Shown in pieces: positions 1 through 34,866 of a stretch of DNA of 34,866 nt. How positions within the stretch are numbered: position 1 is the first letter of the stretch; every line of letters starts with the position of its first letter. Origin of the DNA: an uncultured Clostridia bacterium (GTDB taxonomy: Bacteria > Bacillota > Clostridia > Christensenellales > UBA1242); NCBI GenBank assembly GCA_947589615.1, contig CANQBU010000001.1, positions 1 to 34,866 of the forward strand, written 5' to 3'. The notes beneath the pieces are model-generated. The model saw only the letters and a list, made by a program, of their open reading frames with translations. It made no database searches and had not been told where the DNA came from. Both the position numbers and the translations under genes were made by a program.

Positions 1-43
1 AACTGATGATAGATTTATTGCAAGCATAAACTATTAAAAAAAG

Positions 44-75
44 AAAGAATATCAATTTAGATATTCTTTTTTTTG
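44..75 (+). terminator. Rho-independent terminator of an upstream plus-strand gene lying outside the window
   Basis: Hairpin agaatatc (46-53) / gatattct (60-67) with a 6-nt loop. It is extended by A-T pairs and followed by a T-run (68-74). Confidence 0.55.
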
Positions 76-97
76 ACTTTGTTTAATATGATATTTT

Positions 98-958
98 ATG
101 AAAAAATTATCTTTTTTTATAATATTATTGTTTACAATGTCGTTTTTGGCGGGCTGCAATTTGAAAAAGGAGGTCACGCCTATTTCGGGCGAATATATTC
201 TTCTTGCGGTTAGCAATAATGGAAGTTCAATTTGTCAAAGTCTGCGTTTTGGCGTTGATAAAGAAAAAATGACAGAGATTTCTTCATCTTTAAAGGAAGA
301 ACTTGAATTTAGAAAGAGTTTAAAATCAAAAATCGAAACTTTGCGCAATGAAATATTGCTGTCTTTTGCTATTCTCTATCTGCAAAATCCAGTAAAGGAA
401 TATAGGCTTAATAGTGGCGTAATTCTTACAAATGTGGCATATGATGACAAGAACAGCTGCTTTGGATTTGATGTTGTCTTTACTTCCCTTGCGGCGTGGA
501 ATTATTATCACCAAAGCGAAAAGGAAGAAGGGAAAAAAGGAGGATTTTTTATAGATAGACAGGTAAGCCGCGGCACTTTTCCTTTTTCGGTGAAAATGAA
601 GGAAGAAAATATTTTTGTTGGGGAAAGATATAAAAATGTGTTTTTAAGTGCACTTTCTGGCTTTTCTTTTGAAGAGAAACTTAAAAATGAGTATTCGCCT
701 CAATATCTCTATCTTTATTCTACTCCTTATGGGAAAATTAAATCAGATGCCACTTATACCTATAGAGGAAAAGAAAATCTTTATCATCATCTTTGGGTAA
801 AGGAAGATTTAAAAGAAAATGATACAATTTTGCTTAAGGTGACTTCAATAAACTACGGCATGTGGATTTTAATGGTGCTTGTGCTTTCCTTAACTGGTAT
901 GGCAATCGGAATAATTATTGTCATAACTCACAGTAGAAGAAAGAAAAATTTACTTTGA
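98..958 (+). CDS. Putative lipoprotein with an additional C-terminal TM segment; function unknown
   Basis: 286-aa ORF. N-terminus MKKLSFFIILLFTMSFLAGC is a signal peptide with lipobox L-A-G-C. C-terminal hydrophobic stretch MWILMVLVLSLTGMAIGIIIVI is followed by RRKK. No family recognised. No Shine-Dalgarno (SD) sequence upstream of the ATG. Confidence 0.65.
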   Translation: MKKLSFFIILLFTMSFLAGCNLKKEVTPISGEYILLAVSNNGSSICQSLRFGVDKEKMTEISSSLKEELEFRKSLKSKIETLRNEILLSFAILYLQNPVKEYRLNSGVILTNVAYDDKNSCFGFDVVFTSLAAWNYYHQSEKEEGKKGGFFIDRQVSRGTFPFSVKMKEENIFVGERYKNVFLSALSGFSFEEKLKNEYSPQYLYLYSTPYGKIKSDATYTYRGKENLYHHLWVKEDLKENDTILLKVTSINYGMWILMVLVLSLTGMAIGIIIVITHSRRKKNLL

Positions 959-988
959 AAAATATGTGTGATGTGATATACTATCTCC

Positions 989-1117
989 ATGAAAAACATC
1001 TTAGAGATAGAAGGACTGGAGAAAAGTTTCAAAGAAGTCAAAGCGGTTGACCGGATTTCCTTTCGCAAGGAAGAGCTTTTTGCATTTATGGGATTAAATA
1101 ATAGGAGGATAAAATGA
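989..1117 (+). pseudogene. N-terminal remnant (42 codons) of an ABC transporter ATP-binding protein, broken at the Walker A position
   Basis: Own translation: MKNILEIEGLEKSFKEVKAVDRISFRKEELFAFMGLNNRRIK*. It parallels ABC ATPase N-termini (compare the 3345 gene: ...KDGEIFGFLGKNGAGKST) but diverges where G-x-N-G-x-G-K should be. Its TGA overlaps the NUDIX ATG (ATGA at 1114-1117). Confidence 0.45.
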
Positions 1118-1527
1118 GAGTTAGTTCAAGAGCAATAATCATTGAAAATCAAAAACTATTAACGATGTTTAGAAGAAAATATAGCGAAGGAAAATGGAAA
1201 GAATATTATGTTATTCCCGGCGGCGGGAAAGAAGAAGGTGAGGCATTGGAGGAAAATGTGGCTCGGGAATTGAAAGAAGAAATGAATGTTGATATAAAGG
1301 TATTGAAGTTTTTGGGTAAACATCAAGACGGAAATAGAGAGGACAACTATTTTCTTTGTGAAATTGTTTCGGGCAAGCCAAAACTTGGCGGTGAGGAACT
1401 TGAACGCATGAGCGATGAAAATTACTATGAGCCAAGATTTATTGAGATTGCAAGCCTTGACGAGTATGATATAAACTGCAAGGATTTAATTTTGCAGGCG
1501 GCAAAAATGCTGCAGGAAAAAGATTAA
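1114..1527 (+). CDS. NUDIX hydrolase
   Basis: 137 aa. Clear Nudix box GGGKEEGEALEENVARELKEEMNV (GX5EX7REUXEEXGU). SD AGGAGG lies 6 nt upstream. Confidence 0.9.
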   Translation: MRVSSRAIIIENQKLLTMFRRKYSEGKWKEYYVIPGGGKEEGEALEENVARELKEEMNVDIKVLKFLGKHQDGNREDNYFLCEIVSGKPKLGGEELERMSDENYYEPRFIEIASLDEYDINCKDLILQAAKMLQEKD

Positions 1528-1570
1528 AGCAATAAAAAAGAACAAATTAAATTGTTCTTTTTTTATTGCT
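1528..1570. terminator. Bidirectional hairpin terminator between convergent genes
   Basis: Perfect inverted repeat agcaataaaaaagaacaa / ttgttcttttttattgct (18 bp, 7-nt loop). A/T runs on both sides let it work on either strand. AT-rich stem. Confidence 0.6.
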
Positions 1571-1639
1571 CAAAAGGTATTTTTTTAAGTCAATTTTTAA
1601 GAAAAAAATGGATTTTTGCGATTTTTTTGCTAAATTTTG

Positions 1640-2218
1640 CTAATTTTCGCTTTTAAACTTTAAATATGCTTTTTTGCAGGAAAAATCATCGCCAAGATTT
1701 AATTCCAATGTTTTCAACATGGATATCATTTTTTCTCTTTTTTCTAGACTATTTAAATCTTTCATGCTTTCATTTTCTTCAAACTCTATAAAAATGCCAA
1801 GATTGTCGACGACTTGTAAATCAATTTCAAAATCTTCCTTTTTATAGAGGCGGTTTTTGTCAGTGATTTTGCACCATTCGGTCAAACCGGCACGAGACAA
1901 AATCTTTCTTGCTTTTTCTATATCATCTATTTCCACACTGAATTTTTCTTCACTAACGACGTTTTCATCTGTATCAAATTCCTTTTTCTTATAGATAAAC
2001 TGTTGTTGATTTTGATTGCCAATGCATTGTCGCAAAAGCAGAGAATTGCTCATAATTTCAGAAAAATTCATGTTTTTTAACTGTTTTTTGTTGAATTTTG
2101 AGAAATAATAGTCATTTAATGTCCATTTTTCTATCAATTCAAATCCATTTTTGCTTAAAATGCTTACGGTTTCTTCAAGAGAATTTAAAACCTGCACGGT
2201 AACTTCGGTTTTTTGCAT
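1640..2218 (-). CDS. CYTH-like (triphosphate tunnel metalloenzyme / CyaB-like) domain protein with a degenerate EXEXK motif
   Basis: I place the start at MQKTEVTVQV (2218) because AAAGGAG lies 5 nt upstream; the ORF-track start at 2239 has no SD. The layout resembles CYTH domains: beta-strand start TEVTVQV, then DYYF, LLLR, IYKKK, VEIDD, and DLQVVDNLGIFIEFE near the C-terminus. The canonical E-x-E-x-K reads E-V-T-V-Q. Confidence 0.5.
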   Translation of the reverse strand: MQKTEVTVQVLNSLEETVSILSKNGFELIEKWTLNDYYFSKFNKKQLKNMNFSEIMSNSLLLRQCIGNQNQQQFIYKKKEFDTDENVVSEEKFSVEIDDIEKARKILSRAGLTEWCKITDKNRLYKKEDFEIDLQVVDNLGIFIEFEENESMKDLNSLEKREKMISMLKTLELNLGDDFSCKKAYLKFKSEN

Positions 2219-2228
2219 TTTTACTCCT

Positions 2229-3083
2229 TTAAAGGGCATTTAGTATTCGCTCTTTGTAATCTTTTTTATATCGTTCGATGCTTTCAAGCAATTTTTCTTT
2301 TGTGATAAACCCTTGTCTGTAAAGGTCAAGTTCAATGCAGCCATAAGGACCATAATTTTCTTCAAATTCCTTTATGACTTGCGAACACTCCAAAAGAGAG
2401 TCAAAAGTTCCGGTGTCAAACCATTTACATTCCTTTGGCAATTTGATGTTTTTGCCCTTTCCTTCACTTATAAAAGACGAAAGAACATCTGTCATTTCAT
2501 ATTCGCCACGCTCCGAAAGTTGAAGATTTTCAAGTTTTTGGGCGGTTTCTTTTGAATAAATGTAAAGTCCAGTTCCTATTAGATTGGTCTTAGGGTGAGC
2601 GGGCTTTTCTTCCATTGCCACAACTTTGTCGTCCTCGCATTCTACCACGCCAAATCGTTCGGGGTCTTTGACGGGTAAGACAAACATGCATGTGCCAGTG
2701 TTTTTCTCAATGCCTTCCTTTACAAGTTTTTCCATTCCGTCCATAACAAAAATATTGTCGCCAAATAGTAGCAAAAAGTCTTCATTTTTAATAAAGTCTA
2801 TTGCACATTTTACGGCGTCAGCCGTCCCTTTTGGACTTTTTTGCACAAAAAATTGAAAATTTAGCCCTAAATTTGTAAATTTTTCATCAAAAAGTGCTTT
2901 ATATAGTGCTAAATCGCTTGGACTGCAGATAAGGGCGATATCGGTTATTCCGCTTTTAACAAGTAGGCTTACTCCATAATAAATCATTGGTTTGTCGTAA
3001 ATTGGAACTAGCGCTTTTCCATAAACTTCTGTTATAGGTTTAAGACGTGTTGCACCGCCGGCAGTCAATATAACTCCTTTCAT
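2229..3083 (-). CDS. rmlA: Glucose-1-phosphate thymidylyltransferase-like sugar nucleotidyltransferase (RmlA family)
   Basis: Start at MKGVILTAGGATRLKPIT (3083) with GAAAAAGGAG upstream. RmlA-like motifs: G-G-x-x-T-R-L, VPIYDKPMIYY, GDNIF, DPERFGVVE, EEKPAHPKTNLIGTGLYIY, WFDTGTFDSLLE. The 47-codon upstream extension in the ORF track is AT-rich promoter DNA. Confidence 0.82.
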   Translation of the reverse strand: MKGVILTAGGATRLKPITEVYGKALVPIYDKPMIYYGVSLLVKSGITDIALICSPSDLALYKALFDEKFTNLGLNFQFFVQKSPKGTADAVKCAIDFIKNEDFLLLFGDNIFVMDGMEKLVKEGIEKNTGTCMFVLPVKDPERFGVVECEDDKVVAMEEKPAHPKTNLIGTGLYIYSKETAQKLENLQLSERGEYEMTDVLSSFISEGKGKNIKLPKECKWFDTGTFDSLLECSQVIKEFEENYGPYGCIELDLYRQGFITKEKLLESIERYKKDYKERILNAL

Positions 3084-3129
3084 ATTTTCTCCTTTTTCTG
3101 TGTTTTCAATAAGCACATAAATCTTTTTT

Positions 3130-3157
3130 ATTATATCATAATAAGTATTAAAATCAA
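3130..3157 (-). promoter_or_regulatory. Sigma-A-type promoter for the rmlA-like / CYTH-like operon
   Basis: Minus strand reads TTGATT, 16-nt spacer, TATAAT, with an extended -10 (TGaTATAAT). It lies about 45 nt upstream of the ATG at 3083. Confidence 0.5.
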
Positions 3158-3284
3158 AATGTTTAAAACGAACTTGGTCTTGCTTGATATAAATATGTAT
3201 GAAAATGTGTAAAATAGTATGCAAGATAAAAATTTTAGTTATAAATAGTAATAAAAAAATAATATATGCATATATGAAAAGGTA

Positions 3285-3314
3285 TTGACAAGAATATATA
3301 TTATTTGATATAAT
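3285..3314 (+). promoter_or_regulatory. Sigma-A-type promoter for the ABC / giant surface protein operon
   Basis: TTGACA (3285-3290), 18-nt spacer, TATAAT (3309-3314), preceded by TGa (extended -10). It lies 30 nt upstream of the ATG at 3345. Confidence 0.65.
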
Positions 3315-3344
3315 ATATACGCCTATGGCTTAAAGGAAGAATTT

Positions 3345-4061
3345 ATGCTTACTATCAAAAATTTAAATAAAAAATATAAAAGTAATGAAAGATATTCTGT
3401 CAAAGATTTGAGTTTAACACTTAAAGACGGAGAAATTTTTGGCTTCCTAGGGAAAAATGGTGCGGGCAAAAGCACGACAATCAAATGTTTGACGGGGATT
3501 ATCCCTTTTGATAGTGGAGAAATCATCATTTGTGGTCATAATTTGAAAAAAGACCCAATCGGTGCAAAAATGAATGTAGGTTATGTTCCCGACGATCATG
3601 CGGTTTATGATAATTTGACGGGAAGGGAATATGTCGTATTTATGGGGAATATTTACGGCGTTGAAAAGGAGACGATAGAAAAGAGAATTGAGACTTTTGC
3701 TCAACTTTTTTCAATGACAAAATTTTTGGACAAGCAAATAAGGTCATACTCTCATGGTATGAAACAAAAGATTTGTATTATGGCAGCCCTTATTCACAAT
3801 CCTAAATTTTGGGTTCTTGACGAGCCTCTTATGGGACTTGACCCTCAAAGTATCGCCGAAATAAAAGGTTATATGGTTGAGCATCGAAGACTGGGAAATA
3901 CTGTATTTTTCTCATCGCATAATATTGACATGGTTGAAAAGCTTTGCGACAGAGTGGGTATAATGCATAATGGTCAACTTCTTGAAGTAATTGATGTCAA
4001 ACAGTTCCTTGCCACTGGGCAATCACTTGAGGATTATTTTTTAAATCTTACAAATAATTAA
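3345..4061 (+). CDS. ABC transporter ATP-binding protein
   Basis: 238 aa. Walker A GKNGAGKST, Q-loop region, signature variant YSHGMKQK, Walker B FWVLDEP, H-loop SSHN. SD AAAGGAAG. Confidence 0.93.
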   Translation: MLTIKNLNKKYKSNERYSVKDLSLTLKDGEIFGFLGKNGAGKSTTIKCLTGIIPFDSGEIIICGHNLKKDPIGAKMNVGYVPDDHAVYDNLTGREYVVFMGNIYGVEKETIEKRIETFAQLFSMTKFLDKQIRSYSHGMKQKICIMAALIHNPKFWVLDEPLMGLDPQSIAEIKGYMVEHRRLGNTVFFSSHNIDMVEKLCDRVGIMHNGQLLEVIDVKQFLATGQSLEDYFLNLTNN

Positions 4062-4077
4062 CAAAAGAGGAAAAATT

Positions 4078-5682
4078 TTGGGTAAATTTAAGGCACTGTT
4101 AAAATTTGAGTTTATGTCAAATTCGTCGCGATTTAAGGACGAAAAACTTTTTTCGCGTATACAAAAGATTTTCTTTGCGATAATCGGTCTGCTGTTTTTG
4201 GAGCTTATTTTTATATATGCAGTAAATACAATCATGCGAGTTTTTATAAGCGAAAATATGGAGCATGAGTTTATCACTATATTTTCATTGTTTATGATGC
4301 TTTTGCATTTGGTGGTTGGGGTAACAATGTCGACAAAAATTCTCTACATAAAAGTGGACTTGTCTTTGCTTAAACTTCCTGTTAGCGGATTTAATGTGTT
4401 CTTTGCGAAATTTATATATATGTTTTTAAAGCAGCTTTTGTATTCACTTGTAATTTCTTTACCTATATTTATTCTTTTCGGAATAAAAACTGCTCAGGGT
4501 TTGCTTTATTGGCTTCTGCTTGTGCCCAATGTCATATTTTTGCCAGTAATTCCATTTTTACTTTCCTTGCTACTTTCCGTTCCAGTTATGTGGATAATTA
4601 AAATTTTTAAAAACAAATTTTTTATCTTGCTAGCATTTTATACGGTTTTACTGGTAATTGGATTTACTCTTTATATTTACGTGCTTAAGTTTATATTGAA
4701 TATTTTGGATAGCGGAAGCGTTGCAGATGTGTTTGATAGTTCAACTGTTTTGACAATCAGGCAGTTTTCATCATATTTATATTTACCGATGCTTTTCAAA
4801 AACAGTGTGCTGTTTTACAATTTTTGGAGAAGTGCGGTGATAAATCTTGCCATTGTAGCAGTGCTTGCTTTTGCAGTTTATATGTTTGCAGAAAAGAGTT
4901 ATTTTAATTTTATAATTTCAAGCAAAAATCAAAGCATATTCAAAAAGGAAACAAAAATTGTTCATCGAGAACAAGAAATTGCACTTATGTCAAAGGAATT
5001 TAAAAACATATTCCGTTCGACAAACTATGCATTTCAATATCTCACAGTGGTTATTACAACGCCTCTTATGGTTTATTTTTCAAGCACTATAGCTTCAAGC
5101 GTTGGGACGCCTGTCCTTGGCGCTGGTGTTTTGCCGGGAATCGTCGTATTAATTCTTATAATGTTTTTAAGTATGGGAACTTCTTTCTCTGCTACATCAG
5201 TCACAAGAGAGGGAAAGACTTTCTACCTTTCAAAGATAATGCCAGTAAGCTATACTAAACAAATTGCCATTAAATTCTTTATTTATTTGATAATTTCAAT
5301 ACCTGCGATATTTATTTCAACATTTATTTTGGCAATAGCGGGAATTCTTGGATATATACCTGCTCTGCTTATTGCGGTTTCACTTTCGTTTGTAATAGTG
5401 GGGAATATTTGCAATTCAATTTTAATGGACATAAAACGTCCTCAGTTTCAATATCTTGAAAATGGGGAGGTCGCAAGCAACAATAAAAACACTGCAGCTT
5501 CAATCGGAATTGGATTTATAATTTCATTTGTAATGGGCATCGGTGGAATAGTCCTTTCATTCTTTGTTTCGATTCCTTCAATGTATATGGTTCTTTTTGG
5601 CTTCGGTGTTCCATTCGCGGCAATAGAGATGTTCAGATTATTCCATCATTTGGAAAAGCGTTATGAGATGATAGAGGTGTAA
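4078..5682 (+). CDS. Polytopic membrane protein, putative ABC exporter permease partner
   Basis: 534 aa, TTG start with AGAGGA upstream, about 12 hydrophobic segments. It begins 16 nt after the ATPase gene and ends 2 nt before the next gene. No specific family motif recognised. Confidence 0.7.
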   Translation: MGKFKALLKFEFMSNSSRFKDEKLFSRIQKIFFAIIGLLFLELIFIYAVNTIMRVFISENMEHEFITIFSLFMMLLHLVVGVTMSTKILYIKVDLSLLKLPVSGFNVFFAKFIYMFLKQLLYSLVISLPIFILFGIKTAQGLLYWLLLVPNVIFLPVIPFLLSLLLSVPVMWIIKIFKNKFFILLAFYTVLLVIGFTLYIYVLKFILNILDSGSVADVFDSSTVLTIRQFSSYLYLPMLFKNSVLFYNFWRSAVINLAIVAVLAFAVYMFAEKSYFNFIISSKNQSIFKKETKIVHREQEIALMSKEFKNIFRSTNYAFQYLTVVITTPLMVYFSSTIASSVGTPVLGAGVLPGIVVLILIMFLSMGTSFSATSVTREGKTFYLSKIMPVSYTKQIAIKFFIYLIISIPAIFISTFILAIAGILGYIPALLIAVSLSFVIVGNICNSILMDIKRPQFQYLENGEVASNNKNTAASIGIGFIISFVMGIGGIVLSFFVSIPSMYMVLFGFGVPFAAIEMFRLFHHLEKRYEMIEV

Positions 5683-5684
5683 GA

Positions 5685-8600
5685 ATGAAGAAATTAATGT
5701 TCTTTTTAATGGTCGCCATACCGGTCTTGGTAATTTTGATTGTAAAACTTACGGCAAGTGTTGCCGTGGGTGACCTTTTTATATCTGTTGAAAGAATTGA
5801 AGTCAACAAGCCATCGGTTGAGCGCATGGTTGGAGACAGTGTCGACCTATCTTATACGATTTTCCCACAAAACGCAACCAATAAAGATGTGCTTTGGACG
5901 AGCAGCAACGAGCTTGCCGCCACCGTTGATTCGAACGGTCATGTTGAATTTATCGGAATCGGCTCGGGATATATTTCAGCGATTACGGTTGATGGAAATA
6001 TGAGAAGCCAATGCTCGTTCTATGTATGGGATACAAAAGTTCATGAGGTTAAACTTTTATATCCTCGCAAATATGTCTACCTCAACGACACACTACAACT
6101 TACTGCCCAAGTTCTTCCAAGCGAAGCATATAATAAAGATGTTATTTTTACCTCAGACAATGAAGATGTTGCCAATGTTGATACAAATGGTGTTGTCACT
6201 GGATTAACAGTGGGCTATGCAACAATCAAAGCTACATCAGTTGACGGACAGTTCACCGATGAAATAAACTTGTCGGTTATAAAGCCAGTTTCAGCACTTA
6301 TTGTAGAGGAAAAAGAAGTTATCACTTCATCTCAAAACGTTCAACTTCAGTATTTAATTGAGCCTGAAGATGCGACAAATAAAAATGTTACATTCGCTGT
6401 TGATAATCCCGAAGTTGCCGAGGTAAATCACCTAGGCATGCTGCACTTTAAAAAGCAGGGGGAAGTTAATGTGTCAATCGTCACTGAGGACGGCGATTTC
6501 AAACAAGTCATAAAATATGTTTATACTGGCGGATATGCTTATGACCTGATCGTAAATACGCCTACAATAAATAGGTTTGTTCAGTCAACACCGCTGCCAA
6601 TAGAATATCAAACTATTCCTGAATATCTCTCTCAGACAAAAGTTGAGTTCAGCTCAGATGATGAAAATATTGCCTATGTTGACGCAAATGGCTACCTGCA
6701 CGCAGTTAAGGGCGGAAGCACAGTTATAAGAATAAGGGTTAAAAAGAGCGAAGATGAAATAATTGAAAAACAAATTTATGTAAACATTGAAAGCCCTGCG
6801 ACGGGAATATCCATAGAAAATGGGGTGACTGCTGAAAAAGTGTTCATGCTAAATCCAAAGTCACTTCCAGAGGGTTCTACAAATTCATCATATTTTTATC
6901 ACATAGTAGAAGGTGATGCCACAGTTACTGAAGAAGGAGTTGTTATATTTAATTCATCGGAGCCATGCACTGCAAAAGTAAAAATATATGCAAATCAAGA
7001 TGAAAGCGATGTTTACACAACAGTAAATGTTACTTATACGGCTGGCAAAGCAAGCGCCTTTGAACTTATAGATAAAGAAATAACATTAAATTATGGTCAA
7101 TCGGTTTCTCTTAATTATTCATTCACCCCAAAAAATGCGACAATTAGACCAATGAATTTGGTTTTGAAGTCAAGTAATTCGCAAAATCCAGGAGGGGCTG
7201 TCGAAATTTTAGATGATGGAAGAATCCACGCAATAGGTGGCGGAAGTGCGATCGTTGACGTCAAATTCGTGCTTTATGACGGAAGCATTCAAGAAGAGCA
7301 ATGCTTAGTCACCGTTTTAAGAGAACCTTCTCTTATTGAAATAAACTTGGATCTTGAAAGTTATAAAGATCAATATATAACTTCTCGAAATGAGGTTGCC
7401 TTCTCGGGCAATGCAATGCCACTTGATGCCACAAGCAGAGACATCGAATGGTCGGTCAGCGACAAGACAATAGCATTTATAAGAGATAATAAGCTGCTTT
7501 TCAATAGAGTGGGGGTCGTCTCTCTGATAGCAACGATTGGAAAGTTGTCAAATTCAGTTGACATTTACTATGTTGGAACAAATCCGGTGTATGCTGAGGT
7601 TGTAGCAGTCAAAGATGGTGAGAGAACAGAAATCCCAGAAGTCATAATGGCGGGGGAAAGTTTTGAAGTTGAAATCTCAAACATTTTACCATCATTTGAA
7701 GTTAACCCTCCTTTATCCCTTCAAGCGACAAACCAAAAGACAATTCATCAATCAGGCAAAGCCCTTCAAATTGAAGGAAATAGAGTTACAGGTTTTGCGG
7801 GCGGAACAGCTATACTTGCCGTATACATATCAAACTCAATCAGATTAAATTATCCAATAACAGTTGTTAGAAAACCAGACAGCGTTTCAGTGCTTAATAA
7901 AAATACTCAAACGACTTCTCAAACATTCACTCTCATAAGCGAAGTTTTGCCATATGATGCGACAAATCAAAATGTCCGATATGAAGTTGAGGAAAGCGAA
8001 ATTGCTTCTGTTGAGGGCTCAATCTTGACATTTAAGAAAAACGGGGTTGTTCATATCACTGCAATTTGCGAGGATAACGAGAAAGCAAGATTTACATTCT
8101 TTATTGAAAAAATAGAGAAAAATACGGTTCATGTTCTTCCAACGCAAAGTGATATTACTGTTAATAAAGGCGATTTAATTGCTTTTGACATTGATGATAT
8201 AAGTGATATTCAAGTTGAACAAAGCACGCCAATTGTAGAAGGTGAAATTGTTGCCGAAAGGGAAGATAATTACTTGCGTGCACGCTCGGCAGGAATTGCT
8301 ACAATAGCGGTAACTGCGGGACAAAAAATATATAGATTTAATCTTACAATTCTACAGCTTGTCGAGGAAATTAAATTTACAAGTGATTTAGATATTGTTG
8401 ATGATGAATATGTCACAGGTAAAGATATTGTCGAGTTAAAATTTGATGTTAACCCAAGCTATGCGGTAAATAGAGAAATTGATATATCAATTATTCAATC
8501 GGTTTCTTCTGATGGTTATCAAAAAAACATTGCCTATATAAGCGGCGGAAAGATTTACTTTACAAATGCAGGTGAAGTCACCCTTCAAGTTGCATCAAAA

Positions 8601-11600
8601 GATGAAAACTGCACCCAAGTTTTAAAGATGAAATACACCGGGGGAGATGCAATCGATGCCCAACTCAGTGTTGATGAAACTTTGATATTAAACATTGGTG
8701 AAAGAGCGACAATAGGTGTGTCGAAATGGATTCCTCATGACCTTGAAAATGACAGAATTTTATTCTATGAAGTCAACTCTTCAGGCAAAAAGGTGATAGA
8801 AATCAATTCAAGTGCTATAACCGCGATTGATAGTGGCGAGACAAAACTTATCGTAGAACTTTCAAACGGAATTGTAAAAGAAGTAAGAATTATTTGTATA
8901 AACAAGGTGAAAGACATTGTTGTAGATGAAGAAGTTCTAATTTCAGGGAATACCTATACTATAAACGCAGTTGCTCTTCCAAAAGATGCGACAAATAAAA
9001 CGCTAGAATATATTCTTGAAGGGGAAGATATTGCCTCAATACAAGGAAATGTAATTACATTTAAGAAAGCGGGAGTTGTTATAGTAAAAGTTTGCTCCAC
9101 AGACGGAACAAACATTGAAAAAGAAGTAAAAATCACGTCCACTTTGGGCAAACTTGCAAAAATTGTAGTGGAAAAAACAGATATAAATTTGACAAAAGGT
9201 GAGTTCTACAGAATTATGGTAGACAAGTATCCATTTGATGCAACAGATAACAAAGTTGAACAAAAAATACTTTCTCAAAATGCTTTTGATGGAAAATCTC
9301 AAGTTATTTTGCTTTCTGAAGACGGGCAAATCACTGCTCTTTGCAGTGGTAGTGCGGTTGTTCGAGTTTACGCTTATGACTATGATGGTAAAGAGATTTA
9401 TGTCGATTGCACAATTACAGTTCTTAGCCCTATTTCAGATTTTACTCTTAAATTTGATGAACCTCTTGACAACTATCAAAATCAAACTACATTTATCACA
9501 AGCCGAAGTGAAGTTACATTTGATTTTGAAGTCGAACCTGTCGATGCGTCAATTTTATCATTCAGATGTGAAGTGGCCGATAGTGGAATAGCTCGCGTTG
9601 AGGGGAAAACGATAATATTCACGCAAACGGGAAGAGTTGCCATAACATTCATTTGTGATGACTCATGCAGCGAAAAGTCGAAAACTTACAGTTTCTATTA
9701 TGTGGGTGATTCACTTATTGATGCGACACTTGATGAAAGTGAAATGCAAAATGATGTAATAATGATAAAAGCGGGCGAAGAATTCAAATTCGTTCTGGAA
9801 AAGGCTTTGCCAAGTGATAATAAAAATCTTCAATATTCAATTCTTGATGACAAAGAGAATAGAAATGACCCATCAAAACAAGTTGCTCGCTTCAAAGACG
9901 GCATATTGTATGGCTTGAATGGCGGAAGTTATTCGTTCACATTGTATGTAAACAATATAAAACTTGGTCAATACACACTAGTTGTCACAAGAGATGCGAC
10001 AGGAATTGAAATCGATGGTGATGAGAAAGCTTATGTTTCCGAACCTTTCTATACAATCGTTGCTCGCGTGCTCGAAAGCGACTCCCATCAAAATGCTCTC
10101 GGTTATGAATCACTCACAAAAGATATTGCTTCTGTCGCACAAGACGGCAATGTGACATTCTTACAATATGGCGAATGTCAAATAAAGATTTATGTTCAAG
10201 AGAACCCTGAGATTTACAAAATCATAACCATAAAATACTCAAAAGATTTACAAGCAATCAAATTTAGCAAAACAAGAGACTGTGTTTATGTAGGAGATTC
10301 TATTGATATAACTGTTTCTCCAATGCCATTTGATGCTACAAACTTTGAATATACAATGACAGTTGATGATGATACTATTGCAACCCTAGTTCAAAGAACA
10401 GGTTCTTATAGGCTCATCGGAATCAAAGGCGGCACAGTCAAGGTAACGGCTAAAGTGGTTGGACGAGAAGACATCTTTGCAGAAAAGGAGTTTACATTCT
10501 ATGATAAAATTACAGATATAAAACTCGAACTTGACCCATCCGGTGATTCAAATGGACATGGAGAATACAGAGTTTTTGGAAATAGTTTTATTGGTGACGA
10601 TGGCAGCGTAATAAAAACTTATCTTATGAATGTTTCGCTTAGACCTTCAAACATTTCCAAAACACTTCTTGAATGGTCATCGGATAATGAAGAAATCGCT
10701 ACGGTTGACCAAAATGGGCTTGTAACATTCCTTTCAACAGGAAAGGTTACAATCTCAGTAAGTCAAATTGTAGCTTATGAAGGAGCGGTAGTTGCAAGCG
10801 ATAGTTACACCTTTACAATTGTTGACGGAATTAATGTTTCAAATTATGAACAATTAAAAGTTGCAAACGGAGTTTTGACAACAGCAAATAAGGATAAGAA
10901 AGAGAATTACTCAGCACTTATCCTGCATAATTCAATCCAATTAGGGCAAGAGTTTCCAAATATGACATTTAATTTTAATGTTTATGGAAATGGCTATATG
11001 CTTGATCACTCTAAGATGCCAACATCGGACGCTCACTTCCTTATTTCACGAAACAATATAGTTGTTGATAATGTAATTCTGAGAGGAGCCAAATTTTCAG
11101 AGGGCTCAGAACTTAAAGACGCCGGCGATACACTGCGTATTTGGGCGGTAAAAAATATTTTACTTTACAATACTATTTTGGAAAATGCAAAACGTGCAAT
11201 AAAGGTTTTTGCCTCAGATGTAAAACTAGATGGATGTATACTCAGAAATTGCTTAATGGTCGGCATGGATGTTTCAAGAAGTGAAACTTCACCAAGCAAT
11301 GTTATAGTAAAGGATTGTATCTTTACATCGAGTTTCTGTGGAATTATGTTCGGTCTAGATCAATTCAAAGGTCTGAAAGAAAGCACTGTAAGCCTTGAGG
11401 GAGAAGTGCGTTTCTACAACTGGGCAACGCTTGATCAACTTGAACAGGGGCTTGACCTTGAACATTTGCTAGAACCTTATGGCATAACATTTATAGTCAG
11501 CGAACTTGTAGATCAAGTCAAAAAAGTCGCTAAGGAAAAGGGCTCGGATTACGTATTCGCATATCAAGGAAAAGCATATTATAACTTTGCAATATTCAAA

Positions 11601-11846
11601 TTAACGGCACATGTAGCATCGGTTGAATTCGTAAGTAGCGGAAACTTCGATAAATCAAAACTCAATCCAGTTTGCAATTATTCGGCACTTTCATTTGATG
11701 GTGCGGTTAACCTAGCGGTGACAAGTGTTCCATATGTATGCACCTTCTTGTCAATATTAAATTCAGGAGCATTCATGAAGCCTGGTGATTCATATATTGG
11801 AAATACTGCTCTGCTTAACAAGATAAAACAGCCAAGTAGATTTTAG
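5685..11846 (+). CDS. Giant (2053 aa) cell-surface protein: N-terminal signal anchor, about 18 Big_2 Ig-like repeats, C-terminal parallel beta-helix region
   Basis: N-terminus MKKLMFFLMVAIPVLVILIV. Recurrent Big_2 signature, e.g. P(x)DATNK(x)V(x)(W/F)(S/T)S(S/D)N..IA.VD..G.V....G...I.A. PbH1-like repeats near the C-terminus (NVILRGAKF, ILLYNTILENAKRAIKV, LDGCILRNCLMVGMDV, VKDCIFTSSFCGIMF). SD GAGGTG. Confidence 0.9.
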   Translation: MKKLMFFLMVAIPVLVILIVKLTASVAVGDLFISVERIEVNKPSVERMVGDSVDLSYTIFPQNATNKDVLWTSSNELAATVDSNGHVEFIGIGSGYISAITVDGNMRSQCSFYVWDTKVHEVKLLYPRKYVYLNDTLQLTAQVLPSEAYNKDVIFTSDNEDVANVDTNGVVTGLTVGYATIKATSVDGQFTDEINLSVIKPVSALIVEEKEVITSSQNVQLQYLIEPEDATNKNVTFAVDNPEVAEVNHLGMLHFKKQGEVNVSIVTEDGDFKQVIKYVYTGGYAYDLIVNTPTINRFVQSTPLPIEYQTIPEYLSQTKVEFSSDDENIAYVDANGYLHAVKGGSTVIRIRVKKSEDEIIEKQIYVNIESPATGISIENGVTAEKVFMLNPKSLPEGSTNSSYFYHIVEGDATVTEEGVVIFNSSEPCTAKVKIYANQDESDVYTTVNVTYTAGKASAFELIDKEITLNYGQSVSLNYSFTPKNATIRPMNLVLKSSNSQNPGGAVEILDDGRIHAIGGGSAIVDVKFVLYDGSIQEEQCLVTVLREPSLIEINLDLESYKDQYITSRNEVAFSGNAMPLDATSRDIEWSVSDKTIAFIRDNKLLFNRVGVVSLIATIGKLSNSVDIYYVGTNPVYAEVVAVKDGERTEIPEVIMAGESFEVEISNILPSFEVNPPLSLQATNQKTIHQSGKALQIEGNRVTGFAGGTAILAVYISNSIRLNYPITVVRKPDSVSVLNKNTQTTSQTFTLISEVLPYDATNQNVRYEVEESEIASVEGSILTFKKNGVVHITAICEDNEKARFTFFIEKIEKNTVHVLPTQSDITVNKGDLIAFDIDDISDIQVEQSTPIVEGEIVAEREDNYLRARSAGIATIAVTAGQKIYRFNLTILQLVEEIKFTSDLDIVDDEYVTGKDIVELKFDVNPSYAVNREIDISIIQSVSSDGYQKNIAYISGGKIYFTNAGEVTLQVASKDENCTQVLKMKYTGGDAIDAQLSVDETLILNIGERATIGVSKWIPHDLENDRILFYEVNSSGKKVIEINSSAITAIDSGETKLIVELSNGIVKEVRIICINKVKDIVVDEEVLISGNTYTINAVALPKDATNKTLEYILEGEDIASIQGNVITFKKAGVVIVKVCSTDGTNIEKEVKITSTLGKLAKIVVEKTDINLTKGEFYRIMVDKYPFDATDNKVEQKILSQNAFDGKSQVILLSEDGQITALCSGSAVVRVYAYDYDGKEIYVDCTITVLSPISDFTLKFDEPLDNYQNQTTFITSRSEVTFDFEVEPVDASILSFRCEVADSGIARVEGKTIIFTQTGRVAITFICDDSCSEKSKTYSFYYVGDSLIDATLDESEMQNDVIMIKAGEEFKFVLEKALPSDNKNLQYSILDDKENRNDPSKQVARFKDGILYGLNGGSYSFTLYVNNIKLGQYTLVVTRDATGIEIDGDEKAYVSEPFYTIVARVLESDSHQNALGYESLTKDIASVAQDGNVTFLQYGECQIKIYVQENPEIYKIITIKYSKDLQAIKFSKTRDCVYVGDSIDITVSPMPFDATNFEYTMTVDDDTIATLVQRTGSYRLIGIKGGTVKVTAKVVGREDIFAEKEFTFYDKITDIKLELDPSGDSNGHGEYRVFGNSFIGDDGSVIKTYLMNVSLRPSNISKTLLEWSSDNEEIATVDQNGLVTFLSTGKVTISVSQIVAYEGAVVASDSYTFTIVDGINVSNYEQLKVANGVLTTANKDKKENYSALILHNSIQLGQEFPNMTFNFNVYGNGYMLDHSKMPTSDAHFLISRNNIVVDNVILRGAKFSEGSELKDAGDTLRIWAVKNILLYNTILENAKRAIKVFASDVKLDGCILRNCLMVGMDVSRSETSPSNVIVKDCIFTSSFCGIMFGLDQFKGLKESTVSLEGEVRFYNWATLDQLEQGLDLEHLLEPYGITFIVSELVDQVKKVAKEKGSDYVFAYQGKAYYNFAIFKLTAHVASVEFVSSGNFDKSKLNPVCNYSALSFDGAVNLAVTSVPYVCTFLSILNSGAFMKPGDSYIGNTALLNKIKQPSRF
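5781..10830 (+). repeat. Array of divergent Big_2 (bacterial Ig-like group 2) domain-coding repeats inside the 5685 gene
   Basis: The DATN / ATNK-centred motif recurs about every 85-100 codons. The repeats are protein-level only and diverged at nucleotide level. Boundaries approximate. Confidence 0.7.
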
Positions 11847-11858
11847 GAGGCATGAAAA

Positions 11859-14800
11859 ATGACAAAGATTATTAAAAGAACTTTAATATTATTTGCACTT
11901 GTGGCATTAATTTGCCTCCTTTTTCCTATGGTTTATAGCCACTGTGCGTCGAATGCAGCAGTAGAAGGAGTGTCGGGAAACAAAATTGTTTTAACGGGTC
12001 TGATCGATGGCACATATGAACACGCCTTTAAAGACGAAAACAAACAAAGCACTTTAGTTAACAGTAAACTTGATGATATACAAGATAAATATTATTCAAT
12101 AGTTTCTTCTGGAAAGGGAACAAGCTCAGGCTGGGCGGAATTCAAACCTACAAATGATATGCTTCCTTTCATCGAAAAAGGATTGTTATATGCCGAGGCA
12201 TCTGGTGAAGTGACGGGCAAAAATGGAACAAAAGTTACTATTCAAATTTCATCTGGAGATGCCTTCGATCAGGTAAGTGGTGACAGCGGTGAAATAAATA
12301 CTGGTAGAATTCAGGTAAAAAGCGGTCAAAATATACGATTTACTTTTTCGACATCGTCGACAAACGGCAAAAACAATTTTACATTAAGCCTTCCTACAAT
12401 TCATATTTATACAATTATAAATTCGATTACATTGAATGAGGAATCGCGAATTGTATATCCTGGCCAAATTATAAATATTAGCGCATTCAATGATGTAACT
12501 TCTCTTCCAAAATCAGAAGGAAACTTCATGAGCTTTTCAAAAATTAACCACAAAATAGAGATTGATGTTACATCTGGAGGAAACTATGTTAAGCTATTGG
12601 ATACTGCCAGCCCATCTCTTGTAATTTTAAGCAACGCTCCAAGTGGAGCGGTTATAAAATTCAGAGTTTATTCGAAGAAGACATCATATAGCTCTGAATT
12701 GATATATTCGTCAAATGAAGCATCATTTACTGTTAATGCAAATCAAGTTGCTGTTAGCGTCCAAACGGATTTTGACGATCACCCATTCATTGATGGCGAT
12801 GGATTACTTTACACTCCAGGAAAAAGATTTACTCTTAGAGTCAGCCAAGATCCTGATTTCCAGTTCTTAGGCTGGTATGGCTTAAATGATAACAATGAGG
12901 AAGTTTTATTATCTGAAGCAGACTACCTTGTTTCCAATGCTTACGGACAGGTCATTTATGCAAAATTCATAAAGTCGGTAACAATTAAGCAAATTATAGT
13001 TCCCGATAAAGTTTATGATAAAACCACAGCTATACCTCAAGAACAGATTTCGGCAATATTTGATGGCGTTGAAAGCAAGCACGATGTAAAACTGCTCGGA
13101 AGCGAATTTGCTTTCGGTGATGCCAACGCGGGAGATAATAAACTCATTGTTCCAATCGAGGATGATATTACGGCAGAAGATATAACTTTAACAGGCGCAA
13201 ATGCCGGACTTTATACTTTAAAAGCGCAAATCTTTTCAGCTTCTTACTCCAATTCTTACGGAAGAATTTTAAAAAGAGATGCACTTGTTATTCCTGAAAA
13301 TACTCAAAAACAATATGGTTATACAGACCCTTCATTTAATTATACTGTTAAAAATGTTTTAGATGGGGACACAATTGTTGGAGATTTGGGAAGGTTATCT
13401 GGCGAAGAAATTGGAACTTATCCTTTTAGTCAAGGCAATCTTGGACTACGAAACCCTAATTACAATGTGACCATTGAAAGCAGTTCATACTTTGAGATCA
13501 TTCCAAGGGAATTATCACTTGAAAATGTAATTGTTGAAGAAAAGATTTATGACCAAACGACAATGGCACAAATTAGTGCAAGTTTGAGAAATATTTTTAA
13601 CAATGAGGATGTGTATGTTTCAGTTGAGGGCGAATTTGTTTCGCCTAATGCTGGGAATGTTGAAGTGTTAATTACAGATGCAAAACTTTTCGGAGAAGAT
13701 AAAGAGCATTACACACTTGTTCAGTATTCTCAAAAACTTTTCGGTCAGATAAACCCAAGCCCTATTGATGTGCAAGCCGAGGAGGCATCAGCGATTTATG
13801 GAGATAAAATTATCTTTAATTACATGGTGACCGGGCTGTATGATGGAGATGAATTAAGCGGTGAGCTCGCGATTAAAGACAAAAATGTTGGTAAGCATGA
13901 AATAACCGAAGGAACACTTGGAAACAGCAATTATTATATTGAAAATTTCACATCGGCAATTTGCACAATCACTCCAAGGGAAATTCAAGTTTATGCAGAC
14001 AAGATGTCAAAGGTTTACGGAGATGAGGACGATGAATTAACTTATGCCACTGAAAATATGGTTGAGGGCGATTCATTACAGGGCAAACTTTCAAGACAAG
14101 ATGGCGAAGATGTCGGAGTTTATGAGATTGAAATAGGAGATTTAAATAATTCAAATTACATTATTTCTTTCACAAAGAATGAGTTTATAATAACTGAAAG
14201 ACTAATTGAAACAGTGATAGAATTTTTGGATAAAGAATATGACGGAACAAATAAGGTAAAATATAATGTAGAATATAAAAATAATGTTAAAAATGAATCT
14301 TTCAATTTAGTTCTTGAAGCATCATTATCAAGACAGGACTGCGGAACCGCGACAGTAGATTACAAAATTCCTTCTGTGGATTATTCGGGCACAAATTATA
14401 TATTTACTTATCAATTTAAAAATTCTCAAATCCAAATTTTGAGAAGACAAGTAAACATTTTTGTCGATGATATTAGCAAGACATATGGCGATGGTGATCC
14501 TGAATTTACATATTCGGTTAGGAATTTAATTGGAAATGACACATTAGATTTGACAATAAACAGGGAGGACGGCGAGGTAGTCGGACAATATGGATATAGC
14601 ATGAAGGGCGACTACTCAGAGTCGTATCCAAATTATGCCATAACCTTGGTTGAATCTTATTTTAAAATTCTTCCTAGACAAGTAAAGGTTGAGATAGGTG
14701 CATTCTCAAAAGTTTTTGGCGACGAAGACCCTGAAATAAAATATGAAATTATAGATAACTTTTGCTTTAATGATACAAGAGAAAGCGTTGTTGACGGCAA

Positions 14801-17027
14801 AATAACAAGGGAAGAGGGTGAAATGGTTGGCGTATATAATTATGACTTAACCGCCATTTCATCAAATCAAAACTATACTTTTATAAACGACAATCAGTCT
14901 TATTTTATTATAAATAAAAGACCTGTTACTGTAAAGATTAAAGATGCTACAAAAATTTACGGCGATGAAGACCCTGTATATCAATATGATGTTGAAAACG
15001 ATGTTGAGGGTGAAAAACTGTCGGTTGAAATTACCCGCGACTATAGTGAAGATGTCGGAGACCATACCCTTGTTTGCAAGATGAAAAATGATTCAAGATA
15101 TATAATTTCTTATGAGGAGGGGACATTAAAAATCACACCTTATTCAATTGCGGTAAAGGCCGATGATAAGGTTAAAGTTTATGGTGAAGAAGATCCTGAA
15201 TTTACAATTTCAATCACAGAGGGCGTTCTAAGAAACAATGACCGATTGGAAGATTTAATCCAAGGAAGAATTATTCGTGCTGAAGGGGAAAGTGCTGAAG
15301 ATTATGAAATTAAACTTGACAAATTATCGCTTGGGAAAAACTATGAGTTGAAACGTGAAAGCGGAAAACTTGTAATTTTGCCAAGACACCTTACAATCAC
15401 TGCTGACCCAATCACAAAATGCTACGGCGAGCAAGACCCAGAATTGACTTACAAAGTTTCAAGTGAAGGACTTGTATATAATGATAAAATCGAAGGAAGC
15501 CTTATAAGAGAGGCGGGAGAAGACGTCAGAGAATATAAAATTTTGCAAGGGGGAATTTCTTTGAGCAAGAACTATGAACTTGAATTCATTGAAGGGAAAT
15601 TTAATATTTTGAAGAAAGATATTCAAATTATTCCTACAACCCTTTCAAAGGAATATGGCGATGAAGATAAAACGATTGAATATAAGCTTGTCGGCGAACT
15701 TGTGGGAGAGGATACGCTGAGTGGAGAATTATACAGAGATGGCGTCGGCGAAAAGGAAGAAGTAGGGAAATATCTTATTTATTCTACACTCGACTCTCCA
15801 AATTATCAAATAAATATGGGCGAACATTACTTTACAATTTTACCGCGTGAAATTGTTGTAAAAGCAATCAGTTGTCAAATTTATTACGGCGGAGAGGAAC
15901 CACAACTTGACTATCAGATTGTATCGGGCACAGTTTTGGAAGGCGATGACTTCACGGGCGGACTTTCACGTCAGAAGGGCAATACAGCTGGCACTTATGA
16001 TATTATAAGTTCTCTTTCACTTGGCAGAAATTATACAATTCAATTCATCAAGGGCACAGTTACCATTCTGCCTCTTGACTTGACAATAAAAAGCCCAGAT
16101 TATCAAAAAATATATGGTCAGGAAGACCCAACTTTCACTTATGAAATTGTGGAAGGAAAGCTTATCAATAATGATAAACTTTATGGCACGATTATTCGTG
16201 AAAAAGGGGAAGATGTTGGAATTTACAATCTTGAAAAAGGAATTTACAATGCAAATTACAATATTACACTTTTACCAGCAAAATTTGAGATAATCAAAAA
16301 AGATGTATACATGATTTCATCTGTTTACAACAAGATTTATGATGGAACAACTGAAGCAAAACTTAAAAATCCATATGTATCTGGCATATTTGACAATGTA
16401 TATCTCGATTACGAACAAAATAACAGTGCAACTTTCCTATCTGCGGAAGTAGGTGAACATGTTGGAGTAAAGGTTCATGATGTTATGCTTGTAGGTGAAA
16501 AAGCAGGAAATTATAACTTAGTTTTGCCTGAATTGCTTTATGCCGATATTACCCTTCAAGATATTGCAAAAGAAGAGGTTTATCTTGCGGCAAAAGATCC
16601 TGTTTTATATTCAAGATATTCTCTTGAAATTGCAAGCGAAGATATTAGCAGTGAGGTTAAAGTAAAAAATCATAGTTTTGTTAAGAAATATAATATTTGG
16701 CTTGAAGACGGTGTTCGCAAGATAAACCCCGAAAGTCAATACACTATTAAAATTGAATTACCAAAGAAAATCTTTTCAAAATATAATATCTATGTTTATC
16801 AAAAAGATGAAGCGGGGAATTACAAAATGCTTGCCACTCAAAAAGATGCCAATAATGAAATAGTAATTTCCTCATATTCACTGGGCGAGTTTTATGTTGC
16901 GGTCGAAGATGAGTCATGGTTGGATATAGGGGCGATAGTTGCAATTTCTTTGATTGCGGTGACCTTCGTTGTGGCTGTGATATATACAGTTATAAAGCAA
17001 AAGAGAAAAAGAAAAATTTATGAATAA
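11859..17027 (+). CDS. Giant (1722 aa) MBG-repeat surface protein with signal peptide and C-terminal TM anchor
   Basis: N-terminal signal MTKIIKRTLILFALVALICLLFPMV. Eleven MBG-type units (K.YGDEDPE(F/L)TY......GD.L.G.L.R..GE.VG.Y.I..G.L...NY.I......F.I.PR), interspersed with four 'K(I/V)YD(G/K/Q)TT' units. C-terminal TM GAIVAISLIAVTFVVAVIYTVI followed by KQKRKRK. No LPXTG. SD AGGAGG. Confidence 0.9.
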   Translation: MTKIIKRTLILFALVALICLLFPMVYSHCASNAAVEGVSGNKIVLTGLIDGTYEHAFKDENKQSTLVNSKLDDIQDKYYSIVSSGKGTSSGWAEFKPTNDMLPFIEKGLLYAEASGEVTGKNGTKVTIQISSGDAFDQVSGDSGEINTGRIQVKSGQNIRFTFSTSSTNGKNNFTLSLPTIHIYTIINSITLNEESRIVYPGQIINISAFNDVTSLPKSEGNFMSFSKINHKIEIDVTSGGNYVKLLDTASPSLVILSNAPSGAVIKFRVYSKKTSYSSELIYSSNEASFTVNANQVAVSVQTDFDDHPFIDGDGLLYTPGKRFTLRVSQDPDFQFLGWYGLNDNNEEVLLSEADYLVSNAYGQVIYAKFIKSVTIKQIIVPDKVYDKTTAIPQEQISAIFDGVESKHDVKLLGSEFAFGDANAGDNKLIVPIEDDITAEDITLTGANAGLYTLKAQIFSASYSNSYGRILKRDALVIPENTQKQYGYTDPSFNYTVKNVLDGDTIVGDLGRLSGEEIGTYPFSQGNLGLRNPNYNVTIESSSYFEIIPRELSLENVIVEEKIYDQTTMAQISASLRNIFNNEDVYVSVEGEFVSPNAGNVEVLITDAKLFGEDKEHYTLVQYSQKLFGQINPSPIDVQAEEASAIYGDKIIFNYMVTGLYDGDELSGELAIKDKNVGKHEITEGTLGNSNYYIENFTSAICTITPREIQVYADKMSKVYGDEDDELTYATENMVEGDSLQGKLSRQDGEDVGVYEIEIGDLNNSNYIISFTKNEFIITERLIETVIEFLDKEYDGTNKVKYNVEYKNNVKNESFNLVLEASLSRQDCGTATVDYKIPSVDYSGTNYIFTYQFKNSQIQILRRQVNIFVDDISKTYGDGDPEFTYSVRNLIGNDTLDLTINREDGEVVGQYGYSMKGDYSESYPNYAITLVESYFKILPRQVKVEIGAFSKVFGDEDPEIKYEIIDNFCFNDTRESVVDGKITREEGEMVGVYNYDLTAISSNQNYTFINDNQSYFIINKRPVTVKIKDATKIYGDEDPVYQYDVENDVEGEKLSVEITRDYSEDVGDHTLVCKMKNDSRYIISYEEGTLKITPYSIAVKADDKVKVYGEEDPEFTISITEGVLRNNDRLEDLIQGRIIRAEGESAEDYEIKLDKLSLGKNYELKRESGKLVILPRHLTITADPITKCYGEQDPELTYKVSSEGLVYNDKIEGSLIREAGEDVREYKILQGGISLSKNYELEFIEGKFNILKKDIQIIPTTLSKEYGDEDKTIEYKLVGELVGEDTLSGELYRDGVGEKEEVGKYLIYSTLDSPNYQINMGEHYFTILPREIVVKAISCQIYYGGEEPQLDYQIVSGTVLEGDDFTGGLSRQKGNTAGTYDIISSLSLGRNYTIQFIKGTVTILPLDLTIKSPDYQKIYGQEDPTFTYEIVEGKLINNDKLYGTIIREKGEDVGIYNLEKGIYNANYNITLLPAKFEIIKKDVYMISSVYNKIYDGTTEAKLKNPYVSGIFDNVYLDYEQNNSATFLSAEVGEHVGVKVHDVMLVGEKAGNYNLVLPELLYADITLQDIAKEEVYLAAKDPVLYSRYSLEIASEDISSEVKVKNHSFVKKYNIWLEDGVRKINPESQYTIKIELPKKIFSKYNIYVYQKDEAGNYKMLATQKDANNEIVISSYSLGEFYVAVEDESWLDIGAIVAISLIAVTFVVAVIYTVIKQKRKRKIYE
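13290..16300 (+). repeat. Tandem MBG-domain coding repeats (11 units) inside the 11859 gene
   Basis: Units start at QKQYGYTDPSF, ASAIYGDKIIF, SKVYGDEDDEL, SKTYGDGDPEF, SKVFGDEDPEI, TKIYGDEDPVY, VKVYGEEDPEF, TKCYGEQDPEL, SKEYGDEDKTI, QIYYGGEEPQL and QKIYGQEDPTF. Boundaries approximate. Confidence 0.75.
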
Positions 17028-17130
17028 TAACACACCTTTTGAAACAGGCTTTAGGACAATAATAACTTTTTAGTTCTAACAATTTAAGAGAAAAGAATAT
17101 TTTAAAAATCGTTTAAAACTTAAAATCCAT

Positions 17131-17166
17131 AAAAAAATTCTTCCATTATTTTGGAAGAATTTTTTA
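17131..17166. terminator. Bidirectional terminator between convergent genes
   Basis: Hairpin ttcttcca (17138-17145) / tggaagaa (17152-17159), with an A7 run upstream and a T-run downstream. It begins 4 nt beyond the stop of the minus-strand gene. Confidence 0.6.
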
Positions 17167-18354
17167 ATATAATATGTCTTCATCCTCAAAAGATTCATGT
17201 TTTTTTGTCTTTGATGAACTTTTTTGCAAAGCATGATATGCCGTGCTTTGTAATGTGTCCGCTTGCCCAATAGACAACTGCTCTTTCATAATTGAGAAAA
17301 TTTTTTGAAGATTTTCGCTAGGAGTGAATTCCATAAAATCAAAGGTCTTTTCTTGGTCTTCGCTTGTCAGTTCGCTATATAAAACTTGCATTGGATTTTG
17401 CTCAAAAGAGTCAATTGATTTTGCCCATGCGTAATAGGTCTTGCCAACACCGTCAGAGTTGTAGACGGGGATAAAGTAATATCTATCACCATTTCCCCAA
17501 TACCCTTTATAGGCGGCACCAACAAATGCGGCATCTTCAAATAAGCCTTTTATTTGTTTTGCATCGTCATTCATTTTCGAACAAGTGTCGATGGCACATT
17601 CGAAGTTTAAATAATTAATAAAGTCAATAAAGAAATCTTTTGTAAATTCGGCATTACTTATGAAATCAACTCCCGTCAAGTAATTTAAACAATATGTGTC
17701 ATGTTCATCACTAAATAATATTGAAAGATAATATTTGTCATATTCATTGTTTTTGTCGTTAAGGTTATATGGCAAAAGGGATATTGAAAGCACATTTTTT
17801 ATATTCCCAATTTCGCTTGAGCAGCGCGATTGTGCATCGTTAAAGATAAGTTCTCCAATTGTTTTTGTAAGCACATTTTTTTCACTTTCATCCATTGTAT
17901 CAATTACAATTTGCCCGTCATCGCCAAATTCTATGTCATTGTCGTTTGCGTCGAAGATGTTGTCCGAAGTGTAAGGGTCTTTTGTGGTTGGAGTATTATT
18001 ATACTTAGCGGCGTTTATAGTGTTGTAGGCGAATAGTCCAACTAGCGTAGCAAGCACGGCGAAAGAAGCAATTTTGAGACCTCTACTTAACTTGGGGTGC
18101 TTTTTATTTTTCGAATGGGAGCGCGCTTTGCTTGACAAAGGTGTTTTAAGCATTGCCTTCATTTTTTTTGCGTGATTTTTTGGGTTTGGCAAAAACTCCC
18201 TCTTTTCTTCGTCTTTTGAAGAGGTTTTGTTTTTCTTGATTGCTTGTGTTTTTTCGGTTTTTGGTGAAGCAAGCTTTTGCTCTTCGATTTTCAAATCTAT
18301 TTGCGAGTCACCTGGTAAAACCTTATTGATAACATTTTCTTGGTTATTTCCCAT
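17164..18354 (-). CDS. Single-pass membrane protein of unknown function: Lys-rich cytoplasmic N-terminus, one TM, about 280-aa external domain
   Basis: I prefer the ATG at 18354 (MGNNQENV...) over the ORF-track TTG at 18372, which would sit inside the promoter -10 region. TM segment LKIASFAVLATLVGLFAYNTI. No family recognised. Confidence 0.65.
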   Translation of the reverse strand: MGNNQENVINKVLPGDSQIDLKIEEQKLASPKTEKTQAIKKNKTSSKDEEKREFLPNPKNHAKKMKAMLKTPLSSKARSHSKNKKHPKLSRGLKIASFAVLATLVGLFAYNTINAAKYNNTPTTKDPYTSDNIFDANDNDIEFGDDGQIVIDTMDESEKNVLTKTIGELIFNDAQSRCSSEIGNIKNVLSISLLPYNLNDKNNEYDKYYLSILFSDEHDTYCLNYLTGVDFISNAEFTKDFFIDFINYLNFECAIDTCSKMNDDAKQIKGLFEDAAFVGAAYKGYWGNGDRYYFIPVYNSDGVGKTYYAWAKSIDSFEQNPMQVLYSELTSEDQEKTFDFMEFTPSENLQKIFSIMKEQLSIGQADTLQSTAYHALQKSSSKTKKHESFEDEDILY

Positions 18355-18361
18355 ACATATT

Positions 18362-18389
18362 ATTTTAATCAAAATTGAAAATTTGTCAA
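18362..18389 (-). promoter_or_regulatory. Near-consensus promoter placing the transcription start at or next to the ATG (leaderless candidate)
   Basis: Minus strand reads TTGACA (18389-18384), 16-nt spacer, TAAAAT (18367-18362). Only 7 nt separate the -10 from the ATG at 18354, and there is no SD. Confidence 0.5.
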
Positions 18390-18492
18390 GGGGGTTTGTT
18401 CTATTTTATGTAAAAAATATAATAATAAAAATTAAGATATAATTAATTAAATTAAATATTTATTTAGAGATTGCAAATTTGGTAGTTTTTCC

Positions 18493-18522
18493 TTGACAAA
18501 AAATAGTGAAAAATGTTAAAAA
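18493..18522 (+). promoter_or_regulatory. Candidate promoter for the DUF262 gene pair
   Basis: TTGACA (18493-18498). The -10 is weak: a TG dinucleotide at 18514-18515 followed by an A/T-rich hexamer (ttaaaa / taaaaa). About 30 nt upstream of the ATG at 18550. Confidence 0.4.
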
Positions 18523-18549
18523 TAAAAATATGATTTAAAGGAGAGATTA

Positions 18550-20586
18550 ATGAGTCAACTTGCATTGAAAAGTATTAATGAATTATTGGGAAAGAATTAT
18601 TTTATTCCCAGTTATCAAAGAGGTTATAGGTGGGAAAAACGTCAAGTTGTCGATTTGCTTGATGACTTGTATTCTTTCATAGGCGACAAAAATAAAGGAG
18701 AAAATTCCTTTTATTGCCTTCAACCAATAGTGGTCAAGGAATGTGATAAGGAAATAGCAAGAGAAACAATAAATTTAAGCAATCTAACTGATGATTGCAT
18801 AGGACCCTGGTTTGAGGTGATAGATGGTCAGCAGCGTCTTACCACATTATATTTGCTTTTTAAATATTTGATGGAAAGTAATGAATTTTGTGATATGGTA
18901 AGAGAGTATGGTGACCTTTATAAAATATTTTACCAGACGCAACATGGCTACAATGAATGTATAGAGAAGCCTCAAATTCCTCGAAGCGAAACTCCCAATG
19001 ATTTTTATATTACAAGGGCGTATGAGGCGATAAAAAATTGGTTTGAATCTTTCAGCGAAAGTAAACAAAAAGAGCATGTTAAATCCTTGTTTAAGACCTT
19101 TTTGTTAAACAATAGCGAATCGTCATCAATTATAAAATGCGGCTATGCACAGGTTATTTGGTATGAAGTGGATAAAGATGTAGACCCGATAAAAACTTTC
19201 ACTCGCCTAAACATAGGGAAAATTCCTCTAAGGAATGCTGAACTTATTAAGGCGTTGTTTTTGCAGAAAAGGGGTAAATCAGTTTCTTCTGATGTTCAAC
19301 AGATAAACATTGCAAAGGAATGGGACCAAATTGAAGCAAGTTTGCAAGAACCTCGATTTTGGGCATTTTTGAACAAGGATTTAAGGGAAATTCCAAATCA
19401 CATTGAGTTTATCTTTGATGTTATATTTGCAGTTGAGGGAAACAAGATAAAGGACGGGCTTAAAGATATAGAATATAAAAAGCTTAGAGAACAAAATCTC
19501 GGCTTAAGCGATAAAAAACTGATGCAAGAAGCAGAAAATTTGGCGGAGGGCAAGTTCAATGATATGTTTGGGACAGACGAGTTTGCATCTTTCAGATTTT
19601 TCAGCACAAAGTTTAAAAATCCAACGCGTCAAGATATTGAAAGCGAATGGAATATGGTGCGTGAATATTATGAGACCTTTTCGGAGTGGCAAAATAATCC
19701 GCTTTGGTATCACTATATTGGCTTTTTAATTTATTGCGATGAGCCAATTATAGATATCTTTAATCTTTACAAGGGCAAAACAAAAAATGAGTTTAAACAA
19801 AGTTTAATAAACAGAATAAAGGAGCGACTGGCGGTTTGGGTTAAAAGCTTAAATGACGGCTTATATGAACTTACAAATGAAAAAGGCGAGCCAGTAATTT
19901 ATAGTAATAAAAATAGAAAAAAATTAAGACAAATTTTGGTGTTATACAATATTGAATACATAATTCAAAAGAATGCACAATTAAAAAAGAGTTATGTTAT
20001 TTTCCCTTTCGACCTATTTAAGGAGCAGCAGTGGGATATAGAGCATGTTGACTCTTTTACAACAAACCCTCTTACTGATAAATGTCAACAAAAGGAATGG
20101 GTGGCTACAAGTTTAAATGGTCTTAAAGACTTTGGGATAAATTATACCGAGACAACGAGAATTTTAAAAGAAGAGAAGGAAAAACTTGAAAGCTTTTTGT
20201 CTGAGGATAATTCCTCAGTAAAAATTGAAGATGTAATGTGGATCTTGTCCAAATTGGCAGATGAATATCTGCCTACCGAAGAGGTCGAAAAGGATATCAA
20301 AAATTCAATCGGCAATCTTACACTACTTAATTCAAGTATAAACAGAAGTTACGGGAATGACATTTTCCCTTTAAAGAAAAGAACTATCACCCAAAAAGAT
20401 GCCGATGGAGAATTCATTCCTATTTGCACTAAAAATGTGTTTTTGAAAAATTTTATCGATGTTAACAATTCTCCAATTTCGTGGAGCGAACGGGATATGA
20501 AATGTTATCAGAAAAATATTATAGAGGTTATCTATAAGTTCTTAAAAAAGGATGGAGAAGGGGGAAATAATGGCAGAGAAATTTAG
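18550..20586 (+). CDS. DUF262 + DUF1524 protein (GmrSD / BrxU-like type IV restriction enzyme family)
   Basis: 678 aa. N-terminal DUF262 / ParB-like motifs IPSYQRGYRWEKRQVVDLLDDL and DGQQRLTTLYLL. C-terminal His-Me finger (DUF1524) motifs WDIEHVDS ... IGNLTLLNSSINRSYGNDIFPLKK. SD AAAGGAGAG. Confidence 0.85.
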   Translation: MSQLALKSINELLGKNYFIPSYQRGYRWEKRQVVDLLDDLYSFIGDKNKGENSFYCLQPIVVKECDKEIARETINLSNLTDDCIGPWFEVIDGQQRLTTLYLLFKYLMESNEFCDMVREYGDLYKIFYQTQHGYNECIEKPQIPRSETPNDFYITRAYEAIKNWFESFSESKQKEHVKSLFKTFLLNNSESSSIIKCGYAQVIWYEVDKDVDPIKTFTRLNIGKIPLRNAELIKALFLQKRGKSVSSDVQQINIAKEWDQIEASLQEPRFWAFLNKDLREIPNHIEFIFDVIFAVEGNKIKDGLKDIEYKKLREQNLGLSDKKLMQEAENLAEGKFNDMFGTDEFASFRFFSTKFKNPTRQDIESEWNMVREYYETFSEWQNNPLWYHYIGFLIYCDEPIIDIFNLYKGKTKNEFKQSLINRIKERLAVWVKSLNDGLYELTNEKGEPVIYSNKNRKKLRQILVLYNIEYIIQKNAQLKKSYVIFPFDLFKEQQWDIEHVDSFTTNPLTDKCQQKEWVATSLNGLKDFGINYTETTRILKEEKEKLESFLSEDNSSVKIEDVMWILSKLADEYLPTEEVEKDIKNSIGNLTLLNSSINRSYGNDIFPLKKRTITQKDADGEFIPICTKNVFLKNFIDVNNSPISWSERDMKCYQKNIIEVIYKFLKKDGEGGNNGREI

Positions 20587-22900
20587 TTTTAAGGATTTGC
20601 TTACACGGCCTATTCAATTGGTCGGCGGGGGAAGCGTAAAAATCGATAAAATCTCAATACCACTTTTGCAACGGGATTATGCTCAAGGCAGAATGTTCTT
20701 TAATGAAAAAACGGGAGAATACAAGTTTAATCTTGCCGGCGAGAAATTTATTGAAGAAATTTTTTCCACTCTTTTATCTTCCGATGACAAGGGGCTTGAA
20801 CTTGACTTTATTTATGGTTCAATTGATGAGGAAAGACCTGAGAAAGATGATGAAAATAAGGGGAATACAAATATTTTAAGCCCCCTTGATGGTCAGCAGC
20901 GCTTGACTACTCTTTTCCTCTTGTATTGGTTTATTGGCGGGGCAGAATTAGATGAAGAAGGCAAGTCAGATTTGTTGACCTCGCTTGAAAAATTTACATA
21001 TTTAACACGGACAAGCTCCAATGTCTTTTGTGCAAGCCTTGTGGAAGAATTGAAGCATTCAAACATTGATTTTAAAGGTGCAGAAGACATCAGTTTGCAA
21101 ATTAAAAACCTCTCATGGTTTCATGATGTATATACTTTAGATCCTACTATTGTGTCAATGCTTAATATGCTAAATAAAATACAGTCGCTGTACAGGGAAA
21201 GAGAATGCCAAAATGTATTTGGCAATTTGGAGAGAATGAAATTTTACATTCTGCCCCTAAAAAATTTTGAACTTACTGAAGAGCTTTATGTAAAAATGAA
21301 TGCTCGCGGCAAGCAATTGACGGATTTTGAAAATTTTAAAGCCGATTTACAAAAGTGGCTGCAATCACTAAACCTTCCAGAGAAGGAGTATCGAAAAAAT
21401 ACCACATTGCCTTATGACATGTATTTTATAAACAAAATGGATAATGAATGGCTACAGTGTCTATGGAAGGCAGGGAATGGAAGCGAAAATAGAAATTTCG
21501 ATTCTCTATTTTTAAAATTCTTCTATGATTATCTTTTAAATTATCATATTTTAGATTATAAAGATAATTATCAAAAACTGGACAAACAAAGTGACTATAA
21601 TGCTTTAAATGAAACTCGATATTTGGGCTTTTCAATCTTTGAAAAATTTTTAAAAAAAGGCTCGATGCTTGATAAGATTGAAATTGTGCTAGACAATATT
21701 TCCCAGCACTATGAAGATATTCTTAAGGCTTGCCAACCGGTGTGGAGCAGTGGAAAAATTCTATTTAATATATTTTCGCAAGATATGCAGTTAAAGGACA
21801 GGACAATATTTTGCGCTTTGGTTTTATATTTGACAAAGTATGGGTATGACGAAAAGGGCTTAAAAAAATGGATGCGTGTCGTATGGAATATTGCTGAAAA
21901 TGCCAACATCGATAGCGTTGCTGTAGTTGTCGGCGTAAACAAATTATTTGCAGAACTTGTGGAATATGCGGGCGATATTTATGCAAATCTTGCCGACGAA
22001 ACAAATATAATAACTTCAACTCAGGCAGAAGAGTTTGTTGCTGAAGAAAGATTAAAAGCCGGGCTTATAATGACTGACCCCGCTTGGGAGGAAAGTCTTA
22101 TCATCGCTGAAGGAAATTCCTTTTTTAGAGGCAATATAAGTTTTCTTTTGCCAGAAGAGGTAGAGGCGAAAGATATTGACAGGGGAGAATTTGAACACCG
22201 CTATGAAATGGCAAAAATATTCTTTGATGAAAAGGGTATCTGTGATGCTTATAGCAAGAATGGTCATCTTTTCCTCAGAGCGCTATTAAGCAGATATGAC
22301 GATTTGGGCAAAATAAAATATCATATCGCGGATAAAGATGAAAGAGAGCATTCTTTAAAACACATGCTTTCATCGGACAAAGTGGTGCGCAGGGCAATTT
22401 ACGAATGGTTTTCACTTGAGGACGAAGATAAAATTCATTCTAAACTTGTCGAAGAAGTGGCAAAGGCTTCTCCTATCAAAGATGTCTTTGACCGAAAACT
22501 CCACGAAGAACTTTACAAGTCAACAAATCTAATAAACTGGATGCAGGAGACTGGGGCAATAAGATATAAAGACGATTGCATTTCAAAGCCAAACAGCCCT
22601 ATTTATCAAATTTATGTTAGGGGTTACAGAAACGAGATAATTAAACGCTTAATTGAAGAGGGTTGGAAATGTAACAATCAGTGCAGCATAAATGAAGGGA
22701 AGGATAAAATTCCATACTTTTGGCCAAGCAGAGAAATTAATGTAATAAAAGAGGAAGCCGATAGGCAAATTATTTGCACATTTGATAGGGAAAATATCAG
22801 AATCGGCGAAGGTCAATATAATTATATAGATAATGTTAAAAGCAAAGATGATATCGATGCTTGCATCGAATGGATAAAAGAGCAAGAAAAGAAGTTGTAA
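20570..22900 (+). CDS. Second DUF262 domain protein with a long C-terminal region of unknown function
   Basis: I place the start at MAEKFSF (20570), with GAAGGGGGA upstream, overlapping the previous gene by 17 nt. Motifs IPLLQRDYAQG and DGQQRLTTLFLLYW. I could not recognise an E-H ... GNL-LL ... N nuclease motif with an intact His. Confidence 0.78.
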   Translation: MAEKFSFKDLLTRPIQLVGGGSVKIDKISIPLLQRDYAQGRMFFNEKTGEYKFNLAGEKFIEEIFSTLLSSDDKGLELDFIYGSIDEERPEKDDENKGNTNILSPLDGQQRLTTLFLLYWFIGGAELDEEGKSDLLTSLEKFTYLTRTSSNVFCASLVEELKHSNIDFKGAEDISLQIKNLSWFHDVYTLDPTIVSMLNMLNKIQSLYRERECQNVFGNLERMKFYILPLKNFELTEELYVKMNARGKQLTDFENFKADLQKWLQSLNLPEKEYRKNTTLPYDMYFINKMDNEWLQCLWKAGNGSENRNFDSLFLKFFYDYLLNYHILDYKDNYQKLDKQSDYNALNETRYLGFSIFEKFLKKGSMLDKIEIVLDNISQHYEDILKACQPVWSSGKILFNIFSQDMQLKDRTIFCALVLYLTKYGYDEKGLKKWMRVVWNIAENANIDSVAVVVGVNKLFAELVEYAGDIYANLADETNIITSTQAEEFVAEERLKAGLIMTDPAWEESLIIAEGNSFFRGNISFLLPEEVEAKDIDRGEFEHRYEMAKIFFDEKGICDAYSKNGHLFLRALLSRYDDLGKIKYHIADKDEREHSLKHMLSSDKVVRRAIYEWFSLEDEDKIHSKLVEEVAKASPIKDVFDRKLHEELYKSTNLINWMQETGAIRYKDDCISKPNSPIYQIYVRGYRNEIIKRLIEEGWKCNNQCSINEGKDKIPYFWPSREINVIKEEADRQIICTFDRENIRIGEGQYNYIDNVKSKDDIDACIEWIKEQEKKL

Positions 22901-22946
22901 TATTTAATTTCTTCTCATTTAAATGATTAATTTTATATGCAAAAAC

Positions 22947-22987
22947 AACCATTTCTTTTGCCCATTATAGGCTTTAAAGAAATGGTT
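22947..22987. terminator. Bidirectional hairpin terminator between the DUF262 pair and the hydrolase gene
   Basis: aaccatttcttt (22947-22958) / aaagaaatggtt (22976-22987): 12-bp stem, 17-nt loop, A-run upstream and T-rich downstream. Confidence 0.55.
22960..22983 (+). repeat. Copy 1 of a 24-nt repeated sequence
   Basis: gcccattaTaggctttaaagaaat. It lies inside the loop and 3' arm of the 22947-22987 hairpin. It matches copy 2 at 23 of 24 positions. Confidence 0.8.
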
Positions 22988-23006
22988 ATATTTTAATGTT
23001 CAAAAA

Positions 23007-23978
23007 TTAATTTTGAATATATAATTTTTCTTGTTTTAAGAGTGGATAAGATTTTAAACTGTCATTATTCAAATCTTCTTTATTCATATCCACTCCTACA
23101 ATTTGAGAGTTGTTGTAGGTGGTGTAATAGTAAATGCATTTGTCGGTGTTGCAGCATGAAGAATAAATGGTATGCTCAAAGCCCTTCTCAACCTTGCAAC
23201 AGCCTTTTTGTTGTTCGACAGAGGTTAAGATGTGGAAAAACTGACTGACGCTTTCCACTTCGCTGCTTCCTTGTAAAGAGTTTAATTTTGTAAATGCCGC
23301 CTTTACAAATCGCGATGCCGAAGACAGGTCTCCGGGCAACCCTATTCCGCCCATGCCTCGACTATATGGCGTAAGATTTAAGTTTTCGCAAAATCTGTTA
23401 ATTGGCTCATTGCGTGAAACATTCATGTAATTGCTAAGATGGATAAGATGATAGTCAAAAGTCGGGTTGTTTGTGAGAATTCCTACGGGGTTATCATAAA
23501 CTTTAAGCCCCTCGCTTAAAGGCTCAACTACGATGCAATCTTTTTTGTCGGCAATAATCCAGTGCAAAGGTGAGTGAGGTAATTCATTTGAAAAATCTTC
23601 ATCACAAATATTTAAGTTTGAAAGGATTTTCCGTGCCTCGCTTACATCTTTACATTTTGCCAAAATGTAAGGGATAAACTCAAATGGTGCGACATTATCT
23701 TTTGAGCGAATTTTCTTTGAATAAAAGGCGTTCTTGGGGAAATTTAATCCCGCGATGCTAAGCCCTTTTTCGTTTGTTGCGTCATAATAAAGAGGGTAGT
23801 CATTTTGCACAAATGCCATGCCAATCATCGCATAGTGCTTGTCACATTTACGCATATGACGAAAATCGAACGGGAAGTTTCGAGGGGTGATTGTCACCGT
23901 CTCATTGTATGAAAACTCATAGTCCAAATTTCGTCCAAAATAAAAATCTTTACTAAAAAAAGTTGCTGCTGTGCACAT
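23007..23978 (-). CDS. Choloylglycine hydrolase / bile salt hydrolase family (Ntn linear amide C-N hydrolase)
   Basis: 323 aa. Begins MCTAATF (nucleophile Cys2), followed by FGRNLDYEFSYNETVTITPRNFPF, which is typical of the BSH/PVA family. SD AAGGAG. Confidence 0.88.
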   Translation of the reverse strand: MCTAATFFSKDFYFGRNLDYEFSYNETVTITPRNFPFDFRHMRKCDKHYAMIGMAFVQNDYPLYYDATNEKGLSIAGLNFPKNAFYSKKIRSKDNVAPFEFIPYILAKCKDVSEARKILSNLNICDEDFSNELPHSPLHWIIADKKDCIVVEPLSEGLKVYDNPVGILTNNPTFDYHLIHLSNYMNVSRNEPINRFCENLNLTPYSRGMGGIGLPGDLSSASRFVKAAFTKLNSLQGSSEVESVSQFFHILTSVEQQKGCCKVEKGFEHTIYSSCCNTDKCIYYYTTYNNSQIVGVDMNKEDLNNDSLKSYPLLKQEKLYIQN

Positions 23979-24079
23979 AAAAAACTCCTTATATAAAATT
24001 ATAGCAAATCATTTTCAAAAATGAAAACAAATTGCAAACAAATCTACACTTGAAATTAAAAGTTGTCGGAACAAAGGGT

Positions 24080-24108
24080 TTAACAAAATTTGCAGTTTTA
24101 CATAAAAT
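24080..24108 (+). promoter_or_regulatory. Candidate promoter for the collagen-like gene
   Basis: TTAACA (24080-24085), 17-nt spacer, TAAAAT (24103-24108). It lies 22 nt upstream of the ATG at 24131 and just before the SD GAGGAG. Confidence 0.5.
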
Positions 24109-24130
24109 GTATTCTGTGAGGAGAAAACAA

Positions 24131-24715
24131 ATGATTTGCAATAACTTTCAAAACAACTGGCAATGTCAAAATCTTTATCCTTCTCCTACAGGTATATGTC
24201 CTCCTCAGACACCTACTGGAATAAGCATTGTAGGACCTACTGGACCTACAGGTGCAACTGGTGCGACAGGTGCTACAGGACCAACTGGTGCTACAGGAGC
24301 AACTGGTGCCACAGGTGCAACAGGGAGTTCTGCTTTAAGTTCGATTGCCTTTTTCACCGCGCCAAGCGTAACAAACGCAGAGCCAACACTTTTGCTTGAA
24401 AACTCATTTCCTATAGGTCAGACAGATATAACATTTGCTGGAGGGAATGGGGTTAATTTGACGACAGGCACATATATCATGAGATTTGGCTCGACTGTGA
24501 CAAGCACAAACGGGACTTTGCCTACCATATCCATTTCGGTTGATAATGTGGTCGAAAGCGGAACGATAAGAACGGGGGTTGGATTTGGCTCTGCAAATCT
24601 GACCGGTGACGCATTAATAACCATAAACACTCCTTCGCTTTTGACATTCAATGTAACGGTCGCTCCCGAACTAACTTACGATGAAAACTTTTTAATAATT
24701 ACAAAATTGGAATAA
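24131..24715 (+). CDS. Collagen-like triple-helix repeat protein (BclA-like) with a Cys-rich N-terminus and a beta-rich C-terminal domain
   Basis: I place the start at MICNNFQ (24131), with GTGAGGAGA upstream; the ORF-track TTG start at 24032 has no SD. Ten uninterrupted G-x-T triplets (GPTGPTGATGATGATGPTGATGATGATGAT), followed by a roughly 125-aa Thr/Ser/Gly/Asn-rich domain. Confidence 0.82.
   Translation: MICNNFQNNWQCQNLYPSPTGICPPQTPTGISIVGPTGPTGATGATGATGPTGATGATGATGATGSSALSSIAFFTAPSVTNAEPTLLLENSFPIGQTDITFAGGNGVNLTTGTYIMRFGSTVTSTNGTLPTISISVDNVVESGTIRTGVGFGSANLTGDALITINTPSLLTFNVTVAPELTYDENFLIITKLE
24233..24322 (+). repeat. GXT collagen-like coding microrepeat (10 triplets of 9 nt each)
   Basis: ggacctact ggacctaca ggtgcaact ggtgcgaca ggtgctaca ggaccaact ggtgctaca ggagcaact ggtgccaca ggtgcaaca. 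This stretch is locally GC-rich compared with its surroundings. Confidence 0.9.
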
Positions 24716-24746
24716 AAGACTTAAGATTTTGACTATAAAATAAAAG

Positions 24747-24778
24747 AAAAGATTGAGGAAAATTCTTCAATCTTTTTT
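24747..24778 (+). terminator. Rho-independent terminator of the collagen-like gene
   Basis: Stem aaaagattgagg (24747-24758) pairs with cttcaatctttt (24765-24776) with one G-U pair, followed by further T residues. Confidence 0.6.
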
Positions 24779-24808
24779 AATGACAAATAATTATCTAAAA
24801 TGACTATG

Positions 24809-24919
24809 CTACAATTTTGATATGATATAATTAAAAGCCTTTTCTAGAATTTTTTGAGAAATATGCTTGCTTAAAAGTGTTTTTCCAGTCGCTAGCAAGC
24901 CGCAAATAATTATATTCAT
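24809..24919 (-). pseudogene. 36-codon remnant of a P-loop NTPase/kinase N-terminus
   Basis: Own translation of the minus strand: MNIIICGLLATGKTLLSKHISQKILEKAFNYIISKL*. It has a Walker A-like G-x4-GKT and GGAG 5 nt upstream. Too short to be a functional NTPase. Confidence 0.35.
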
Positions 24920-25132
24920 AGAATCTCCAAAAAACAATAAATTTAAGAATTTTTCATGCAAATTATTTTTTGTTTTTTATCTTAAAAATTTCGCTATTTC
25001 CATAATTCTTTTTTGGGGAATAGTTTATCATTAAAATTTCCAAAAGTCAAGAAGAAGGGGGCGGTCACATGCAGGATTATTCGCTTGAAATTTATATATT
25101 AATAATATTTATAATATTTTAATAAAAATTTC

Positions 25133-25163
25133 TTGACAAATTGGGGGCGTAAAATGATATACT
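25133..25163 (+). promoter_or_regulatory. Candidate promoter for the SPFH / ESCRT-III-like / AAA+ / TIR operon
   Basis: TTGACA (25133-25138), then a 19-nt spacer containing a G5 run, then TATACT (25158-25163) preceded by TGa (extended -10). An AT-rich UP-like tract lies upstream. About 30 nt upstream of the ATG at 25195. The spacer is longer than optimal. Confidence 0.45.
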
Positions 25164-25194
25164 AAATATGTATGAGATGCTAGGAGGAATATTG

Positions 25195-26106
25195 ATGTTT
25201 CAAAAAAAGAAAAGGCAGGTAATTAAGTTTGAGCAAAACTTATGCCATGCAAAAGTTGATGACAATGATATTTTGTTTGTCCGCGTTTCCGACCAAATCA
25301 CAGATAAAGATGCGTTATTGGAAGTCCCATTAACCCATATTGCGTATGTGATAAAGGGTGGCGGATATGGCAAAGTGTATAAGAGCGGAACATATCCCGT
25401 TTTTGAGGATAACAAGGAAGTTAAAAATTGGCAACAGGGAATTTCTGTTGAAATAATTTACATGCCAAAAGACCCAAATGTTCCAATCAAATGGGGGACA
25501 AACGAAAAGATAAAGTATCGCGATGAGGTAAGCGGAAAGGTTGTGGGAGTTGCCGCGCATGGTGTATTCGATGTCTCAATTTCAAATCCCGAACAATTTT
25601 ACAGAAAGGTTGTTGGGGCAAGGCGGGAATTCAGCCTCAGAGAATTTCAAGACAGATTTAGTGCCAATGTTTTAAGTGAGTTCACCGCAATATTTTTTCA
25701 AACGATTGATGAACTTAAATTGACAAGTGACAAATTTGATGCAAATAAGAAAAGCATTCAGGAAAAAACGGGGAGACTGCTAAACAGAATATTTGAAGAT
25801 GAATGGGGAGTAAGTTTAAATAATTTCATCATTCAATACATAGGCGTTTCTGATATGGAGGTGGCAACTCGTGAAGAGGAAAAGCCTATTGAAAAACAAG
25901 AAGAGAAGCCAGTTCAAGCAAGATTTTGCCCATACTGCGGGGCACAGGTTCGTGAAGATGATGTCTTTTGCTCAAAGTGCGGAAAGAAATTGGAGAAAGA
26001 CAGCATAACTTGCCCATCATGTGGCAAAAGCAATAATATTTATGCCCAATTCTGCGTATATTGCGGCAAAAAAATAAGCGAGGGGAATCATGTGGAAAAA
26101 GAATAA
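25195..26106 (+). CDS. SPFH / Band_7_1 (YdjI-like) domain protein fused to a C-terminal double zinc ribbon
   Basis: I place the start at MFQKKKRQ (25195), with TAGGAGGA upstream. The N-terminal domain matches the Band_7_1 pattern (...VIKGGGYGKVYKSGTYPVF..., IKWGTNEKIKYRDEVSGKVVGVAAHGVFDVSISNPEQFYRKVVG). After an EEKP-rich linker come two C-x2-C...C-x2-C ribbons (CPYCG..CSKCG and CPSCG..CVYCG). Confidence 0.68.
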   Translation: MFQKKKRQVIKFEQNLCHAKVDDNDILFVRVSDQITDKDALLEVPLTHIAYVIKGGGYGKVYKSGTYPVFEDNKEVKNWQQGISVEIIYMPKDPNVPIKWGTNEKIKYRDEVSGKVVGVAAHGVFDVSISNPEQFYRKVVGARREFSLREFQDRFSANVLSEFTAIFFQTIDELKLTSDKFDANKKSIQEKTGRLLNRIFEDEWGVSLNNFIIQYIGVSDMEVATREEEKPIEKQEEKPVQARFCPYCGAQVREDDVFCSKCGKKLEKDSITCPSCGKSNNIYAQFCVYCGKKISEGNHVEKE

Positions 26107-26407
26107 TGACAAAGGTTTAAATGACAGAAACTTGATTGAAGAATGCGAAAAGGCAATAGACACTTTAATAATTCTCGGCGAGGCAGACGATGAACTTGTT
26201 TCAAATTTGCGAGTTATTAAAGAAAAAGTCAAATATCTTGTTCCAAGCAATGATGATAAGATTTACGAATTTGACAGGAGAATTAAAAATCTTATTGACG
26301 ACATGCGAATAGCGCTTGTCAAGGCGGACAGAGAGTCATTGAAGAAAATTAAACTGATTTTGGCGGATTTGAGGCTTGCAATAGTAGAGCGAAATTCAAG
26401 GATTTAA
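26090..26407 (+). CDS. Small (105 aa) predicted all-helical protein of unknown function
   Basis: The ATG overlaps the previous gene by 17 nt, with GAGGGGA upstream. Heptad-like charged/hydrophobic pattern. No family recognised. Confidence 0.55.
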   Translation: MWKKNNDKGLNDRNLIEECEKAIDTLIILGEADDELVSNLRVIKEKVKYLVPSNDDKIYEFDRRIKNLIDDMRIALVKADRESLKKIKLILADLRLAIVERNSRI

Positions 26408-26417
26408 AGGTGAAGTT

Positions 26418-27008
26418 ATGTGGTTTTTTAAAAGTAAATATGAAAAGTTATCTCGAGAAGAAGTGGTCGATGCGATTTGCAAACTTGAAAGTGAGACAAA
26501 AAGTATTGAAGAAGGGTTGACCTCAAAGCAGGAAGAGATAGACGAACTTATGGAAAAAGGGAGGACAGAAAAGAATAAAGAAGTCAAACTTTTCTATGCC
26601 AAAAAGATAAATGCACTTAAAGCGGAAAGAGAACAAAGTGTTCAAAGGGCATTGTATCTTATGTATAATGTTCAACTTATGAACAAACTTAAAACCTCAA
26701 TAGATGACAATCAATTCTTTAAAACCTCTTCAAAAATTCCTCTTAATAAGATGCTGGGCGACCAAAAAGCACTTGCAAAATTTTTAAACAAAACGCTGGG
26801 GACAAGGACAAAGGCGGAAGATGTGCTTACGTCAGCAGATGAAGTTTTCAAAACGCTTGAAGAGTCATACGATAAAAATGAAAGCATTTATGGGGTCAAT
26901 GACCAAGATGACGCACTGCTTTCTATGTTTGAGACAGAGGAGCAGTTAAACGAAGAAGAAGAGATGTTTACAGAAAGTGAACAAAAAGCCGGCAGAGGCG
27001 AAAATTAA
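26418..27008 (+). CDS. ESCRT-III / Snf7-like (PspA-Snf7 superfamily) coiled-coil protein, paralog 1
   Basis: 196 aa. The N-terminus MWFFKSKY resembles the MWSSLFGW membrane-insertion motif of yeast Snf7. The helical hairpin region aligns by eye with Snf7 (AICKLESE...KGRTEKNKEVKLFYAKKINALKAEREQ versus AIVRLREH...KGNKVMAKNALKKKKTIEQ). Acidic C-terminal tail. Fold assignment not verified. Confidence 0.55.
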   Translation: MWFFKSKYEKLSREEVVDAICKLESETKSIEEGLTSKQEEIDELMEKGRTEKNKEVKLFYAKKINALKAEREQSVQRALYLMYNVQLMNKLKTSIDDNQFFKTSSKIPLNKMLGDQKALAKFLNKTLGTRTKAEDVLTSADEVFKTLEESYDKNESIYGVNDQDDALLSMFETEEQLNEEEEMFTESEQKAGRGEN

Positions 27009-27022
27009 AAGGAGAAAATTTT

Positions 27023-27580
27023 ATGTCAGCAAATAAAGAAATTGAAAAAAGAATGTTAATTAAGAGAACGATTTCATCAATGGAAAAACAAATCCAAAGA
27101 CTTGAAAATCAAAAGAAAACCTATATTGATGCGGGCAGACAGGCAAAGCAAAAAGGGTTAACAGCACAATATAACCTTGCTTTATCAGGGCTTAGAATGA
27201 CGATAAGCCAGCAGCGTCGAGTTTATGAAATGAAACTCAATTTTGAGATAACTTCGCAAATGAAGGATATGGCAAAGATGACCACCGATTTCCTTTCGGG
27301 AATGAGTTCTTTAAGTAAAGATATGATGAAACTCACAAAAGAGTCGGAGTTTAACAAAGTCCAGAAGCAATTCTCTGAAGCGATGGTTGGAATGGAAGTT
27401 CAAACTGAAAGAATGGAGGATTTCCTTGAAGAAACTCAGTCAACCTTTTCAAGCAACCTCAATAATGAAGAGGAGAGAAGCGAACTTGATGCCATGATGA
27501 CAAACGAGGCGGCAATCGGAACGGGAGTCGATGGCGAGATTGAAAAAGAACTTGAAGAACTTAAGAAAAAAATGTTTTAA
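27023..27580 (+). CDS. ESCRT-III / CHMP2(Vps2)-like coiled-coil protein, paralog 2, with a MIM1-like C-terminal helix
   Basis: 185 aa. By-eye parallels to CHMP2A: QIQRLENQKKT versus RERQKLETQEKK; AKQKGLTAQYNLALSGLRMTISQQRR versus AKQGQMDAVRIMAKDLVRTRR; QKQFSEAMVGMEVQTERMEDFLEE versus MMEFERQAEIMDMKEEMMNDAIDD; terminal EIEKELEELKKKMF versus DLEERLKNLRRD. SD AAAGGAG. Confidence 0.6.
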   Translation: MSANKEIEKRMLIKRTISSMEKQIQRLENQKKTYIDAGRQAKQKGLTAQYNLALSGLRMTISQQRRVYEMKLNFEITSQMKDMAKMTTDFLSGMSSLSKDMMKLTKESEFNKVQKQFSEAMVGMEVQTERMEDFLEETQSTFSSNLNNEEERSELDAMMTNEAAIGTGVDGEIEKELEELKKKMF

Positions 27581-27594
27581 TTTAAAGGAGAACT

Positions 27595-28908
27595 ATGCCT
27601 GATATCAGTTTTATGAATGAAATGTATGAAATTTATTATCGCAAAGCAAAGGAGTGCTATGACAGAAAGGACTTAATGCTTGCAAAGCGATATTATTTTC
27701 TTGCAGCAGAACAAATGTTAAAAATGGCTCAAAACAGCGAGAAACAACTCCAAAAGGCAAGATTCAGTCGGGCTAAAAGCCTTATAGATATGGCGGAGAG
27801 TATTCAAGCGGGAAAGAGAAAAATAGCAAAAGATGAGCCACAGGAAGAAGAGGTCAGCGTTTCACAGAATGAAAAAATATCTCTTGAAGAGGCACTTTCA
27901 AGACTTGCAAGGCTTGAAGGGCTTGAAAAAGTAAAAAGACAGGTTTGCGATTGGATTGACCAAATCAAAGTTTTTCAGATGAGGAAGGAAAGAGGAATGT
28001 CCGTTCCTGACATTTCCTATCACATGGTGTTCACTGGTAATCCGGGGACTGGAAAAACCACGCTCGCAAGACTTATGGCACAAATCTATTGCGCGCTTGG
28101 GATTTTAAGCAATGGAAATCTTGTTGAAGTTGATAGAAGTGGACTGGTTGCGGGCTATATCGGTCAAACTGCCGTAAAAACAAAGGAAGCAATCAAAAAA
28201 GCATATGGCGGAGTGCTTTTTATTGATGAGGCATATTCGCTTGCAAACGGCAATACAAACGATTTTGGTCAGGAAGCAATCGAAGCAATTTTAAAGGAGA
28301 TGGAAGACAAGCGAGATGACCTTGTTGTAATTGTTGCGGGATATGACGAGCCGATGGAAAAGTTTATAGCTTCAAACCCAGGTTTAAAATCAAGATTTAA
28401 AAATTTCTTCCATTTTGATGATTATAATGGTGAGCAATTATTCAATATTTTCCAGAAATTCTGCGAAGAAAATGAATATAGCATTGACTATTCGGCGGCG
28501 GAAGTTTTGAAAGAATATTTCCAATATCTATATGACCACAGAGATAAAAATTTCGGCAATGCCAGAGATGTGAGAAATTTCTTTGAAAATGTTGTGACAA
28601 TTCAATCCAAGCGAGTTGTTAATCTGCCTCAGCCATCGAATGAGGATTTACAATTAATAAAAATCGAGGACTTGCCAAGCTATGTAGAAGAGTTATTGAG
28701 AAATCAAGAAAATGACTATGACAGTTACGATTTTGACGATGGCGAGCCAGAAGAGAATGATATTCCTGAAATTGAAACGCTAGATGGGATTGAAAACTCC
28801 GAAGAGAGGAGCGAGTTAGGAGAGAATGATGATAAAGAAGAAATAGACGAAAACAATAAAGAGACAAATAAGCAAACAGAGGACATTTCGACCAAAAACA
28901 AAAAATAA
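27595..28908 (+). CDS. AAA+ ATPase of the SpoVK/CbbX/EccA clade with a MIT-like (TPR-like helical) N-terminal domain and an acidic C-terminal tail
   Basis: 437 aa. Walker A GNPGTGKTT (28036-28062) and Walker B VLFIDEAYSL. Also VVIVAGYDEPMEKFIASNPGLKSRF. Near-collinear with B. subtilis SpoVK as I recall it (HMIFKGNPGTGKTTVAR...GGILFIDEAYSL...AGY...NPGLQSRF). N-terminus YRKAKECYDRKDLMLAKRYYFLAAEQMLKMAQ...RAKSLIDMAESIQ resembles the Vps4 MIT helices. Confidence 0.9.
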   Translation: MPDISFMNEMYEIYYRKAKECYDRKDLMLAKRYYFLAAEQMLKMAQNSEKQLQKARFSRAKSLIDMAESIQAGKRKIAKDEPQEEEVSVSQNEKISLEEALSRLARLEGLEKVKRQVCDWIDQIKVFQMRKERGMSVPDISYHMVFTGNPGTGKTTLARLMAQIYCALGILSNGNLVEVDRSGLVAGYIGQTAVKTKEAIKKAYGGVLFIDEAYSLANGNTNDFGQEAIEAILKEMEDKRDDLVVIVAGYDEPMEKFIASNPGLKSRFKNFFHFDDYNGEQLFNIFQKFCEENEYSIDYSAAEVLKEYFQYLYDHRDKNFGNARDVRNFFENVVTIQSKRVVNLPQPSNEDLQLIKIEDLPSYVEELLRNQENDYDSYDFDDGEPEENDIPEIETLDGIENSEERSELGENDDKEEIDENNKETNKQTEDISTKNKK

Positions 28909-28925
28909 TTTAAGGAAACCTAAAT

Positions 28926-31709
28926 ATGAAAGAAAGCACAAGATATTTGAGATGTAAAAACTGTGAAGGGGAAATGGATGTGCGTGAGGCAAAAAATGGG
29001 GTGCTAACCTGCCCATACTGCCGCACGATTGTTGTTTTGCCACGCAACGACTCATCTGATAAGACAAAAGCATATTTGAACAGCGGGAATCAAAACCTCG
29101 AATTGGGGCGATTTGATGAAGCTTACATAATGTTTGGAAAGGCGGTCGAAGAAAATGCGCAAGAGCCAGAAGGTTATTTCGGAATGGCACTTTCTAAGGC
29201 AAAAATCCAGTATTTAAAGGATTTGGTCAACAATAAACTTCAACCTATTTGCTTTGAGATAACTGAGAATAAATTCACCGATGATAAAAATTATCAAAAG
29301 GCGCTAGAACTTTCAAATCCCGATCAGAAGGAAATTTACGAGGAAAAAGGTTGTGCAATCGATAACATAAAAAGTAAATTTTTTCAGCTTAAAAGAAACA
29401 ATGTCGAGTATGACACATTTATATGCTGTAAGGTCACAAACGAAAATGGCGGAAACACGCAAGACAGCATGAATGCACTTAAAATTTATCATGAACTTAA
29501 AGATGCGGGATATAAGCCATTTTATTCGGAAGAGATTTTGAGGAATTTTGTGGGTGAAGACTATGAGGCAAATATTCTCTATGCCCTTTATTCAAGTGGA
29601 AGCATGCTTATGGTTTGCAGTGATGAGGAATATTTGCAAACAAAGTGGGTCAAAAATGAGTATACTCGCTTTATAACCTTACTCGAGCAAAAGGAAAAAC
29701 AAAGAGGAAGCATTGCATTTGTCTACAACGGCAAGCCTATTGAAGAATTTCCAGGCATTCAAGGCAAAGTTCAGGGGATAGATTTTTCAAAATTTAACGC
29801 ACTAAATCAAATAATTTCATTTGTAGAAAAATTTGCGGGGTCAAATAGATTTCTGGATTTTCAAAGAAAGGAATATGGCAAGAATAATGTTCAAAAGAAA
29901 AAGACTATAAAACGAGAAATTCAAAAACGCAATTTAAGTGTATCAGTAAGCGAAGCGGTCTCAATTTCAGACGAAGCAAAATTAAGGAATGCCCAAAAAC
30001 TGCTTGAGAAAGGGGATTTTGAAAATGTTTGCAATTTCTGCAATGAGATTTTAATGAGCAATAAATTCTACGGCAAAGCCTACTGGACATTGTTTTTGGC
30101 ACAAAATAAATGCAGAAGCAATGAGGAATTTATAAAGTCCACCACGCCAGTTGCAAACTTTTCTGACTTTGAGAAGGCAATCTCTGCAACAAGTGATAAA
30201 AGCGAGAGAGAAAAATATTATCAGTGCCTTAAAAATCGTATTCTTGAAAGTGGCGAGAAGGGGGATTTTGATGAATTTGTCGTTCTCCCTGAAGTAGAAG
30301 AGAAAGACCTGGCGGAAGCAATAGATAAAGTTTATGAAACTGCCAAAGAGCATGTCGATAAAGACCTTTTTGAAGCGGCAATTTCAGTGGAAAAGCACAC
30401 AAACAGATATGTAAGAATGAATCTTGGCTTTTTAAAACAATTGCCTATTGAGCAAAGAAAGCCATATTATGAGAATATTTTAAATGTCGATGCTGCAAAT
30501 CCCGAAGCACTATACGAAAATTTCAATATTGATAACAATCTATTAAGTGATGAGGCGGTTTTCGAATTTTACAGTGACAAGAAAAATCATGACACAATTG
30601 AAAACACATTATTTGCCTATGGCTTTAATAAATTTGCTTCCGATGACCTTAATAGAATTGTCCAAAATGGCGGCGACACAAAAAAGGGTTGCAGTATCTA
30701 TGACCTTATATTAAGTATGGTTCCAAAAGGCAAAAACAAAATTTTCGCCTACTATTTAAGCCAGGCAATAAGTTTCCTTTTTGCGGGAGAAAGGAAAAAA
30801 GGTCAATTTTATGTTGATTTCGAGCAACTTGAAAAATATAATAACGCTCTTATTTCAGTCGATCAATATAACTGCAATTGTTATGTAAATCGAATGCTTA
30901 TTGATAATAAGATAAAAAATCCGCTAGAACTTATGGACTGCCGGTCACTTTACGATTTTGCCGATTTCCGCCTTGCGGTCAACACATATGCCGAGCGTTA
31001 TCCAAATAAGACTAATGAATATATGCAATATGATGATGAACTCAAAGAGATAAAACAAATCCTTGCCACGCCAAAAATAAAACAGTATGTGCTTGACAAT
31101 TATGTCCCGAAAATGGAGTGGCTAAGTGGGAAGGCAAGGACGGACATTATTGAAATGCTGGACGGGAAAATGCAGAAGAGCGTAGGAAGTATACTCCGAA
31201 AAAATGAGTGCAAAGAATTAAAGGAACTTTGCAGTCTGCAAAAAGACGTCACAAAAGATGAAGACTTCGTTATGGCAAGAGATATTGCAAATGTGTTGTC
31301 AAGTCAAAAACTTCCTTCAAAAACACCTACAGAAACGGTTTCTTCACAGGCTGCCGCCCAAGCGGAAGAGGAGCCTGCACCTAAAGAAAGTGAGAGCCCA
31401 GATGAGGGGCAGACAAAAGATAAACAAGAAGTGCTAGAGCAAAAAGAGAGCGACAGGGAAATTAACGAAGTCACTCAAAATAATGAAGAGCAGAAAGAGG
31501 AAGAAAAAGAGGAAATAAGACTTGTAGATGAGTTAAATTCATTAAGCGAGCGCCAGCCTCAAGCGGCAAAAACAAATTATGAAACGCGAAGAAAAGAGGA
31601 AAGGCAGAGAATGAGAAAATTGACAATAAAAACAATATTATGGACCCTTTATGGCGTTGGACTCTTTTTCGCGATTGGAACACTTTTACTTTTTATTCTT
31701 TTAAAATAA
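28926..31709 (+). CDS. Tail-anchored multidomain protein: N-terminal zinc ribbon, TPR-like helices, TIR domain, long helical-repeat region, acidic low-complexity linker, C-terminal TM
   Basis: 927 aa. Zinc ribbon CKNC..x17..CPYC. TIR-like block at about residues 160-305 (nt 29403-29840): YDTFICCKV..., AGYKPFYSEEIL..G.DYEANILYALYSSGSMLMVCS...TKWVKNEYTRF, with the candidate catalytic Glu at 29658-29660. C-terminal TM ILWTLYGVGLFFAIGTLLLFILL (about 31632-31706). Confidence 0.78.
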   Translation: MKESTRYLRCKNCEGEMDVREAKNGVLTCPYCRTIVVLPRNDSSDKTKAYLNSGNQNLELGRFDEAYIMFGKAVEENAQEPEGYFGMALSKAKIQYLKDLVNNKLQPICFEITENKFTDDKNYQKALELSNPDQKEIYEEKGCAIDNIKSKFFQLKRNNVEYDTFICCKVTNENGGNTQDSMNALKIYHELKDAGYKPFYSEEILRNFVGEDYEANILYALYSSGSMLMVCSDEEYLQTKWVKNEYTRFITLLEQKEKQRGSIAFVYNGKPIEEFPGIQGKVQGIDFSKFNALNQIISFVEKFAGSNRFLDFQRKEYGKNNVQKKKTIKREIQKRNLSVSVSEAVSISDEAKLRNAQKLLEKGDFENVCNFCNEILMSNKFYGKAYWTLFLAQNKCRSNEEFIKSTTPVANFSDFEKAISATSDKSEREKYYQCLKNRILESGEKGDFDEFVVLPEVEEKDLAEAIDKVYETAKEHVDKDLFEAAISVEKHTNRYVRMNLGFLKQLPIEQRKPYYENILNVDAANPEALYENFNIDNNLLSDEAVFEFYSDKKNHDTIENTLFAYGFNKFASDDLNRIVQNGGDTKKGCSIYDLILSMVPKGKNKIFAYYLSQAISFLFAGERKKGQFYVDFEQLEKYNNALISVDQYNCNCYVNRMLIDNKIKNPLELMDCRSLYDFADFRLAVNTYAERYPNKTNEYMQYDDELKEIKQILATPKIKQYVLDNYVPKMEWLSGKARTDIIEMLDGKMQKSVGSILRKNECKELKELCSLQKDVTKDEDFVMARDIANVLSSQKLPSKTPTETVSSQAAAQAEEEPAPKESESPDEGQTKDKQEVLEQKESDREINEVTQNNEEQKEEEKEEIRLVDELNSLSERQPQAAKTNYETRRKEERQRMRKLTIKTILWTLYGVGLFFAIGTLLLFILLK

Positions 31710-31726
31710 ATTTTAACAAATTAAAT

Positions 31727-31764
31727 AAAAAAGCATATTGATTTTATCGTTAATATGCTTTTTT
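31727..31764. terminator. Bidirectional hairpin terminator between the TIR operon and the convergent ABC exporter
   Basis: aaaaaagcatatt (31727-31739) / aatatgctttttt (31752-31764): 13-bp AT-rich stem with a GC core and a 12-nt loop. Confidence 0.5.
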
Positions 31765-31839
31765 AATATGTAAAGTTATTATATTTTTTCGCCCTTTTTA
31801 TCGGCTATATAGAAAAATTATCTTTTCAGTTAAATTATG

Positions 31840-33498
31840 TTAAATATTTAAGATTTCATCTGCCACCGACTCGATTCTTTTGTCGTGAGAAACTACGATT
31901 ATAATTTTGCCGTTATTTTTTAAATGTGCAAGTTCGCTTAAGACTTTTTGCACGTTATTTTCATCTAGGTCGTTGGTTGGCTCATCAAACAGATATATGT
32001 CGGCATCACGCGAAAGGGTGCGGATAAAATCGATACGTTTTTTCTCGCCACCTGAGAGTTTGGAGCGGACATCTTTTCCCTCTTCTTCGCGCTTGATGAG
32101 TTTTTGCAAATCAAATTCTTTGACAAGTCGCTTGCCTTCATTGTTCAATTCTTGATTAGGGTAACTGAGGTTTTGTTCAATACTTCTGTCAAATAAAATC
32201 GAGTCTTGAAACATATATGAAATCTTATTTGTATAATCTTCAAGCGAGGAAAGGGGATAAACGCCGTTTATCAAGATTTGCCCATTTTCAATTTCTTTTA
32301 GACCGCAAATTGCATTCAAAAACGAAGTTTTTCCTCCTCCACTTTGCCCTGTCAAAAGGTATACTTTGCCGCTTTCGAAACAGCCTTGATATGAATTTTT
32401 GAATTTTCCGAAATTGACGTGAATGTCAAGCACTTCCATTTTAGAGATATGCTCATTTTCAAGTGCTTCTATCTTATGCGCATGGGCAAGTTTCAAGTTT
32501 TCTTTTGTCGGATTAAGCTTTTCGAGATTGCAGAGTTTAATTGCCGAAGATTGAATGTCGCCGATTTGCCACCCCCAGTTTTCTATTGTGGACTGAATAT
32601 CTGAAAAGATTGTAAAGATCATGCTTATTGTGGCGACGGCCTGTGCTGTTCCATTTCGCATAATGAAAAGCCAAATCGCTAAGCCGATAGACAGAAACTC
32701 AAAGCCGATAATTGTAATCCAATACCAGAACCCTATTTTTGCCCGCGTCTTATGATACTTATAAAAAACTTTGTTTAAAAAGCCGAGTTGCCTTGTTTCC
32801 TCCAAATTGGAGCGTAGCATAGTGATAAGCGGAAGGTTTTGAGCGGTTGTCAAAATTTGATTGTTGACCTTTGCACTTGTGCCTTCGATTTTTTCCACAA
32901 CGGGATTTTGCAATTTCAATCTGATAAAAATAATTAGGAATATGCCCAAAATCATGCCTATTCCGATAAGCCCAACCACCCAATCTTGGGCGAATAAGAC
33001 GCCGACATTGAGGGCAATCGCAACTAAGTTTGTCACGATGTTCCAGCAGAAAGGTTCGACAAGATTGTAAACGCACTCAGTCGCATTTTGCACAATGTAG
33101 TTCACTTCGCCCAGCGTCATACCATAATCTGAATTTTTTCTTTTTTCAAGAAGAAGGTCTTGAGCCTTGATGTTGACGACGCAAATCATTTTCCTTGCAA
33201 AGATATCTATAGAATAGTAATGTATCATTCCCAGAATCCATAGCCCGAAATTAATTGCAAGAAGGATTGCGGTGATTGAAGCCGTAGGCAGGGAAGAGAA
33301 GTCTATAAACAAAAGTTTTACCGACTCGCCCGCAAGACTTGCAAGCACAAGGGGAGGGACAACGTTGAATAACATCCACGCCAATGCTGAAACCCATGAA
33401 AAAGCAAAAAGACTTATGAAGAGAATTCTGTCTTTTGTCTCCATTAATTTCCATAATAATTTTAAACTTTTAAAAATTCCAACTTTTTCTTTTGTCAT
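31840..33498 (-). CDS. Fused permease/ATPase ABC exporter (type I exporter half-transporter)
   Basis: 552 aa. N-terminal region with about 6 TM segments. NBD with Walker A GQSGGGKTS, signature LSGGEKKR, Walker B IYLFDEP and H-loop VSHD. No clear SD upstream of the ATG. Confidence 0.88.
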   Translation of the reverse strand: MTKEKVGIFKSLKLLWKLMETKDRILFISLFAFSWVSALAWMLFNVVPPLVLASLAGESVKLLFIDFSSLPTASITAILLAINFGLWILGMIHYYSIDIFARKMICVVNIKAQDLLLEKRKNSDYGMTLGEVNYIVQNATECVYNLVEPFCWNIVTNLVAIALNVGVLFAQDWVVGLIGIGMILGIFLIIFIRLKLQNPVVEKIEGTSAKVNNQILTTAQNLPLITMLRSNLEETRQLGFLNKVFYKYHKTRAKIGFWYWITIIGFEFLSIGLAIWLFIMRNGTAQAVATISMIFTIFSDIQSTIENWGWQIGDIQSSAIKLCNLEKLNPTKENLKLAHAHKIEALENEHISKMEVLDIHVNFGKFKNSYQGCFESGKVYLLTGQSGGGKTSFLNAICGLKEIENGQILINGVYPLSSLEDYTNKISYMFQDSILFDRSIEQNLSYPNQELNNEGKRLVKEFDLQKLIKREEEGKDVRSKLSGGEKKRIDFIRTLSRDADIYLFDEPTNDLDENNVQKVLSELAHLKNNGKIIIVVSHDKRIESVADEILNI

Positions 33499-33502
33499 AA
33501 GT

Positions 33503-33526
33503 ATTTCTTTAAAGCCTGTAATGGGC
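33503..33526 (-). repeat. Copy 2 of the 24-nt repeated sequence
   Basis: Minus strand reads gcccattaCaggctttaaagaaat, ending 4 nt before the ATG of the ABC exporter (33498). Flanks are loosely similar to copy 1 for about 10 nt on each side. Confidence 0.8.
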
Positions 33527-33581
33527 GAAAAAGGTAAAATAATTCACGCATGCTTTTTTTGAATAAAAAATTAAAATTTGC

Positions 33582-34553
33582 CTAAAAAATGTCTACTTTT
33601 TCAAGCATTTTAATGGCACACTTGCTCTCTCGGGCAAACAACTCGTTTTCTTCACTGTCATTGTGATTTAAAACTTTCTCCCTTGTCGTTTCAAGAATCG
33701 TTATTGCCTGATGACAATATAAGAATTTTTTTAAGGTTTCTTTTTCATACTCTGCCAGTTTGGAACGACTTTCATAGGCGGAAAGAAAGATTTTTGTTTT
33801 GCGTATGGTCTCATTTTCATTCTCTATATCAAAACATAAATCTCCTATTGTCACTGCAAGGTCTACTATTCGTGGAAGATAATTTGAAACTGAAAAATCT
33901 ATTATGTAAAGTTTTCCACTATCCTCCCTTATAACATTTGTTTTGATGATGTCGCCATGCACAAAGCCATACTTCAACTTTGAAAAGTCCACTGAGTTAA
34001 ATAAATTTAATGCTTTGTCTAAATATTGTTTATCACTTTCGATAAGTTGAATGTTTGCTTCATATTCTTTGGCATAATTCACGATTGCCCAGTGGTCATA
34101 AATAAAAGGCGGCTTGAAATCAATCTCATTTAACTTTGCCATGTTTATGGCGATTTGCTCAAGTTCCTCATCAGTGGGAAGGACGCCCAGCGAATAAAAA
34201 TCTTTGCCGCAAATGTATTCCATGACGATAAGACGATATTTAACATCTTTTATTTTTGTCGTCAAAACTAAATCCTCCCCATGCTTGTAAATCTTAGGGC
34301 ATGAAAAACCCTTTTCGTAGGGGAGATAGGCACGATTTGCAAGGTTTACACAATCCTCATCACTCCTATCTTTATTGAATACTTTTACGACAAATTTTCC
34401 GCTGTCCGCCTCAAGGATAAAATTAAAATCTTCGTATCCTATTTCAATCACTTTGCACTTTTTGACTTGCCCCAATCCATATTTTTCACATACATCTTTT
34501 GCCAAAACTTCTAATTGGACATTTAGATTTATTCTACTTTCAAACTCGTTCAT
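33582..34553 (-). CDS. Phosphotransferase of the APH / choline-kinase / homoserine kinase II family
   Basis: 323 aa. Brenner motif FVHGDIIKTNVI (HxDxxxxN) and LYIIDFS (the DFG equivalent). N-terminal lobe with FVVKVF (the Lys-containing strand). SD GGAG. Confidence 0.82.
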   Translation of the reverse strand: MNEFESRINLNVQLEVLAKDVCEKYGLGQVKKCKVIEIGYEDFNFILEADSGKFVVKVFNKDRSDEDCVNLANRAYLPYEKGFSCPKIYKHGEDLVLTTKIKDVKYRLIVMEYICGKDFYSLGVLPTDEELEQIAINMAKLNEIDFKPPFIYDHWAIVNYAKEYEANIQLIESDKQYLDKALNLFNSVDFSKLKYGFVHGDIIKTNVIREDSGKLYIIDFSVSNYLPRIVDLAVTIGDLCFDIENENETIRKTKIFLSAYESRSKLAEYEKETLKKFLYCHQAITILETTREKVLNHNDSEENELFARESKCAIKMLEKVDIF

Positions 34554-34779
34554 TATTGTCTCCGATAATTATAATATCATATTGCTCCCATTTTTCCAAA
34601 CGATTAAACAAAAATATGGAATTGCCATTTTCCCCAATCTTAAATTATATATTTTGTAATTATAAATTTAAAACATTATTTAAGAGAATGCCATTAACCT
34701 TTTTTAAAGGAAAAATGCCCCTTACAAAAAGCCTGAAAGACCAAAATCCTAAAAAGATTTGAAAAAGTTGGCAAATCAC

Positions 34780-34810
34780 TTGACATATTGGGGGGGGGAT
34801 TTTGTATAAT
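34780..34810 (+). promoter_or_regulatory. Outward-facing near-consensus promoter with a G9 homopolymer in the spacer
   Basis: TTGACA (34780-34785), then tatt-GGGGGGGGG-attttg (19-nt spacer, G9 at 34790-34798), then TATAAT (34805-34810). The gene it would drive lies beyond the window end. Confidence 0.5.
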
Positions 34811-34866
34811 TACTCTGTAAATTATATATTTTAGATATATAATAGAAACAATTTTCGACAAATTTC

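Follow-up and report, generated by a model that had tools for sequence, protein, structure and literature searches.

Six open reading frames lie on the forward (+) strand between positions 25195 and 31709 of the window, the 34,866-nt stretch of DNA that was analyzed. They are tightly packed, with junctions of -17, +10, +14, +14, and +17 nt, and a purine-rich Shine-Dalgarno (SD) sequence occurs 5-10 nt upstream of every start (in gene order GGAGG, GAGGGG, AAAGGTGA, AAAGGAG, AAAGGAG, and a weaker AAGGAA for gene 6). A promoter-like site read from the sequence (25133-25163, + strand) consists of a consensus -35 TTGACA (25133-25138) and an extended -10 TGaTATACT (25155-25163); its 19-nt spacer is non-optimal, and it was absent from a consensus scan because the scan takes spacers of 16-18 nt. 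Downstream, a terminator-like hairpin with a 17-bp stem, flanked by an A-run and a U-run (31726-31765, no strand assigned), separates gene 6 from a convergent ABC-transporter gene (31840-33498, - strand). The hairpin has a dG of -16.5 kcal/mol (z = -5.3 versus shuffles, with 0 of 200 equally stable) and was not picked up by the terminator scanner because its stem contains few G-C pairs. All ORF coordinates match those of an earlier sequence-only reading, and the same-strand cluster that it described, including junctions, SDs, promoter-like site, and hairpin, was borne out.

Gene 1 (25195-26106, + strand, 303 aa) encodes a YdjI-like protein with an SPFH domain (Band_7_1, aa 39-220; E=1.3e-15, 58 bits, cutoff 24) and a C-terminal double zinc ribbon (DZR, E=7.6e-12), as had been read by eye. 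The CxxC pairs of the ribbon are located at nt 25927-25980 and 26011-26064 (+ strand), and the protein is predicted to be soluble, as no TM segment was found. Of its two candidate ATG starts, 25195 is favored over 25168 since it has an SD and homologues align from it. Gene 2 (26090-26407, + strand, 105 aa) overlaps gene 1 by 17 nt and encodes a small family-specific protein, for which no consistent Pfam, NCBIfam, or PADLOC match was obtained among 10 family members. It is syntenic, with identities of ~35-57% in diverged loci and 70-89% in the closest ones, and some of the homologues of 140-148 aa have a predicted N-terminal TM.

The sequence-only reading proposed two Snf7/CHMP-like proteins, genes 3 and 4, and this was supported for gene 4 only. 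The gene 4 product (27023-27580, + strand, 185 aa) matched Pfam Snf7 over 6-153/171 at a sub-threshold E=5e-4; 13 of 84 diverse family members matched Snf7 (best E=1.4e-9), and the family profile aligned to CHMP2A (7zcg_B) along the entire core (E=1.2e-4). The best Foldseek matches of its AF2 model were CHMP1B, CHMP2A/3, CdvB, and Asgard ESCRT-IIIB (prob 0.93-1.0), and the helix pattern of the model agrees with an ESCRT-III assignment. [quoted passage not shown] Its invariant C-terminal helix, …EIEKELEELKKKMF (nt 27524-27577, + strand), resembles a MIM1 motif and is a putative MIM1-like element. Gene 3 (26418-27008, + strand, 196 aa) encodes a highly conserved helical-hairpin protein with an N-terminal MWxFKSKY and a C-terminal NESIYG…LLAMFE motif, whose identity is 60-75% across most Christensenellales-type species and 32-35% in distant variants (L050-L052). 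In its AF2 model, the hairpin (aa 13-50/54-96) has a pLDDT of 77-90 and the remainder <50. CHMP1B, Vipp1, and PspA were enriched in the Foldseek list, but at prob 0.3-0.57 and E>0.2, and there was no signal versus Pfam, PDB, or the gene 4 profile; gene 3 is possibly ESCRT-III-like.

Gene 5 (27595-28908, + strand, 437 aa) encodes an AAA+ ATPase of the CbbX/SpoVK/EccA clade, as expected, with Pfam matches to AAA (E=6e-19) and AAA_lid_6 (E=2e-17) and intact Walker A (GNPGTGKT, 28036-28059, + strand) and Walker B (VLFIDE, 28213-28230, + strand) motifs. Scores against NCBIfam spore_V_K, EccA, and CbbX were all below the equivalog cutoff. Its tail is acidic and of low complexity, and its conserved helical N-terminal domain of ~75 aa (nt 27595-27820, + strand) had been labeled MIT-like, a label that profile comparison did not support, as MIT scored no better than a reversed control. 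The same N-domain is found in classical Vps4-like AAA proteins in two distant loci, L055 and L056 (E=4.5e-6 and 3.6e-19). Gene 5 is a single-module form, while most relatives are tandem-AAA proteins (~700 aa) which keep Walker A and B in module 1 only, a point absent from the sequence-only reading.

Gene 6 (28926-31709, + strand, 927 aa) encodes a zinc ribbon (28953-29021, + strand), TPRs, a TIR domain (about 29403-29840, + strand; TIR_2, E=1.3e-9, 39 bits, cutoff 28), a long helical and acidic region, and one C-terminal TM (31647-31703, + strand), in agreement with the architecture read earlier; HMM searches found the N-terminal zinc ribbon-TPR-TIR arrangement in 32 loci. The glutamate singled out beforehand, Glu245 (codon 29658-29660, + strand) in W241-x3-E245, is predicted to be catalytic: its W and E are invariant across 29 TIR domains, with identity down to 28%, and the profile alignment places WVKNE on SRWCLDEL of the plant TIR protein RUN1 (catalytic E100; 7s2z is the E100A mutant). 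According to TM prediction, core genes 1-5 have no TM, and gene 6 is the only integral membrane component in the window.

The five-gene core was found in 47 species-level loci with order and strand kept, down to 38% identity, and gene 1 is mostly kept 5' of it. In 35 of the 47 loci, a TIR protein is encoded next to the core and on its strand. The six genes could be chance neighbors, in which case coiled-coil proteins with no relation to each other would happen to lie beside a generic AAA+ and a stray TIR gene, or a product of the reader's pattern matching; searches gave no significant database match for gene 2, gene 3, or the AAA N-domain, and coiled-coil proteins readily give spurious fold matches. 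However, an arrangement repeated in 47 species-level loci is far beyond chance, so that this explanation is effectively refuted by the synteny data, and the TIR linkage, the junctions that overlap or span <=17 nt, and the recurrence of the theme in unrelated lineages all speak against it. The cluster is a genuine conserved unit.

Within this unit, the TIR protein is a variable accessory rather than a fixed member, which the sequence-only reading did not note. Its gene lies after the AAA gene, between gene 4 and the AAA gene, or upstream, and is duplicated at times. TIR proteins diverge fast, with 25-55% identity versus the 60-75% that genes 3-5 show in most loci. A cytoplasmic trypsin-like protease is the second recurrent partner (16 of 47 loci). 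About 10 informative loci have no TIR, five of which also have no protease, so the core can work without either. Among the ORFs scored, an N-terminal CxxC…CxxC zinc ribbon was present in 42 of 43 accessory proteins versus 6 of 407 other neighborhood ORFs (p=2e-51), and the accessories appear from their sequences to be interchangeable zinc-ribbon proteins around genes 1-5. Neither the protease nor the common zinc ribbon featured in the earlier reading.

The zinc ribbon could be a tag that sorts cargo to an ESCRT-III-like budding machine, for instance in extracellular-vesicle release in a monoderm, with membrane and surface proteins as well as soluble enzymes as cargo. Several zinc-ribbon-tagged partners are indeed membrane proteins that expose large repeat domains outside the cytoplasm, and one of these partners (L017 c130) has no TIR; surface-type partners include TIR-LRR receptors and Flg_new/GLUG proteins. 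The combination of a dedicated AAA+ and an ESCRT-III of Snf7 rather than PspA type parallels the budding machinery of archaea and eukaryotes, and in Methanosarcinales-type archaea, ESCRT systems thought to sort proteins are accompanied by an SPFH-coiled-coil-zinc-ribbon protein (PMC10936438). ESCRT-I/II and ubiquitin-like components are absent here, and the main partners are effector-type enzymes (TIR, trypsin) instead of varied cargo. We consider this role improbable.

Independent lineages repeat the core-plus-effector theme. In L056-58, a gene 4-family domain is fused to RuvB-AAA+NERD (nuclease), together with a zinc-ribbon trypsin, Band_7_1, a gene 4 paralogue ending in ISERLEKLK, an AAA protein with the gene 5 N-domain, and a zinc ribbon-TPR-TIR protein. 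L055 contains Vps4_C-positive AAA proteins followed by a TIR of the gene 6 family, and in L053 such a TIR adjoins a CBASS cluster.

A defense-island setting had been suggested for the operon, which the wider context does not favor. A GmrSD pair provides the only defense-like genes near it in the window, and in other genomes the operon sits among housekeeping genes (spo0A, dxs, ABC transporters). No core homologues were found in phage, plasmid, or IMG/VR collections, and a composition check revealed no anomaly in the core. Owing to these neighbors, the lack of mobile-element homologues, and the 60-75% identity of its genes across most species, the core has the look of a vertically inherited cellular function more than that of a mobile defense island. 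The main rival to an immune role is housekeeping envelope maintenance, where the core would perform Psp/YdjI-like membrane repair or remodeling (stress repair, division, or sporulation-related fission). In B. subtilis, PspA is recruited by the soluble SPFH-ZnF protein YdjI and the membrane proteins YdjG/H, and this pspA-ydjGHI stress-repair operon, the closest characterized analogue, has the SPFH-zinc-ribbon logic in common with the present one (PMC8581546). The zinc ribbon-TIR proteins would then be non-immune anchors or sensors, like YdjG/H, or NAD-linked regulators. Such a role fits the strong conservation of genes 3-5 and their apparently vertical spread, the housekeeping neighbors, the absence from mobile-element collections, the persistence of the core in loci without TIR, and the membrane anchor that the TIR protein supplies to a core lacking one. 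However, a pure anchor has no need of an invariant catalytic Glu, the accessories evolve fast and are both swapped and duplicated, certain TIR partners are soluble, a TIR of the same family occurs beside CBASS, and neither a cytoplasmic protease nor the NERD nuclease of a related lineage is easily reconciled with membrane repair. Overall, we regard housekeeping as rather unlikely, though a serious contender.

Conflict systems are usually recognizable by a core that stays constant while TIR, peptidase, or nuclease effectors are exchanged, and oligomerization is generally the activating step of TIR NADases. The best explanation, tentative and at somewhat less than even likelihood, is a membrane-associated immune or conflict role in which an AAA+-recycled ESCRT-III-like/SPFH polymer controls docked effectors. 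Gene 4 would be the ESCRT-III-like subunit, gene 3 its co-evolving hairpin partner, gene 2 a small adaptor, gene 1 the scaffold, and gene 5 the ATPase, with the tail-anchored TIR protein and its intact catalytic Glu as the accessory. On the cytoplasmic side of the membrane, genes 3 and 4 would polymerize together with the SPFH scaffold, and the zinc ribbon would dock the TIR protein onto this assembly. Where phage entry or lysis or pore formers perturb the membrane, assembly would cluster TIR domains and so turn on NAD+ cleavage or the production of a signal, in the service of conflict or abortive infection. The AAA+ helical N-domain would bind the MIM-like helix of gene 4 and disassemble the polymer, which would reset the system or hold it in check. 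A precedent is a CBASS cyclase that is tethered to PspA polymers, where the tether restrains cyclase activation (PMC11153139). The conflict role is consistent with the operon structure, domain identities, intact Walker motifs, RUN1-aligned Glu, core synteny, TIR and protease linkage, shared zinc ribbon, membrane-anchored TIR protein, and recurrence in distant lineages; against it stand the unusual conservation and unremarkable composition of the core, its housekeeping neighbors and absence from mobile elements, the loci without TIR or protease, the lack of a PADLOC match, and the putative nature of the gene 3 fold, the MIT-like N-domain, the MIM reading, and zinc-ribbon docking.

PADLOC families did not match the operon products and no published description of such an operon was found, in line with the prior expectation that it is unclassified. 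This apparently undescribed operon of gut Clostridia combines a Snf7/CHMP-like membrane-remodeling protein of eukaryotic/archaeal type, a scaffold, and a putative recycling ATPase with a TIR enzyme that is anchored in the membrane and belongs to a kind known from immune signaling. The six genes represent one system conserved in Christensenellales-type gut Clostridia, and it is highly likely that they make up a real, hitherto undescribed ESCRT-III-like/SPFH/AAA+ system with functional coupling to TIR.

The six plus-strand genes between 25195 and 31709 constitute a conserved multi-gene unit encoding a Snf7-type ESCRT-III protein, an SPFH-zinc ribbon scaffold, an AAA+ ATPase, and a zinc ribbon (ZnR)-tagged TIR membrane protein. 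The open reading frames proposed in the sequence-only reading were all found in place: gene 1 at 25195-26106, gene 2 at 26090-26407, gene 3 at 26418-27008, gene 4 at 27023-27580, gene 5 at 27595-28908, and gene 6 at 28926-31709. The junctions of -17, +10, +14, +14, and +17 nt and an SD of its own at each gene start were also borne out. A promoter-like site upstream combines a consensus -35 element, TTGACA (25133-25138), with an extended -10 element, TGaTATACT (25155-25163), across a non-optimal 19-nt spacer; it is absent from a consensus scan because that scan takes spacers of 16-18 nt. Downstream, a hairpin at 31726-31765 (17-bp stem, -16.5 kcal/mol, z = -5.3) separates gene 6 from an ABC-transporter gene that converges on it. 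The composition of the operon shows nothing unusual relative to its flanks, and Rfam gave no match in the whole window, so the 480-nt spacer upstream of the operon contains neither a riboswitch nor a leader.

A genome scan recovered 47 species-level loci (these and other related loci are numbered L0xx here), nearly all from Christensenellales-type gut Clostridia MAGs and one from Erysipelotrichaceae. The synteny on which the idea of a single system depended was upheld, as by far most loci have SPFH, small protein, gene 3, gene 4, and AAA+ in this order, the exceptions being the rearranged loci L050-L052, L048, and a few loci without an upstream SPFH or small-protein homologue. Identity is 60-75% for genes 3-5 in most loci and about 35-57% for genes 1-2. 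Relatives of gene 4 make up 311 clusters at 90% identity and 375 representatives at 50% identity (E<=1e-3), those of gene 3 make up 433 clusters, and all are unnamed proteins. A mobile-element origin was rejected, with no gene 4 homologue in phage, plasmid, and IMG/VR collections. In one locus (L017:3556-4155), an in-frame stop interrupts an otherwise conserved gene 3 homologue, which could reflect a pseudogene, recoding, or an assembly error.

The suggestion that the operon sits in a defense island was dropped once the flanks had been annotated, as a GmrSD pair provides the only defense-like genes of the window. The other neighbors encode giant surface proteins, a bile-salt hydrolase, a collagen-like protein, an ABC transporter, and a kinase, and in other genomes the operon is flanked by housekeeping genes. 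Such a conserved and apparently vertically inherited core in housekeeping contexts favors an envelope-maintenance machine with the TIR protein as its anchor or regulator, a rival reading that we consider rather unlikely.

The GmrSD-family pair (18550-22900) encodes proteins of 678 and 782 aa with a 35-nt overlap; both genes carry GmrSD_N and the first also GmrSD_C, and the pair recurs upstream of the operon in L001, a 95%-identical relative. Two giant consecutive ORFs at 5685-17027 encode repeat-rich surface proteins, one of 2053 aa with Big_2 domains and a hyaluronate-lyase N-beta domain, the other of 1722 aa with 11 MBG and 3 YDG domains. Directly 5' of the AT-rich upstream spacer lies the gene for a protein of 227 aa whose GxT triplet repeats (GPTGATGATG…) are collagen-like, adjoined by a choloylglycine (bile-salt) hydrolase gene; the two cover 24032-24715 and 23007-23978 (-) and are both kept in L001. 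The hydrolase is consistent with a gut origin.

Gene 1 encodes a Band_7_1 domain (E=1.3e-15, 58 bits against a cutoff of 24) followed by a C-terminal double zinc ribbon (DZR, Zn_Ribbon_1, and Zn_ribbon_3 above their Pfam cutoffs) and has no TM helix, which is the architecture of Bacillus subtilis YdjI. Gene 2 (105 aa) yielded no consistent family match across 10 homologues.

Gene 4 matches Pfam Snf7 (PF03357) below threshold (20.1 bits against a cutoff of 27.3, E=5e-4, positions 6-153/171), and 13 of 84 diverse members of its family match Snf7, the best at E=1.4e-9. A profile of the diverse family (alignment A6) matches human CHMP2A (7zcg_B) over residues 10-143 at E=1.2e-4; a narrow profile (A1) gave no match to PDB sequences. 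The AF2 model (pLDDT 65) has helices at 2-44, 47-104, 107-141, 150-164, and 169-184, a pattern equal to that of ESCRT-III with its long α1/α2-3 hairpin, α4, α5, and C-terminal helix. Foldseek ranks CHMP1B, CHMP2A/3, CdvB, Asgard ESCRT-IIIB, and Vipp1 as top matches of this model (prob 0.93-1.0, E 0.02-0.25). Profile and fold therefore both place gene 4 in the ESCRT-III superfamily, as the sequence-only reading had proposed. The C-terminus is invariant (…EIEKELEELKKKM) and resembles MIM1, whose consensus we take to be (D/E)xxLxxRLxxL(K/R), a motif-level lead.

The conservation of gene 3 equals that of gene 4, and AF2 predicts a helical hairpin with confidence. Pfam and PDB searches with gene 3 returned noise only (BBE, viral fusion heptads). 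Comparison of gene 3 and gene 4 profiles by hhalign, narrow and broad, was not significant (prob 0.25% and 6.5%), with the two co-linear over 144 columns. Foldseek matches to the gene 3 model were enriched in ESCRT-III proteins at low prob (0.3-0.57) and intermixed with SNARE and BAR matches. None of the six genes matched PspA_IM30 (PF04012) or a Psp partner family in Pfam/NCBIfam at E<=1.

Gene 5 is an AAA+ ATPase of the CbbX/SpoVK/EccA clade and an orthologue of none of the three. It carries AAA_lid_6, finds its best matches in SpoVK, EccA, and CbbX (Pfam, NCBIfam), and has intact Walker A and Walker B motifs. Each NCBIfam equivalog was rejected on score: SpoVK (spore_V_K) at 286.7 against a cutoff of 422.95, EccA at 242 against 466.65, and CbbX at 240 against 459.25. 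A classical Vps4-clade AAA was rejected too, given AAA_lid_6 instead and no Vps4_C match. Most relatives are tandem AAA+ proteins of ~700 aa in which module 1 alone keeps Walker B, the second module having a Walker A and lacking the canonical hhhhDE Walker B. Gene 5 (437 aa, with an acidic low-complexity tail) is a single-module form, the window's clade having retained module 1. The tandem form occurs at L003:10572-12587 and in about 35 other loci.

The N-terminal domain of gene 5 is helical, conserved, and ~75 aa long. We did not adopt the label "MIT-like" given to it in the sequence-only reading, as searches of family N-domains were weak (Pfam MIT in 1 of 27 members, E=0.036, and TPR_8 in 10 of 27; PDB MIT domain 2mpk, E=0.3) and hhalign against Vps4 MIT sequences did no better (prob 12%) than a reversed control (16%). 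The best, though indirect, argument for a polymer-recognition module comes from related operons of other lineages, in which the same N-domain sits on a second AAA+ clade.

The gene-4-like Snf7 domain is also the N-terminal module of 430-940-aa fusion proteins, in which it precedes either FtsK/HerA-type ATPases or a RuvB-like AAA+ that comes with a nuclease of NERD or TnsA-like type (L056:8001-10403, also L057 and L058; proteins P0165, P0167, P0173, P0182, P0222, P0233, P0237, and P0255). The L056-58 operon combines such a fusion with a ZnR-trypsin, a Band_7_1 protein, a second gene-4 paralogue (ending in ISERLEKLK in L056), a ZnR-TPR-TIR protein, and a classical AAA (AAA_lid_3) whose N-domain matches that of gene 5 at E=3.6e-19. 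L055:181-6168, on a bacterial contig, contains genes for a pair of classical AAA proteins, each with a helical N-domain. With them lie genes for a helical protein of 193 aa and a RuvB-like AAA, and the AAA genes are followed by one for a ZnR-TPR-TIR-TM2 protein of the TIR family present in the window (47% identity). One of the L055 ATPases, AAA394, matches Vps4_C at 23.8 bits (Pfam cutoff 21.3), the match being weak in the other L055/L056 AAA proteins. The N-domain is thus found on two AAA+ clades, that of gene 5 and the classical one, and every such operon encodes a Snf7-like or an uncharacterized ~190-aa helical protein, which argues indirectly for a role in polymer recognition.

Gene 6 encodes a 927-aa protein with an N-terminal zinc ribbon, TPR, TIR_2, and one C-terminal TM helix. 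The TIR fold claimed for it was confirmed by Pfam (TIR_2, 39 bits against a cutoff of 28) and by a family profile matching plant RUN1 (6o0w, E=1.7e-3); the single gene 6 TIR sequence gave only a spurious toxin match in PDB. In a profile of 29 related TIR domains, W241-x3-E245 aligns to SRWCLDEL of RUN1, which contains catalytic E100, and the W and E of this WxxxE motif (αC) are invariant in the 29 domains. WxxxE is present in 33 of 36 HMM matches, and the miss in L016 is a scan artifact, as both W and E are seen in alignment A2. E245 is encoded by codon 29658-29660, the very Glu singled out beforehand. With this predicted catalytic residue in place, the gene 6 TIR domain appears catalytically intact.

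An exact-protein look-up of gene 6 returned no record, and PADLOC gave no match to it at E<=1. The expectation that the operon would be unclassified held, as no PADLOC model fits: gene 5 draws generic AAA matches only (IetA, TRIP13), and genes 1-4 draw nothing specific. Assignment to Thoeris or another catalogued defense system was rejected by PADLOC (ThsB/ThsA and others) and for want of cognate partner genes.

The core proteins (genes 1-5) have no TM helix of their own, and the proteins encoded beside them are variable. By family HMM, 32 of 47 loci have a gene for a ZnR-TPR-TIR protein on the strand of gene 4 and at most about 5 kb away from it, and three further loci have divergent, Pfam-confirmed TIR_2 neighbors, giving 35/47; two of the remaining loci are on contigs too short to judge. 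These counts were made on stop-to-stop frames, since greedy ORF calls gave antisense artifacts that masked real genes. The TIR gene may follow the AAA+ gene, lie between gene 4 and the AAA+ gene, or lie upstream, and it is sometimes duplicated; beyond the closest relatives of the window, its identity is only 25-55%. The TIR partners are mostly membrane proteins in which a cytoplasmic ZnR-TPR-TIR part is joined to 1-6 TM helices. A few are soluble, and some carry extracytoplasmic stretches of 700-1100 residues or LRR_5/LRR_8 domains. In 16 loci, the window not among them, a cytoplasmic trypsin-like protease of about 250 aa follows the AAA+ gene. An N-terminal CxxC-x(8-30)-CxxC unites these accessory proteins, occurring in 42 of 43 of them and in 6 of 407 other neighborhood ORFs in the scored set (p=2e-51).

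Some TIR partners have the topology of a Toll-like receptor, with a cytoplasmic ZnR-TPR-TIR part, one TM helix, and 200-1100 extracytoplasmic residues (L009:12572-17134, L011:15674-18763, L026:4218-7724, L048:8470-9978, and L050:3311-5464), and several of these contain BspA-type LRR domains. In two loci without an upstream SPFH gene (L013:13025-14695 and L024:4568-6493), a 556-641-aa protein of many tandem zinc ribbons is encoded after the AAA+ gene. At L053:1322-7027, a CBASS-like cluster with a SMODS/DncV-like cyclase and a SAVED effector, together with KilA-N genes, is followed directly by a 47%-identical ZnR-TPR-TIR homologue; the ESCRT-like core is not on this 7.5-kb contig.

SPFH cages are known to associate with proteases at the membrane, as in HflK/C-FtsH and stomatin-NfeD, where SPFH proteins join an AAA+ and/or a serine protease. 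The SPFH, AAA+, and trypsin-like protease set of the 16 related loci resembles these cages, but its protease is a cytoplasmic ZnR-trypsin, where the cages have FtsH or the ClpP-like NfeD, and its SPFH protein has no TM helix.

The closest architectural parallel in B. subtilis that we considered is pspA-ydjGHI (PMC8581546, PMC11237479), which likewise pairs an ESCRT-III-superfamily protein with a soluble Band_7_1 SPFH protein bearing a C-terminal zinc finger. There, YdjI and the operon-encoded membrane proteins YdjG/H recruit PspA (Scholz et al. 2021, PMC8581546), and YdjG starts with zinc ribbons, as does gene 6, the only membrane protein of our operon. In contrast to pspA-ydjGHI, the polymer protein here is of the Snf7/CHMP type (no PF04012 match). 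The operon adds another conserved hairpin protein, a further small protein, and an AAA+ of its own; TIR, trypsin, or other ZnR-tagged proteins take the place of YdjG/YdjH, and sigma-W-type regulation is not evident. Membership in the Psp system was rejected, with no Pfam or NCBIfam match to PspA_IM30, PspB/C/F, YdjG, or YdjH.

With the Cdv, Asgard, and eukaryotic ESCRT-III/Vps4 systems, the operon shares the Snf7/CHMP fold of gene 4, including the long hairpin, α4-α5, and an acidic/Leu/basic C-terminal helix, and an adjoining AAA+ gene with a small helical N-terminal domain. It differs in that the ATPase belongs to the CbbX/SpoVK/EccA clade without Vps4_C, whereas L055/L056 use classical AAA proteins, and in having no ESCRT-I/II, CdvA, or ubiquitin components. 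Some archaeal ESCRT loci encode SPFH-coiled-coil-ZnR proteins (Makarova et al. 2024, PMC10936438), and a Vps4-like partner "appears absent in bacteria" according to a 2025 review (PMC7619361). Ravi et al. (2024, PMC11237479) described some bacterial PspA/divergent Snf7 genes with AAA+, including a two-AAA-domain protein, and, separately from these contexts, PspA with Band-7 proteins (ydjFGHI), and suggested ATP-dependent, ESCRT-like membrane dynamics. Their Clo1100_0028/AEY64321 context (GntR, inactive-AAA+AAA, PspA, acetyltransferase) represents another operon; in the present family, Walker B is kept by the first AAA module, and they report no Toll/interleukin-type TIR, trypsin, or zinc-ribbon layer, "Tir" there denoting the CesT/Tir chaperone.

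Bacterial TIR defense systems (Thoeris ThsB/ThsA, TIR-STING CBASS, SpbK, Rst_2TM_1TM_TIR) share with gene 6 the TIR_2 domain and the conserved catalytic Glu, and the TIR partner is similarly fast-evolving, duplicated, and variable in place, with some relatives beside CBASS. Unlike them, the operon has no SIR2/SLOG/Macro or other known signal-responsive effector, and a ZnR-TPR-TIR-TM protein with ESCRT-III-like, SPFH, and AAA+ partners occurs in no described TIR system. A precedent exists in the Type II CBASS of B. cereus, whose cyclase is tethered to PspA polymers (Krüger et al. 2024, PMC11153139), so that an ESCRT-III-superfamily membrane polymer holds an immune enzyme and tunes its activation; the pspA-ydjGHI operon also responds to phage infection (PMC11153139). 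That system relies on covalent, Cap2-mediated conjugation to housekeeping PspA and encodes no TIR, SPFH, or AAA+, whereas the present operon encodes its own dedicated polymer. We found no description of the ESCRT-III-like/SPFH/AAA+/TIR combination in the literature, and no PADLOC model corresponds to it. Since membership in Psp, Vps4-type ESCRT, SpoVK/CbbX/EccA, and Thoeris all failed, the cluster is filed as a new combination.

In the mechanism we propose, the ESCRT-III-like component would form a polymer that the AAA+ would recycle via its N-domain and the MIM-like helix of gene 4, while the zinc ribbon would dock the TIR protein, whose activation may depend on clustering. The exchange of TIR, protease, and nuclease effectors, together with their fast evolution, favors a role in conflict or immunity, which we regard as possible, if somewhat short of an even chance. 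A role in cargo sorting or vesicles seems quite improbable. A more specific form of the immune role, tentative and well short of an even chance, is that bacteria possess an ESCRT-III machine of the Snf7 type, recycled by its own AAA+ and connected to an immune or cell-death pathway; the polymer would act as sensor and regulatory scaffold, and a membrane breach would activate the ZnR-docked effectors. Those effectors would be the TIR NADase, the trypsin-like protease, and the NERD/TnsA nuclease, and in some lineages the recycler would be a Vps4_C-bearing classical AAA. If true, this would be a prokaryotic counterpart of the eukaryotic interplay between ESCRT and cell death, with TLR-like receptors (extracytoplasmic LRR, TM, cytoplasmic TIR).

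According to current reviews, ESCRT-III in bacteria is confined to the PspA/Vipp1 branch, and a Vps4-like recycling ATPase is missing. The operon and its relatives in at least 47 species and two further lineages present bacterial Snf7/CHMP-type proteins with a dedicated AAA+ and an SPFH scaffold, a pairing that makes the disassembly of bacterial ESCRT-III polymers directly testable. We know of no earlier description of their consistent coupling, by way of a common zinc-ribbon tag, to a TIR protein and elsewhere to proteases and nucleases. If functional, the system would represent a new class of membrane-linked signaling or immune system and a new mechanism of TIR activation, by scaffolding on a membrane-remodeling polymer. 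As the hosts are abundant gut commensals (Christensenellales), a role in phage resistance, envelope stress, or vesicles would bear on the biology of the microbiome.

Follow-up and report, generated by a model that had tools for sequence, protein, structure and literature searches.

A conserved gene cassette of gut Clostridia encodes a Snf7-type protein next to an AAA+ ATPase with an MIT-like domain: a candidate bacterial ESCRT-III-like module

RESULTS

A conserved cassette in genomes of gut Clostridia

The window, by which we mean the whole 34,866-nucleotide stretch of DNA analyzed here, contains a run of six closely packed genes on the + strand. Two adjacent open reading frames within this run, separated by 14 nt, had been singled out in an earlier sequence-only reading as a pair of Snf7-family-like genes; for convenience we call them paralog 1 and paralog 2. 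The genes considered here are the following.

25168 to 26106, + strand: SPFH/Band-7 protein with a C-terminal double zinc ribbon (residues 254 to 300, nt 25927 to 26067), a candidate membrane recruiter
26090 to 26407, + strand: small helical protein of 105 aa (S105), always flanked by the SPFH gene and paralog 1
26418 to 27008, + strand: paralog 1, 196 aa, starting MWFFKSKY
27023 to 27580, + strand: paralog 2, 185 aa
27595 to 28908, + strand: AAA+ ATPase of the SpoVK/CbbX/EccA type, 437 aa with an acidic low-complexity tail, a candidate remodeling or disassembly motor
28926 to 31709, + strand: accessory TIR protein, 927 aa, comprising a zinc ribbon, TPR, TIR, a long helical/acidic region, and a transmembrane anchor

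Shine-Dalgarno sequences were located 7 to 9 nt upstream of paralog 1 (GGTGA) and paralog 2 (AGGAG), and AGGAG also precedes the downstream ATPase gene. Searches at an E value of ≤1e-3 returned 311 homologue clusters for paralog 2 and 433 for paralog 1, yet the paralog 1 family has just 110 representatives among 1.84 billion proteins. The adjacency of the two + strand reading frames was confirmed, and the pair adjoins or is co-located in 47 species-level genomes of gut Clostridia. Because both families are conserved and co-located in these 47 genomes, the two reading frames are real genes and not products of chance. In approximately 40 of the 47 genomes, the genes for the SPFH-zinc-ribbon protein, S105, paralog 1, paralog 2, and the AAA+ protein occur together, and the five are still clustered at loci L048 to L050 despite a rearranged gene order. 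The genes around the cassette differ between genomes, with 297 flanking genes falling into 230 clusters. All of the evidence presented here is computational. The host organisms are uncultured, and the cassette proteins are small and readily expressed.

Paralog 2 is assigned to the Snf7 family

We compared paralog 2 and its relatives with the profiles of the ESCRT-III/PspA superfamily. The Pfam Snf7 profile matched paralog 2 of the window with an E value of 5.4e-4 over profile positions 6 to 153 of 171, with a score of 20.1 bits that lies under the 27.3-bit gathering score. Snf7 also matched 11 of 40 paralog 2 relatives in one set and was the sole recurrent family among 31 full-length homologues of 34 to 76% identity (21 matched; best E value, 5.9e-7), and PF03357 is a precomputed annotation of homologues P0090, P0355, and P0372 to P0376. 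The window sequence by itself is insufficient to place paralog 2 in the Snf7 profile family, and the placement holds through transitive homology. Alignment of paralog 2 by hhalign with eukaryotic ESCRT-III references extended end to end, with probabilities of 63 to 77% and E values of 2e-6 to 7e-5, against a probability of 0.4% for Escherichia coli PspA (reversed control, 1.4%); the reference and PspA sequences used here may contain errors.

The AlphaFold2 model of paralog 2 consists of helices at residues 3 to 44, 47 to 104, 107 to 147, 149 to 165, and 169 to 184 and has a mean pLDDT of 60, which is low confidence. When this model was searched with Foldseek, the best 12 matches were all ESCRT-III proteins (CHMP1B, CHMP2A/CHMP3, Asgard ESCRT-IIIB, Shrub, and Snf7), among them CHMP1B with an E value of 2.6e-3 and Shrub with a TM score of 0.79 over 107 columns; no match in the search reached an E value of 1e-3. 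A profile search of the PDB with the paralog 2 family retrieved no ESCRT-III sequences. The N-terminal half of paralog 2 carries a charge of +9 (pI 10.1) and the C-terminal half one of -11 (pI 4.4), close to the family means of +8.8 and -10.9. The profile and charge comparisons identify paralog 2 as a Snf7-family ESCRT-III protein, as the sequence-only reading had proposed, and the low-confidence model is consistent with the ESCRT-III fold of an alpha1-alpha2 hairpin followed by alpha3 to alpha5. Specific orthology to CHMP2/Vps2, to which paralog 2 had been likened, is not established. Divergent paralog 2 homologues were observed to begin with MGLFKSK, a motif of the paralog 1 type.

We considered whether both proteins might instead form a highly diverged stress module of the PspA/Vipp1 type, comparable to pspA-ydjGHI, with the likeness to Snf7 arising from convergence or long-branch noise. 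The Band_7_1 and zinc-ribbon partner does have the architecture of YdjI, which accompanies pspA in Firmicutes, the "MGLF"-type N termini of the family are also typical of helix alpha0 of PspA/Vipp1, and Vipp1 and PspA structures appear lower in the Foldseek lists of both proteins. However, PspA_IM30 (Pfam, E ≤ 0.1) matched none of the paralog 2 relatives in the sets of 40 and 31 and none of 43 paralog 1 members, whereas Snf7 matched 21 of those 31; hhalign probabilities against the E. coli PspA sequence were 0.4 to 0.5%; and eukaryotic and archaeal ESCRT-III proteins ranked above every Vipp1 or PspA entry in the Foldseek search with paralog 2. Furthermore, at a length of about 190 aa and with a MIM-like helix at the C terminus, the layout is unlike the extended alpha5 of PspA/Vipp1. 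We therefore regard a PspA/Vipp1 origin as very improbable. The earlier suggestion that paralog 2 is nearer to Snf7/CHMP than to PspA was thus borne out, and profile searches with paralog 2 returned more than generic coiled-coil proteins.

Paralog 2 ends in a conserved MIM1-like helix

The helical MIMs in ESCRT-III tails are bound by MIT domains, which fold as three-helix bundles (PMC9477494). A resemblance of the C terminus of paralog 2, GEIEKELEELKKKMF (27533 to 27577), to such a motif had been noted from the sequence.

27530 to 27577, + strand: MIM1-like C-terminal amphipathic helix of paralog 2, DGEIEKELEELKKKMF, residues 170 to 185, a candidate docking site for the ATPase N-domain

The tail motif can be written D/E170-xx-I173-xx-x-L177-xx-L180-K181. 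In the paralog 2 alignment A1, I173, E176, L180, and K181 were invariant and L177, K182, and M184 nearly so, and the hydrophobic positions were also kept in alignment A4 (34 to 76% identity). The window sequence, D170-xx-I-xx-E-L-xx-L-K, matches five of the six MIM1 consensus positions, with Glu176 at the position usually occupied by Arg. A relaxed MIM1-like pattern ending ≤6 residues from the C terminus was found in 38 of 50 paralog 2 homologues and in 0 of 710 other reading frames of ≥150 aa at the same loci. These observations substantiate the resemblance and show that the tail is a conserved, family-specific element, which may serve as the docking site for the ATPase.

Paralog 1 is a probable, highly diverged relative

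Paralog 1 differs so much from paralog 2 that BLASTP produced no alignment between them, in agreement with the earlier description of the genes as mutually divergent. Two conserved elements were recognized.

26418 to 26441, + strand: N-terminal hydrophobic-basic motif of paralog 1, MWFFKSKY (consensus M-[GWC]-[LFP]-F-K-x-x-K), a candidate membrane-inserting helix alpha0
26886 to 26942, + strand: C-terminal motif of paralog 1, IYG-x5-DD-x-LL-x-M-F-E-T-E-E, residues 157 to 175, within the acidic tail

The aromatic and basic N terminus pointed out previously proved to be conserved, with F4 kept in at least 90% of a 43-sequence alignment (A3; 21 to 59% identity), and it may form a membrane-inserting, ANCHR-like helix alpha0. 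This motif recurs in the S105 family and in divergent paralog 2 homologues. The acidic tail that had been described is also present, and the C-terminal half as a whole is acidic. In alignment A2, I157, Y158, G159, D164, D165, L167, L168, F171, E172, and E174 were invariant or nearly so, and the IYG...DD motif was kept in most of the diverse family; it is a candidate partner-binding or autoinhibitory element.

The second half of the earlier proposal, that paralog 1 is also Snf7-like, could not be established. Neither the Snf7 nor the PspA_IM30 profile matched any of 40 close or 43 diverse members, and a PDB sequence search with the paralog 1 profile gave no ESCRT-III match. In profile comparisons by hhalign, paralog 1 aligned locally with the ESCRT-III references at a probability of 11% (E = 0.0027), globally with a merged profile of paralog 2 and the references at 47% (E = 3e-5), and with the paralog 2 family at 3.6% (E = 0.012); reversed controls gave ≤0.5%. 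The AlphaFold2 model contains helices at residues 13 to 50, 54 to 96, 109 to 127, 133 to 151, and 162 to 191, with an overall pLDDT of 63 (low confidence) and values of 70 to 85 over residues 10 to 100, which include the hairpin formed by the first two helices. Its best Foldseek match was CdvB2 (9s98_A; E = 0.066; probability, 0.99; TM score, 0.47 to 0.49), in a list that also contained bMERB, SNX, and designed helical bundles, every one with an E value of >0.06.

Alternatively, paralog 1 may be an unrelated helical adaptor of coiled-coil composition, such as a cofactor of the CdvA or Vta1 kind, and paralog 2 alone would polymerize. The failure of 43 diverse members to match Snf7 or PspA and of the PDB search to find ESCRT-III, the probability of just 3.6% against the paralog 2 family, the mixed Foldseek matches, and the narrowness of the family (110 representatives) all speak for this alternative. 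On the other side, the profile alignments are collinear over 150 to 195 columns with E values of 0.0024 to 3e-5, against 0.11 to 0.18 for reversed controls; the predicted hairpin lengths of 38 and 43 residues fit ESCRT-III; the "KG" hairpin tip followed by "YAKKI" aligns with the "KGN...AK" tip of Snf7; the C-terminal half is acidic; the N-terminal motif is common to paralog 1 and divergent paralog 2 proteins; and CdvB2 is the top structural match. Paralog 1 is probably a highly diverged ESCRT-III-like protein, and we hold the unrelated adaptor to be a serious but lesser possibility. The link of paralog 1 to ESCRT-III is nevertheless weak, and sequence comparison does not establish that the two proteins are in fact paralogous.

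The adjacent AAA+ ATPase carries a conserved MIT-like N-domain

An AAA+ ATPase gene lies directly 3' of paralog 2 at nearly all loci. In the window, its product has intact nucleotide-binding motifs and a separate N-terminal domain.

27595 to 27807, + strand: helical MIT/TPR-like N-domain, residues 1 to 71 (about 70 residues)
28036 to 28059, + strand: Walker A motif, GNPGTGKT, intact
28213 to 28233, + strand: Walker B motif, VLFIDEA, intact

The protein matched Pfam AAA (5.9e-19) and AAA_lid_6 (1.8e-17), the NCBIfam models spore_V_K (TIGR02881; 1.2e-85), EccA (1.2e-71), and CbbX (3.1e-71), and, in the PDB, CbbX (9e-55) and EccA1 (6e-49) as the best matches. Most relatives have two AAA domains and a length of about 690 aa. 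Assignment of the window protein to the Vps4/CdvC type was rejected, as it has neither AAA_lid_3 nor Vps4_C and its core is of the SpoVK/CbbX/EccA type. Only loci L048 and L050 encode a classical AAA protein with AAA_lid_3 and a weak match to Vps4_C (E = 0.005 to 0.02), the closest solved relatives of which are the D2 domain of Cdc48 and katanin, not Vps4.

The N-domain was conserved both in the SpoVK-type ATPases and in the unrelated classical Cdc48-like AAA proteins of L048 to L050 (alignment A5). Its profile matched the MIT domain of chitin synthase 1 (2mpk) in the PDB over the whole domain at a weak E value of 0.09, and Pfam searches of 18 members returned TPR_8 for six and MIT for one (weak E value of 0.024). 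Fusion of the same N-domain to two different AAA motors points to a role as a recognition module. Since the gene next to paralog 2 encodes an AAA+ ATPase with this conserved MIT-like N-domain, the earlier idea that paralog 2 acts as an ATPase recruiter is plausible.

SPFH, S105, and TIR proteins accompany the core

The SpoVK/CbbX-type ATPase, the YdjI-like SPFH gene, S105, and the TIR gene are points beyond the sequence-only reading. The SPFH protein matched Band_7_1 (1.4e-15), Zn_Ribbon_1 (2.9e-14), and DZR (8.6e-12), and its gene forms part of the cassette at some 40 of the 47 related loci, among them loci in which the gene order is rearranged. Its architecture is that described for Bacillus subtilis YdjI (PMC11237479, PMC8581546), and here too the gene adjoins an ESCRT-III-superfamily gene. 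S105 had no match in Pfam, NCBIfam, or PADLOC. It is conserved in the cassette, with family N termini of the form MC/G-x-F-KKK, and aligned by hhalign with the N-terminal half of the paralog 1 family (probability, 40%; E = 3e-4; reversed control, 0.2%). S105 is possibly a hairpin-only relative of paralog 1.

The TIR protein has the following parts.

28953 to 29021, + strand: N-terminal zinc ribbon
residues 178 to 293, + strand: TIR domain (Pfam TIR_2, 1.3e-9)
29646 to 29660, + strand: W-V-K-N-E motif
31635 to 31703, + strand: C-terminal transmembrane anchor

TIR homologues were found at approximately 30 of the 47 loci in variable positions, and W-V-x-N-E, which we take to be the WxxxE motif with the catalytic Glu of SARM1-type TIRs, was conserved in 29 of 30. 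No solved TIR structure aligned with the window protein by sequence. The conserved motif suggests that the protein may have NADase activity. A zinc-ribbon trypsin-like protease is encoded at 14 loci of other genomes, and the window contains two GmrSD restriction genes at a distance of 2.3 kb upstream of the cassette.

These neighbors raise the question of whether the locus is a TIR-based anti-phage or conflict system in which the helical, SPFH, and AAA+ proteins sense or regulate a TIR NADase or a protease, the Snf7-like fold having been co-opted as a signaling filament or membrane-damage sensor with no general membrane remodeling. The TIR_2 protein with its conserved motif, the protease, the variation of accessory genes in copy number and position, flanks that are unrelated across genomes and sometimes close to integrases or recombinases, the GmrSD genes, and a weak match of the ATPase to the anti-phage ATPase IetA are consistent with this proposal; the partners, flanks, and GmrSD neighbors fit an immune role that does not oblige membrane remodeling. 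However, in PADLOC-DB 2.0, the ATPase alone matched, weakly, to IetA, TRIP13, and other AAA models, while paralog 1, S105, and the TIR protein had no matches and paralog 2 (PtuB, Csm2) and the SPFH protein (REase_II) gave chance-level ones only (E = 0.004 to 0.05). Moreover, the cassette was absent from the phage, plasmid, and viral-contig collections searched, and at several loci (e.g., L019, L021, L036, and L037) the core of five genes is present but the 8-kb flanks contain no TIR or protease gene. We consider a TIR-based system of this kind unlikely, and it would be compatible with the ESCRT-III identity of paralog 2, altering the biological role only.

DISCUSSION

A model for an ESCRT-III-like module

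We propose that paralog 1 and paralog 2 are filament-forming subunits of an ESCRT-III-like membrane-remodeling module of gut Clostridia, an interpretation to which we assign a probability of roughly 60%. In this model, the basic alpha1-alpha2 hairpin of paralog 2 would polymerize on the membrane, leaving an acidic C-terminal half that ends in the MIM1-like amphipathic helix. Paralog 1, and possibly S105 too, would be a far more diverged subunit of the same general layout, with the MWFFKSKY N terminus inserting into the bilayer and nucleating or anchoring the polymer; a division of labor between paralog 1 and paralog 2 may exist. The YdjI-like SPFH-zinc-ribbon protein would direct the subunits to the membrane in the way that YdjI directs PspA in B. 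subtilis. The ATPase would dock on the C-terminal tails through its MIT-like N-terminal three-helix domain, and ATP-driven extraction of subunits would remodel or recycle the polymer, as with Vps4. The tail-anchored TIR protein, or elsewhere the zinc-ribbon trypsin-like protease, could be an accessory output or cargo, and these accessory genes suggest that the module answers membrane damage or infection. We infer polymerization, membrane binding, docking of the tail to the N-domain, ATP-driven disassembly, and the biological role from the features described above. The cassette is best regarded as a new bacterial variation on the ESCRT-III/AAA theme.

More tentatively, the cassette might constitute a complete Snf7-type ESCRT-III machine, with two or three co-polymerizing subunits, an SPFH-zinc-ribbon recruiter, and an AAA+ protein that reads the tails through an MIT-like domain, this domain having moved between Cdc48/Vps4-like and SpoVK-like motors. 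Such a machine would be wired to TIR or protease proteins so that damage or infection is repaired or turned into NAD+ depletion or proteolysis, and it would either have come from archaea or have persisted in bacteria since an old lineage. We think this fuller version conceivable, on balance doubtful. If true, bacteria would possess their own equivalent of the ESCRT-III/Vps4 partnership, against the stated restriction of that partnership to archaea and eukaryotes. A Snf7-type subunit with a MIM-like tail adjoining an MIT-like AAA+ gene is a directly testable case of bacterial ATP-driven ESCRT-III turnover, and one recognition domain on two different motors is a natural experiment. In the cassette, ESCRT-III-like proteins are associated with SPFH scaffolds, a link also known from B. 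subtilis and methanogens. The further link to TIR and protease effectors was unexpected and hints that a branch of bacterial immunity may be concerned with membrane integrity.

Comparison with known systems

The ATPase shares its core and lid (AAA and AAA_lid_6) with EccA, CbbX, and SpoVK at E values of 1e-71 to 1e-85. EccA carries an N-terminal TPR-type helical domain, whereas the window N-domain is a single unit of about 70 residues common to another AAA clade, and the genomic partners are ESCRT-III-like in place of type VII secretion, Rubisco, or sporulation genes.

The B. subtilis pspA-ydjGHI operon is likewise a Firmicute operon that combines an ESCRT-III-superfamily gene with a Band-7 protein bearing C-terminal zinc ribbons. 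Such Band-7 and zinc-ribbon proteins are coupled with pspA in Firmicutes (PMC11237479), and YdjI is needed for the membrane localization of PspA (PMC8581546); this recruitment of PspA is the source of the recruitment step in our model. Unlike pspA-ydjGHI with its single helical subunit, the cassette encodes two or three, the ESCRT-III partner is Snf7-type, and a dedicated AAA+ ATPase is present; no YdjG or YdjH (TPM) homologues were seen in it. SPFH-CC-ZnR proteins have also been described from ESCRT loci of archaea (Makarova et al. 2024, PMC10936438). By description, the SPFH gene of the "Meth_adaptin" ESCRT loci of methanogenic archaea parallels that of the cassette, but those loci are archaeal and contain adaptin-appendage, GOLD, and ProX genes that the cassette lacks; a link by horizontal transfer is speculation.

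Occasional bacterial proteins of the Snf7 clade have been described, some beside AAA+ ATPases, and ATP-dependent membrane remodeling was proposed for them (Ravi et al. 2024, PMC11237479). The contexts given there are Snf7 with a transmembrane segment and ABC transporter/OmpA genes, an RND fusion in Actinobacteria, and PspA plus Snf7 in Deltaproteobacteria/Bacteroidetes; the text of that study and the supplementary material consulted here mention no Clostridia operon combining SPFH-zinc-ribbon, MIT-like SpoVK-type ATPase, and TIR genes. Systems with ESCRT-III and Vps4 have been called "confined to archaea and eukaryotes" (PMC10936438), and Vps4-like ATPases "appear absent in bacteria" (PMC7619361); on the latter view, the means by which bacteria control their ESCRT-III-like polymers are an open question.

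Compared with archaeal and eukaryotic ESCRT-III and Vps4 (CdvB/CdvC; Asgard ESCRT-IIIA/IIIB; Snf7 and CHMP1 to CHMP7), the cassette differs in its bacterial (Clostridia) host, in a motor of the SpoVK/CbbX/EccA type with two AAA domains in most relatives, and in having SPFH-zinc-ribbon and TIR or protease genes attached where ESCRT-I/II, winged-helix, and CdvA genes are missing. Paralog 2 has Glu for the consensus Arg of MIM1, and paralog 1 is not assignable to the Vps20/32/60 class. The likeness to those systems lies in the Snf7 profile and structure matches of paralog 2; in its basic hairpin, acidic tail, and C-terminal helical MIM-like motif; in two or three differing subunits encoded side by side and followed by an AAA+ gene with an N-terminal domain of the three-helix type; and, in the divergent L048 to L050 relatives, in a motor with a single classical AAA domain and a weak Vps4_C match.

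Two putative Snf7-like genes lie within a tight six-gene run

The sequence-only reading had placed two adjacent Snf7-like genes in the window, and both ORFs, designated P1 and P2 (paralogs 1 and 2), were recovered at exactly the claimed coordinates and ends, each with a good ribosome-binding site upstream. They lie inside a tight six-gene run on the + strand.

Genes of the run (window positions, strand, product)
25168-26106, +, SPFH/Band_7_1 protein with two C-terminal zinc ribbons (SPFH-ZnR), from domain matches
26090-26407, +, S105, a 105-aa helical protein with no database match
26418-27008, +, P1, 196 aa, N-terminus MWFFKSKY
27023-27580, +, P2, 185 aa, C-terminal end GEIEKELEELKKKMF
27595-28908, +, AAA+ ATPase, 437 aa
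28926-31709, +, 927-aa protein with an N-terminal zinc ribbon, TPR, a TIR_2 domain and a C-terminal transmembrane anchor

The window is low in GC (~36%). Among public sequences its nearest relative comes from the rabbit gut, a MAG labelled "uncultured Clostridia bacterium" (CANQKH010000001.1), in which the P2 orthologue is 95% identical. The presence of a choloylglycine (bile salt) hydrolase family gene (23007-23978, - strand; CBAH, E = 2e-99) is consistent with a gut organism. Two neighbouring genes for GmrSD-type (DUF262/DUF1524) type IV restriction endonucleases (18550-20586 and 20552-22900) lie 2.3 kb upstream from the cassette and make up a defence element. The ORF at 24032-24715, whose called TTG start is possibly wrong, encodes a triplet repeat, GxT/GAT, of the collagen-like type (Pfam Collagen, E = 1.6e-5) that recalls exosporium/BclA-like proteins. 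Two giant genes encode repetitive surface-type proteins, one of 2053 aa (5685-11846) with Big_2 and a hyaluronate-lyase N-terminal beta domain and the other of 1722 aa (11859-17027) with 10 MBG_2 and 3 YDG domains. A NUDIX hydrolase gene (1114-1527) and an oppositely oriented CYTH-domain gene (1640-2239, -) both adjoin a nucleotidyl transferase gene (2229-3224, -).

P2 is very likely a Snf7-type ESCRT-III protein

The P2 protein of the window matched Pfam Snf7 over profile positions 6-153 of 171 (E = 5.4e-4), with a score of 20.1 bits that lies under the gathering score of 27.3. Snf7 was the sole family to recur among P2 relatives, being matched by 11 of 40 close homologues and by 21 of the 31 members of an alignment spanning 34-76% identity (best E = 5.9e-7), and precomputed annotations assign PF03357 to several homologues. 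PspA_IM30 was not matched by any of the P2 relatives scanned against Pfam. Profile-profile comparison of the P2 family with five eukaryotic ESCRT-III sequences, a reference set that serves as a rough control only, gave an end-to-end alignment (probability 63-77%, E = 2e-6 to 7e-5); the corresponding probabilities were 0.4% for Escherichia coli PspA and 1.4% for a reversed sequence. A generic coiled coil was rejected as an explanation for P2 on the grounds of this single recurrent family and the failure of the reversed-sequence controls. NCBIfam and PADLOC scans of P1 and P2 returned chance-level matches only, and neither family profile matched ESCRT-III among PDB sequences, so that this route gave no sequence link to solved structures.

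AlphaFold2 models of P1 and P2 were built with homologues 64-95% identical only, and both are of low confidence. The P2 model (pLDDT 60) has helices at residues 3-44, 47-104, 107-147, 149-165, and 169-184. Its best 12 PDB matches were all ESCRT-III proteins (CHMP1B, CHMP2A/CHMP3, the IST1-CHMP1B copolymer, Asgard ESCRT-IIIB, Shrub, and Snf7; E = 2.6e-3 at best), with Vipp1/PspA placed below the ESCRT-III entries. The charge of P2 is +9 in the N-terminal half and -11 in the C-terminal half, the classical ESCRT-III asymmetry, which is found family-wide. These observations argue strongly that P2 is a protein of the Snf7 branch of the superfamily, and do not extend to a specific CHMP2/Vps2 orthology.

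The end of P2 resembles a MIM1 helix

The final 16 residues of P2 are D170-G-E-I173-E-K-E176-L177-E-E-L180-K181-K-K-M-F. Measured against the MIM1 consensus (D/E)xxLxxRLxxL(K/R), this end agrees at five of six positions, counting Ile for Leu as a fit, and has Glu at the Arg position. Residues I173, E176, L180, and K181 are invariant among close relatives, and the hydrophobic positions are still kept at 34% identity. Across the ORFs of related loci (259,000 residues), a relaxed MIM1-like motif occurred 83 times. In 38 cases the motif ended no more than 6 residues from the C terminus, and all of these were P2 homologues (38/50, versus 0/710 other ORFs). The MIM1-like end proposed from the sequence alone is thus conserved and, at the C terminus, specific to this family. 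A poorly conserved acidic linker separates it from the P2 core, and the tails of ESCRT-III proteins are likewise separated by a linker. Helical MIMs of this kind are bound by MIT domains (PMC9477494).

P1 is probably a very diverged ESCRT-III-like subunit

An exhaustive profile search found just 110 relatives of P1 among 1.84 billion representatives; the P1 family is therefore narrow. A diverse alignment of 43 P1 sequences (21-59% identity) matched neither Snf7/PspA in Pfam nor ESCRT-III in the PDB, and P1 and P2 did not match each other by BLASTP or by hhalign with shallow alignments (Neff 1.7). With deeper alignments, hhalign gave E = 0.012 and a probability of 3.6% for the P1 family against the P2 family, and E = 0.0027 and 11% against the ESCRT-III references. 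Against a merged profile of P2 and references, the probability was 12% in local mode and 47% in global mode (E = 3e-5). Reversed controls gave E = 0.11-0.18. The P1 family alignments were collinear across 149-195 columns and paired the N-terminal motif of P1 with "LFGW" of Snf7 and its hairpin tip "EKGRT...YAKKI" with "TKGN...AKNAL".

The P1 model (pLDDT 63 overall, 70-85 for residues 10-100) has a hairpin of 38 and 43 residues followed by three shorter helices. Its top PDB match was the archaeal ESCRT-III protein CdvB2 (E = 0.066, probability 0.99, TM 0.47-0.49), and unrelated helical bundles were also listed. The acidic tail attributed to P1 in the sequence-only reading is borne out by the charge of its C-terminal half, which is -10 in the window and -12.8 on average in the family. 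A further conserved feature is the tail motif IYG-x5-DD-x-LLAMFE. The weak signals from the model, the CdvB2 match, hhalign, and the acidic C-terminal half all agree in direction, and P1 is probably a very diverged, although unproven, ESCRT-III-like subunit.

Across the P1 family the N terminus follows the conserved pattern M-[GWC]-[LFP]-F-K-x-x-K, and the start "MGLFKSK" is common to divergent P2 homologues and the S105 family. Starts of the form "MGLF/MGIF" are typical of helix alpha0 in CHMP3, PspA, and Vipp1. Among P2 homologues, the divergent members of the 34-76% identity alignment (P0356, P0358, P0371-P0378, and the one from locus L049) start with "MGLFKSK" or "MSLFKN"; this type of motif has been lost in the window clade of P2 and retained in P1. 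The S105 family is itself conserved, and its members start with "MC/G-x-F-KKK", like P1. By hhalign, the S105 profile aligned with the half of P1 that forms the hairpin, at a probability of 40% and E = 3e-4 compared with 0.2% for a reversed control, suggesting that S105 may be a third, hairpin-only subunit.

The ATPases share an N-terminal domain but differ in the motor

The window ATPase matches the SpoVK (1.2e-85), EccA, and CbbX models, contains AAA_lid_6, and has intact Walker A and Walker B motifs; among solved structures, CbbX and EccA1 match it best. Judged from these matches, it is not Vps4-like. Most of its relatives are ~690 aa long with two AAA domains (for example, in loci L001, L002, and L006), whereas a single AAA domain is present in the window protein and in those nearest to it (L004, L005, and L007). 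This short form, found only in these four, carries an acidic low-complexity tail in the window. A sporulation role, as the likeness to SpoVK might imply, was not supported by context beyond a single locus beside spo0A.

In three divergent loci, the corresponding gene (L048:7692-8864, L049:8562-9716, and L050:4643-5803) follows P2 and encodes one classical AAA domain (PF00004, 6e-39) with AAA_lid_3 and a weak Vps4_C match. The nearest solved relatives of the L050 protein are Cdc48 D2 and katanin. Vps4 is missing from its match lists, so Vps4 orthology was rejected and the protein is named Cdc48/Vps4-like only.

Both the SpoVK/CbbX-type and the classical Cdc48-D2/katanin-like motors begin with a common domain of ~70 residues (window 27595-27807), whose consensus includes YETFxLYYxKAKExxxxGDxxLAKRYYxLAAEQMLKxAKESxGELQKARFxRAKSxxExAExI. 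The profile of this domain gave a weak full-length match to the MIT domain of chitin synthase 1 (E = 0.09); in Pfam, one member matched MIT (E = 0.024) and six matched TPR_8. From domain content, the motor appears to have been swapped between the window clade and L048-L050 while the recognition domain was kept. Such retention is what would be expected if the N-domain reads the tails of P1 and P2, on which we infer that it docks. A short metagenomic contig (L003:2672-3502, 276 aa) encodes the MIT-like N-domain followed by LRR_5 repeats with no AAA domain; this may be a genuine fusion or a chimera created by assembly.

The cassette behaves as a portable module with TIR or protease accessories

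Homologues of P2 and P1 form 311 and 433 clusters, respectively, in a collection of 5.8 billion proteins; they are annotated as hypothetical, and all informative source names are gut Clostridia MAGs. When a single genome for each GTDB species was scanned, 47 genomes proved to contain P2 relatives, and the titles of almost all of these name Clostridia, Christensenellaceae, or related gut MAGs. The gene order SPFH-ZnR, S105, P1, P2, AAA is preserved in ~40 of the related loci. The three loci that diverge most have a shuffled order with the same families together: P2-AAA-SPFH-...-P1 in L048 and L049, and P1-P2-AAA-SPFH-TIR in L050. The flanks are essentially unrelated between genomes (297 flanking genes in 230 clusters). 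Since the families stay together despite rearrangement and unrelated flanks, the five genes act as one portable module. Relatives of the cassette were not found in phage, plasmid, or IMG/VR collections, and a phage or plasmid origin was therefore rejected.

The gene for the zinc-ribbon-TPR-TIR-TM protein is present in ~30 loci, at varying positions and sometimes in two copies. In 14 of the 47 genomes, a gene for a zinc-ribbon and trypsin-like serine protease lies beside the cassette (for example, L015:6777-7628, L023:10824-11585, and L047:10396-11127); it is absent from the window. The N-terminal zinc ribbon of the protease resembles that of the TIR protein. A phmmer search of PDB sequences with the TIR domain returned no TIR match, and the putative catalytic Glu was therefore assigned from motif conservation. 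A W-V-x-N-E motif (window nt 29646-29660), which we take as the counterpart of WxxxE, the motif with the catalytic Glu in NADase TIRs, is kept in 29 of 30 homologues and suggests a catalytically competent TIR. The protein is predicted to be tail-anchored by a C-terminal transmembrane helix (nt 31635-31703).

These accessories bear on the main alternative for the role of the module, a TIR- or protease-based immune system in which the cassette proteins would act as sensor and regulator. Among catalogued defence systems, neither the cassette nor the TIR proteins found a match except for weak AAA matches. We consider this role possible and the less likely of the two; it does not conflict with P2 being an ESCRT-III protein.

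The model that we prefer, taken as a whole and at a probability of roughly 0.6, is one of membrane remodelling. We infer its biochemical steps, and the biological role of the module, as follows. The SPFH-ZnR protein would mark or sense a membrane site, where P1, with or without S105, would insert its N-terminal motif and nucleate a polymer. P2 would join this polymer and expose its MIM-like helix, and the AAA+ ATPase would dock via its MIT-like domain and pull out subunits, leading to remodelling or recycling. Output would come from the TIR protein or the protease. The sequence-only interpretation is supported in part: it holds for P2 and its tail, is plausible and unproven for P1, and was incomplete on the type of ATPase and the rest of the operon.

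Comparison with known systems

A Vps4-like ATPase has been stated to appear absent in bacteria (PMC7619361). Ravi et al. described a few bacterial Snf7-clade proteins, some beside AAA+ genes, in other phyla and other contexts; neither their text nor their supplement mentions Clostridia or this operon (PMC11237479), and we found no description of the operon in the literature searched, to which this statement is limited. The SPFH protein of the window has the same architecture, Band_7_1 with a C-terminal zinc ribbon, as YdjI of Bacillus subtilis, which is encoded together with pspA (PMC11237479) and is needed to bring PspA to the membrane (PMC8581546). In the "Meth_adaptin" loci of methanogens, SPFH-coiled-coil-zinc-ribbon proteins accompany ESCRT-III and Vps4 (PMC10936438). 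The general theme is already known, and what is new here is a bacterial ESCRT-III/AAA+ module whose motor is not of the Vps4 type, whose putative recruiter resembles YdjI, and which comes with TIR or protease accessories.

Follow-up and report, generated by a model that had tools for sequence, protein, structure and literature searches.

How might a bacterium disassemble an ESCRT-III-like polymer? Recent reviews describe a Vps4-like ATPase as absent from bacteria (PMC7619361) and ESCRT components besides PspA/Vipp1 as not identifiable in them (PMC10936438). The operon family considered here bears on the question, since it offers, in bacteria, Snf7-like subunits with MIM-like tails together with MIT-bearing ATPases, some of them of Vps4 architecture. 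Our point of entry is a 437-residue protein encoded in the window (the whole 34,866-nucleotide stretch of Clostridia DNA that was analyzed), in which a MIT-like helical bundle precedes a AAA+ motor of another clade. On balance, we favor the view that this protein serves as the ATPase in a conserved ESCRT-III-like operon of bacteria, acting by MIM docking and polymer remodeling. No description of the operon was found in the literature searched.

The ATPase and its domains

The ATPase gene is a real open reading frame and divides as follows.

27595-28908, + strand: ATPase open reading frame, 437 aa
27595-27801, + strand: MIT-like three-helix bundle, residues 1-69 (AlphaFold2, Foldseek, family profile)
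27802-27879, + strand: variable charged linker from the MIT-like bundle to the AAA+ module, residues 70-95 (low pLDDT beyond residue 70; dN/dS 0.24)
27880-28680, + strand: AAA+ module with AAA_lid_6, SpoVK/CbbX/EccA clade, residues 96-362 (NCBIfam, Pfam, PDB, motifs)
28681-28908, + strand: acidic low-complexity tail and stop codon, residues 363-437

Family models, solved structures and signature motifs all assign residues 96-362 to the SpoVK/CbbX/EccA clade of AAA+ modules, just as the first-pass annotation had proposed from the motifs it quoted, all of which are present. The catalytic and pore-loop motifs are intact. The top NCBIfam models are SpoVK (1.2e-85), EccA (1.2e-71) and CbbX (3.1e-71), with scores that fall short of each equivalog cut-off (286.7 versus 422.95, 242 versus 466.65 and 240 versus 459.25, respectively). 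Pfam recognizes AAA and AAA_lid_6 (the latter at 1.8e-17), and the closest solved structures are those of CbbX (3zuh, 9e-55) and EccA1 (6e-49). Walker A (GNPGTGKTT) occupies residues 148-156 and Walker B (VLFIDEAYSL) residues 207-216; the GY sensor-1 motif AGYDEPM lies inside a VVIVAGYDEPM block at 244-254, its A-G-Y invariant in all 46 family members; SNPGLKSRF follows at 260-268. The pore loop is AGYIG, with Tyr188, and the sensor-2 or second arginine finger is a GNAR motif whose Arg324 is likewise invariant among the 46. The Vps4/CdvC pore loop KW[MVF]GE is missing from the window's AAA module, AGYIGQT standing in its place, and Pfam finds no Vps4_C match in the window protein. The module as a whole has a dN/dS of 0.030.

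Invariance of the core motifs across the family has one exception, position 265, described for the SpoVK-EccA-CbbX clade as the first arginine finger (PMC11513918). Arginine is found there in 33 of the 46 members, lysine in eight, the window protein included, and Glu, Ser, Leu or Asp in the other five. Asn261 is present and invariant, and so is Arg267; the residue four after Asn261 is Lys265 in the window protein, a lysine shared with three relatives (L052, L080 and L091) that carry a second AAA domain (D2). Because the window protein has Lys265, and 13 of the 46 carry K, E, S, L or D at this position, full ATPase competence is not certain.

The N-terminal domain is the less familiar part of the protein. 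Its first ~75 residues (27595-27820) had been annotated as helices with a pattern like that of the Vps4 MIT domain, and structural modeling bears this out, with a boundary close to the one proposed: the bundle ends at residue 69 (nucleotide 27801). The AlphaFold2 model, computed from an eight-sequence alignment, has a pLDDT of 89.6 and helices at 4-23, 27-46 and 50-69, the third of which carries two conserved acidic residues, D65 and E68. When it is compared with the PDB by Foldseek, MIT domains lead the list and make up more than half of the top 50 matches, among them those of VPS4A, VPS4B, yeast Vps4, Sulfolobus CdvC, MITD1, katanin p60, calpain-7, spartin and NRBF2. TM-scores reach ~0.76 and rmsd values fall to 1.3 Å (the VPS4A MIT domain, 1yxr, superposes with TM 0.73 and rmsd 1.3 Å), every E-value being above 0.1. 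A three-helix bundle is a simple fold, a caveat on any such structural match.

The sequence signal depends on the breadth of the alignment. The window's own N-terminal domain has no match to Pfam MIT (PF04212), and a narrow profile of eight close orthologues, searched against the PDB and Pfam, returns weak Sel1/TPR/PaREP1 matches and no MIT domain. It was with the broader family alignment that a MIT signal appeared: this profile finds the MIT domain of chitin synthase (2mpk, 5.1e-4) in the PDB and, more weakly, those of CdvC and VPS4A/B (0.1-3). PF04212 is the commonest Pfam match in the family, reached by 29 of 76 members at E<=1 (best 2.8e-4); the relative P0292, for example, matches at 3.7e-4 and 21 bits, under the 30-bit cut-off. 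The signal is sub-threshold yet consistent across the family. Together with the model, these comparisons support a divergent MIT domain at the N-terminus of the window protein, where dN/dS is 0.023.

The operon and the presumed substrate

The ATPase is the fifth product of a six-gene operon, the remaining features of which are these.

25168-26106, + strand: SPFH (Band_7_1) protein with a pair of zinc ribbons at its C-terminus, first gene (Pfam)
26090-26407, + strand: small helical protein, 105 aa, overlapping the SPFH gene by 17 nt
26418-27008, + strand: E196, a conserved helical protein of 196 aa (alignment A3)
27023-27580, + strand: E185, a helical protein of 185 aa with a predicted ESCRT-III fold, presumably the ATPase's substrate or partner (AlphaFold2, Foldseek)
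27536-27577, + strand: MIM1-like C-terminal helix of E185, residues 172-185, EIEKELEELKKKMF
28926-31709, + strand: TIR membrane protein, 927 aa, last gene (Pfam TIR_2, 1.3e-9)

Spacing between the genes runs from -17 to +17 nt, ribosome-binding sites precede four of the five downstream genes, and a promoter and terminator scan, otherwise uninformative, places no + strand terminator inside the operon. The SPFH protein (Band_7_1 at 1.4e-15, Zn_Ribbon_1 and DZR in Pfam) shares its domain family with B. subtilis YdjI, and its gene is found in most complete related loci. The 105-residue protein matches no Pfam or NCBIfam family and has an orthologue in most related loci, including one with a Vps4-type ATPase (L041).

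The first-pass annotation had placed the ATPase after a gene ending in a MIM-like helix, with two Snf7-like neighbors. For E185, the product of the gene directly upstream, both parts of this description find support. Its Pfam Snf7 match (5.4e-4, 20.1 bits) lies under the 27.3-bit cut-off, and Snf7 is matched in 10 of 25 orthologues. The AlphaFold2 model, at a moderate pLDDT of 67, has helices at 2-44, 47-102, 107-146, 149-161 and 172-184, that is, a long α1-α2 hairpin followed by α3-α5 and a C-terminal MIM. Its first 22 Foldseek matches in the PDB all fall within the ESCRT-III superfamily (best E 3.3e-3, CHMP1B), and matches include CHMP1B, CHMP2A/3, Asgard ESCRT-IIIB, Shrub, Snf7, Vipp1 and CdvB, with PspA ranking lower. 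An E185 profile has no matches among PDB sequences, and a diverse E185 alignment aligns in register, without significance, with a yeast Snf7 sequence.

After a variable acidic linker, E185 ends in ...GEIEKELEELKKKMF, in which I173 is invariant among the 25 orthologues and E176, L177, L180, K181, K182 and M184 each reach at least 90% conservation. The tail is kept in operons with Vps4-type ATPases, as DAELDRQMEELKKKI and DAEIDAKINEIKRTL, and reads EELDRRLAELEKK at L049. This last form fits the MIM1 consensus of the Vps4 literature, LxxRLxxL followed by lysines; the window's E185 departs from it in having Glu in place of Arg. Model and conservation together support an ESCRT-III fold for E185 and a MIM1-like helix at its end.

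For E196, the other proposed Snf7-like neighbor, that description found no support. It has no PDB or Pfam match, and hhalign finds nothing significant against either E185 or a yeast Snf7 sequence, so that we do not class it as ESCRT-III-like. Its gene always adjoins that of E185 in the related loci, and a motif near its C-terminus, IYG..DDALL.MFETEE, is conserved (alignment A3).

The TIR protein opens with a zinc ribbon, continues through TPR, TIR_2 and a long helical region, and closes with a hydrophobic segment at the C-terminus that we interpret as a membrane anchor. A WVKNE[YW] motif is conserved in its homologues; its Glu is the likely catalytic residue, as in TIR NADases. TIR genes occur in most related loci, in varying number and position. 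PADLOC (PADLOC-DB v2) recognizes no known defense system at the operon: the ATPase shows generic AAA similarity to IetA and TRIP13 only (5e-10 to 1e-3), and the other five proteins give nothing significant, with two marginal matches at E ~0.004-0.007. Two GmrSD genes neighbor the operon.

Might the main target of the ATPase be one of these other components, such as the TIR protein or the SPFH scaffold, which it would reset or activate much as Rubisco is reactivated by CbbX and HORMA proteins are reset by Trip13 in CBASS? The N-terminal bundle would then be a generic TPR-like adaptor. SpoVK-clade ATPases are indeed dedicated activases of single enzymes (PMC11513918), the TIR gene lies directly downstream, PADLOC gives weak similarity to the IetA and TRIP13 AAA modules, and the narrow N-domain profile matches Sel1/TPR-type helices rather than MIT. 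The distribution of the genes speaks against it. The E185 tail is conserved wherever the MIT-ATPase occurs, and in most loci the E185 gene directly precedes that of the ATPase. TIR genes, by contrast, differ between loci in copy number and placement, and L047, L049, L065, L067, L082, L083 and L089 have none. The Vps4-type relatives that occupy the same operon point to an ESCRT-III substrate. We consider this alternative unlikely, though the most serious of those weighed here.

Motor types among the related loci

Loci gathered with the E185 alignment as query place the operon in gut Clostridia, in about 80 genomes at species level, most of them labeled Christensenella or Christensenellaceae, with strict synteny across 78 species-representative genome loci and metagenome contigs. 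One of these loci adjoins spo0A. Three motor types follow the MIT domain. In 27 complete loci it is a Vps4-like AAA with the pore loop SKWVGESEK and Vps4_C; in 38 loci it is a SpoVK-like AAA to which a second, classical AAA (D2) is fused; and in the window clade the SpoVK-like AAA stands by itself. The Vps4-type enzymes, which fill the ATPase slot in a third of the genomes, are classical AAA proteins with an SKW[VF]GE pore loop and Vps4_C above the Pfam cut-off, and a KW[MVF]GE classical AAA after MIT is seen in the sister-operon ATPases of L041, L043 and L045. Vps4_C is also found in the D2 of long relatives (24.6 bits in P0090 against a cut-off of 21.3), and P0274, P0292 and P0271 have it too. 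A trypsin-like protease gene is present in most relatives; it and D2 are both absent from the window clade. PDB scores did not decide whether D2 and the Vps4-type AAA belong with Vps4 or with Cdc48, the single-domain scores being similar (150 versus 148 bits for D2, 209 versus 201 for P0292).

The window's MIT domain is shared with the Vps4-architecture ATPases of orthologous operons (profile E down to 1e-20). At L049, genes for a MIT-Vps4-like and a MIT-SpoVK-like ATPase stand side by side, their MIT domains ~65% identical by eye. Together with the sharing of the domain among Vps4-type and tandem ATPases, this pair argues that a SpoVK-like motor acquired the MIT domain, by duplication or by exchange, inside an existing Vps4-like system, and comparison of the loci supports an operon that ancestrally used MIT-bearing Vps4-like ATPases. 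The graft of MIT onto a SpoVK-clade module that had first been noted is therefore upheld; its description as an independent assembly is not, since the MIT domain is shared with the Vps4-type enzymes.

The subsequent steps would be the fusion of the SpoVK-like motor upstream of a classical AAA and, later, the loss of this D2 in the window lineage. The loci thus offer a series of motor swaps (Vps4-like; Vps4-like with D2; SpoVK-like with D2; SpoVK-like alone), of which the window protein, a single SpoVK/CbbX-type ring, is the minimal end. The case for loss comes from a neighbor-joining tree in which the window clade branches from within the tandem forms, so that the window protein appears to descend from a MIT-SpoVK-like-AAA(D2) protein that shed D2. 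Its alignment to the long forms stops after ...EDLP, and tblastn finds no D2 remnant in the window. What follows is the tail, residues 363-437, with a net charge of -21, which had been singled out as a further unexplained feature. A search for tandem repeats in it found none, its length and sequence vary among the other D2-less orthologues, and its dN/dS is 0.78, against 0.02-0.03 for the MIT and AAA domains. On these comparisons, it is best regarded as a near-neutral remnant of the D1-D2 linker and as no distinct functional feature.

A reader might ask whether the single-ring form as a whole is a decaying, non-working remnant of the tandem ATPase. The window clade lacks D2 and trypsin, Lys265 sits at the arginine-finger position, one clade member (L008/P0004) has a seven-residue deletion in its MIT domain, and the tail is near-neutral. 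Selection on the rest of the locus makes decay quite improbable: within the D2-less clade, dN/dS is 0.02-0.05 for MIT and AAA and 0.02-0.07 over all six genes, and all open reading frames are intact in at least three genomes. Lys265 recurs in the D2-bearing L052, L080 and L091, R267 is invariant, and L046 and L047 encode more distant ATPases of the MIT-SpoVK-only kind. Having lost D2 and the trypsin gene, the window ATPase could nonetheless have changed its role. Least credible of all is an ordinary chaperone of sporulation or stress, SpoVK-like, with coiled-coil neighbors by chance, for which one could cite the name of the top NCBIfam model (stage V sporulation protein K), the Clostridia host and the locus beside spo0A, but which is countered by a SpoVK score of 286.7 far under the 422.95 cut-off, by the β-strand rather than helical N-terminal domain of SpoVK (PMC11513918), and by a neighborhood conserved in about 80 species-level genomes with a Vps4-like enzyme in the ATPase slot of a third.

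Proposed mechanism and relation to known systems

With a MIT domain on a SpoVK-clade AAA+ module and an adjacent gene for an ESCRT-III-fold protein with a MIM1-like end, the role of ESCRT-III recycler is the best reading of the ATPase, which most likely recognizes the MIM tail and remodels the ESCRT-III-like polymer. The MIT domain would dock on the MIM1-like C-terminal helix of the adjacent E185 (27023-27580); the AAA+ module would form a ring whose conserved Tyr188-Ile-Gly pore loop grips the docked subunit; and the ring would then act on a polymer associated with the membrane, pulling out or remodeling its subunits. In CbbX, the equivalent pore-loop tyrosine serves to thread the Rubisco large subunit, by its C-terminal tail, through the pore. 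The SPFH/zinc-ribbon protein, of the YdjI domain family, would probably organize the polymer at the membrane; YdjI brings PspA to the membrane in B. subtilis (PMC8581546; cited in PMC10936438). The task would equal that of Vps4 in archaea and eukaryotes, with a different motor.

The likeness to Vps4/CdvC is one of architecture: an N-terminal MIT bundle, a linker and a AAA ATPase, encoded beside a predicted ESCRT-III-fold protein with a MIM1-like C-terminus, with sister Clostridia operons encoding the full Vps4 arrangement (MIT, SKW[VF]GE classical AAA and Vps4_C). The window motor differs in not being a classical or meiotic AAA, having instead AAA_lid_6, GY sensor-1 and a YIG pore loop; it lacks Vps4_C and the β-domain, and its host is bacterial. 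Cdv/ESCRT loci, for their part, lack the SPFH, TIR and (in relatives) trypsin-like genes of this operon.

CbbX, EccA and SpoVK are the nearest relatives of residues 96-362 in both sequence and structure, and the clade signatures are present. Members of this clade are chaperones in which a conserved motor is joined to variable N-terminal recruiting domains and serves one dedicated substrate (PMC11513918). The window protein departs from them in scoring under all three equivalog cut-offs, in its Lys at the first arginine-finger position, and in that a second, classical AAA is part of the protein in most of its close relatives. The main text of the clade survey names TPR/beta-helix, beta-prism, SF1-helicase and SpoVK-NTD domains at the N-terminus and, in that text, no MIT (PMC11513918), which would be a new N-terminal adaptor for the SpoVK-EccA-CbbX clade. 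The swap series makes it testable whether MIT-MIM recognition is separable from the type of AAA+ motor.

A wider reading, which we put forward only tentatively, is that gut Clostridia hold a true counterpart of ESCRT-III/Vps4 (MIM-MIT, Snf7-type), wired to SPFH scaffolds and to TIR and protease effectors as a membrane-damage-sensing or abortive-infection form of immunity, its MIT domain having moved between unrelated AAA+ motors, Vps4-like and SpoVK/CbbX-like. Were this so, ESCRT-III recycling would need no Vps4-clade motor. The regular presence of TIR membrane proteins hints that membrane remodeling and bacterial immunity are connected and, with the trypsin-like protease of most relatives, invites the speculation that the operon couples the remodeling or repair of membranes to a role in conflict or immunity; the immune reading draws solely on the TIR and protease content and the two neighboring GmrSD genes.

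Among bacterial systems, the B. subtilis pspA-ydjGHI operon, like other PspA/Vipp1 systems a point of comparison, resembles this one in that a Firmicute encodes a zinc-ribbon SPFH (Band_7_1) protein of the cytoplasm together with an ESCRT-III-superfamily protein. The window operon differs in lacking YdjG and YdjH homologues and in having TIR genes added, and E185 is nearer to Snf7/CHMP-type proteins than to PspA (Pfam Snf7; CHMP1B and CHMP2A/3 first in Foldseek). PspA systems are said to be without a MIT-AAA ATPase (PMC7619361), and the window operon has one. Another parallel is the pairing of an Inactive-Classical-AAA with a Classical-AAA beside PspA, e.g. AEY64320.1, described by Ravi, Aravind and co-workers (PMC11237479, Text S2.2). 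There, too, an ESCRT-III-superfamily gene adjoins a two-AAA ATPase, and ATP-dependent remodeling has been proposed. Both of those AAA domains are classical, the N-terminal copy is inactive and no MIT domain is reported (PMC11237479), whereas in the present family D1 is of the SpoVK clade with intact Walker motifs, a MIT domain precedes it, and the partner is Snf7-like instead of being PspA.

The motor module and its N-terminal domain

The ATPase gene lies fifth in a tightly packed operon of six (spacing -17 to +17 nt), with ribosome-binding sites upstream of four of the five downstream genes.

Genes of the operon, in order
Gene 1: SPFH (Band_7_1) protein that bears two zinc ribbons and shares its domain family with YdjI
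Gene 2: 105-aa protein, its start within the SPFH gene (overlap 26090-26106)
Gene 3: 26418-27008, +, 196-aa protein (E196)
Gene 4: 27023-27580, +, 185-aa protein (E185)
Gene 5: 27595-28908, +, MIT-AAA+ ATPase, 437 aa
Gene 6: 28926-31709, 927-aa protein combining zinc ribbon, TPR and TIR with a hydrophobic C-terminal segment

Residues 96-362 of the ATPase form an AAA+ module of the SpoVK/CbbX/EccA clade, as the first-pass annotation had claimed. The best NCBIfam models are SpoVK (1.2e-85), EccA (1.2e-71) and CbbX (3.1e-71), all scoring well under their respective equivalog cut-offs; Pfam returns AAA and AAA_lid_6, and the closest solved structures are those of CbbX (3zuh, 9e-55) and EccA1 (6e-49). 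Across 46 aligned family members, Walker A (GNPGTGKT), Walker B (LFIDEAY), the pore loop A-G-Y-[IV]-G, the GY sensor-1 signature, Asn261, sensor-2 Arg324 and Arg267 are invariant or nearly so, Arg267 being invariant throughout this MIT-SpoVK family. A survey of the SpoVK clade (PMC11513918) places the first arginine finger four residues past the Asn; at that position the window clade has Lys265 (nt 28387-28389), where 33 of 46 relatives have R, eight have K and five have E, S, L or D.

We conclude that the N-terminal domain is a divergent MIT domain, as had been proposed from its helix pattern. A profile built from eight close orthologues detected no MIT domain by sequence, returning only weak Sel1, TPR and PaREP1 matches. 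The confident AlphaFold2 model from the same eight-orthologue alignment (pLDDT 89.6) shows a three-helix MIT fold (residues 4-23, 27-46 and 50-69), and its Foldseek PDB list is dominated by MIT domains, with TM-scores to ~0.76 and rmsd down to 1.3 Å: VPS4A, VPS4B, yeast Vps4, Sulfolobus CdvC and MITD1, and further katanin p60, calpain-7, spartin, NRBF2 and chitin synthase. None of these E-values falls under 0.1, and the matches include S20 and designed bundles as well. An exhaustive HMMER search with the N-domain profile gave 122 representative clusters, and a broad alignment of 76 N-domains drawn from them finds the chitin-synthase MIT domain 2mpk (E = 5.1e-4), CdvC and VPS4A/B MIT domains matching more weakly. 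The Pfam family that these members match by far most often is MIT (29 of 76, best 2.8e-4, sub-threshold), followed by TPR_8 and TPR_2 at 11 each. The family alignment thus supports homology to MIT, the window's own domain being sub-threshold. In one orthologue lacking the second AAA domain (P0004, L008 5511-6647), seven residues are deleted at the junction of MIT helices 1 and 2.

A presumed ESCRT-III-like partner upstream

Snf7-like proteins had been named as candidate partners of the ATPase, a description that the model of E185 supports and that found no support for E196. The Pfam Snf7 match of E185 is weak (5.4e-4, under cut-off) and is seen in 10 of 25 orthologues; in its AlphaFold2 model (pLDDT 67) the helices follow the ESCRT-III order, and Foldseek matches 1-22 fall within the ESCRT-III superfamily throughout, including CHMP1B, CHMP2A/3, Asgard ESCRT-IIIB, Shrub, Snf7, Vipp1 and CdvB, with PspA lower in the ranking. 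Past a variable acidic linker, the extreme C-terminus of E185 is a conserved amphipathic helix, EIEKELEELKKKM, which bears out the MIM-like helix claimed for this gene. Its hydrophobic residues are spaced 0/+4/+7 and lysines trail them, as in the MIM1 motif. For E196, a search for similarity to ESCRT-III or to E185 detected none. The N-termini of E196 (MWFFKSK) and of E185 orthologues (MGLFKSK) resemble the short hydrophobic membrane motif of eukaryotic ESCRT-III.

MWFFKSK/MGLFKSK N-termini
Window: 26418-26440
Related loci: L041, 6378-; L045, 6353-; L049, 1769-

The 105-aa gene begins 17 nt before the end of the SPFH gene, an overlap that suggests translational coupling of the two.

Motor exchange and probable loss of the second ring

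Scans with one genome per species recovered 34 loci with the MIT alignment and 78 with the E185 alignment. Their hosts are uncultured gut Clostridia throughout, mostly labelled Christensenella or Christensenellaceae, with Candidatus Coproplasma, Stercoripulliclostridium and others; the closest match, at ~90% protein identity, comes from a rabbit-gut MAG. The operon is conserved across these loci, usually joined by a gene for a trypsin-like protease and by TIR genes that number one to three and vary in position, and four MIT-bearing architectures occupy the ATPase slot.

ATPase architectures at loci with a complete ATPase (D2, second, classical AAA domain)
MIT-SpoVK-like-linker-D2: 38 loci
MIT-Vps4-like single AAA, 370-530 aa: 27 loci
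MIT-Vps4-like-D2: L109 (and metagenome locus L045)
MIT-SpoVK-like alone: window clade and L053

The Vps4-like modules carry the pore loop SKW[VF]G[ED][SA]E, several have Vps4_C over the Pfam cut-off, and the E185 orthologues of their operons keep the MIM-like tail. On one high-GC metagenome contig (L049), MIT-Vps4-like (2360-3553, 397 aa) and MIT-SpoVK-like (3643-4749, 368 aa) genes lie side by side, preceded by an E185-like gene with C-terminal EELDRRLAELEKK; by eye, the two MIT domains are ~65% identical. Since different motors share this MIT domain and the L049 pair carries it on both, MIT has been copied, or swapped, from motor to motor within a single system. The graft of MIT onto a SpoVK-like motor is real, and the independent assembly once proposed for it is not supported, the same MIT being found on Vps4-like ATPases of related operons. 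Two reduced loci (L092 and L093, ~5470-9709) hold a ZnR-TIR-like gene, an E185 orthologue whose MIM-like tail is kept and a gene for a long trypsin-like protein, with no ATPase, SPFH or E196 gene adjacent.

In a single neighbour-joining tree of the MIT and SpoVK-like (D1) region, built without bootstrap support, the window clade (window, L050 and L051) is sister to the tandem locus L052, deep within the tandem clade, and L053 is an independent loss of D2. Homology with the long forms ends past ...EDLP (residue 362), the tails of D2-less orthologues differ in sequence and length (~15-75 aa), and a search of the window found neither a D2 remnant nor a repeat. Against the 90% relative, dN/dS, rough with dS close to saturation yet clearly far below 1, is 0.023 for MIT, 0.030 for the AAA module and 0.02-0.07 for the other five operon genes; the equally rough value for the acidic tail is 0.78. 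Judged from these substitution rates, selection maintains the single-ring protein, and the tail, listed earlier as an unexplained feature, is a relaxed linker remnant.

In the D2 of tandem relatives the aromatic residue of the pore loop is missing (LN[TQ]G[IA]GN; LNTGIGNTEK in P0090 and others, as opposed to SKWMGESEK in Vps4), whereas D1 keeps its Tyr. This contrast fits D1 as the putative substrate-engaging ring, in which case D2 would have become dispensable. In P0090 (L007 10001-12019) and other tandem relatives, the Walker motifs of D2 are intact, as are its arginine fingers, and it ends in a Vps4_C-like segment.

The first-pass observation is thus borne out, and its interpretation in part. 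Our verdict is that the system is most likely an ESCRT-III/MIT-AAA machine, in bacteria, with its motor swapped. The literature searched contains no description of this operon, an absence that is not proof of novelty. Vps4-like ATPases appear absent from bacteria according to a 2025 review (PMC7619361); a PSP survey describes Vps4-like genes acquired by transfer, without Snf7, as well as a different tandem classical AAA adjoining PspA (PMC11237479), and the N-terminal domains that the SpoVK-clade survey sets out in its main text do not include MIT (PMC11513918). The main value lies in the family of operons, with its natural series of motor swaps, more than in the window protein alone.

Proposed mechanism and genomic context

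Beyond the established domain identities, synteny, conservation of MIM-like tail and MIT, and domain-swap history, a working mechanism can be proposed in which MIT would bind the E185 tail and the SpoVK-type ring would grip the docked subunit via its tail, as CbbX engages the RbcL C-terminus, pulling subunits out of a membrane-associated polymer. The SPFH protein may help place that polymer, much as YdjI localises PspA (PMC8581546).

A conflict or immune role, prompted by the TIR proteins, the protease and two GmrSD genes, is speculative; PADLOC recognised no known defence system. The polymorphic TIR membrane proteins share a conserved WVKNE[YW] motif. That of the window (28926-31709) runs from an N-terminal zinc ribbon through TPR, TIR_2 (WVKNEY) and a long helical region to the hydrophobic C-terminal segment, and its homologues, zero to three copies per related locus, carry Glug, LRR_5 or Flg_new modules past membrane segments, a layout like that of an inverted Toll-like receptor, with polymorphism such as conflict systems show. 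Two adjacent GmrSD_N genes (type IV restriction-like, DUF262; 18550-20586 and 20552-22900) lie just upstream of the region of the operon, a pair that suggests a defence-island context and that recurs in the closest MAG (L005).

Two giant ORFs, 5685-11846 (2053 aa, four Big_2 and a hyaluronate-lyase N-beta domain) and 11859-17027 (1722 aa, eleven MBG_2 and three YDG), are probably surface adhesins. A collagen-like G-x-T repeat protein stands beside a choloylglycine (bile-salt) hydrolase (24032-24715 and 23007-23978, -), the latter in keeping with a gut organism.

What the first reader, a model, noticed from the sequence alone, without database searches (positions are those of the whole stretch)
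28926..31709. Tail-anchored zinc ribbon-TPR-TIR protein as the terminal gene of the operon
The TIR-like block (29403-29840) keeps the hallmarks: beta-A YDTFICC, the G..PFYSE BB-loop region, beta-C SMLMVCS, and the W-x-x-x-E element (WVKNEY, with the Glu at 29658-29660). That Glu corresponds to the catalytic Glu of NADase TIRs. The only hydrophobic segment is the last ~23 residues, so the whole 900-aa body, including the TIR, would face the cytoplasm at the membrane surface. This is where ESCRT-III-like polymers act. About 550 aa of helical repeats and an acidic, Pro/Glu-rich linker separate the TIR from the anchor. This is suggestive of a sensor or oligomerisation platform.
Basis: partly seen in the sequence, partly recalled or inferred. 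Interest (0 to 1): 0.7.

Follow-up and report, generated by a model that had tools for sequence, protein, structure and literature searches.

The report
Membrane-anchored TIR enzyme in SPFH operon
The gene is a real membrane-anchored TIR-domain protein (the fold used by NAD-cleaving immune enzymes), and related gut bacteria repeatedly encode its family beside a membrane-scaffold (SPFH) gene, a pairing I found in no paper.

Summary
ORF 28926-31709 (+) encodes 927 aa. Its parts, in order, are:
- an N-terminal 4-Cys zinc ribbon;
- a short TPR-like helical unit;
- a TIR domain (Pfam TIR_2, above threshold; confident AlphaFold model; Foldseek matches to MyD88, SARM1, TIR-STING and SPARTA TIRs);
- a ~450-aa TPR-like solenoid;
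- a ~56-aa disordered acidic linker;
- a long helix ending in the only transmembrane segment of the six-gene operon.

Glu245 (29658-29660) is invariant in 77 homologues. It aligns with the RUN1 Glu that is Ala in PDB 7s2z.

1. The linkage is conserved. 17 of 23 species-level loci carrying the SPFH/p105/p196/Snf7-like/AAA+ cassette have a gene of this TIR family next to it. 5 of the 6 without one have a zinc-ribbon trypsin-like protease instead.
2. The deeper partner is the SamI/YdjI-like SPFH-zinc-ribbon protein plus a p105-domain protein. These lie near TIR-family genes in 25 of 29 long metagenome loci.
3. The family is large (3,543 clusters at 50% identity). Most members carry one TM followed by an outside LRR or RCC1 domain. 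The tail-anchored form is a minority.

NADase activity and biological role are untested. No anti-phage model matches, and I found no paper on a TIR-SPFH link.

The parts
28926..31709 (+). Whole gene: a 927-aa protein made of zinc ribbon, TPR-like unit, TIR domain, TPR-like solenoid, acidic linker and tail anchor
   Evidence: ORF listing and translation; 94 homologues, P0001 99% identical
28944..29036 (+). N-terminal 4-Cys zinc ribbon (aa 7-37; CKNC at 10-13, CPYC at 29-32)
   Evidence: The four Cys are at least 90% conserved. Four short strands in the model. Weak Zn_Ribbon_TF hit. An HMM of this ribbon also finds the ribbon of the cassette-linked trypsin-like proteases, best E 1.3e-5.
29058..29396 (+). 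TPR-like helices, a beta-hairpin and two further helices (aa 45-157) that form one compact unit with the ribbon and the TIR domain
   Evidence: Model pLDDT >90 and pTM 0.84. The profile matches consensus TPR proteins at these positions. Sub-threshold TPR_2/TPR_8 hits at aa 48-78.
29403..29840 (+). TIR domain (aa 160-305)
   Evidence: Pfam TIR_2 39 bits, above the gathering score of 28. Foldseek matches to MyD88, SARM1, TIR-STING and SPARTA TIRs. Profile hits to TLR15/2, RUN1 and TIR-STING.
29658..29660 (+). Codon of Glu245, the putative catalytic Glu in the W-V-K-N-E motif at the start of alpha-C
   Evidence: Invariant in 77 homologues, together with W241, V242 and N244. The motif is kept in 109 of 112 metagenomic family members. 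Aligns with the RUN1 Glu that is Ala in 7s2z.
29964..31310 (+). TPR-like alpha-solenoid (aa ~347-795)
   Evidence: Model pLDDT mostly >90, all helices. Foldseek probability 1.0 to SKI3, OGT, SPY and consensus TPR superhelices.
31311..31478 (+). Disordered linker rich in Glu, Gln, Lys and Ser (aa 796-851)
   Evidence: pLDDT below 50; composition
31455..31703 (+). One long C-terminal helix (aa 844-926). Its last 23 residues (aa 904-926, nt 31635-31703) form the transmembrane anchor, preceded by a basic cluster at aa 888-902.
   Evidence: Model. Hydropathy maximum 2.46. The other five operon proteins reach at most 1.15.
31726..31765 (+). Terminator-like hairpin after the stop codon
   Evidence: 17-bp stem, -16.5 kcal/mol, z = -4.8, 0 of 200 shuffles fold as well. 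The consensus scan missed it because the stem has few G-C pairs.
25168..26106 (+). First operon gene: soluble SPFH (Band_7_1) protein with two C-terminal zinc ribbons, SamI/YdjI-like. It is the most widely conserved neighbour of the TIR family.
   Evidence: Pfam Band_7_1 1.4e-15, DZR and Zn_Ribbon_1. The same kind of gene lies within 3.6 kb and on the same strand as a TIR-family gene in 41 of 80 metagenome loci and 23 of 29 loci of at least 12 kb.
26090..26407 (+). p105: small helical protein, homologous to the cytoplasmic C-terminal domain of multi-TM proteins encoded between SPFH and TIR genes elsewhere
   Evidence: hhalign probability 94.9%, E 4.2e-8, over 91 columns. Present in 22 of 29 long loci.
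26418..27008 (+). p196: conserved helical protein of unknown family
   Evidence: No Pfam family and no similarity to p185. Conserved in all cassette loci whose contig reaches that position.
27023..27580 (+). p185: Snf7-like (ESCRT-III-like) protein with a sub-threshold match
   Evidence: Snf7 E 5.4e-4, 20.1 bits against a gathering score of 27.3, covering positions 6-153 of 171. 9 of 31 homologues match, best E 2.1e-5. 64-86% identical across the sampled homologues, mostly 64-76% between species.
27595..28908 (+). AAA+ ATPase of the SpoVK/CbbX/EccA type with an N-terminal helical domain. In this lineage it lacks the second AAA domain that most orthologues have.
   Evidence: Pfam AAA and AAA_lid_6. 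NCBIfam spore_V_K 1.2e-85. Orthologues are ~690 aa with two AAA domains. No remnant of the second domain in the window.

Best explanation
**What it is.** The gene encodes an integral-membrane, cytoplasm-facing TIR-domain enzyme, most likely an NAD+ glycohydrolase or cyclase. It belongs to a large, uncharacterised Firmicutes family defined by a fixed ~310-aa N-terminal module (zinc ribbon, TPR-like unit, TIR domain). This module is followed by variable TPR, TM and outside domains.

**What is shown.**
- The fold, the active-site-type motif and the membrane topology.
- Conserved gene linkage of the family to a soluble SamI/YdjI-like SPFH-zinc-ribbon protein and to a p105-domain protein.
- In this Christensenellales-like clade, additional linkage to a Snf7-like protein and an AAA+ ATPase.

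**What is inferred.**
1. The TIR protein is the membrane-embedded client or anchor of the SPFH scaffold. Precedents are SamG/SamH for SamI in B. subtilis and FtsH for HflK/C.
2. At rest the solenoid and/or the SPFH assembly keep the TIR domains apart and inactive.
3. Envelope perturbation lets the TIR domains cluster at the inner face of the membrane. The trigger could be membrane damage, phage attack or, in relatives with outside LRR/RCC1 domains, a ligand.
4. Clustered TIR domains form composite active sites and cleave NAD+, which either depletes NAD+ or makes a signalling nucleotide.
5. The Snf7-like/AAA+ proteins act on the same membrane patch.

In some genomes a zinc-ribbon trypsin-like protease occupies the same slot. 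This suggests that the ribbon is the docking element for interchangeable enzymes.
For: **Fold and motif**
- TIR fold and motif.
- The motif WV[KR]NE[WY] is kept in 109 of 112 family members, including tandem paralogues. This pattern suggests a constrained active site rather than a mere scaffold.

**Topology**
-.
- Positive-inside bias in 50 of 52 single-TM relatives, and none with the opposite bias.

**Linkage to the cassette**
- 17 of 23 species-level loci have a TIR-family gene next to the cassette, in three different positions within it.
- Flanking genes are not conserved between loci.

**Linkage to SPFH and p105**
- SPFH in 41 of 80 loci, always on the same strand.
- In loci of at least 12 kb: SPFH in 23 of 29, and SPFH plus the p105 domain together in 20 of 29.
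- 13 of 18 clusters after collapsing sequences at 90% identity.
- Sources.
- L010 has TIR, SPFH, p105-like, TIR with no Snf7-like or AAA gene.

**Alternative occupant of the slot**
- A zinc-ribbon Trypsin_2 protease is present in 10 of 23 loci, including 5 of the 6 loci without a TIR gene. Its ribbon is related to the TIR family's.

**Precedents in the literature**
- Soluble SPFH-zinc-finger SamI is recruited by the membrane proteins SamG/SamH, recruits PspA and restrains SamGH signalling (PMC8581546; bioRxiv 10.64898/2026.02.06.704340).
- SPFH with a zinc ribbon occurs in archaeal ESCRT loci (PMC10936438).
Against: - No enzyme assay exists, and the Glu is also present in non-enzymatic TLR TIRs.
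- No downstream sensor of a TIR product (SLOG, Macro, SAVED) is in the operon.
- Several paralogues are not next to SPFH or the cassette: P0010 and P0012 sit among housekeeping genes, and P0014 lies 24 kb from the cassette.
- No physical interaction has been tested.
- The ESCRT-III assignment of p185 is sub-threshold, and p196 has no assignment.
- The metagenome loci are partly redundant, so the effective sample is small: 18 informative clusters at 90% identity and 6 at 70%.
Confidence: 0.55

Rival explanations
1. It is a dedicated anti-phage abortive-infection system. The cassette senses infection at the membrane, and the TIR protein (or, in other genomes, the trypsin-like protease) kills or arrests the cell. 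This overlaps with the best explanation, but it commits to immunity as the biological role.
For: - TIR domains and trypsin-like proteases are typical interchangeable effector domains, and here they alternate in the same slot.
- Two GmrSD-type restriction genes lie directly upstream in the window and in L001.
- The cassette sits in non-conserved flanks.
- TIR paralogues occur in tandem arrays with highly variable outside domains.
- TIR/TPR anti-phage systems exist (bioRxiv 10.1101/2023.05.26.542521).
Against: - No PADLOC model matches the TIR protein at E <= 1.
- No relatives in 50,697 phage records and only one weak match in 72,556 plasmids.
- The cassette proteins are unusually conserved for an immune system: p185 is 64-86% identical across the sampled homologues, mostly 64-76% between species.
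- Neighbours are usually housekeeping genes.
- The closest studied analogue, PspA-SamGHI, is an envelope-stress module.
Confidence: 0.3
2. The TIR domain is a non-enzymatic assembly domain. TIR-TIR oligomerisation, as in MyD88 and TLR filaments, nucleates or anchors the SPFH/Snf7-like/AAA+ complex on the membrane, and no NAD+ chemistry is involved.
For: - The best Foldseek hits are MyD88 TIR filaments.
- The best profile hit is a TLR TIR, which also has the Glu.
- The TIR protein is the only membrane protein of the operon, so an anchoring role is needed.
Against: - Polar residues are invariant around the pocket (D163, K169, T178, D180, W241, N244, E245) across sequences only 25-50% identical and in 97% of paralogues. 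This pattern is typical of an active site.
- The alternation with a protease also points to an enzyme slot.
Confidence: 0.12
3. The adjacency is incidental. The TIR gene is an independent stand-alone gene that happens to follow the cassette in this genome.
For: Several paralogues are not adjacent to the cassette (P0010 and P0012 stand alone; P0014 lies 24 kb from it). The position of the TIR gene relative to the cassette varies.
Against: - 17 of 23 species-level loci show the adjacency despite non-conserved flanks.
- SPFH lies on the same strand in 41 of 41 cases.
- The gap to the ATPase gene is 17 nt, and no terminator-like site was found between the genes.
Confidence: 0.03

Closest known systems
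Enzymatic TIR domains (SARM1, plant RUN1/RPP1, bacterial AbTir, ThsB, TIR-STING, SPARTA TIR-APAZ)
   Same: Same fold. Same W-x-x-x-E element with the Glu at the aligned catalytic position. As in SARM1, the TIR domain is combined with an alpha-solenoid and attached to a membrane, which fits auto-inhibition followed by activation through clustering.
   Different: - The N-terminal zinc-ribbon/TPR unit fused rigidly to the TIR domain is not in any solved TIR protein matched here.
- There is no SAM, STING, APAZ/Ago or NB-ARC partner.
- No PADLOC model, Thoeris included, matches the protein at E <= 1, and no ThsA-like effector gene is present.
- Activity is untested.
B. subtilis PspA-SamGHI (YdjGHI) envelope-stress module
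   Same: - A soluble SPFH protein with C-terminal zinc fingers is encoded with an ESCRT-III-superfamily protein and with membrane proteins that anchor it (PMC8581546; bioRxiv 10.64898/2026.02.06.704340).
- SamG also starts with a zinc ribbon (MIISYKCPNC, read from the ydjG primer in PMC8581546) and ends in a TM.
   Different: - There is no PspA_IM30 protein here, only a weak Snf7-like one.
- There is no TPM-domain SamH.
- An AAA+ ATPase is present.
- The membrane protein carries a TIR domain, which SamG/H lack.
SPFH cages that control membrane enzymes (HflK/C-FtsH, stomatin-NfeD protease)
   Same: An SPFH scaffold is encoded with a membrane-tethered enzyme. In 10 of 23 loci that enzyme is a serine protease.
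   Different: - The SPFH protein here has no TM of its own.
- The client is a TIR domain or a zinc-ribbon Trypsin_2 protease, not FtsH or NfeD.
- No structural evidence for a cage.
Toll-like receptors (outside LRR, TM, cytoplasmic TIR)
   Same: Most relatives have a cytoplasmic TIR domain, one TM and an outside repeat domain such as LRR_5 or RCC1.
   Different: - The order is reversed: the TIR domain is N-terminal (type II orientation).
- The window protein has no outside domain at all.
- The bacterial TIR domain looks enzymatic.
- No homology beyond the TIR and LRR folds is implied.
ESCRT-III/Vps4 and archaeal ESCRT loci with an SPFH-zinc-ribbon gene (PMC10936438)
   Same: A Snf7-like protein, an AAA+ ATPase and an SPFH-zinc-ribbon protein are encoded in one operon.
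   Different: - The Snf7 match is below threshold.
- The ATPase is SpoVK/CbbX-type, usually with two AAA domains, and has no detectable MIT domain.
- No TIR gene is mentioned in the archaeal ESCRT study (PMC10936438), and none of my literature searches linked TIR to ESCRT-III or Snf7/Vps4.
BcTir/Tpr anti-phage pair of Bacillus cereus (bioRxiv 10.1101/2023.05.26.542521)
   Same: TIR chemistry combined with TPR repeats that tune NAD+ processing.
   Different: That system is two soluble proteins with no zinc ribbon, TM, SPFH or ATPase. No sequence relationship was tested.

Membership tests
TIR domain superfamily (Pfam TIR_2, PF13676) | Profile match above the curated threshold | tested here: met
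   39.0 bits against a gathering score of 28, E 1.3e-9, aa 178-293. All listed homologues carry PF13676.
TIR domain superfamily (Pfam TIR_2, PF13676) | Flavodoxin-like alpha/beta fold with strands beta-A to beta-E and a BB loop | tested here: met
   AlphaFold model pLDDT ~95 over aa 160-305, with five strands at 164-168, 198-200, 226-230, 263-267 and 283-286. Foldseek probability 1.00 to MyD88, SARM1, TIR-STING and SPARTA TIRs.
NAD+-cleaving TIR enzymes | Conserved catalytic Glu on alpha-C, four residues after a Trp | tested here: met
   W241 and E245 are invariant in 77 sequences. E245 aligns with the RUN1 Glu that is Ala in 7s2z. The motif is kept in 109 of 112 relatives.
NAD+-cleaving TIR enzymes | Measured NAD+ hydrolase or cyclase activity that depends on self-association | not testable with these tools
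   Needs purified protein. Non-enzymatic TLR TIRs also carry the Glu, so the motif alone is not sufficient.
Thoeris (ThsB TIR plus ThsA effector) | ThsB-type TIR protein next to a SIR2/Macro/TM-SLOG ThsA gene | tested here: not met
   No PADLOC family at E <= 1 for the TIR protein. None of the five neighbouring genes has a SIR2, Macro or SLOG domain.
Tail-anchored membrane proteins | A single TM within the last ~30 residues, no other hydrophobic segment, N-terminus in the cytoplasm | tested here: met
   Only aa ~904-926 is hydrophobic. There are 9 Arg/Lys in aa 888-902 before it and one Lys after it. This rests on hydropathy only; no dedicated TM predictor was available.
PspA-SamGHI-type envelope-stress module | Soluble SPFH (Band_7_1) protein with C-terminal zinc ribbons in the operon | tested here: met
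   Band_7_1 1.4e-15, plus DZR and Zn_Ribbon_1. Highest hydropathy window 1.15.
PspA-SamGHI-type envelope-stress module | A PspA/ESCRT-III superfamily protein in the operon | tested here: inconclusive
   p185 matches Snf7 at 20.1 bits, below the gathering score of 27.3. 9 of 31 homologues match at E < 0.01. No PDB sequence hit. No PspA_IM30 hit. p196 has no assignment.
PspA-SamGHI-type envelope-stress module | SamG-like (zinc ribbon plus TM) and SamH-like (TPM domain) membrane anchors | tested here: inconclusive
   The TIR protein has an N-terminal ribbon and a C-terminal TM like SamG, and it is the only TM protein. No TPM domain was found, and homology to SamG was not tested because its sequence is not held.
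ESCRT-III/Vps4 machinery | Vps4-type ATPase: an N-terminal MIT domain plus one classical-clade AAA domain | tested here: not met
   The AAA domain is SpoVK/CbbX/EccA-type with AAA_lid_6. The N-terminal 78-aa profile finds no MIT structure. Orthologues have a second, classical AAA domain that the window gene lacks.
Toll-like receptor architecture | Outside ligand-binding repeats, a single TM and a cytoplasmic TIR domain in one chain | tested here: not met
   In the window protein one residue follows the TM. The feature is met, in reversed order, by 52 of 99 complete relatives.

The most novel reading that the evidence does not exclude
The zinc-ribbon/TPR/TIR family, the SPFH-zinc-ribbon protein and the p105-domain protein together form a widespread, undescribed surveillance pathway of the cell envelope in gut Firmicutes.
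- Receptor-like membrane proteins, many with outside LRR or RCC1 domains, carry a cytoplasmic TIR NADase. The topology resembles Toll-like receptors, although it arose independently.
- An SPFH scaffold holds these enzymes in check.
- In the Christensenellales-like clade the pathway is wired to an ATP-driven Snf7-like membrane-remodelling machine, so membrane damage is coupled to NAD+-based signalling or cell suicide.
- The tail-anchored window protein would be a version without an outside domain that reports membrane state only.
Probability: 0.3. Interest if true: 0.85.

Novelty: new variant of a known kind. Interest (0 to 1): 0.68.

Why it matters
- TIR enzymes are central to immunity in animals, plants and bacteria. 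How they are switched on at membranes is known mainly for eukaryotic receptors.
- This is a large bacterial family: 3,543 clusters at 50% identity reach E <= 1e-10. The TIR domain sits on the cytoplasmic face of the membrane and is genetically tied to an SPFH scaffold. In one clade it is also tied to a Snf7-like protein and an AAA+ ATPase.
- If the link is functional, it would connect two fields that have not met: SPFH/ESCRT-III membrane maintenance and NAD+-based TIR signalling. It would also give a tractable bacterial model for membrane-triggered TIR activation.
- A 2025 review states that a Vps4-like ATPase appears absent from bacterial ESCRT-III systems (PMC7619361). The cassette is therefore also relevant to the question of ATP-driven ESCRT-III-like systems in bacteria.
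- The family is abundant in human and animal gut metagenomes. It is annotated only as 'TIR domain-containing' or 'TPR repeat' protein.

Tried and rejected
1. **PDB search with one TIR sequence** found nothing relevant. The whole-module profile was swamped by TPR and LRR hits. Only a TIR-only profile worked.
2. **PADLOC and NCBIfam** gave no informative family for the TIR protein.
3. **A NUDIX gene** lies next to the operon in L001 and L005. This suggested ADP-ribose clean-up. The two NUDIX proteins are unrelated in position, and none recurs in the other loci or near the window operon. Rejected as coincidence.
4. **p196 as a second ESCRT-III protein.** No Snf7 hit in 15 homologues and no profile similarity to p185. 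Not supported.
5. **MIT domain at the ATPase N-terminus.** No MIT structure found. The best hits were Sel1/TPR-like, at E about 0.04. Not supported by sequence.
6. **PDB profile search with p185.** No hit.
7. **Remnant of the second AAA domain in the window.** None.
8. **Phage or plasmid origin of the family.** No phage match and one weak plasmid match.
9. **The consensus terminator scan** missed the hairpin after the gene. Folding showed it.
10. **Literature searches** for TIR with ESCRT-III, SPFH, Snf7 or Christensenellales returned no paper describing the association. In PMC11237479, 'Tir' means the CesT/Tir chaperone, not Toll/IL-1R.

Full report
**1. The observation**

The ORF 28926..31709 (+) is real: 927 aa, an ATG start, and an AAGGAA ribosome-binding site 8 nt upstream. 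The quoted motifs are at the quoted places:
- YDTFICC, aa 162-168
- PFYSE, aa 198-202
- SMLMVCS, aa 226-232
- WVKNEY, aa 241-246, with Glu245 at nt 29658-29660

Pfam TIR_2 matches above threshold (39 bits against 28, E 1.3e-9).

The only hydrophobic segment is aa ~904-926. A cluster of Arg/Lys precedes it and a single Lys follows it. The other five operon proteins have no candidate TM.

The six genes are separated by -17, 10, 14, 14 and 17 nt. They end in a 17-bp hairpin (-16.5 kcal/mol, z = -4.8). The next gene is on the other strand. The gene is therefore the terminal gene of a tightly packed operon.

**2. Anatomy of the protein**

I aligned 77 homologues (A1) and predicted aa 1-340 (pLDDT 89.4, pTM 0.84). 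The model contains:
- a four-stranded zinc ribbon (aa 7-37);
- three TPR-like helices;
- a beta-hairpin and two more helices;
- a five-stranded TIR domain.

Foldseek against the PDB returns TIR domains only for that part: MyD88, SARM1, TIR-STING, SPARTA TIR-APAZ and RPP1. Probability is 1.00, with target TM-scores of 0.6-0.7 against the isolated TIR-domain entries (MyD88, SARM1 TIR).

The invariant residues in A1 are D163, F165, K169, T178, D180, F199, G210, Y213, I217, A220, M227, W241, V242, N244 and E245. The four ribbon Cys are at least 90% conserved.

A TIR-only profile (A2) searched against PDB sequences hits:
- TLR15/TLR2 TIR, E 4e-5
- RUN1 TIR, E 8e-4
- TIR-STING, E 0.015

In that alignment the invariant Glu pairs with the Glu of RUN1 'WCLDE'. 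Entry 7s2z has Ala at exactly this position. From my own knowledge this is the catalytic E100.

The second model (aa 331-927, pLDDT 84.9) shows:
- an all-helical solenoid (aa ~347-795) that matches TPR superhelices (SKI3, OGT, SPY);
- a disordered acidic stretch (aa 796-851);
- one long helix (aa 844-926) whose end is the TM.

**3. Is the operon link real?**

*Starting from the TIR family*:
- The close relatives P0002 (80% identical) and P0005 (64%) keep the whole six-gene operon, in different flanks.
- More distant full-length relatives are not next to it: P0010 and P0012 stand among housekeeping genes, and P0014 lies 24 kb from the cassette on the same contig.
- P0024 sits in an arrangement of TIR, SPFH, p105-like, TIR.

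*Starting from the cassette.* I used the very conserved p185 (64-86% identical across more than 300 clusters, mostly 64-76% between species) to fetch 23 species-level genome loci. All are gut Clostridia MAGs, including 'Christensenella sp.', Stercoripulliclostridium and Pelethenecus. I then annotated them with phmmer.
- 17 of 23 loci have a gene of the TIR family directly at the cassette. It lies after the ATPase, between p185 and the ATPase, or upstream of SPFH. Two loci have two copies.
- Flanking genes are mostly not shared between loci.

This is a conserved neighbourhood, not an accident of this genome.

**4. An alternative occupant of the slot**

Clustering the flanking ORFs revealed a ~240-285-aa protein next to the cassette in 10 of 23 loci. 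These include 5 of the 6 loci without a TIR gene.

It consists of an N-terminal zinc ribbon plus a Trypsin_2 serine protease. An HMM of the TIR family's ribbon picks up these protease ribbons as its best hits outside the TIR family (best E 1.3e-5 among 2,627 ORFs).

In total, 22 of 23 cassettes carry a ribbon-tethered enzyme: the TIR protein, the protease, or both. The window has the TIR protein only.

**5. The deeper partner is SPFH**

It returned 80 loci, many from human gut.

| Neighbour of the TIR-family gene | All 80 loci | 29 loci of at least 12 kb |
|---|---|---|
| SPFH gene within 3.6 kb, always on the same strand | 41 | 23 |
| p105-domain protein | 45 | 22 |
| Both | 37 | 20 |
| Neither | not counted | 4 |

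- The SPFH genes are Band_7_1 plus zinc ribbons by Pfam.
- After collapsing at 90% identity, 13 of 18 informative clusters have SPFH. At 70% identity it is 4 of 6.
- Between the SPFH and TIR genes there is usually a multi-TM protein. Its cytoplasmic C-terminal domain is homologous to the window's p105 (hhalign probability 94.9%, E 4e-8).
- TIR genes often form tandem arrays, up to five in L049.
- The Snf7-like and AAA+ genes appear only in the subclade that includes the window.

**6. The family as a whole**

The TIR domain alone finds 4,687 representatives at E <= 1e-3, 3,543 at E <= 1e-10 and 223 at E <= 1e-30, among 1.84 billion cluster representatives at 50% identity. In nearly all of the best 150 the TIR domain starts at about residue 155, so the ribbon/TPR/TIR module is a fixed unit.

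109 of 112 metagenomic members keep WV[KR]NE[WY].

Of 99 complete ORFs:
- 52 have one TM followed by more than 150 aa, for example LRR_5 or RCC1;
- 20 have no TM;
- 5 are tail-anchored like the window protein;
- the rest are multi-TM.

In 50 of the 52 single-TM proteins there are more Arg/Lys before the TM than after it, and in none the reverse. The TIR side is therefore cytoplasmic and the repeat domain is outside.

Close relatives of the window protein have three TMs. The tail anchor is a derived, minority state.

**7. The rest of the operon**

- **p185.** It gives a nearly full-length but sub-threshold Snf7 match. 9 of 31 homologues match, best E 2e-5. A profile search finds no PDB sequence.
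- **p196.** It shows no similarity to Snf7 or to p185.
- **The ATPase.** It is SpoVK/CbbX/EccA-type. No MIT domain was detected in its N-terminal helices. Most orthologues are ~690 aa with a second, classical AAA domain. The window, L001 and L005 have lost that domain, and no remnant is left in the window.

'ESCRT-III-like' is therefore plausible for p185 only. 'Vps4-like' is not supported as family membership.

**8. Mechanism**

*Shown:* a TIR fold with an active-site-type motif under strong constraint; cytoplasmic orientation at the membrane; conserved linkage to SPFH-zinc-ribbon and p105-domain genes and, in this clade, to Snf7-like and AAA+ genes.

*Inferred by analogy.* In B. subtilis the soluble SPFH-zinc-finger protein SamI/YdjI is brought to the membrane by SamG and SamH. 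It recruits PspA and restrains SamGH signalling (PMC8581546; bioRxiv 10.64898/2026.02.06.704340). SPFH assemblies also control FtsH and NfeD proteases.

I propose the following:
- The TIR protein is the membrane client or anchor of the SPFH assembly.
- It is kept inactive at rest.
- It is activated by clustering when the envelope is disturbed, and then cleaves NAD+.

Whether the outcome is immunity (abortive infection), stress signalling or both is open.

For immunity:
- interchangeable TIR and protease enzymes;
- GmrSD genes next door;
- variable flanks;
- hypervariable outside domains.

Against immunity:
- no PADLOC match;
- no phage or plasmid copies;
- high conservation of the cassette;
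- mostly housekeeping neighbours.

**9. Comparison with what is known, and novelty**

Bacterial TIR enzymes, TIR/TPR defence pairs, PspA-SamGHI, and archaeal ESCRT loci with an SPFH-zinc-ribbon gene are all described.

None of my six literature searches found a paper that links a Toll/IL-1R-type TIR domain with SPFH, PspA/Snf7 or this ATPase. A 2025 review states that a Vps4-like ATPase appears absent from bacterial ESCRT-III systems (PMC7619361).

I rate the finding a new variant of a known kind: a TIR enzyme in a new, conserved membrane-scaffold context.

**10. Verdict**

- Interest is 0.68.

Noticed in passing
window 27595-28908; compare L035:4409-6478, L020:10576-12636: The operon's AAA+ ATPase is 437 aa here (394 and 378 aa in L001 and L005). 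It is ~670-710 aa with a second, classical AAA domain in the other species. This lineage has lost the second domain cleanly and ends in an acidic tail instead. No remnant is left in the window.
   Followed up: partly
L020:12650-13375, L028:12230-13042, L015:7157-7906 and 7 further loci: A zinc-ribbon plus Trypsin_2 serine protease gene sits next to the cassette in 10 of 23 species, including 5 of the 6 that lack a TIR gene. Its ribbon resembles that of the TIR family. The window has none.
   Followed up: yes
window 26090-26407; L069:9049-9741, L049:2908-4326: The 105-aa operon protein is a free-standing copy of the cytoplasmic C-terminal domain of multi-TM proteins encoded between SPFH and TIR genes in other Firmicutes. 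The shared motif reads RYSDPVS there and KYLVPSND here.
   Followed up: yes
window 27023-27580 (C-terminus of p185): The last residues (EIEKELEELKKKMF) include invariant I173, E176, L180 and K181. By eye they resemble the C-terminal MIT-interacting motif of ESCRT-III proteins. This was not tested, and no MIT domain was detected in the ATPase.
   Followed up: no
window 26418-27008 (N-terminus of p196): p196 starts with MWFFKSKY. By eye this hydrophobic/aromatic tip resembles the membrane-inserting N-terminus of yeast Snf7 (recalled from memory). No sequence method supports an ESCRT-III assignment.
   Followed up: partly
window 25168-25200: The SPFH ORF as listed starts at 25168. An AGGAGGA ribosome-binding site at 25182-25188 followed by an ATG at 25195 suggests that the real start is nine codons later.
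   Followed up: no
window 18550-20586 and 20552-22900: Two overlapping GmrSD-type (DUF262/DUF1524) genes, typical of type IV restriction, lie 2.3 kb upstream of the operon. They are syntenic in L001.
   Followed up: partly
window 24032-24715: A small protein with a collagen-like GPTGATGAT repeat sits between a bile-salt-hydrolase-family gene (CBAH, 23007-23978, minus strand) and the operon. A terminator-like hairpin follows it at about 24745-24782.
   Followed up: no
window 5685-11846 and 11859-17027: Two giant genes (2,053 and 1,722 aa) encode surface-type repeat proteins. The domains are Big_2 and a hyaluronate-lyase N-terminal domain in the first, and MBG_2 and YDG in the second.
   Followed up: no
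L002:9627-9836 and L010:7655-7864: A 69-aa Xre-type HTH gene is divergently oriented directly upstream of paralogues of the TIR family that lie outside the six-gene cassette, in two unrelated contexts (one stand-alone, one in a TIR-SPFH-p105-TIR cluster). It may be a dedicated regulator.
   Followed up: no
L003/L020 (contig JAFLVO010000001.1): In one genome whose cassette has the protease instead of a TIR gene, a full-length TIR-family paralogue (P0014) lies about 24 kb away on the same contig.
   Followed up: partly
PMC8581546, primer table: The ydjG forward primer encodes MIISYKCPNC. B. subtilis SamG/YdjG therefore begins with a zinc-ribbon half-site at the same position as the TIR family's (K-C-K-x-C).
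   Followed up: no
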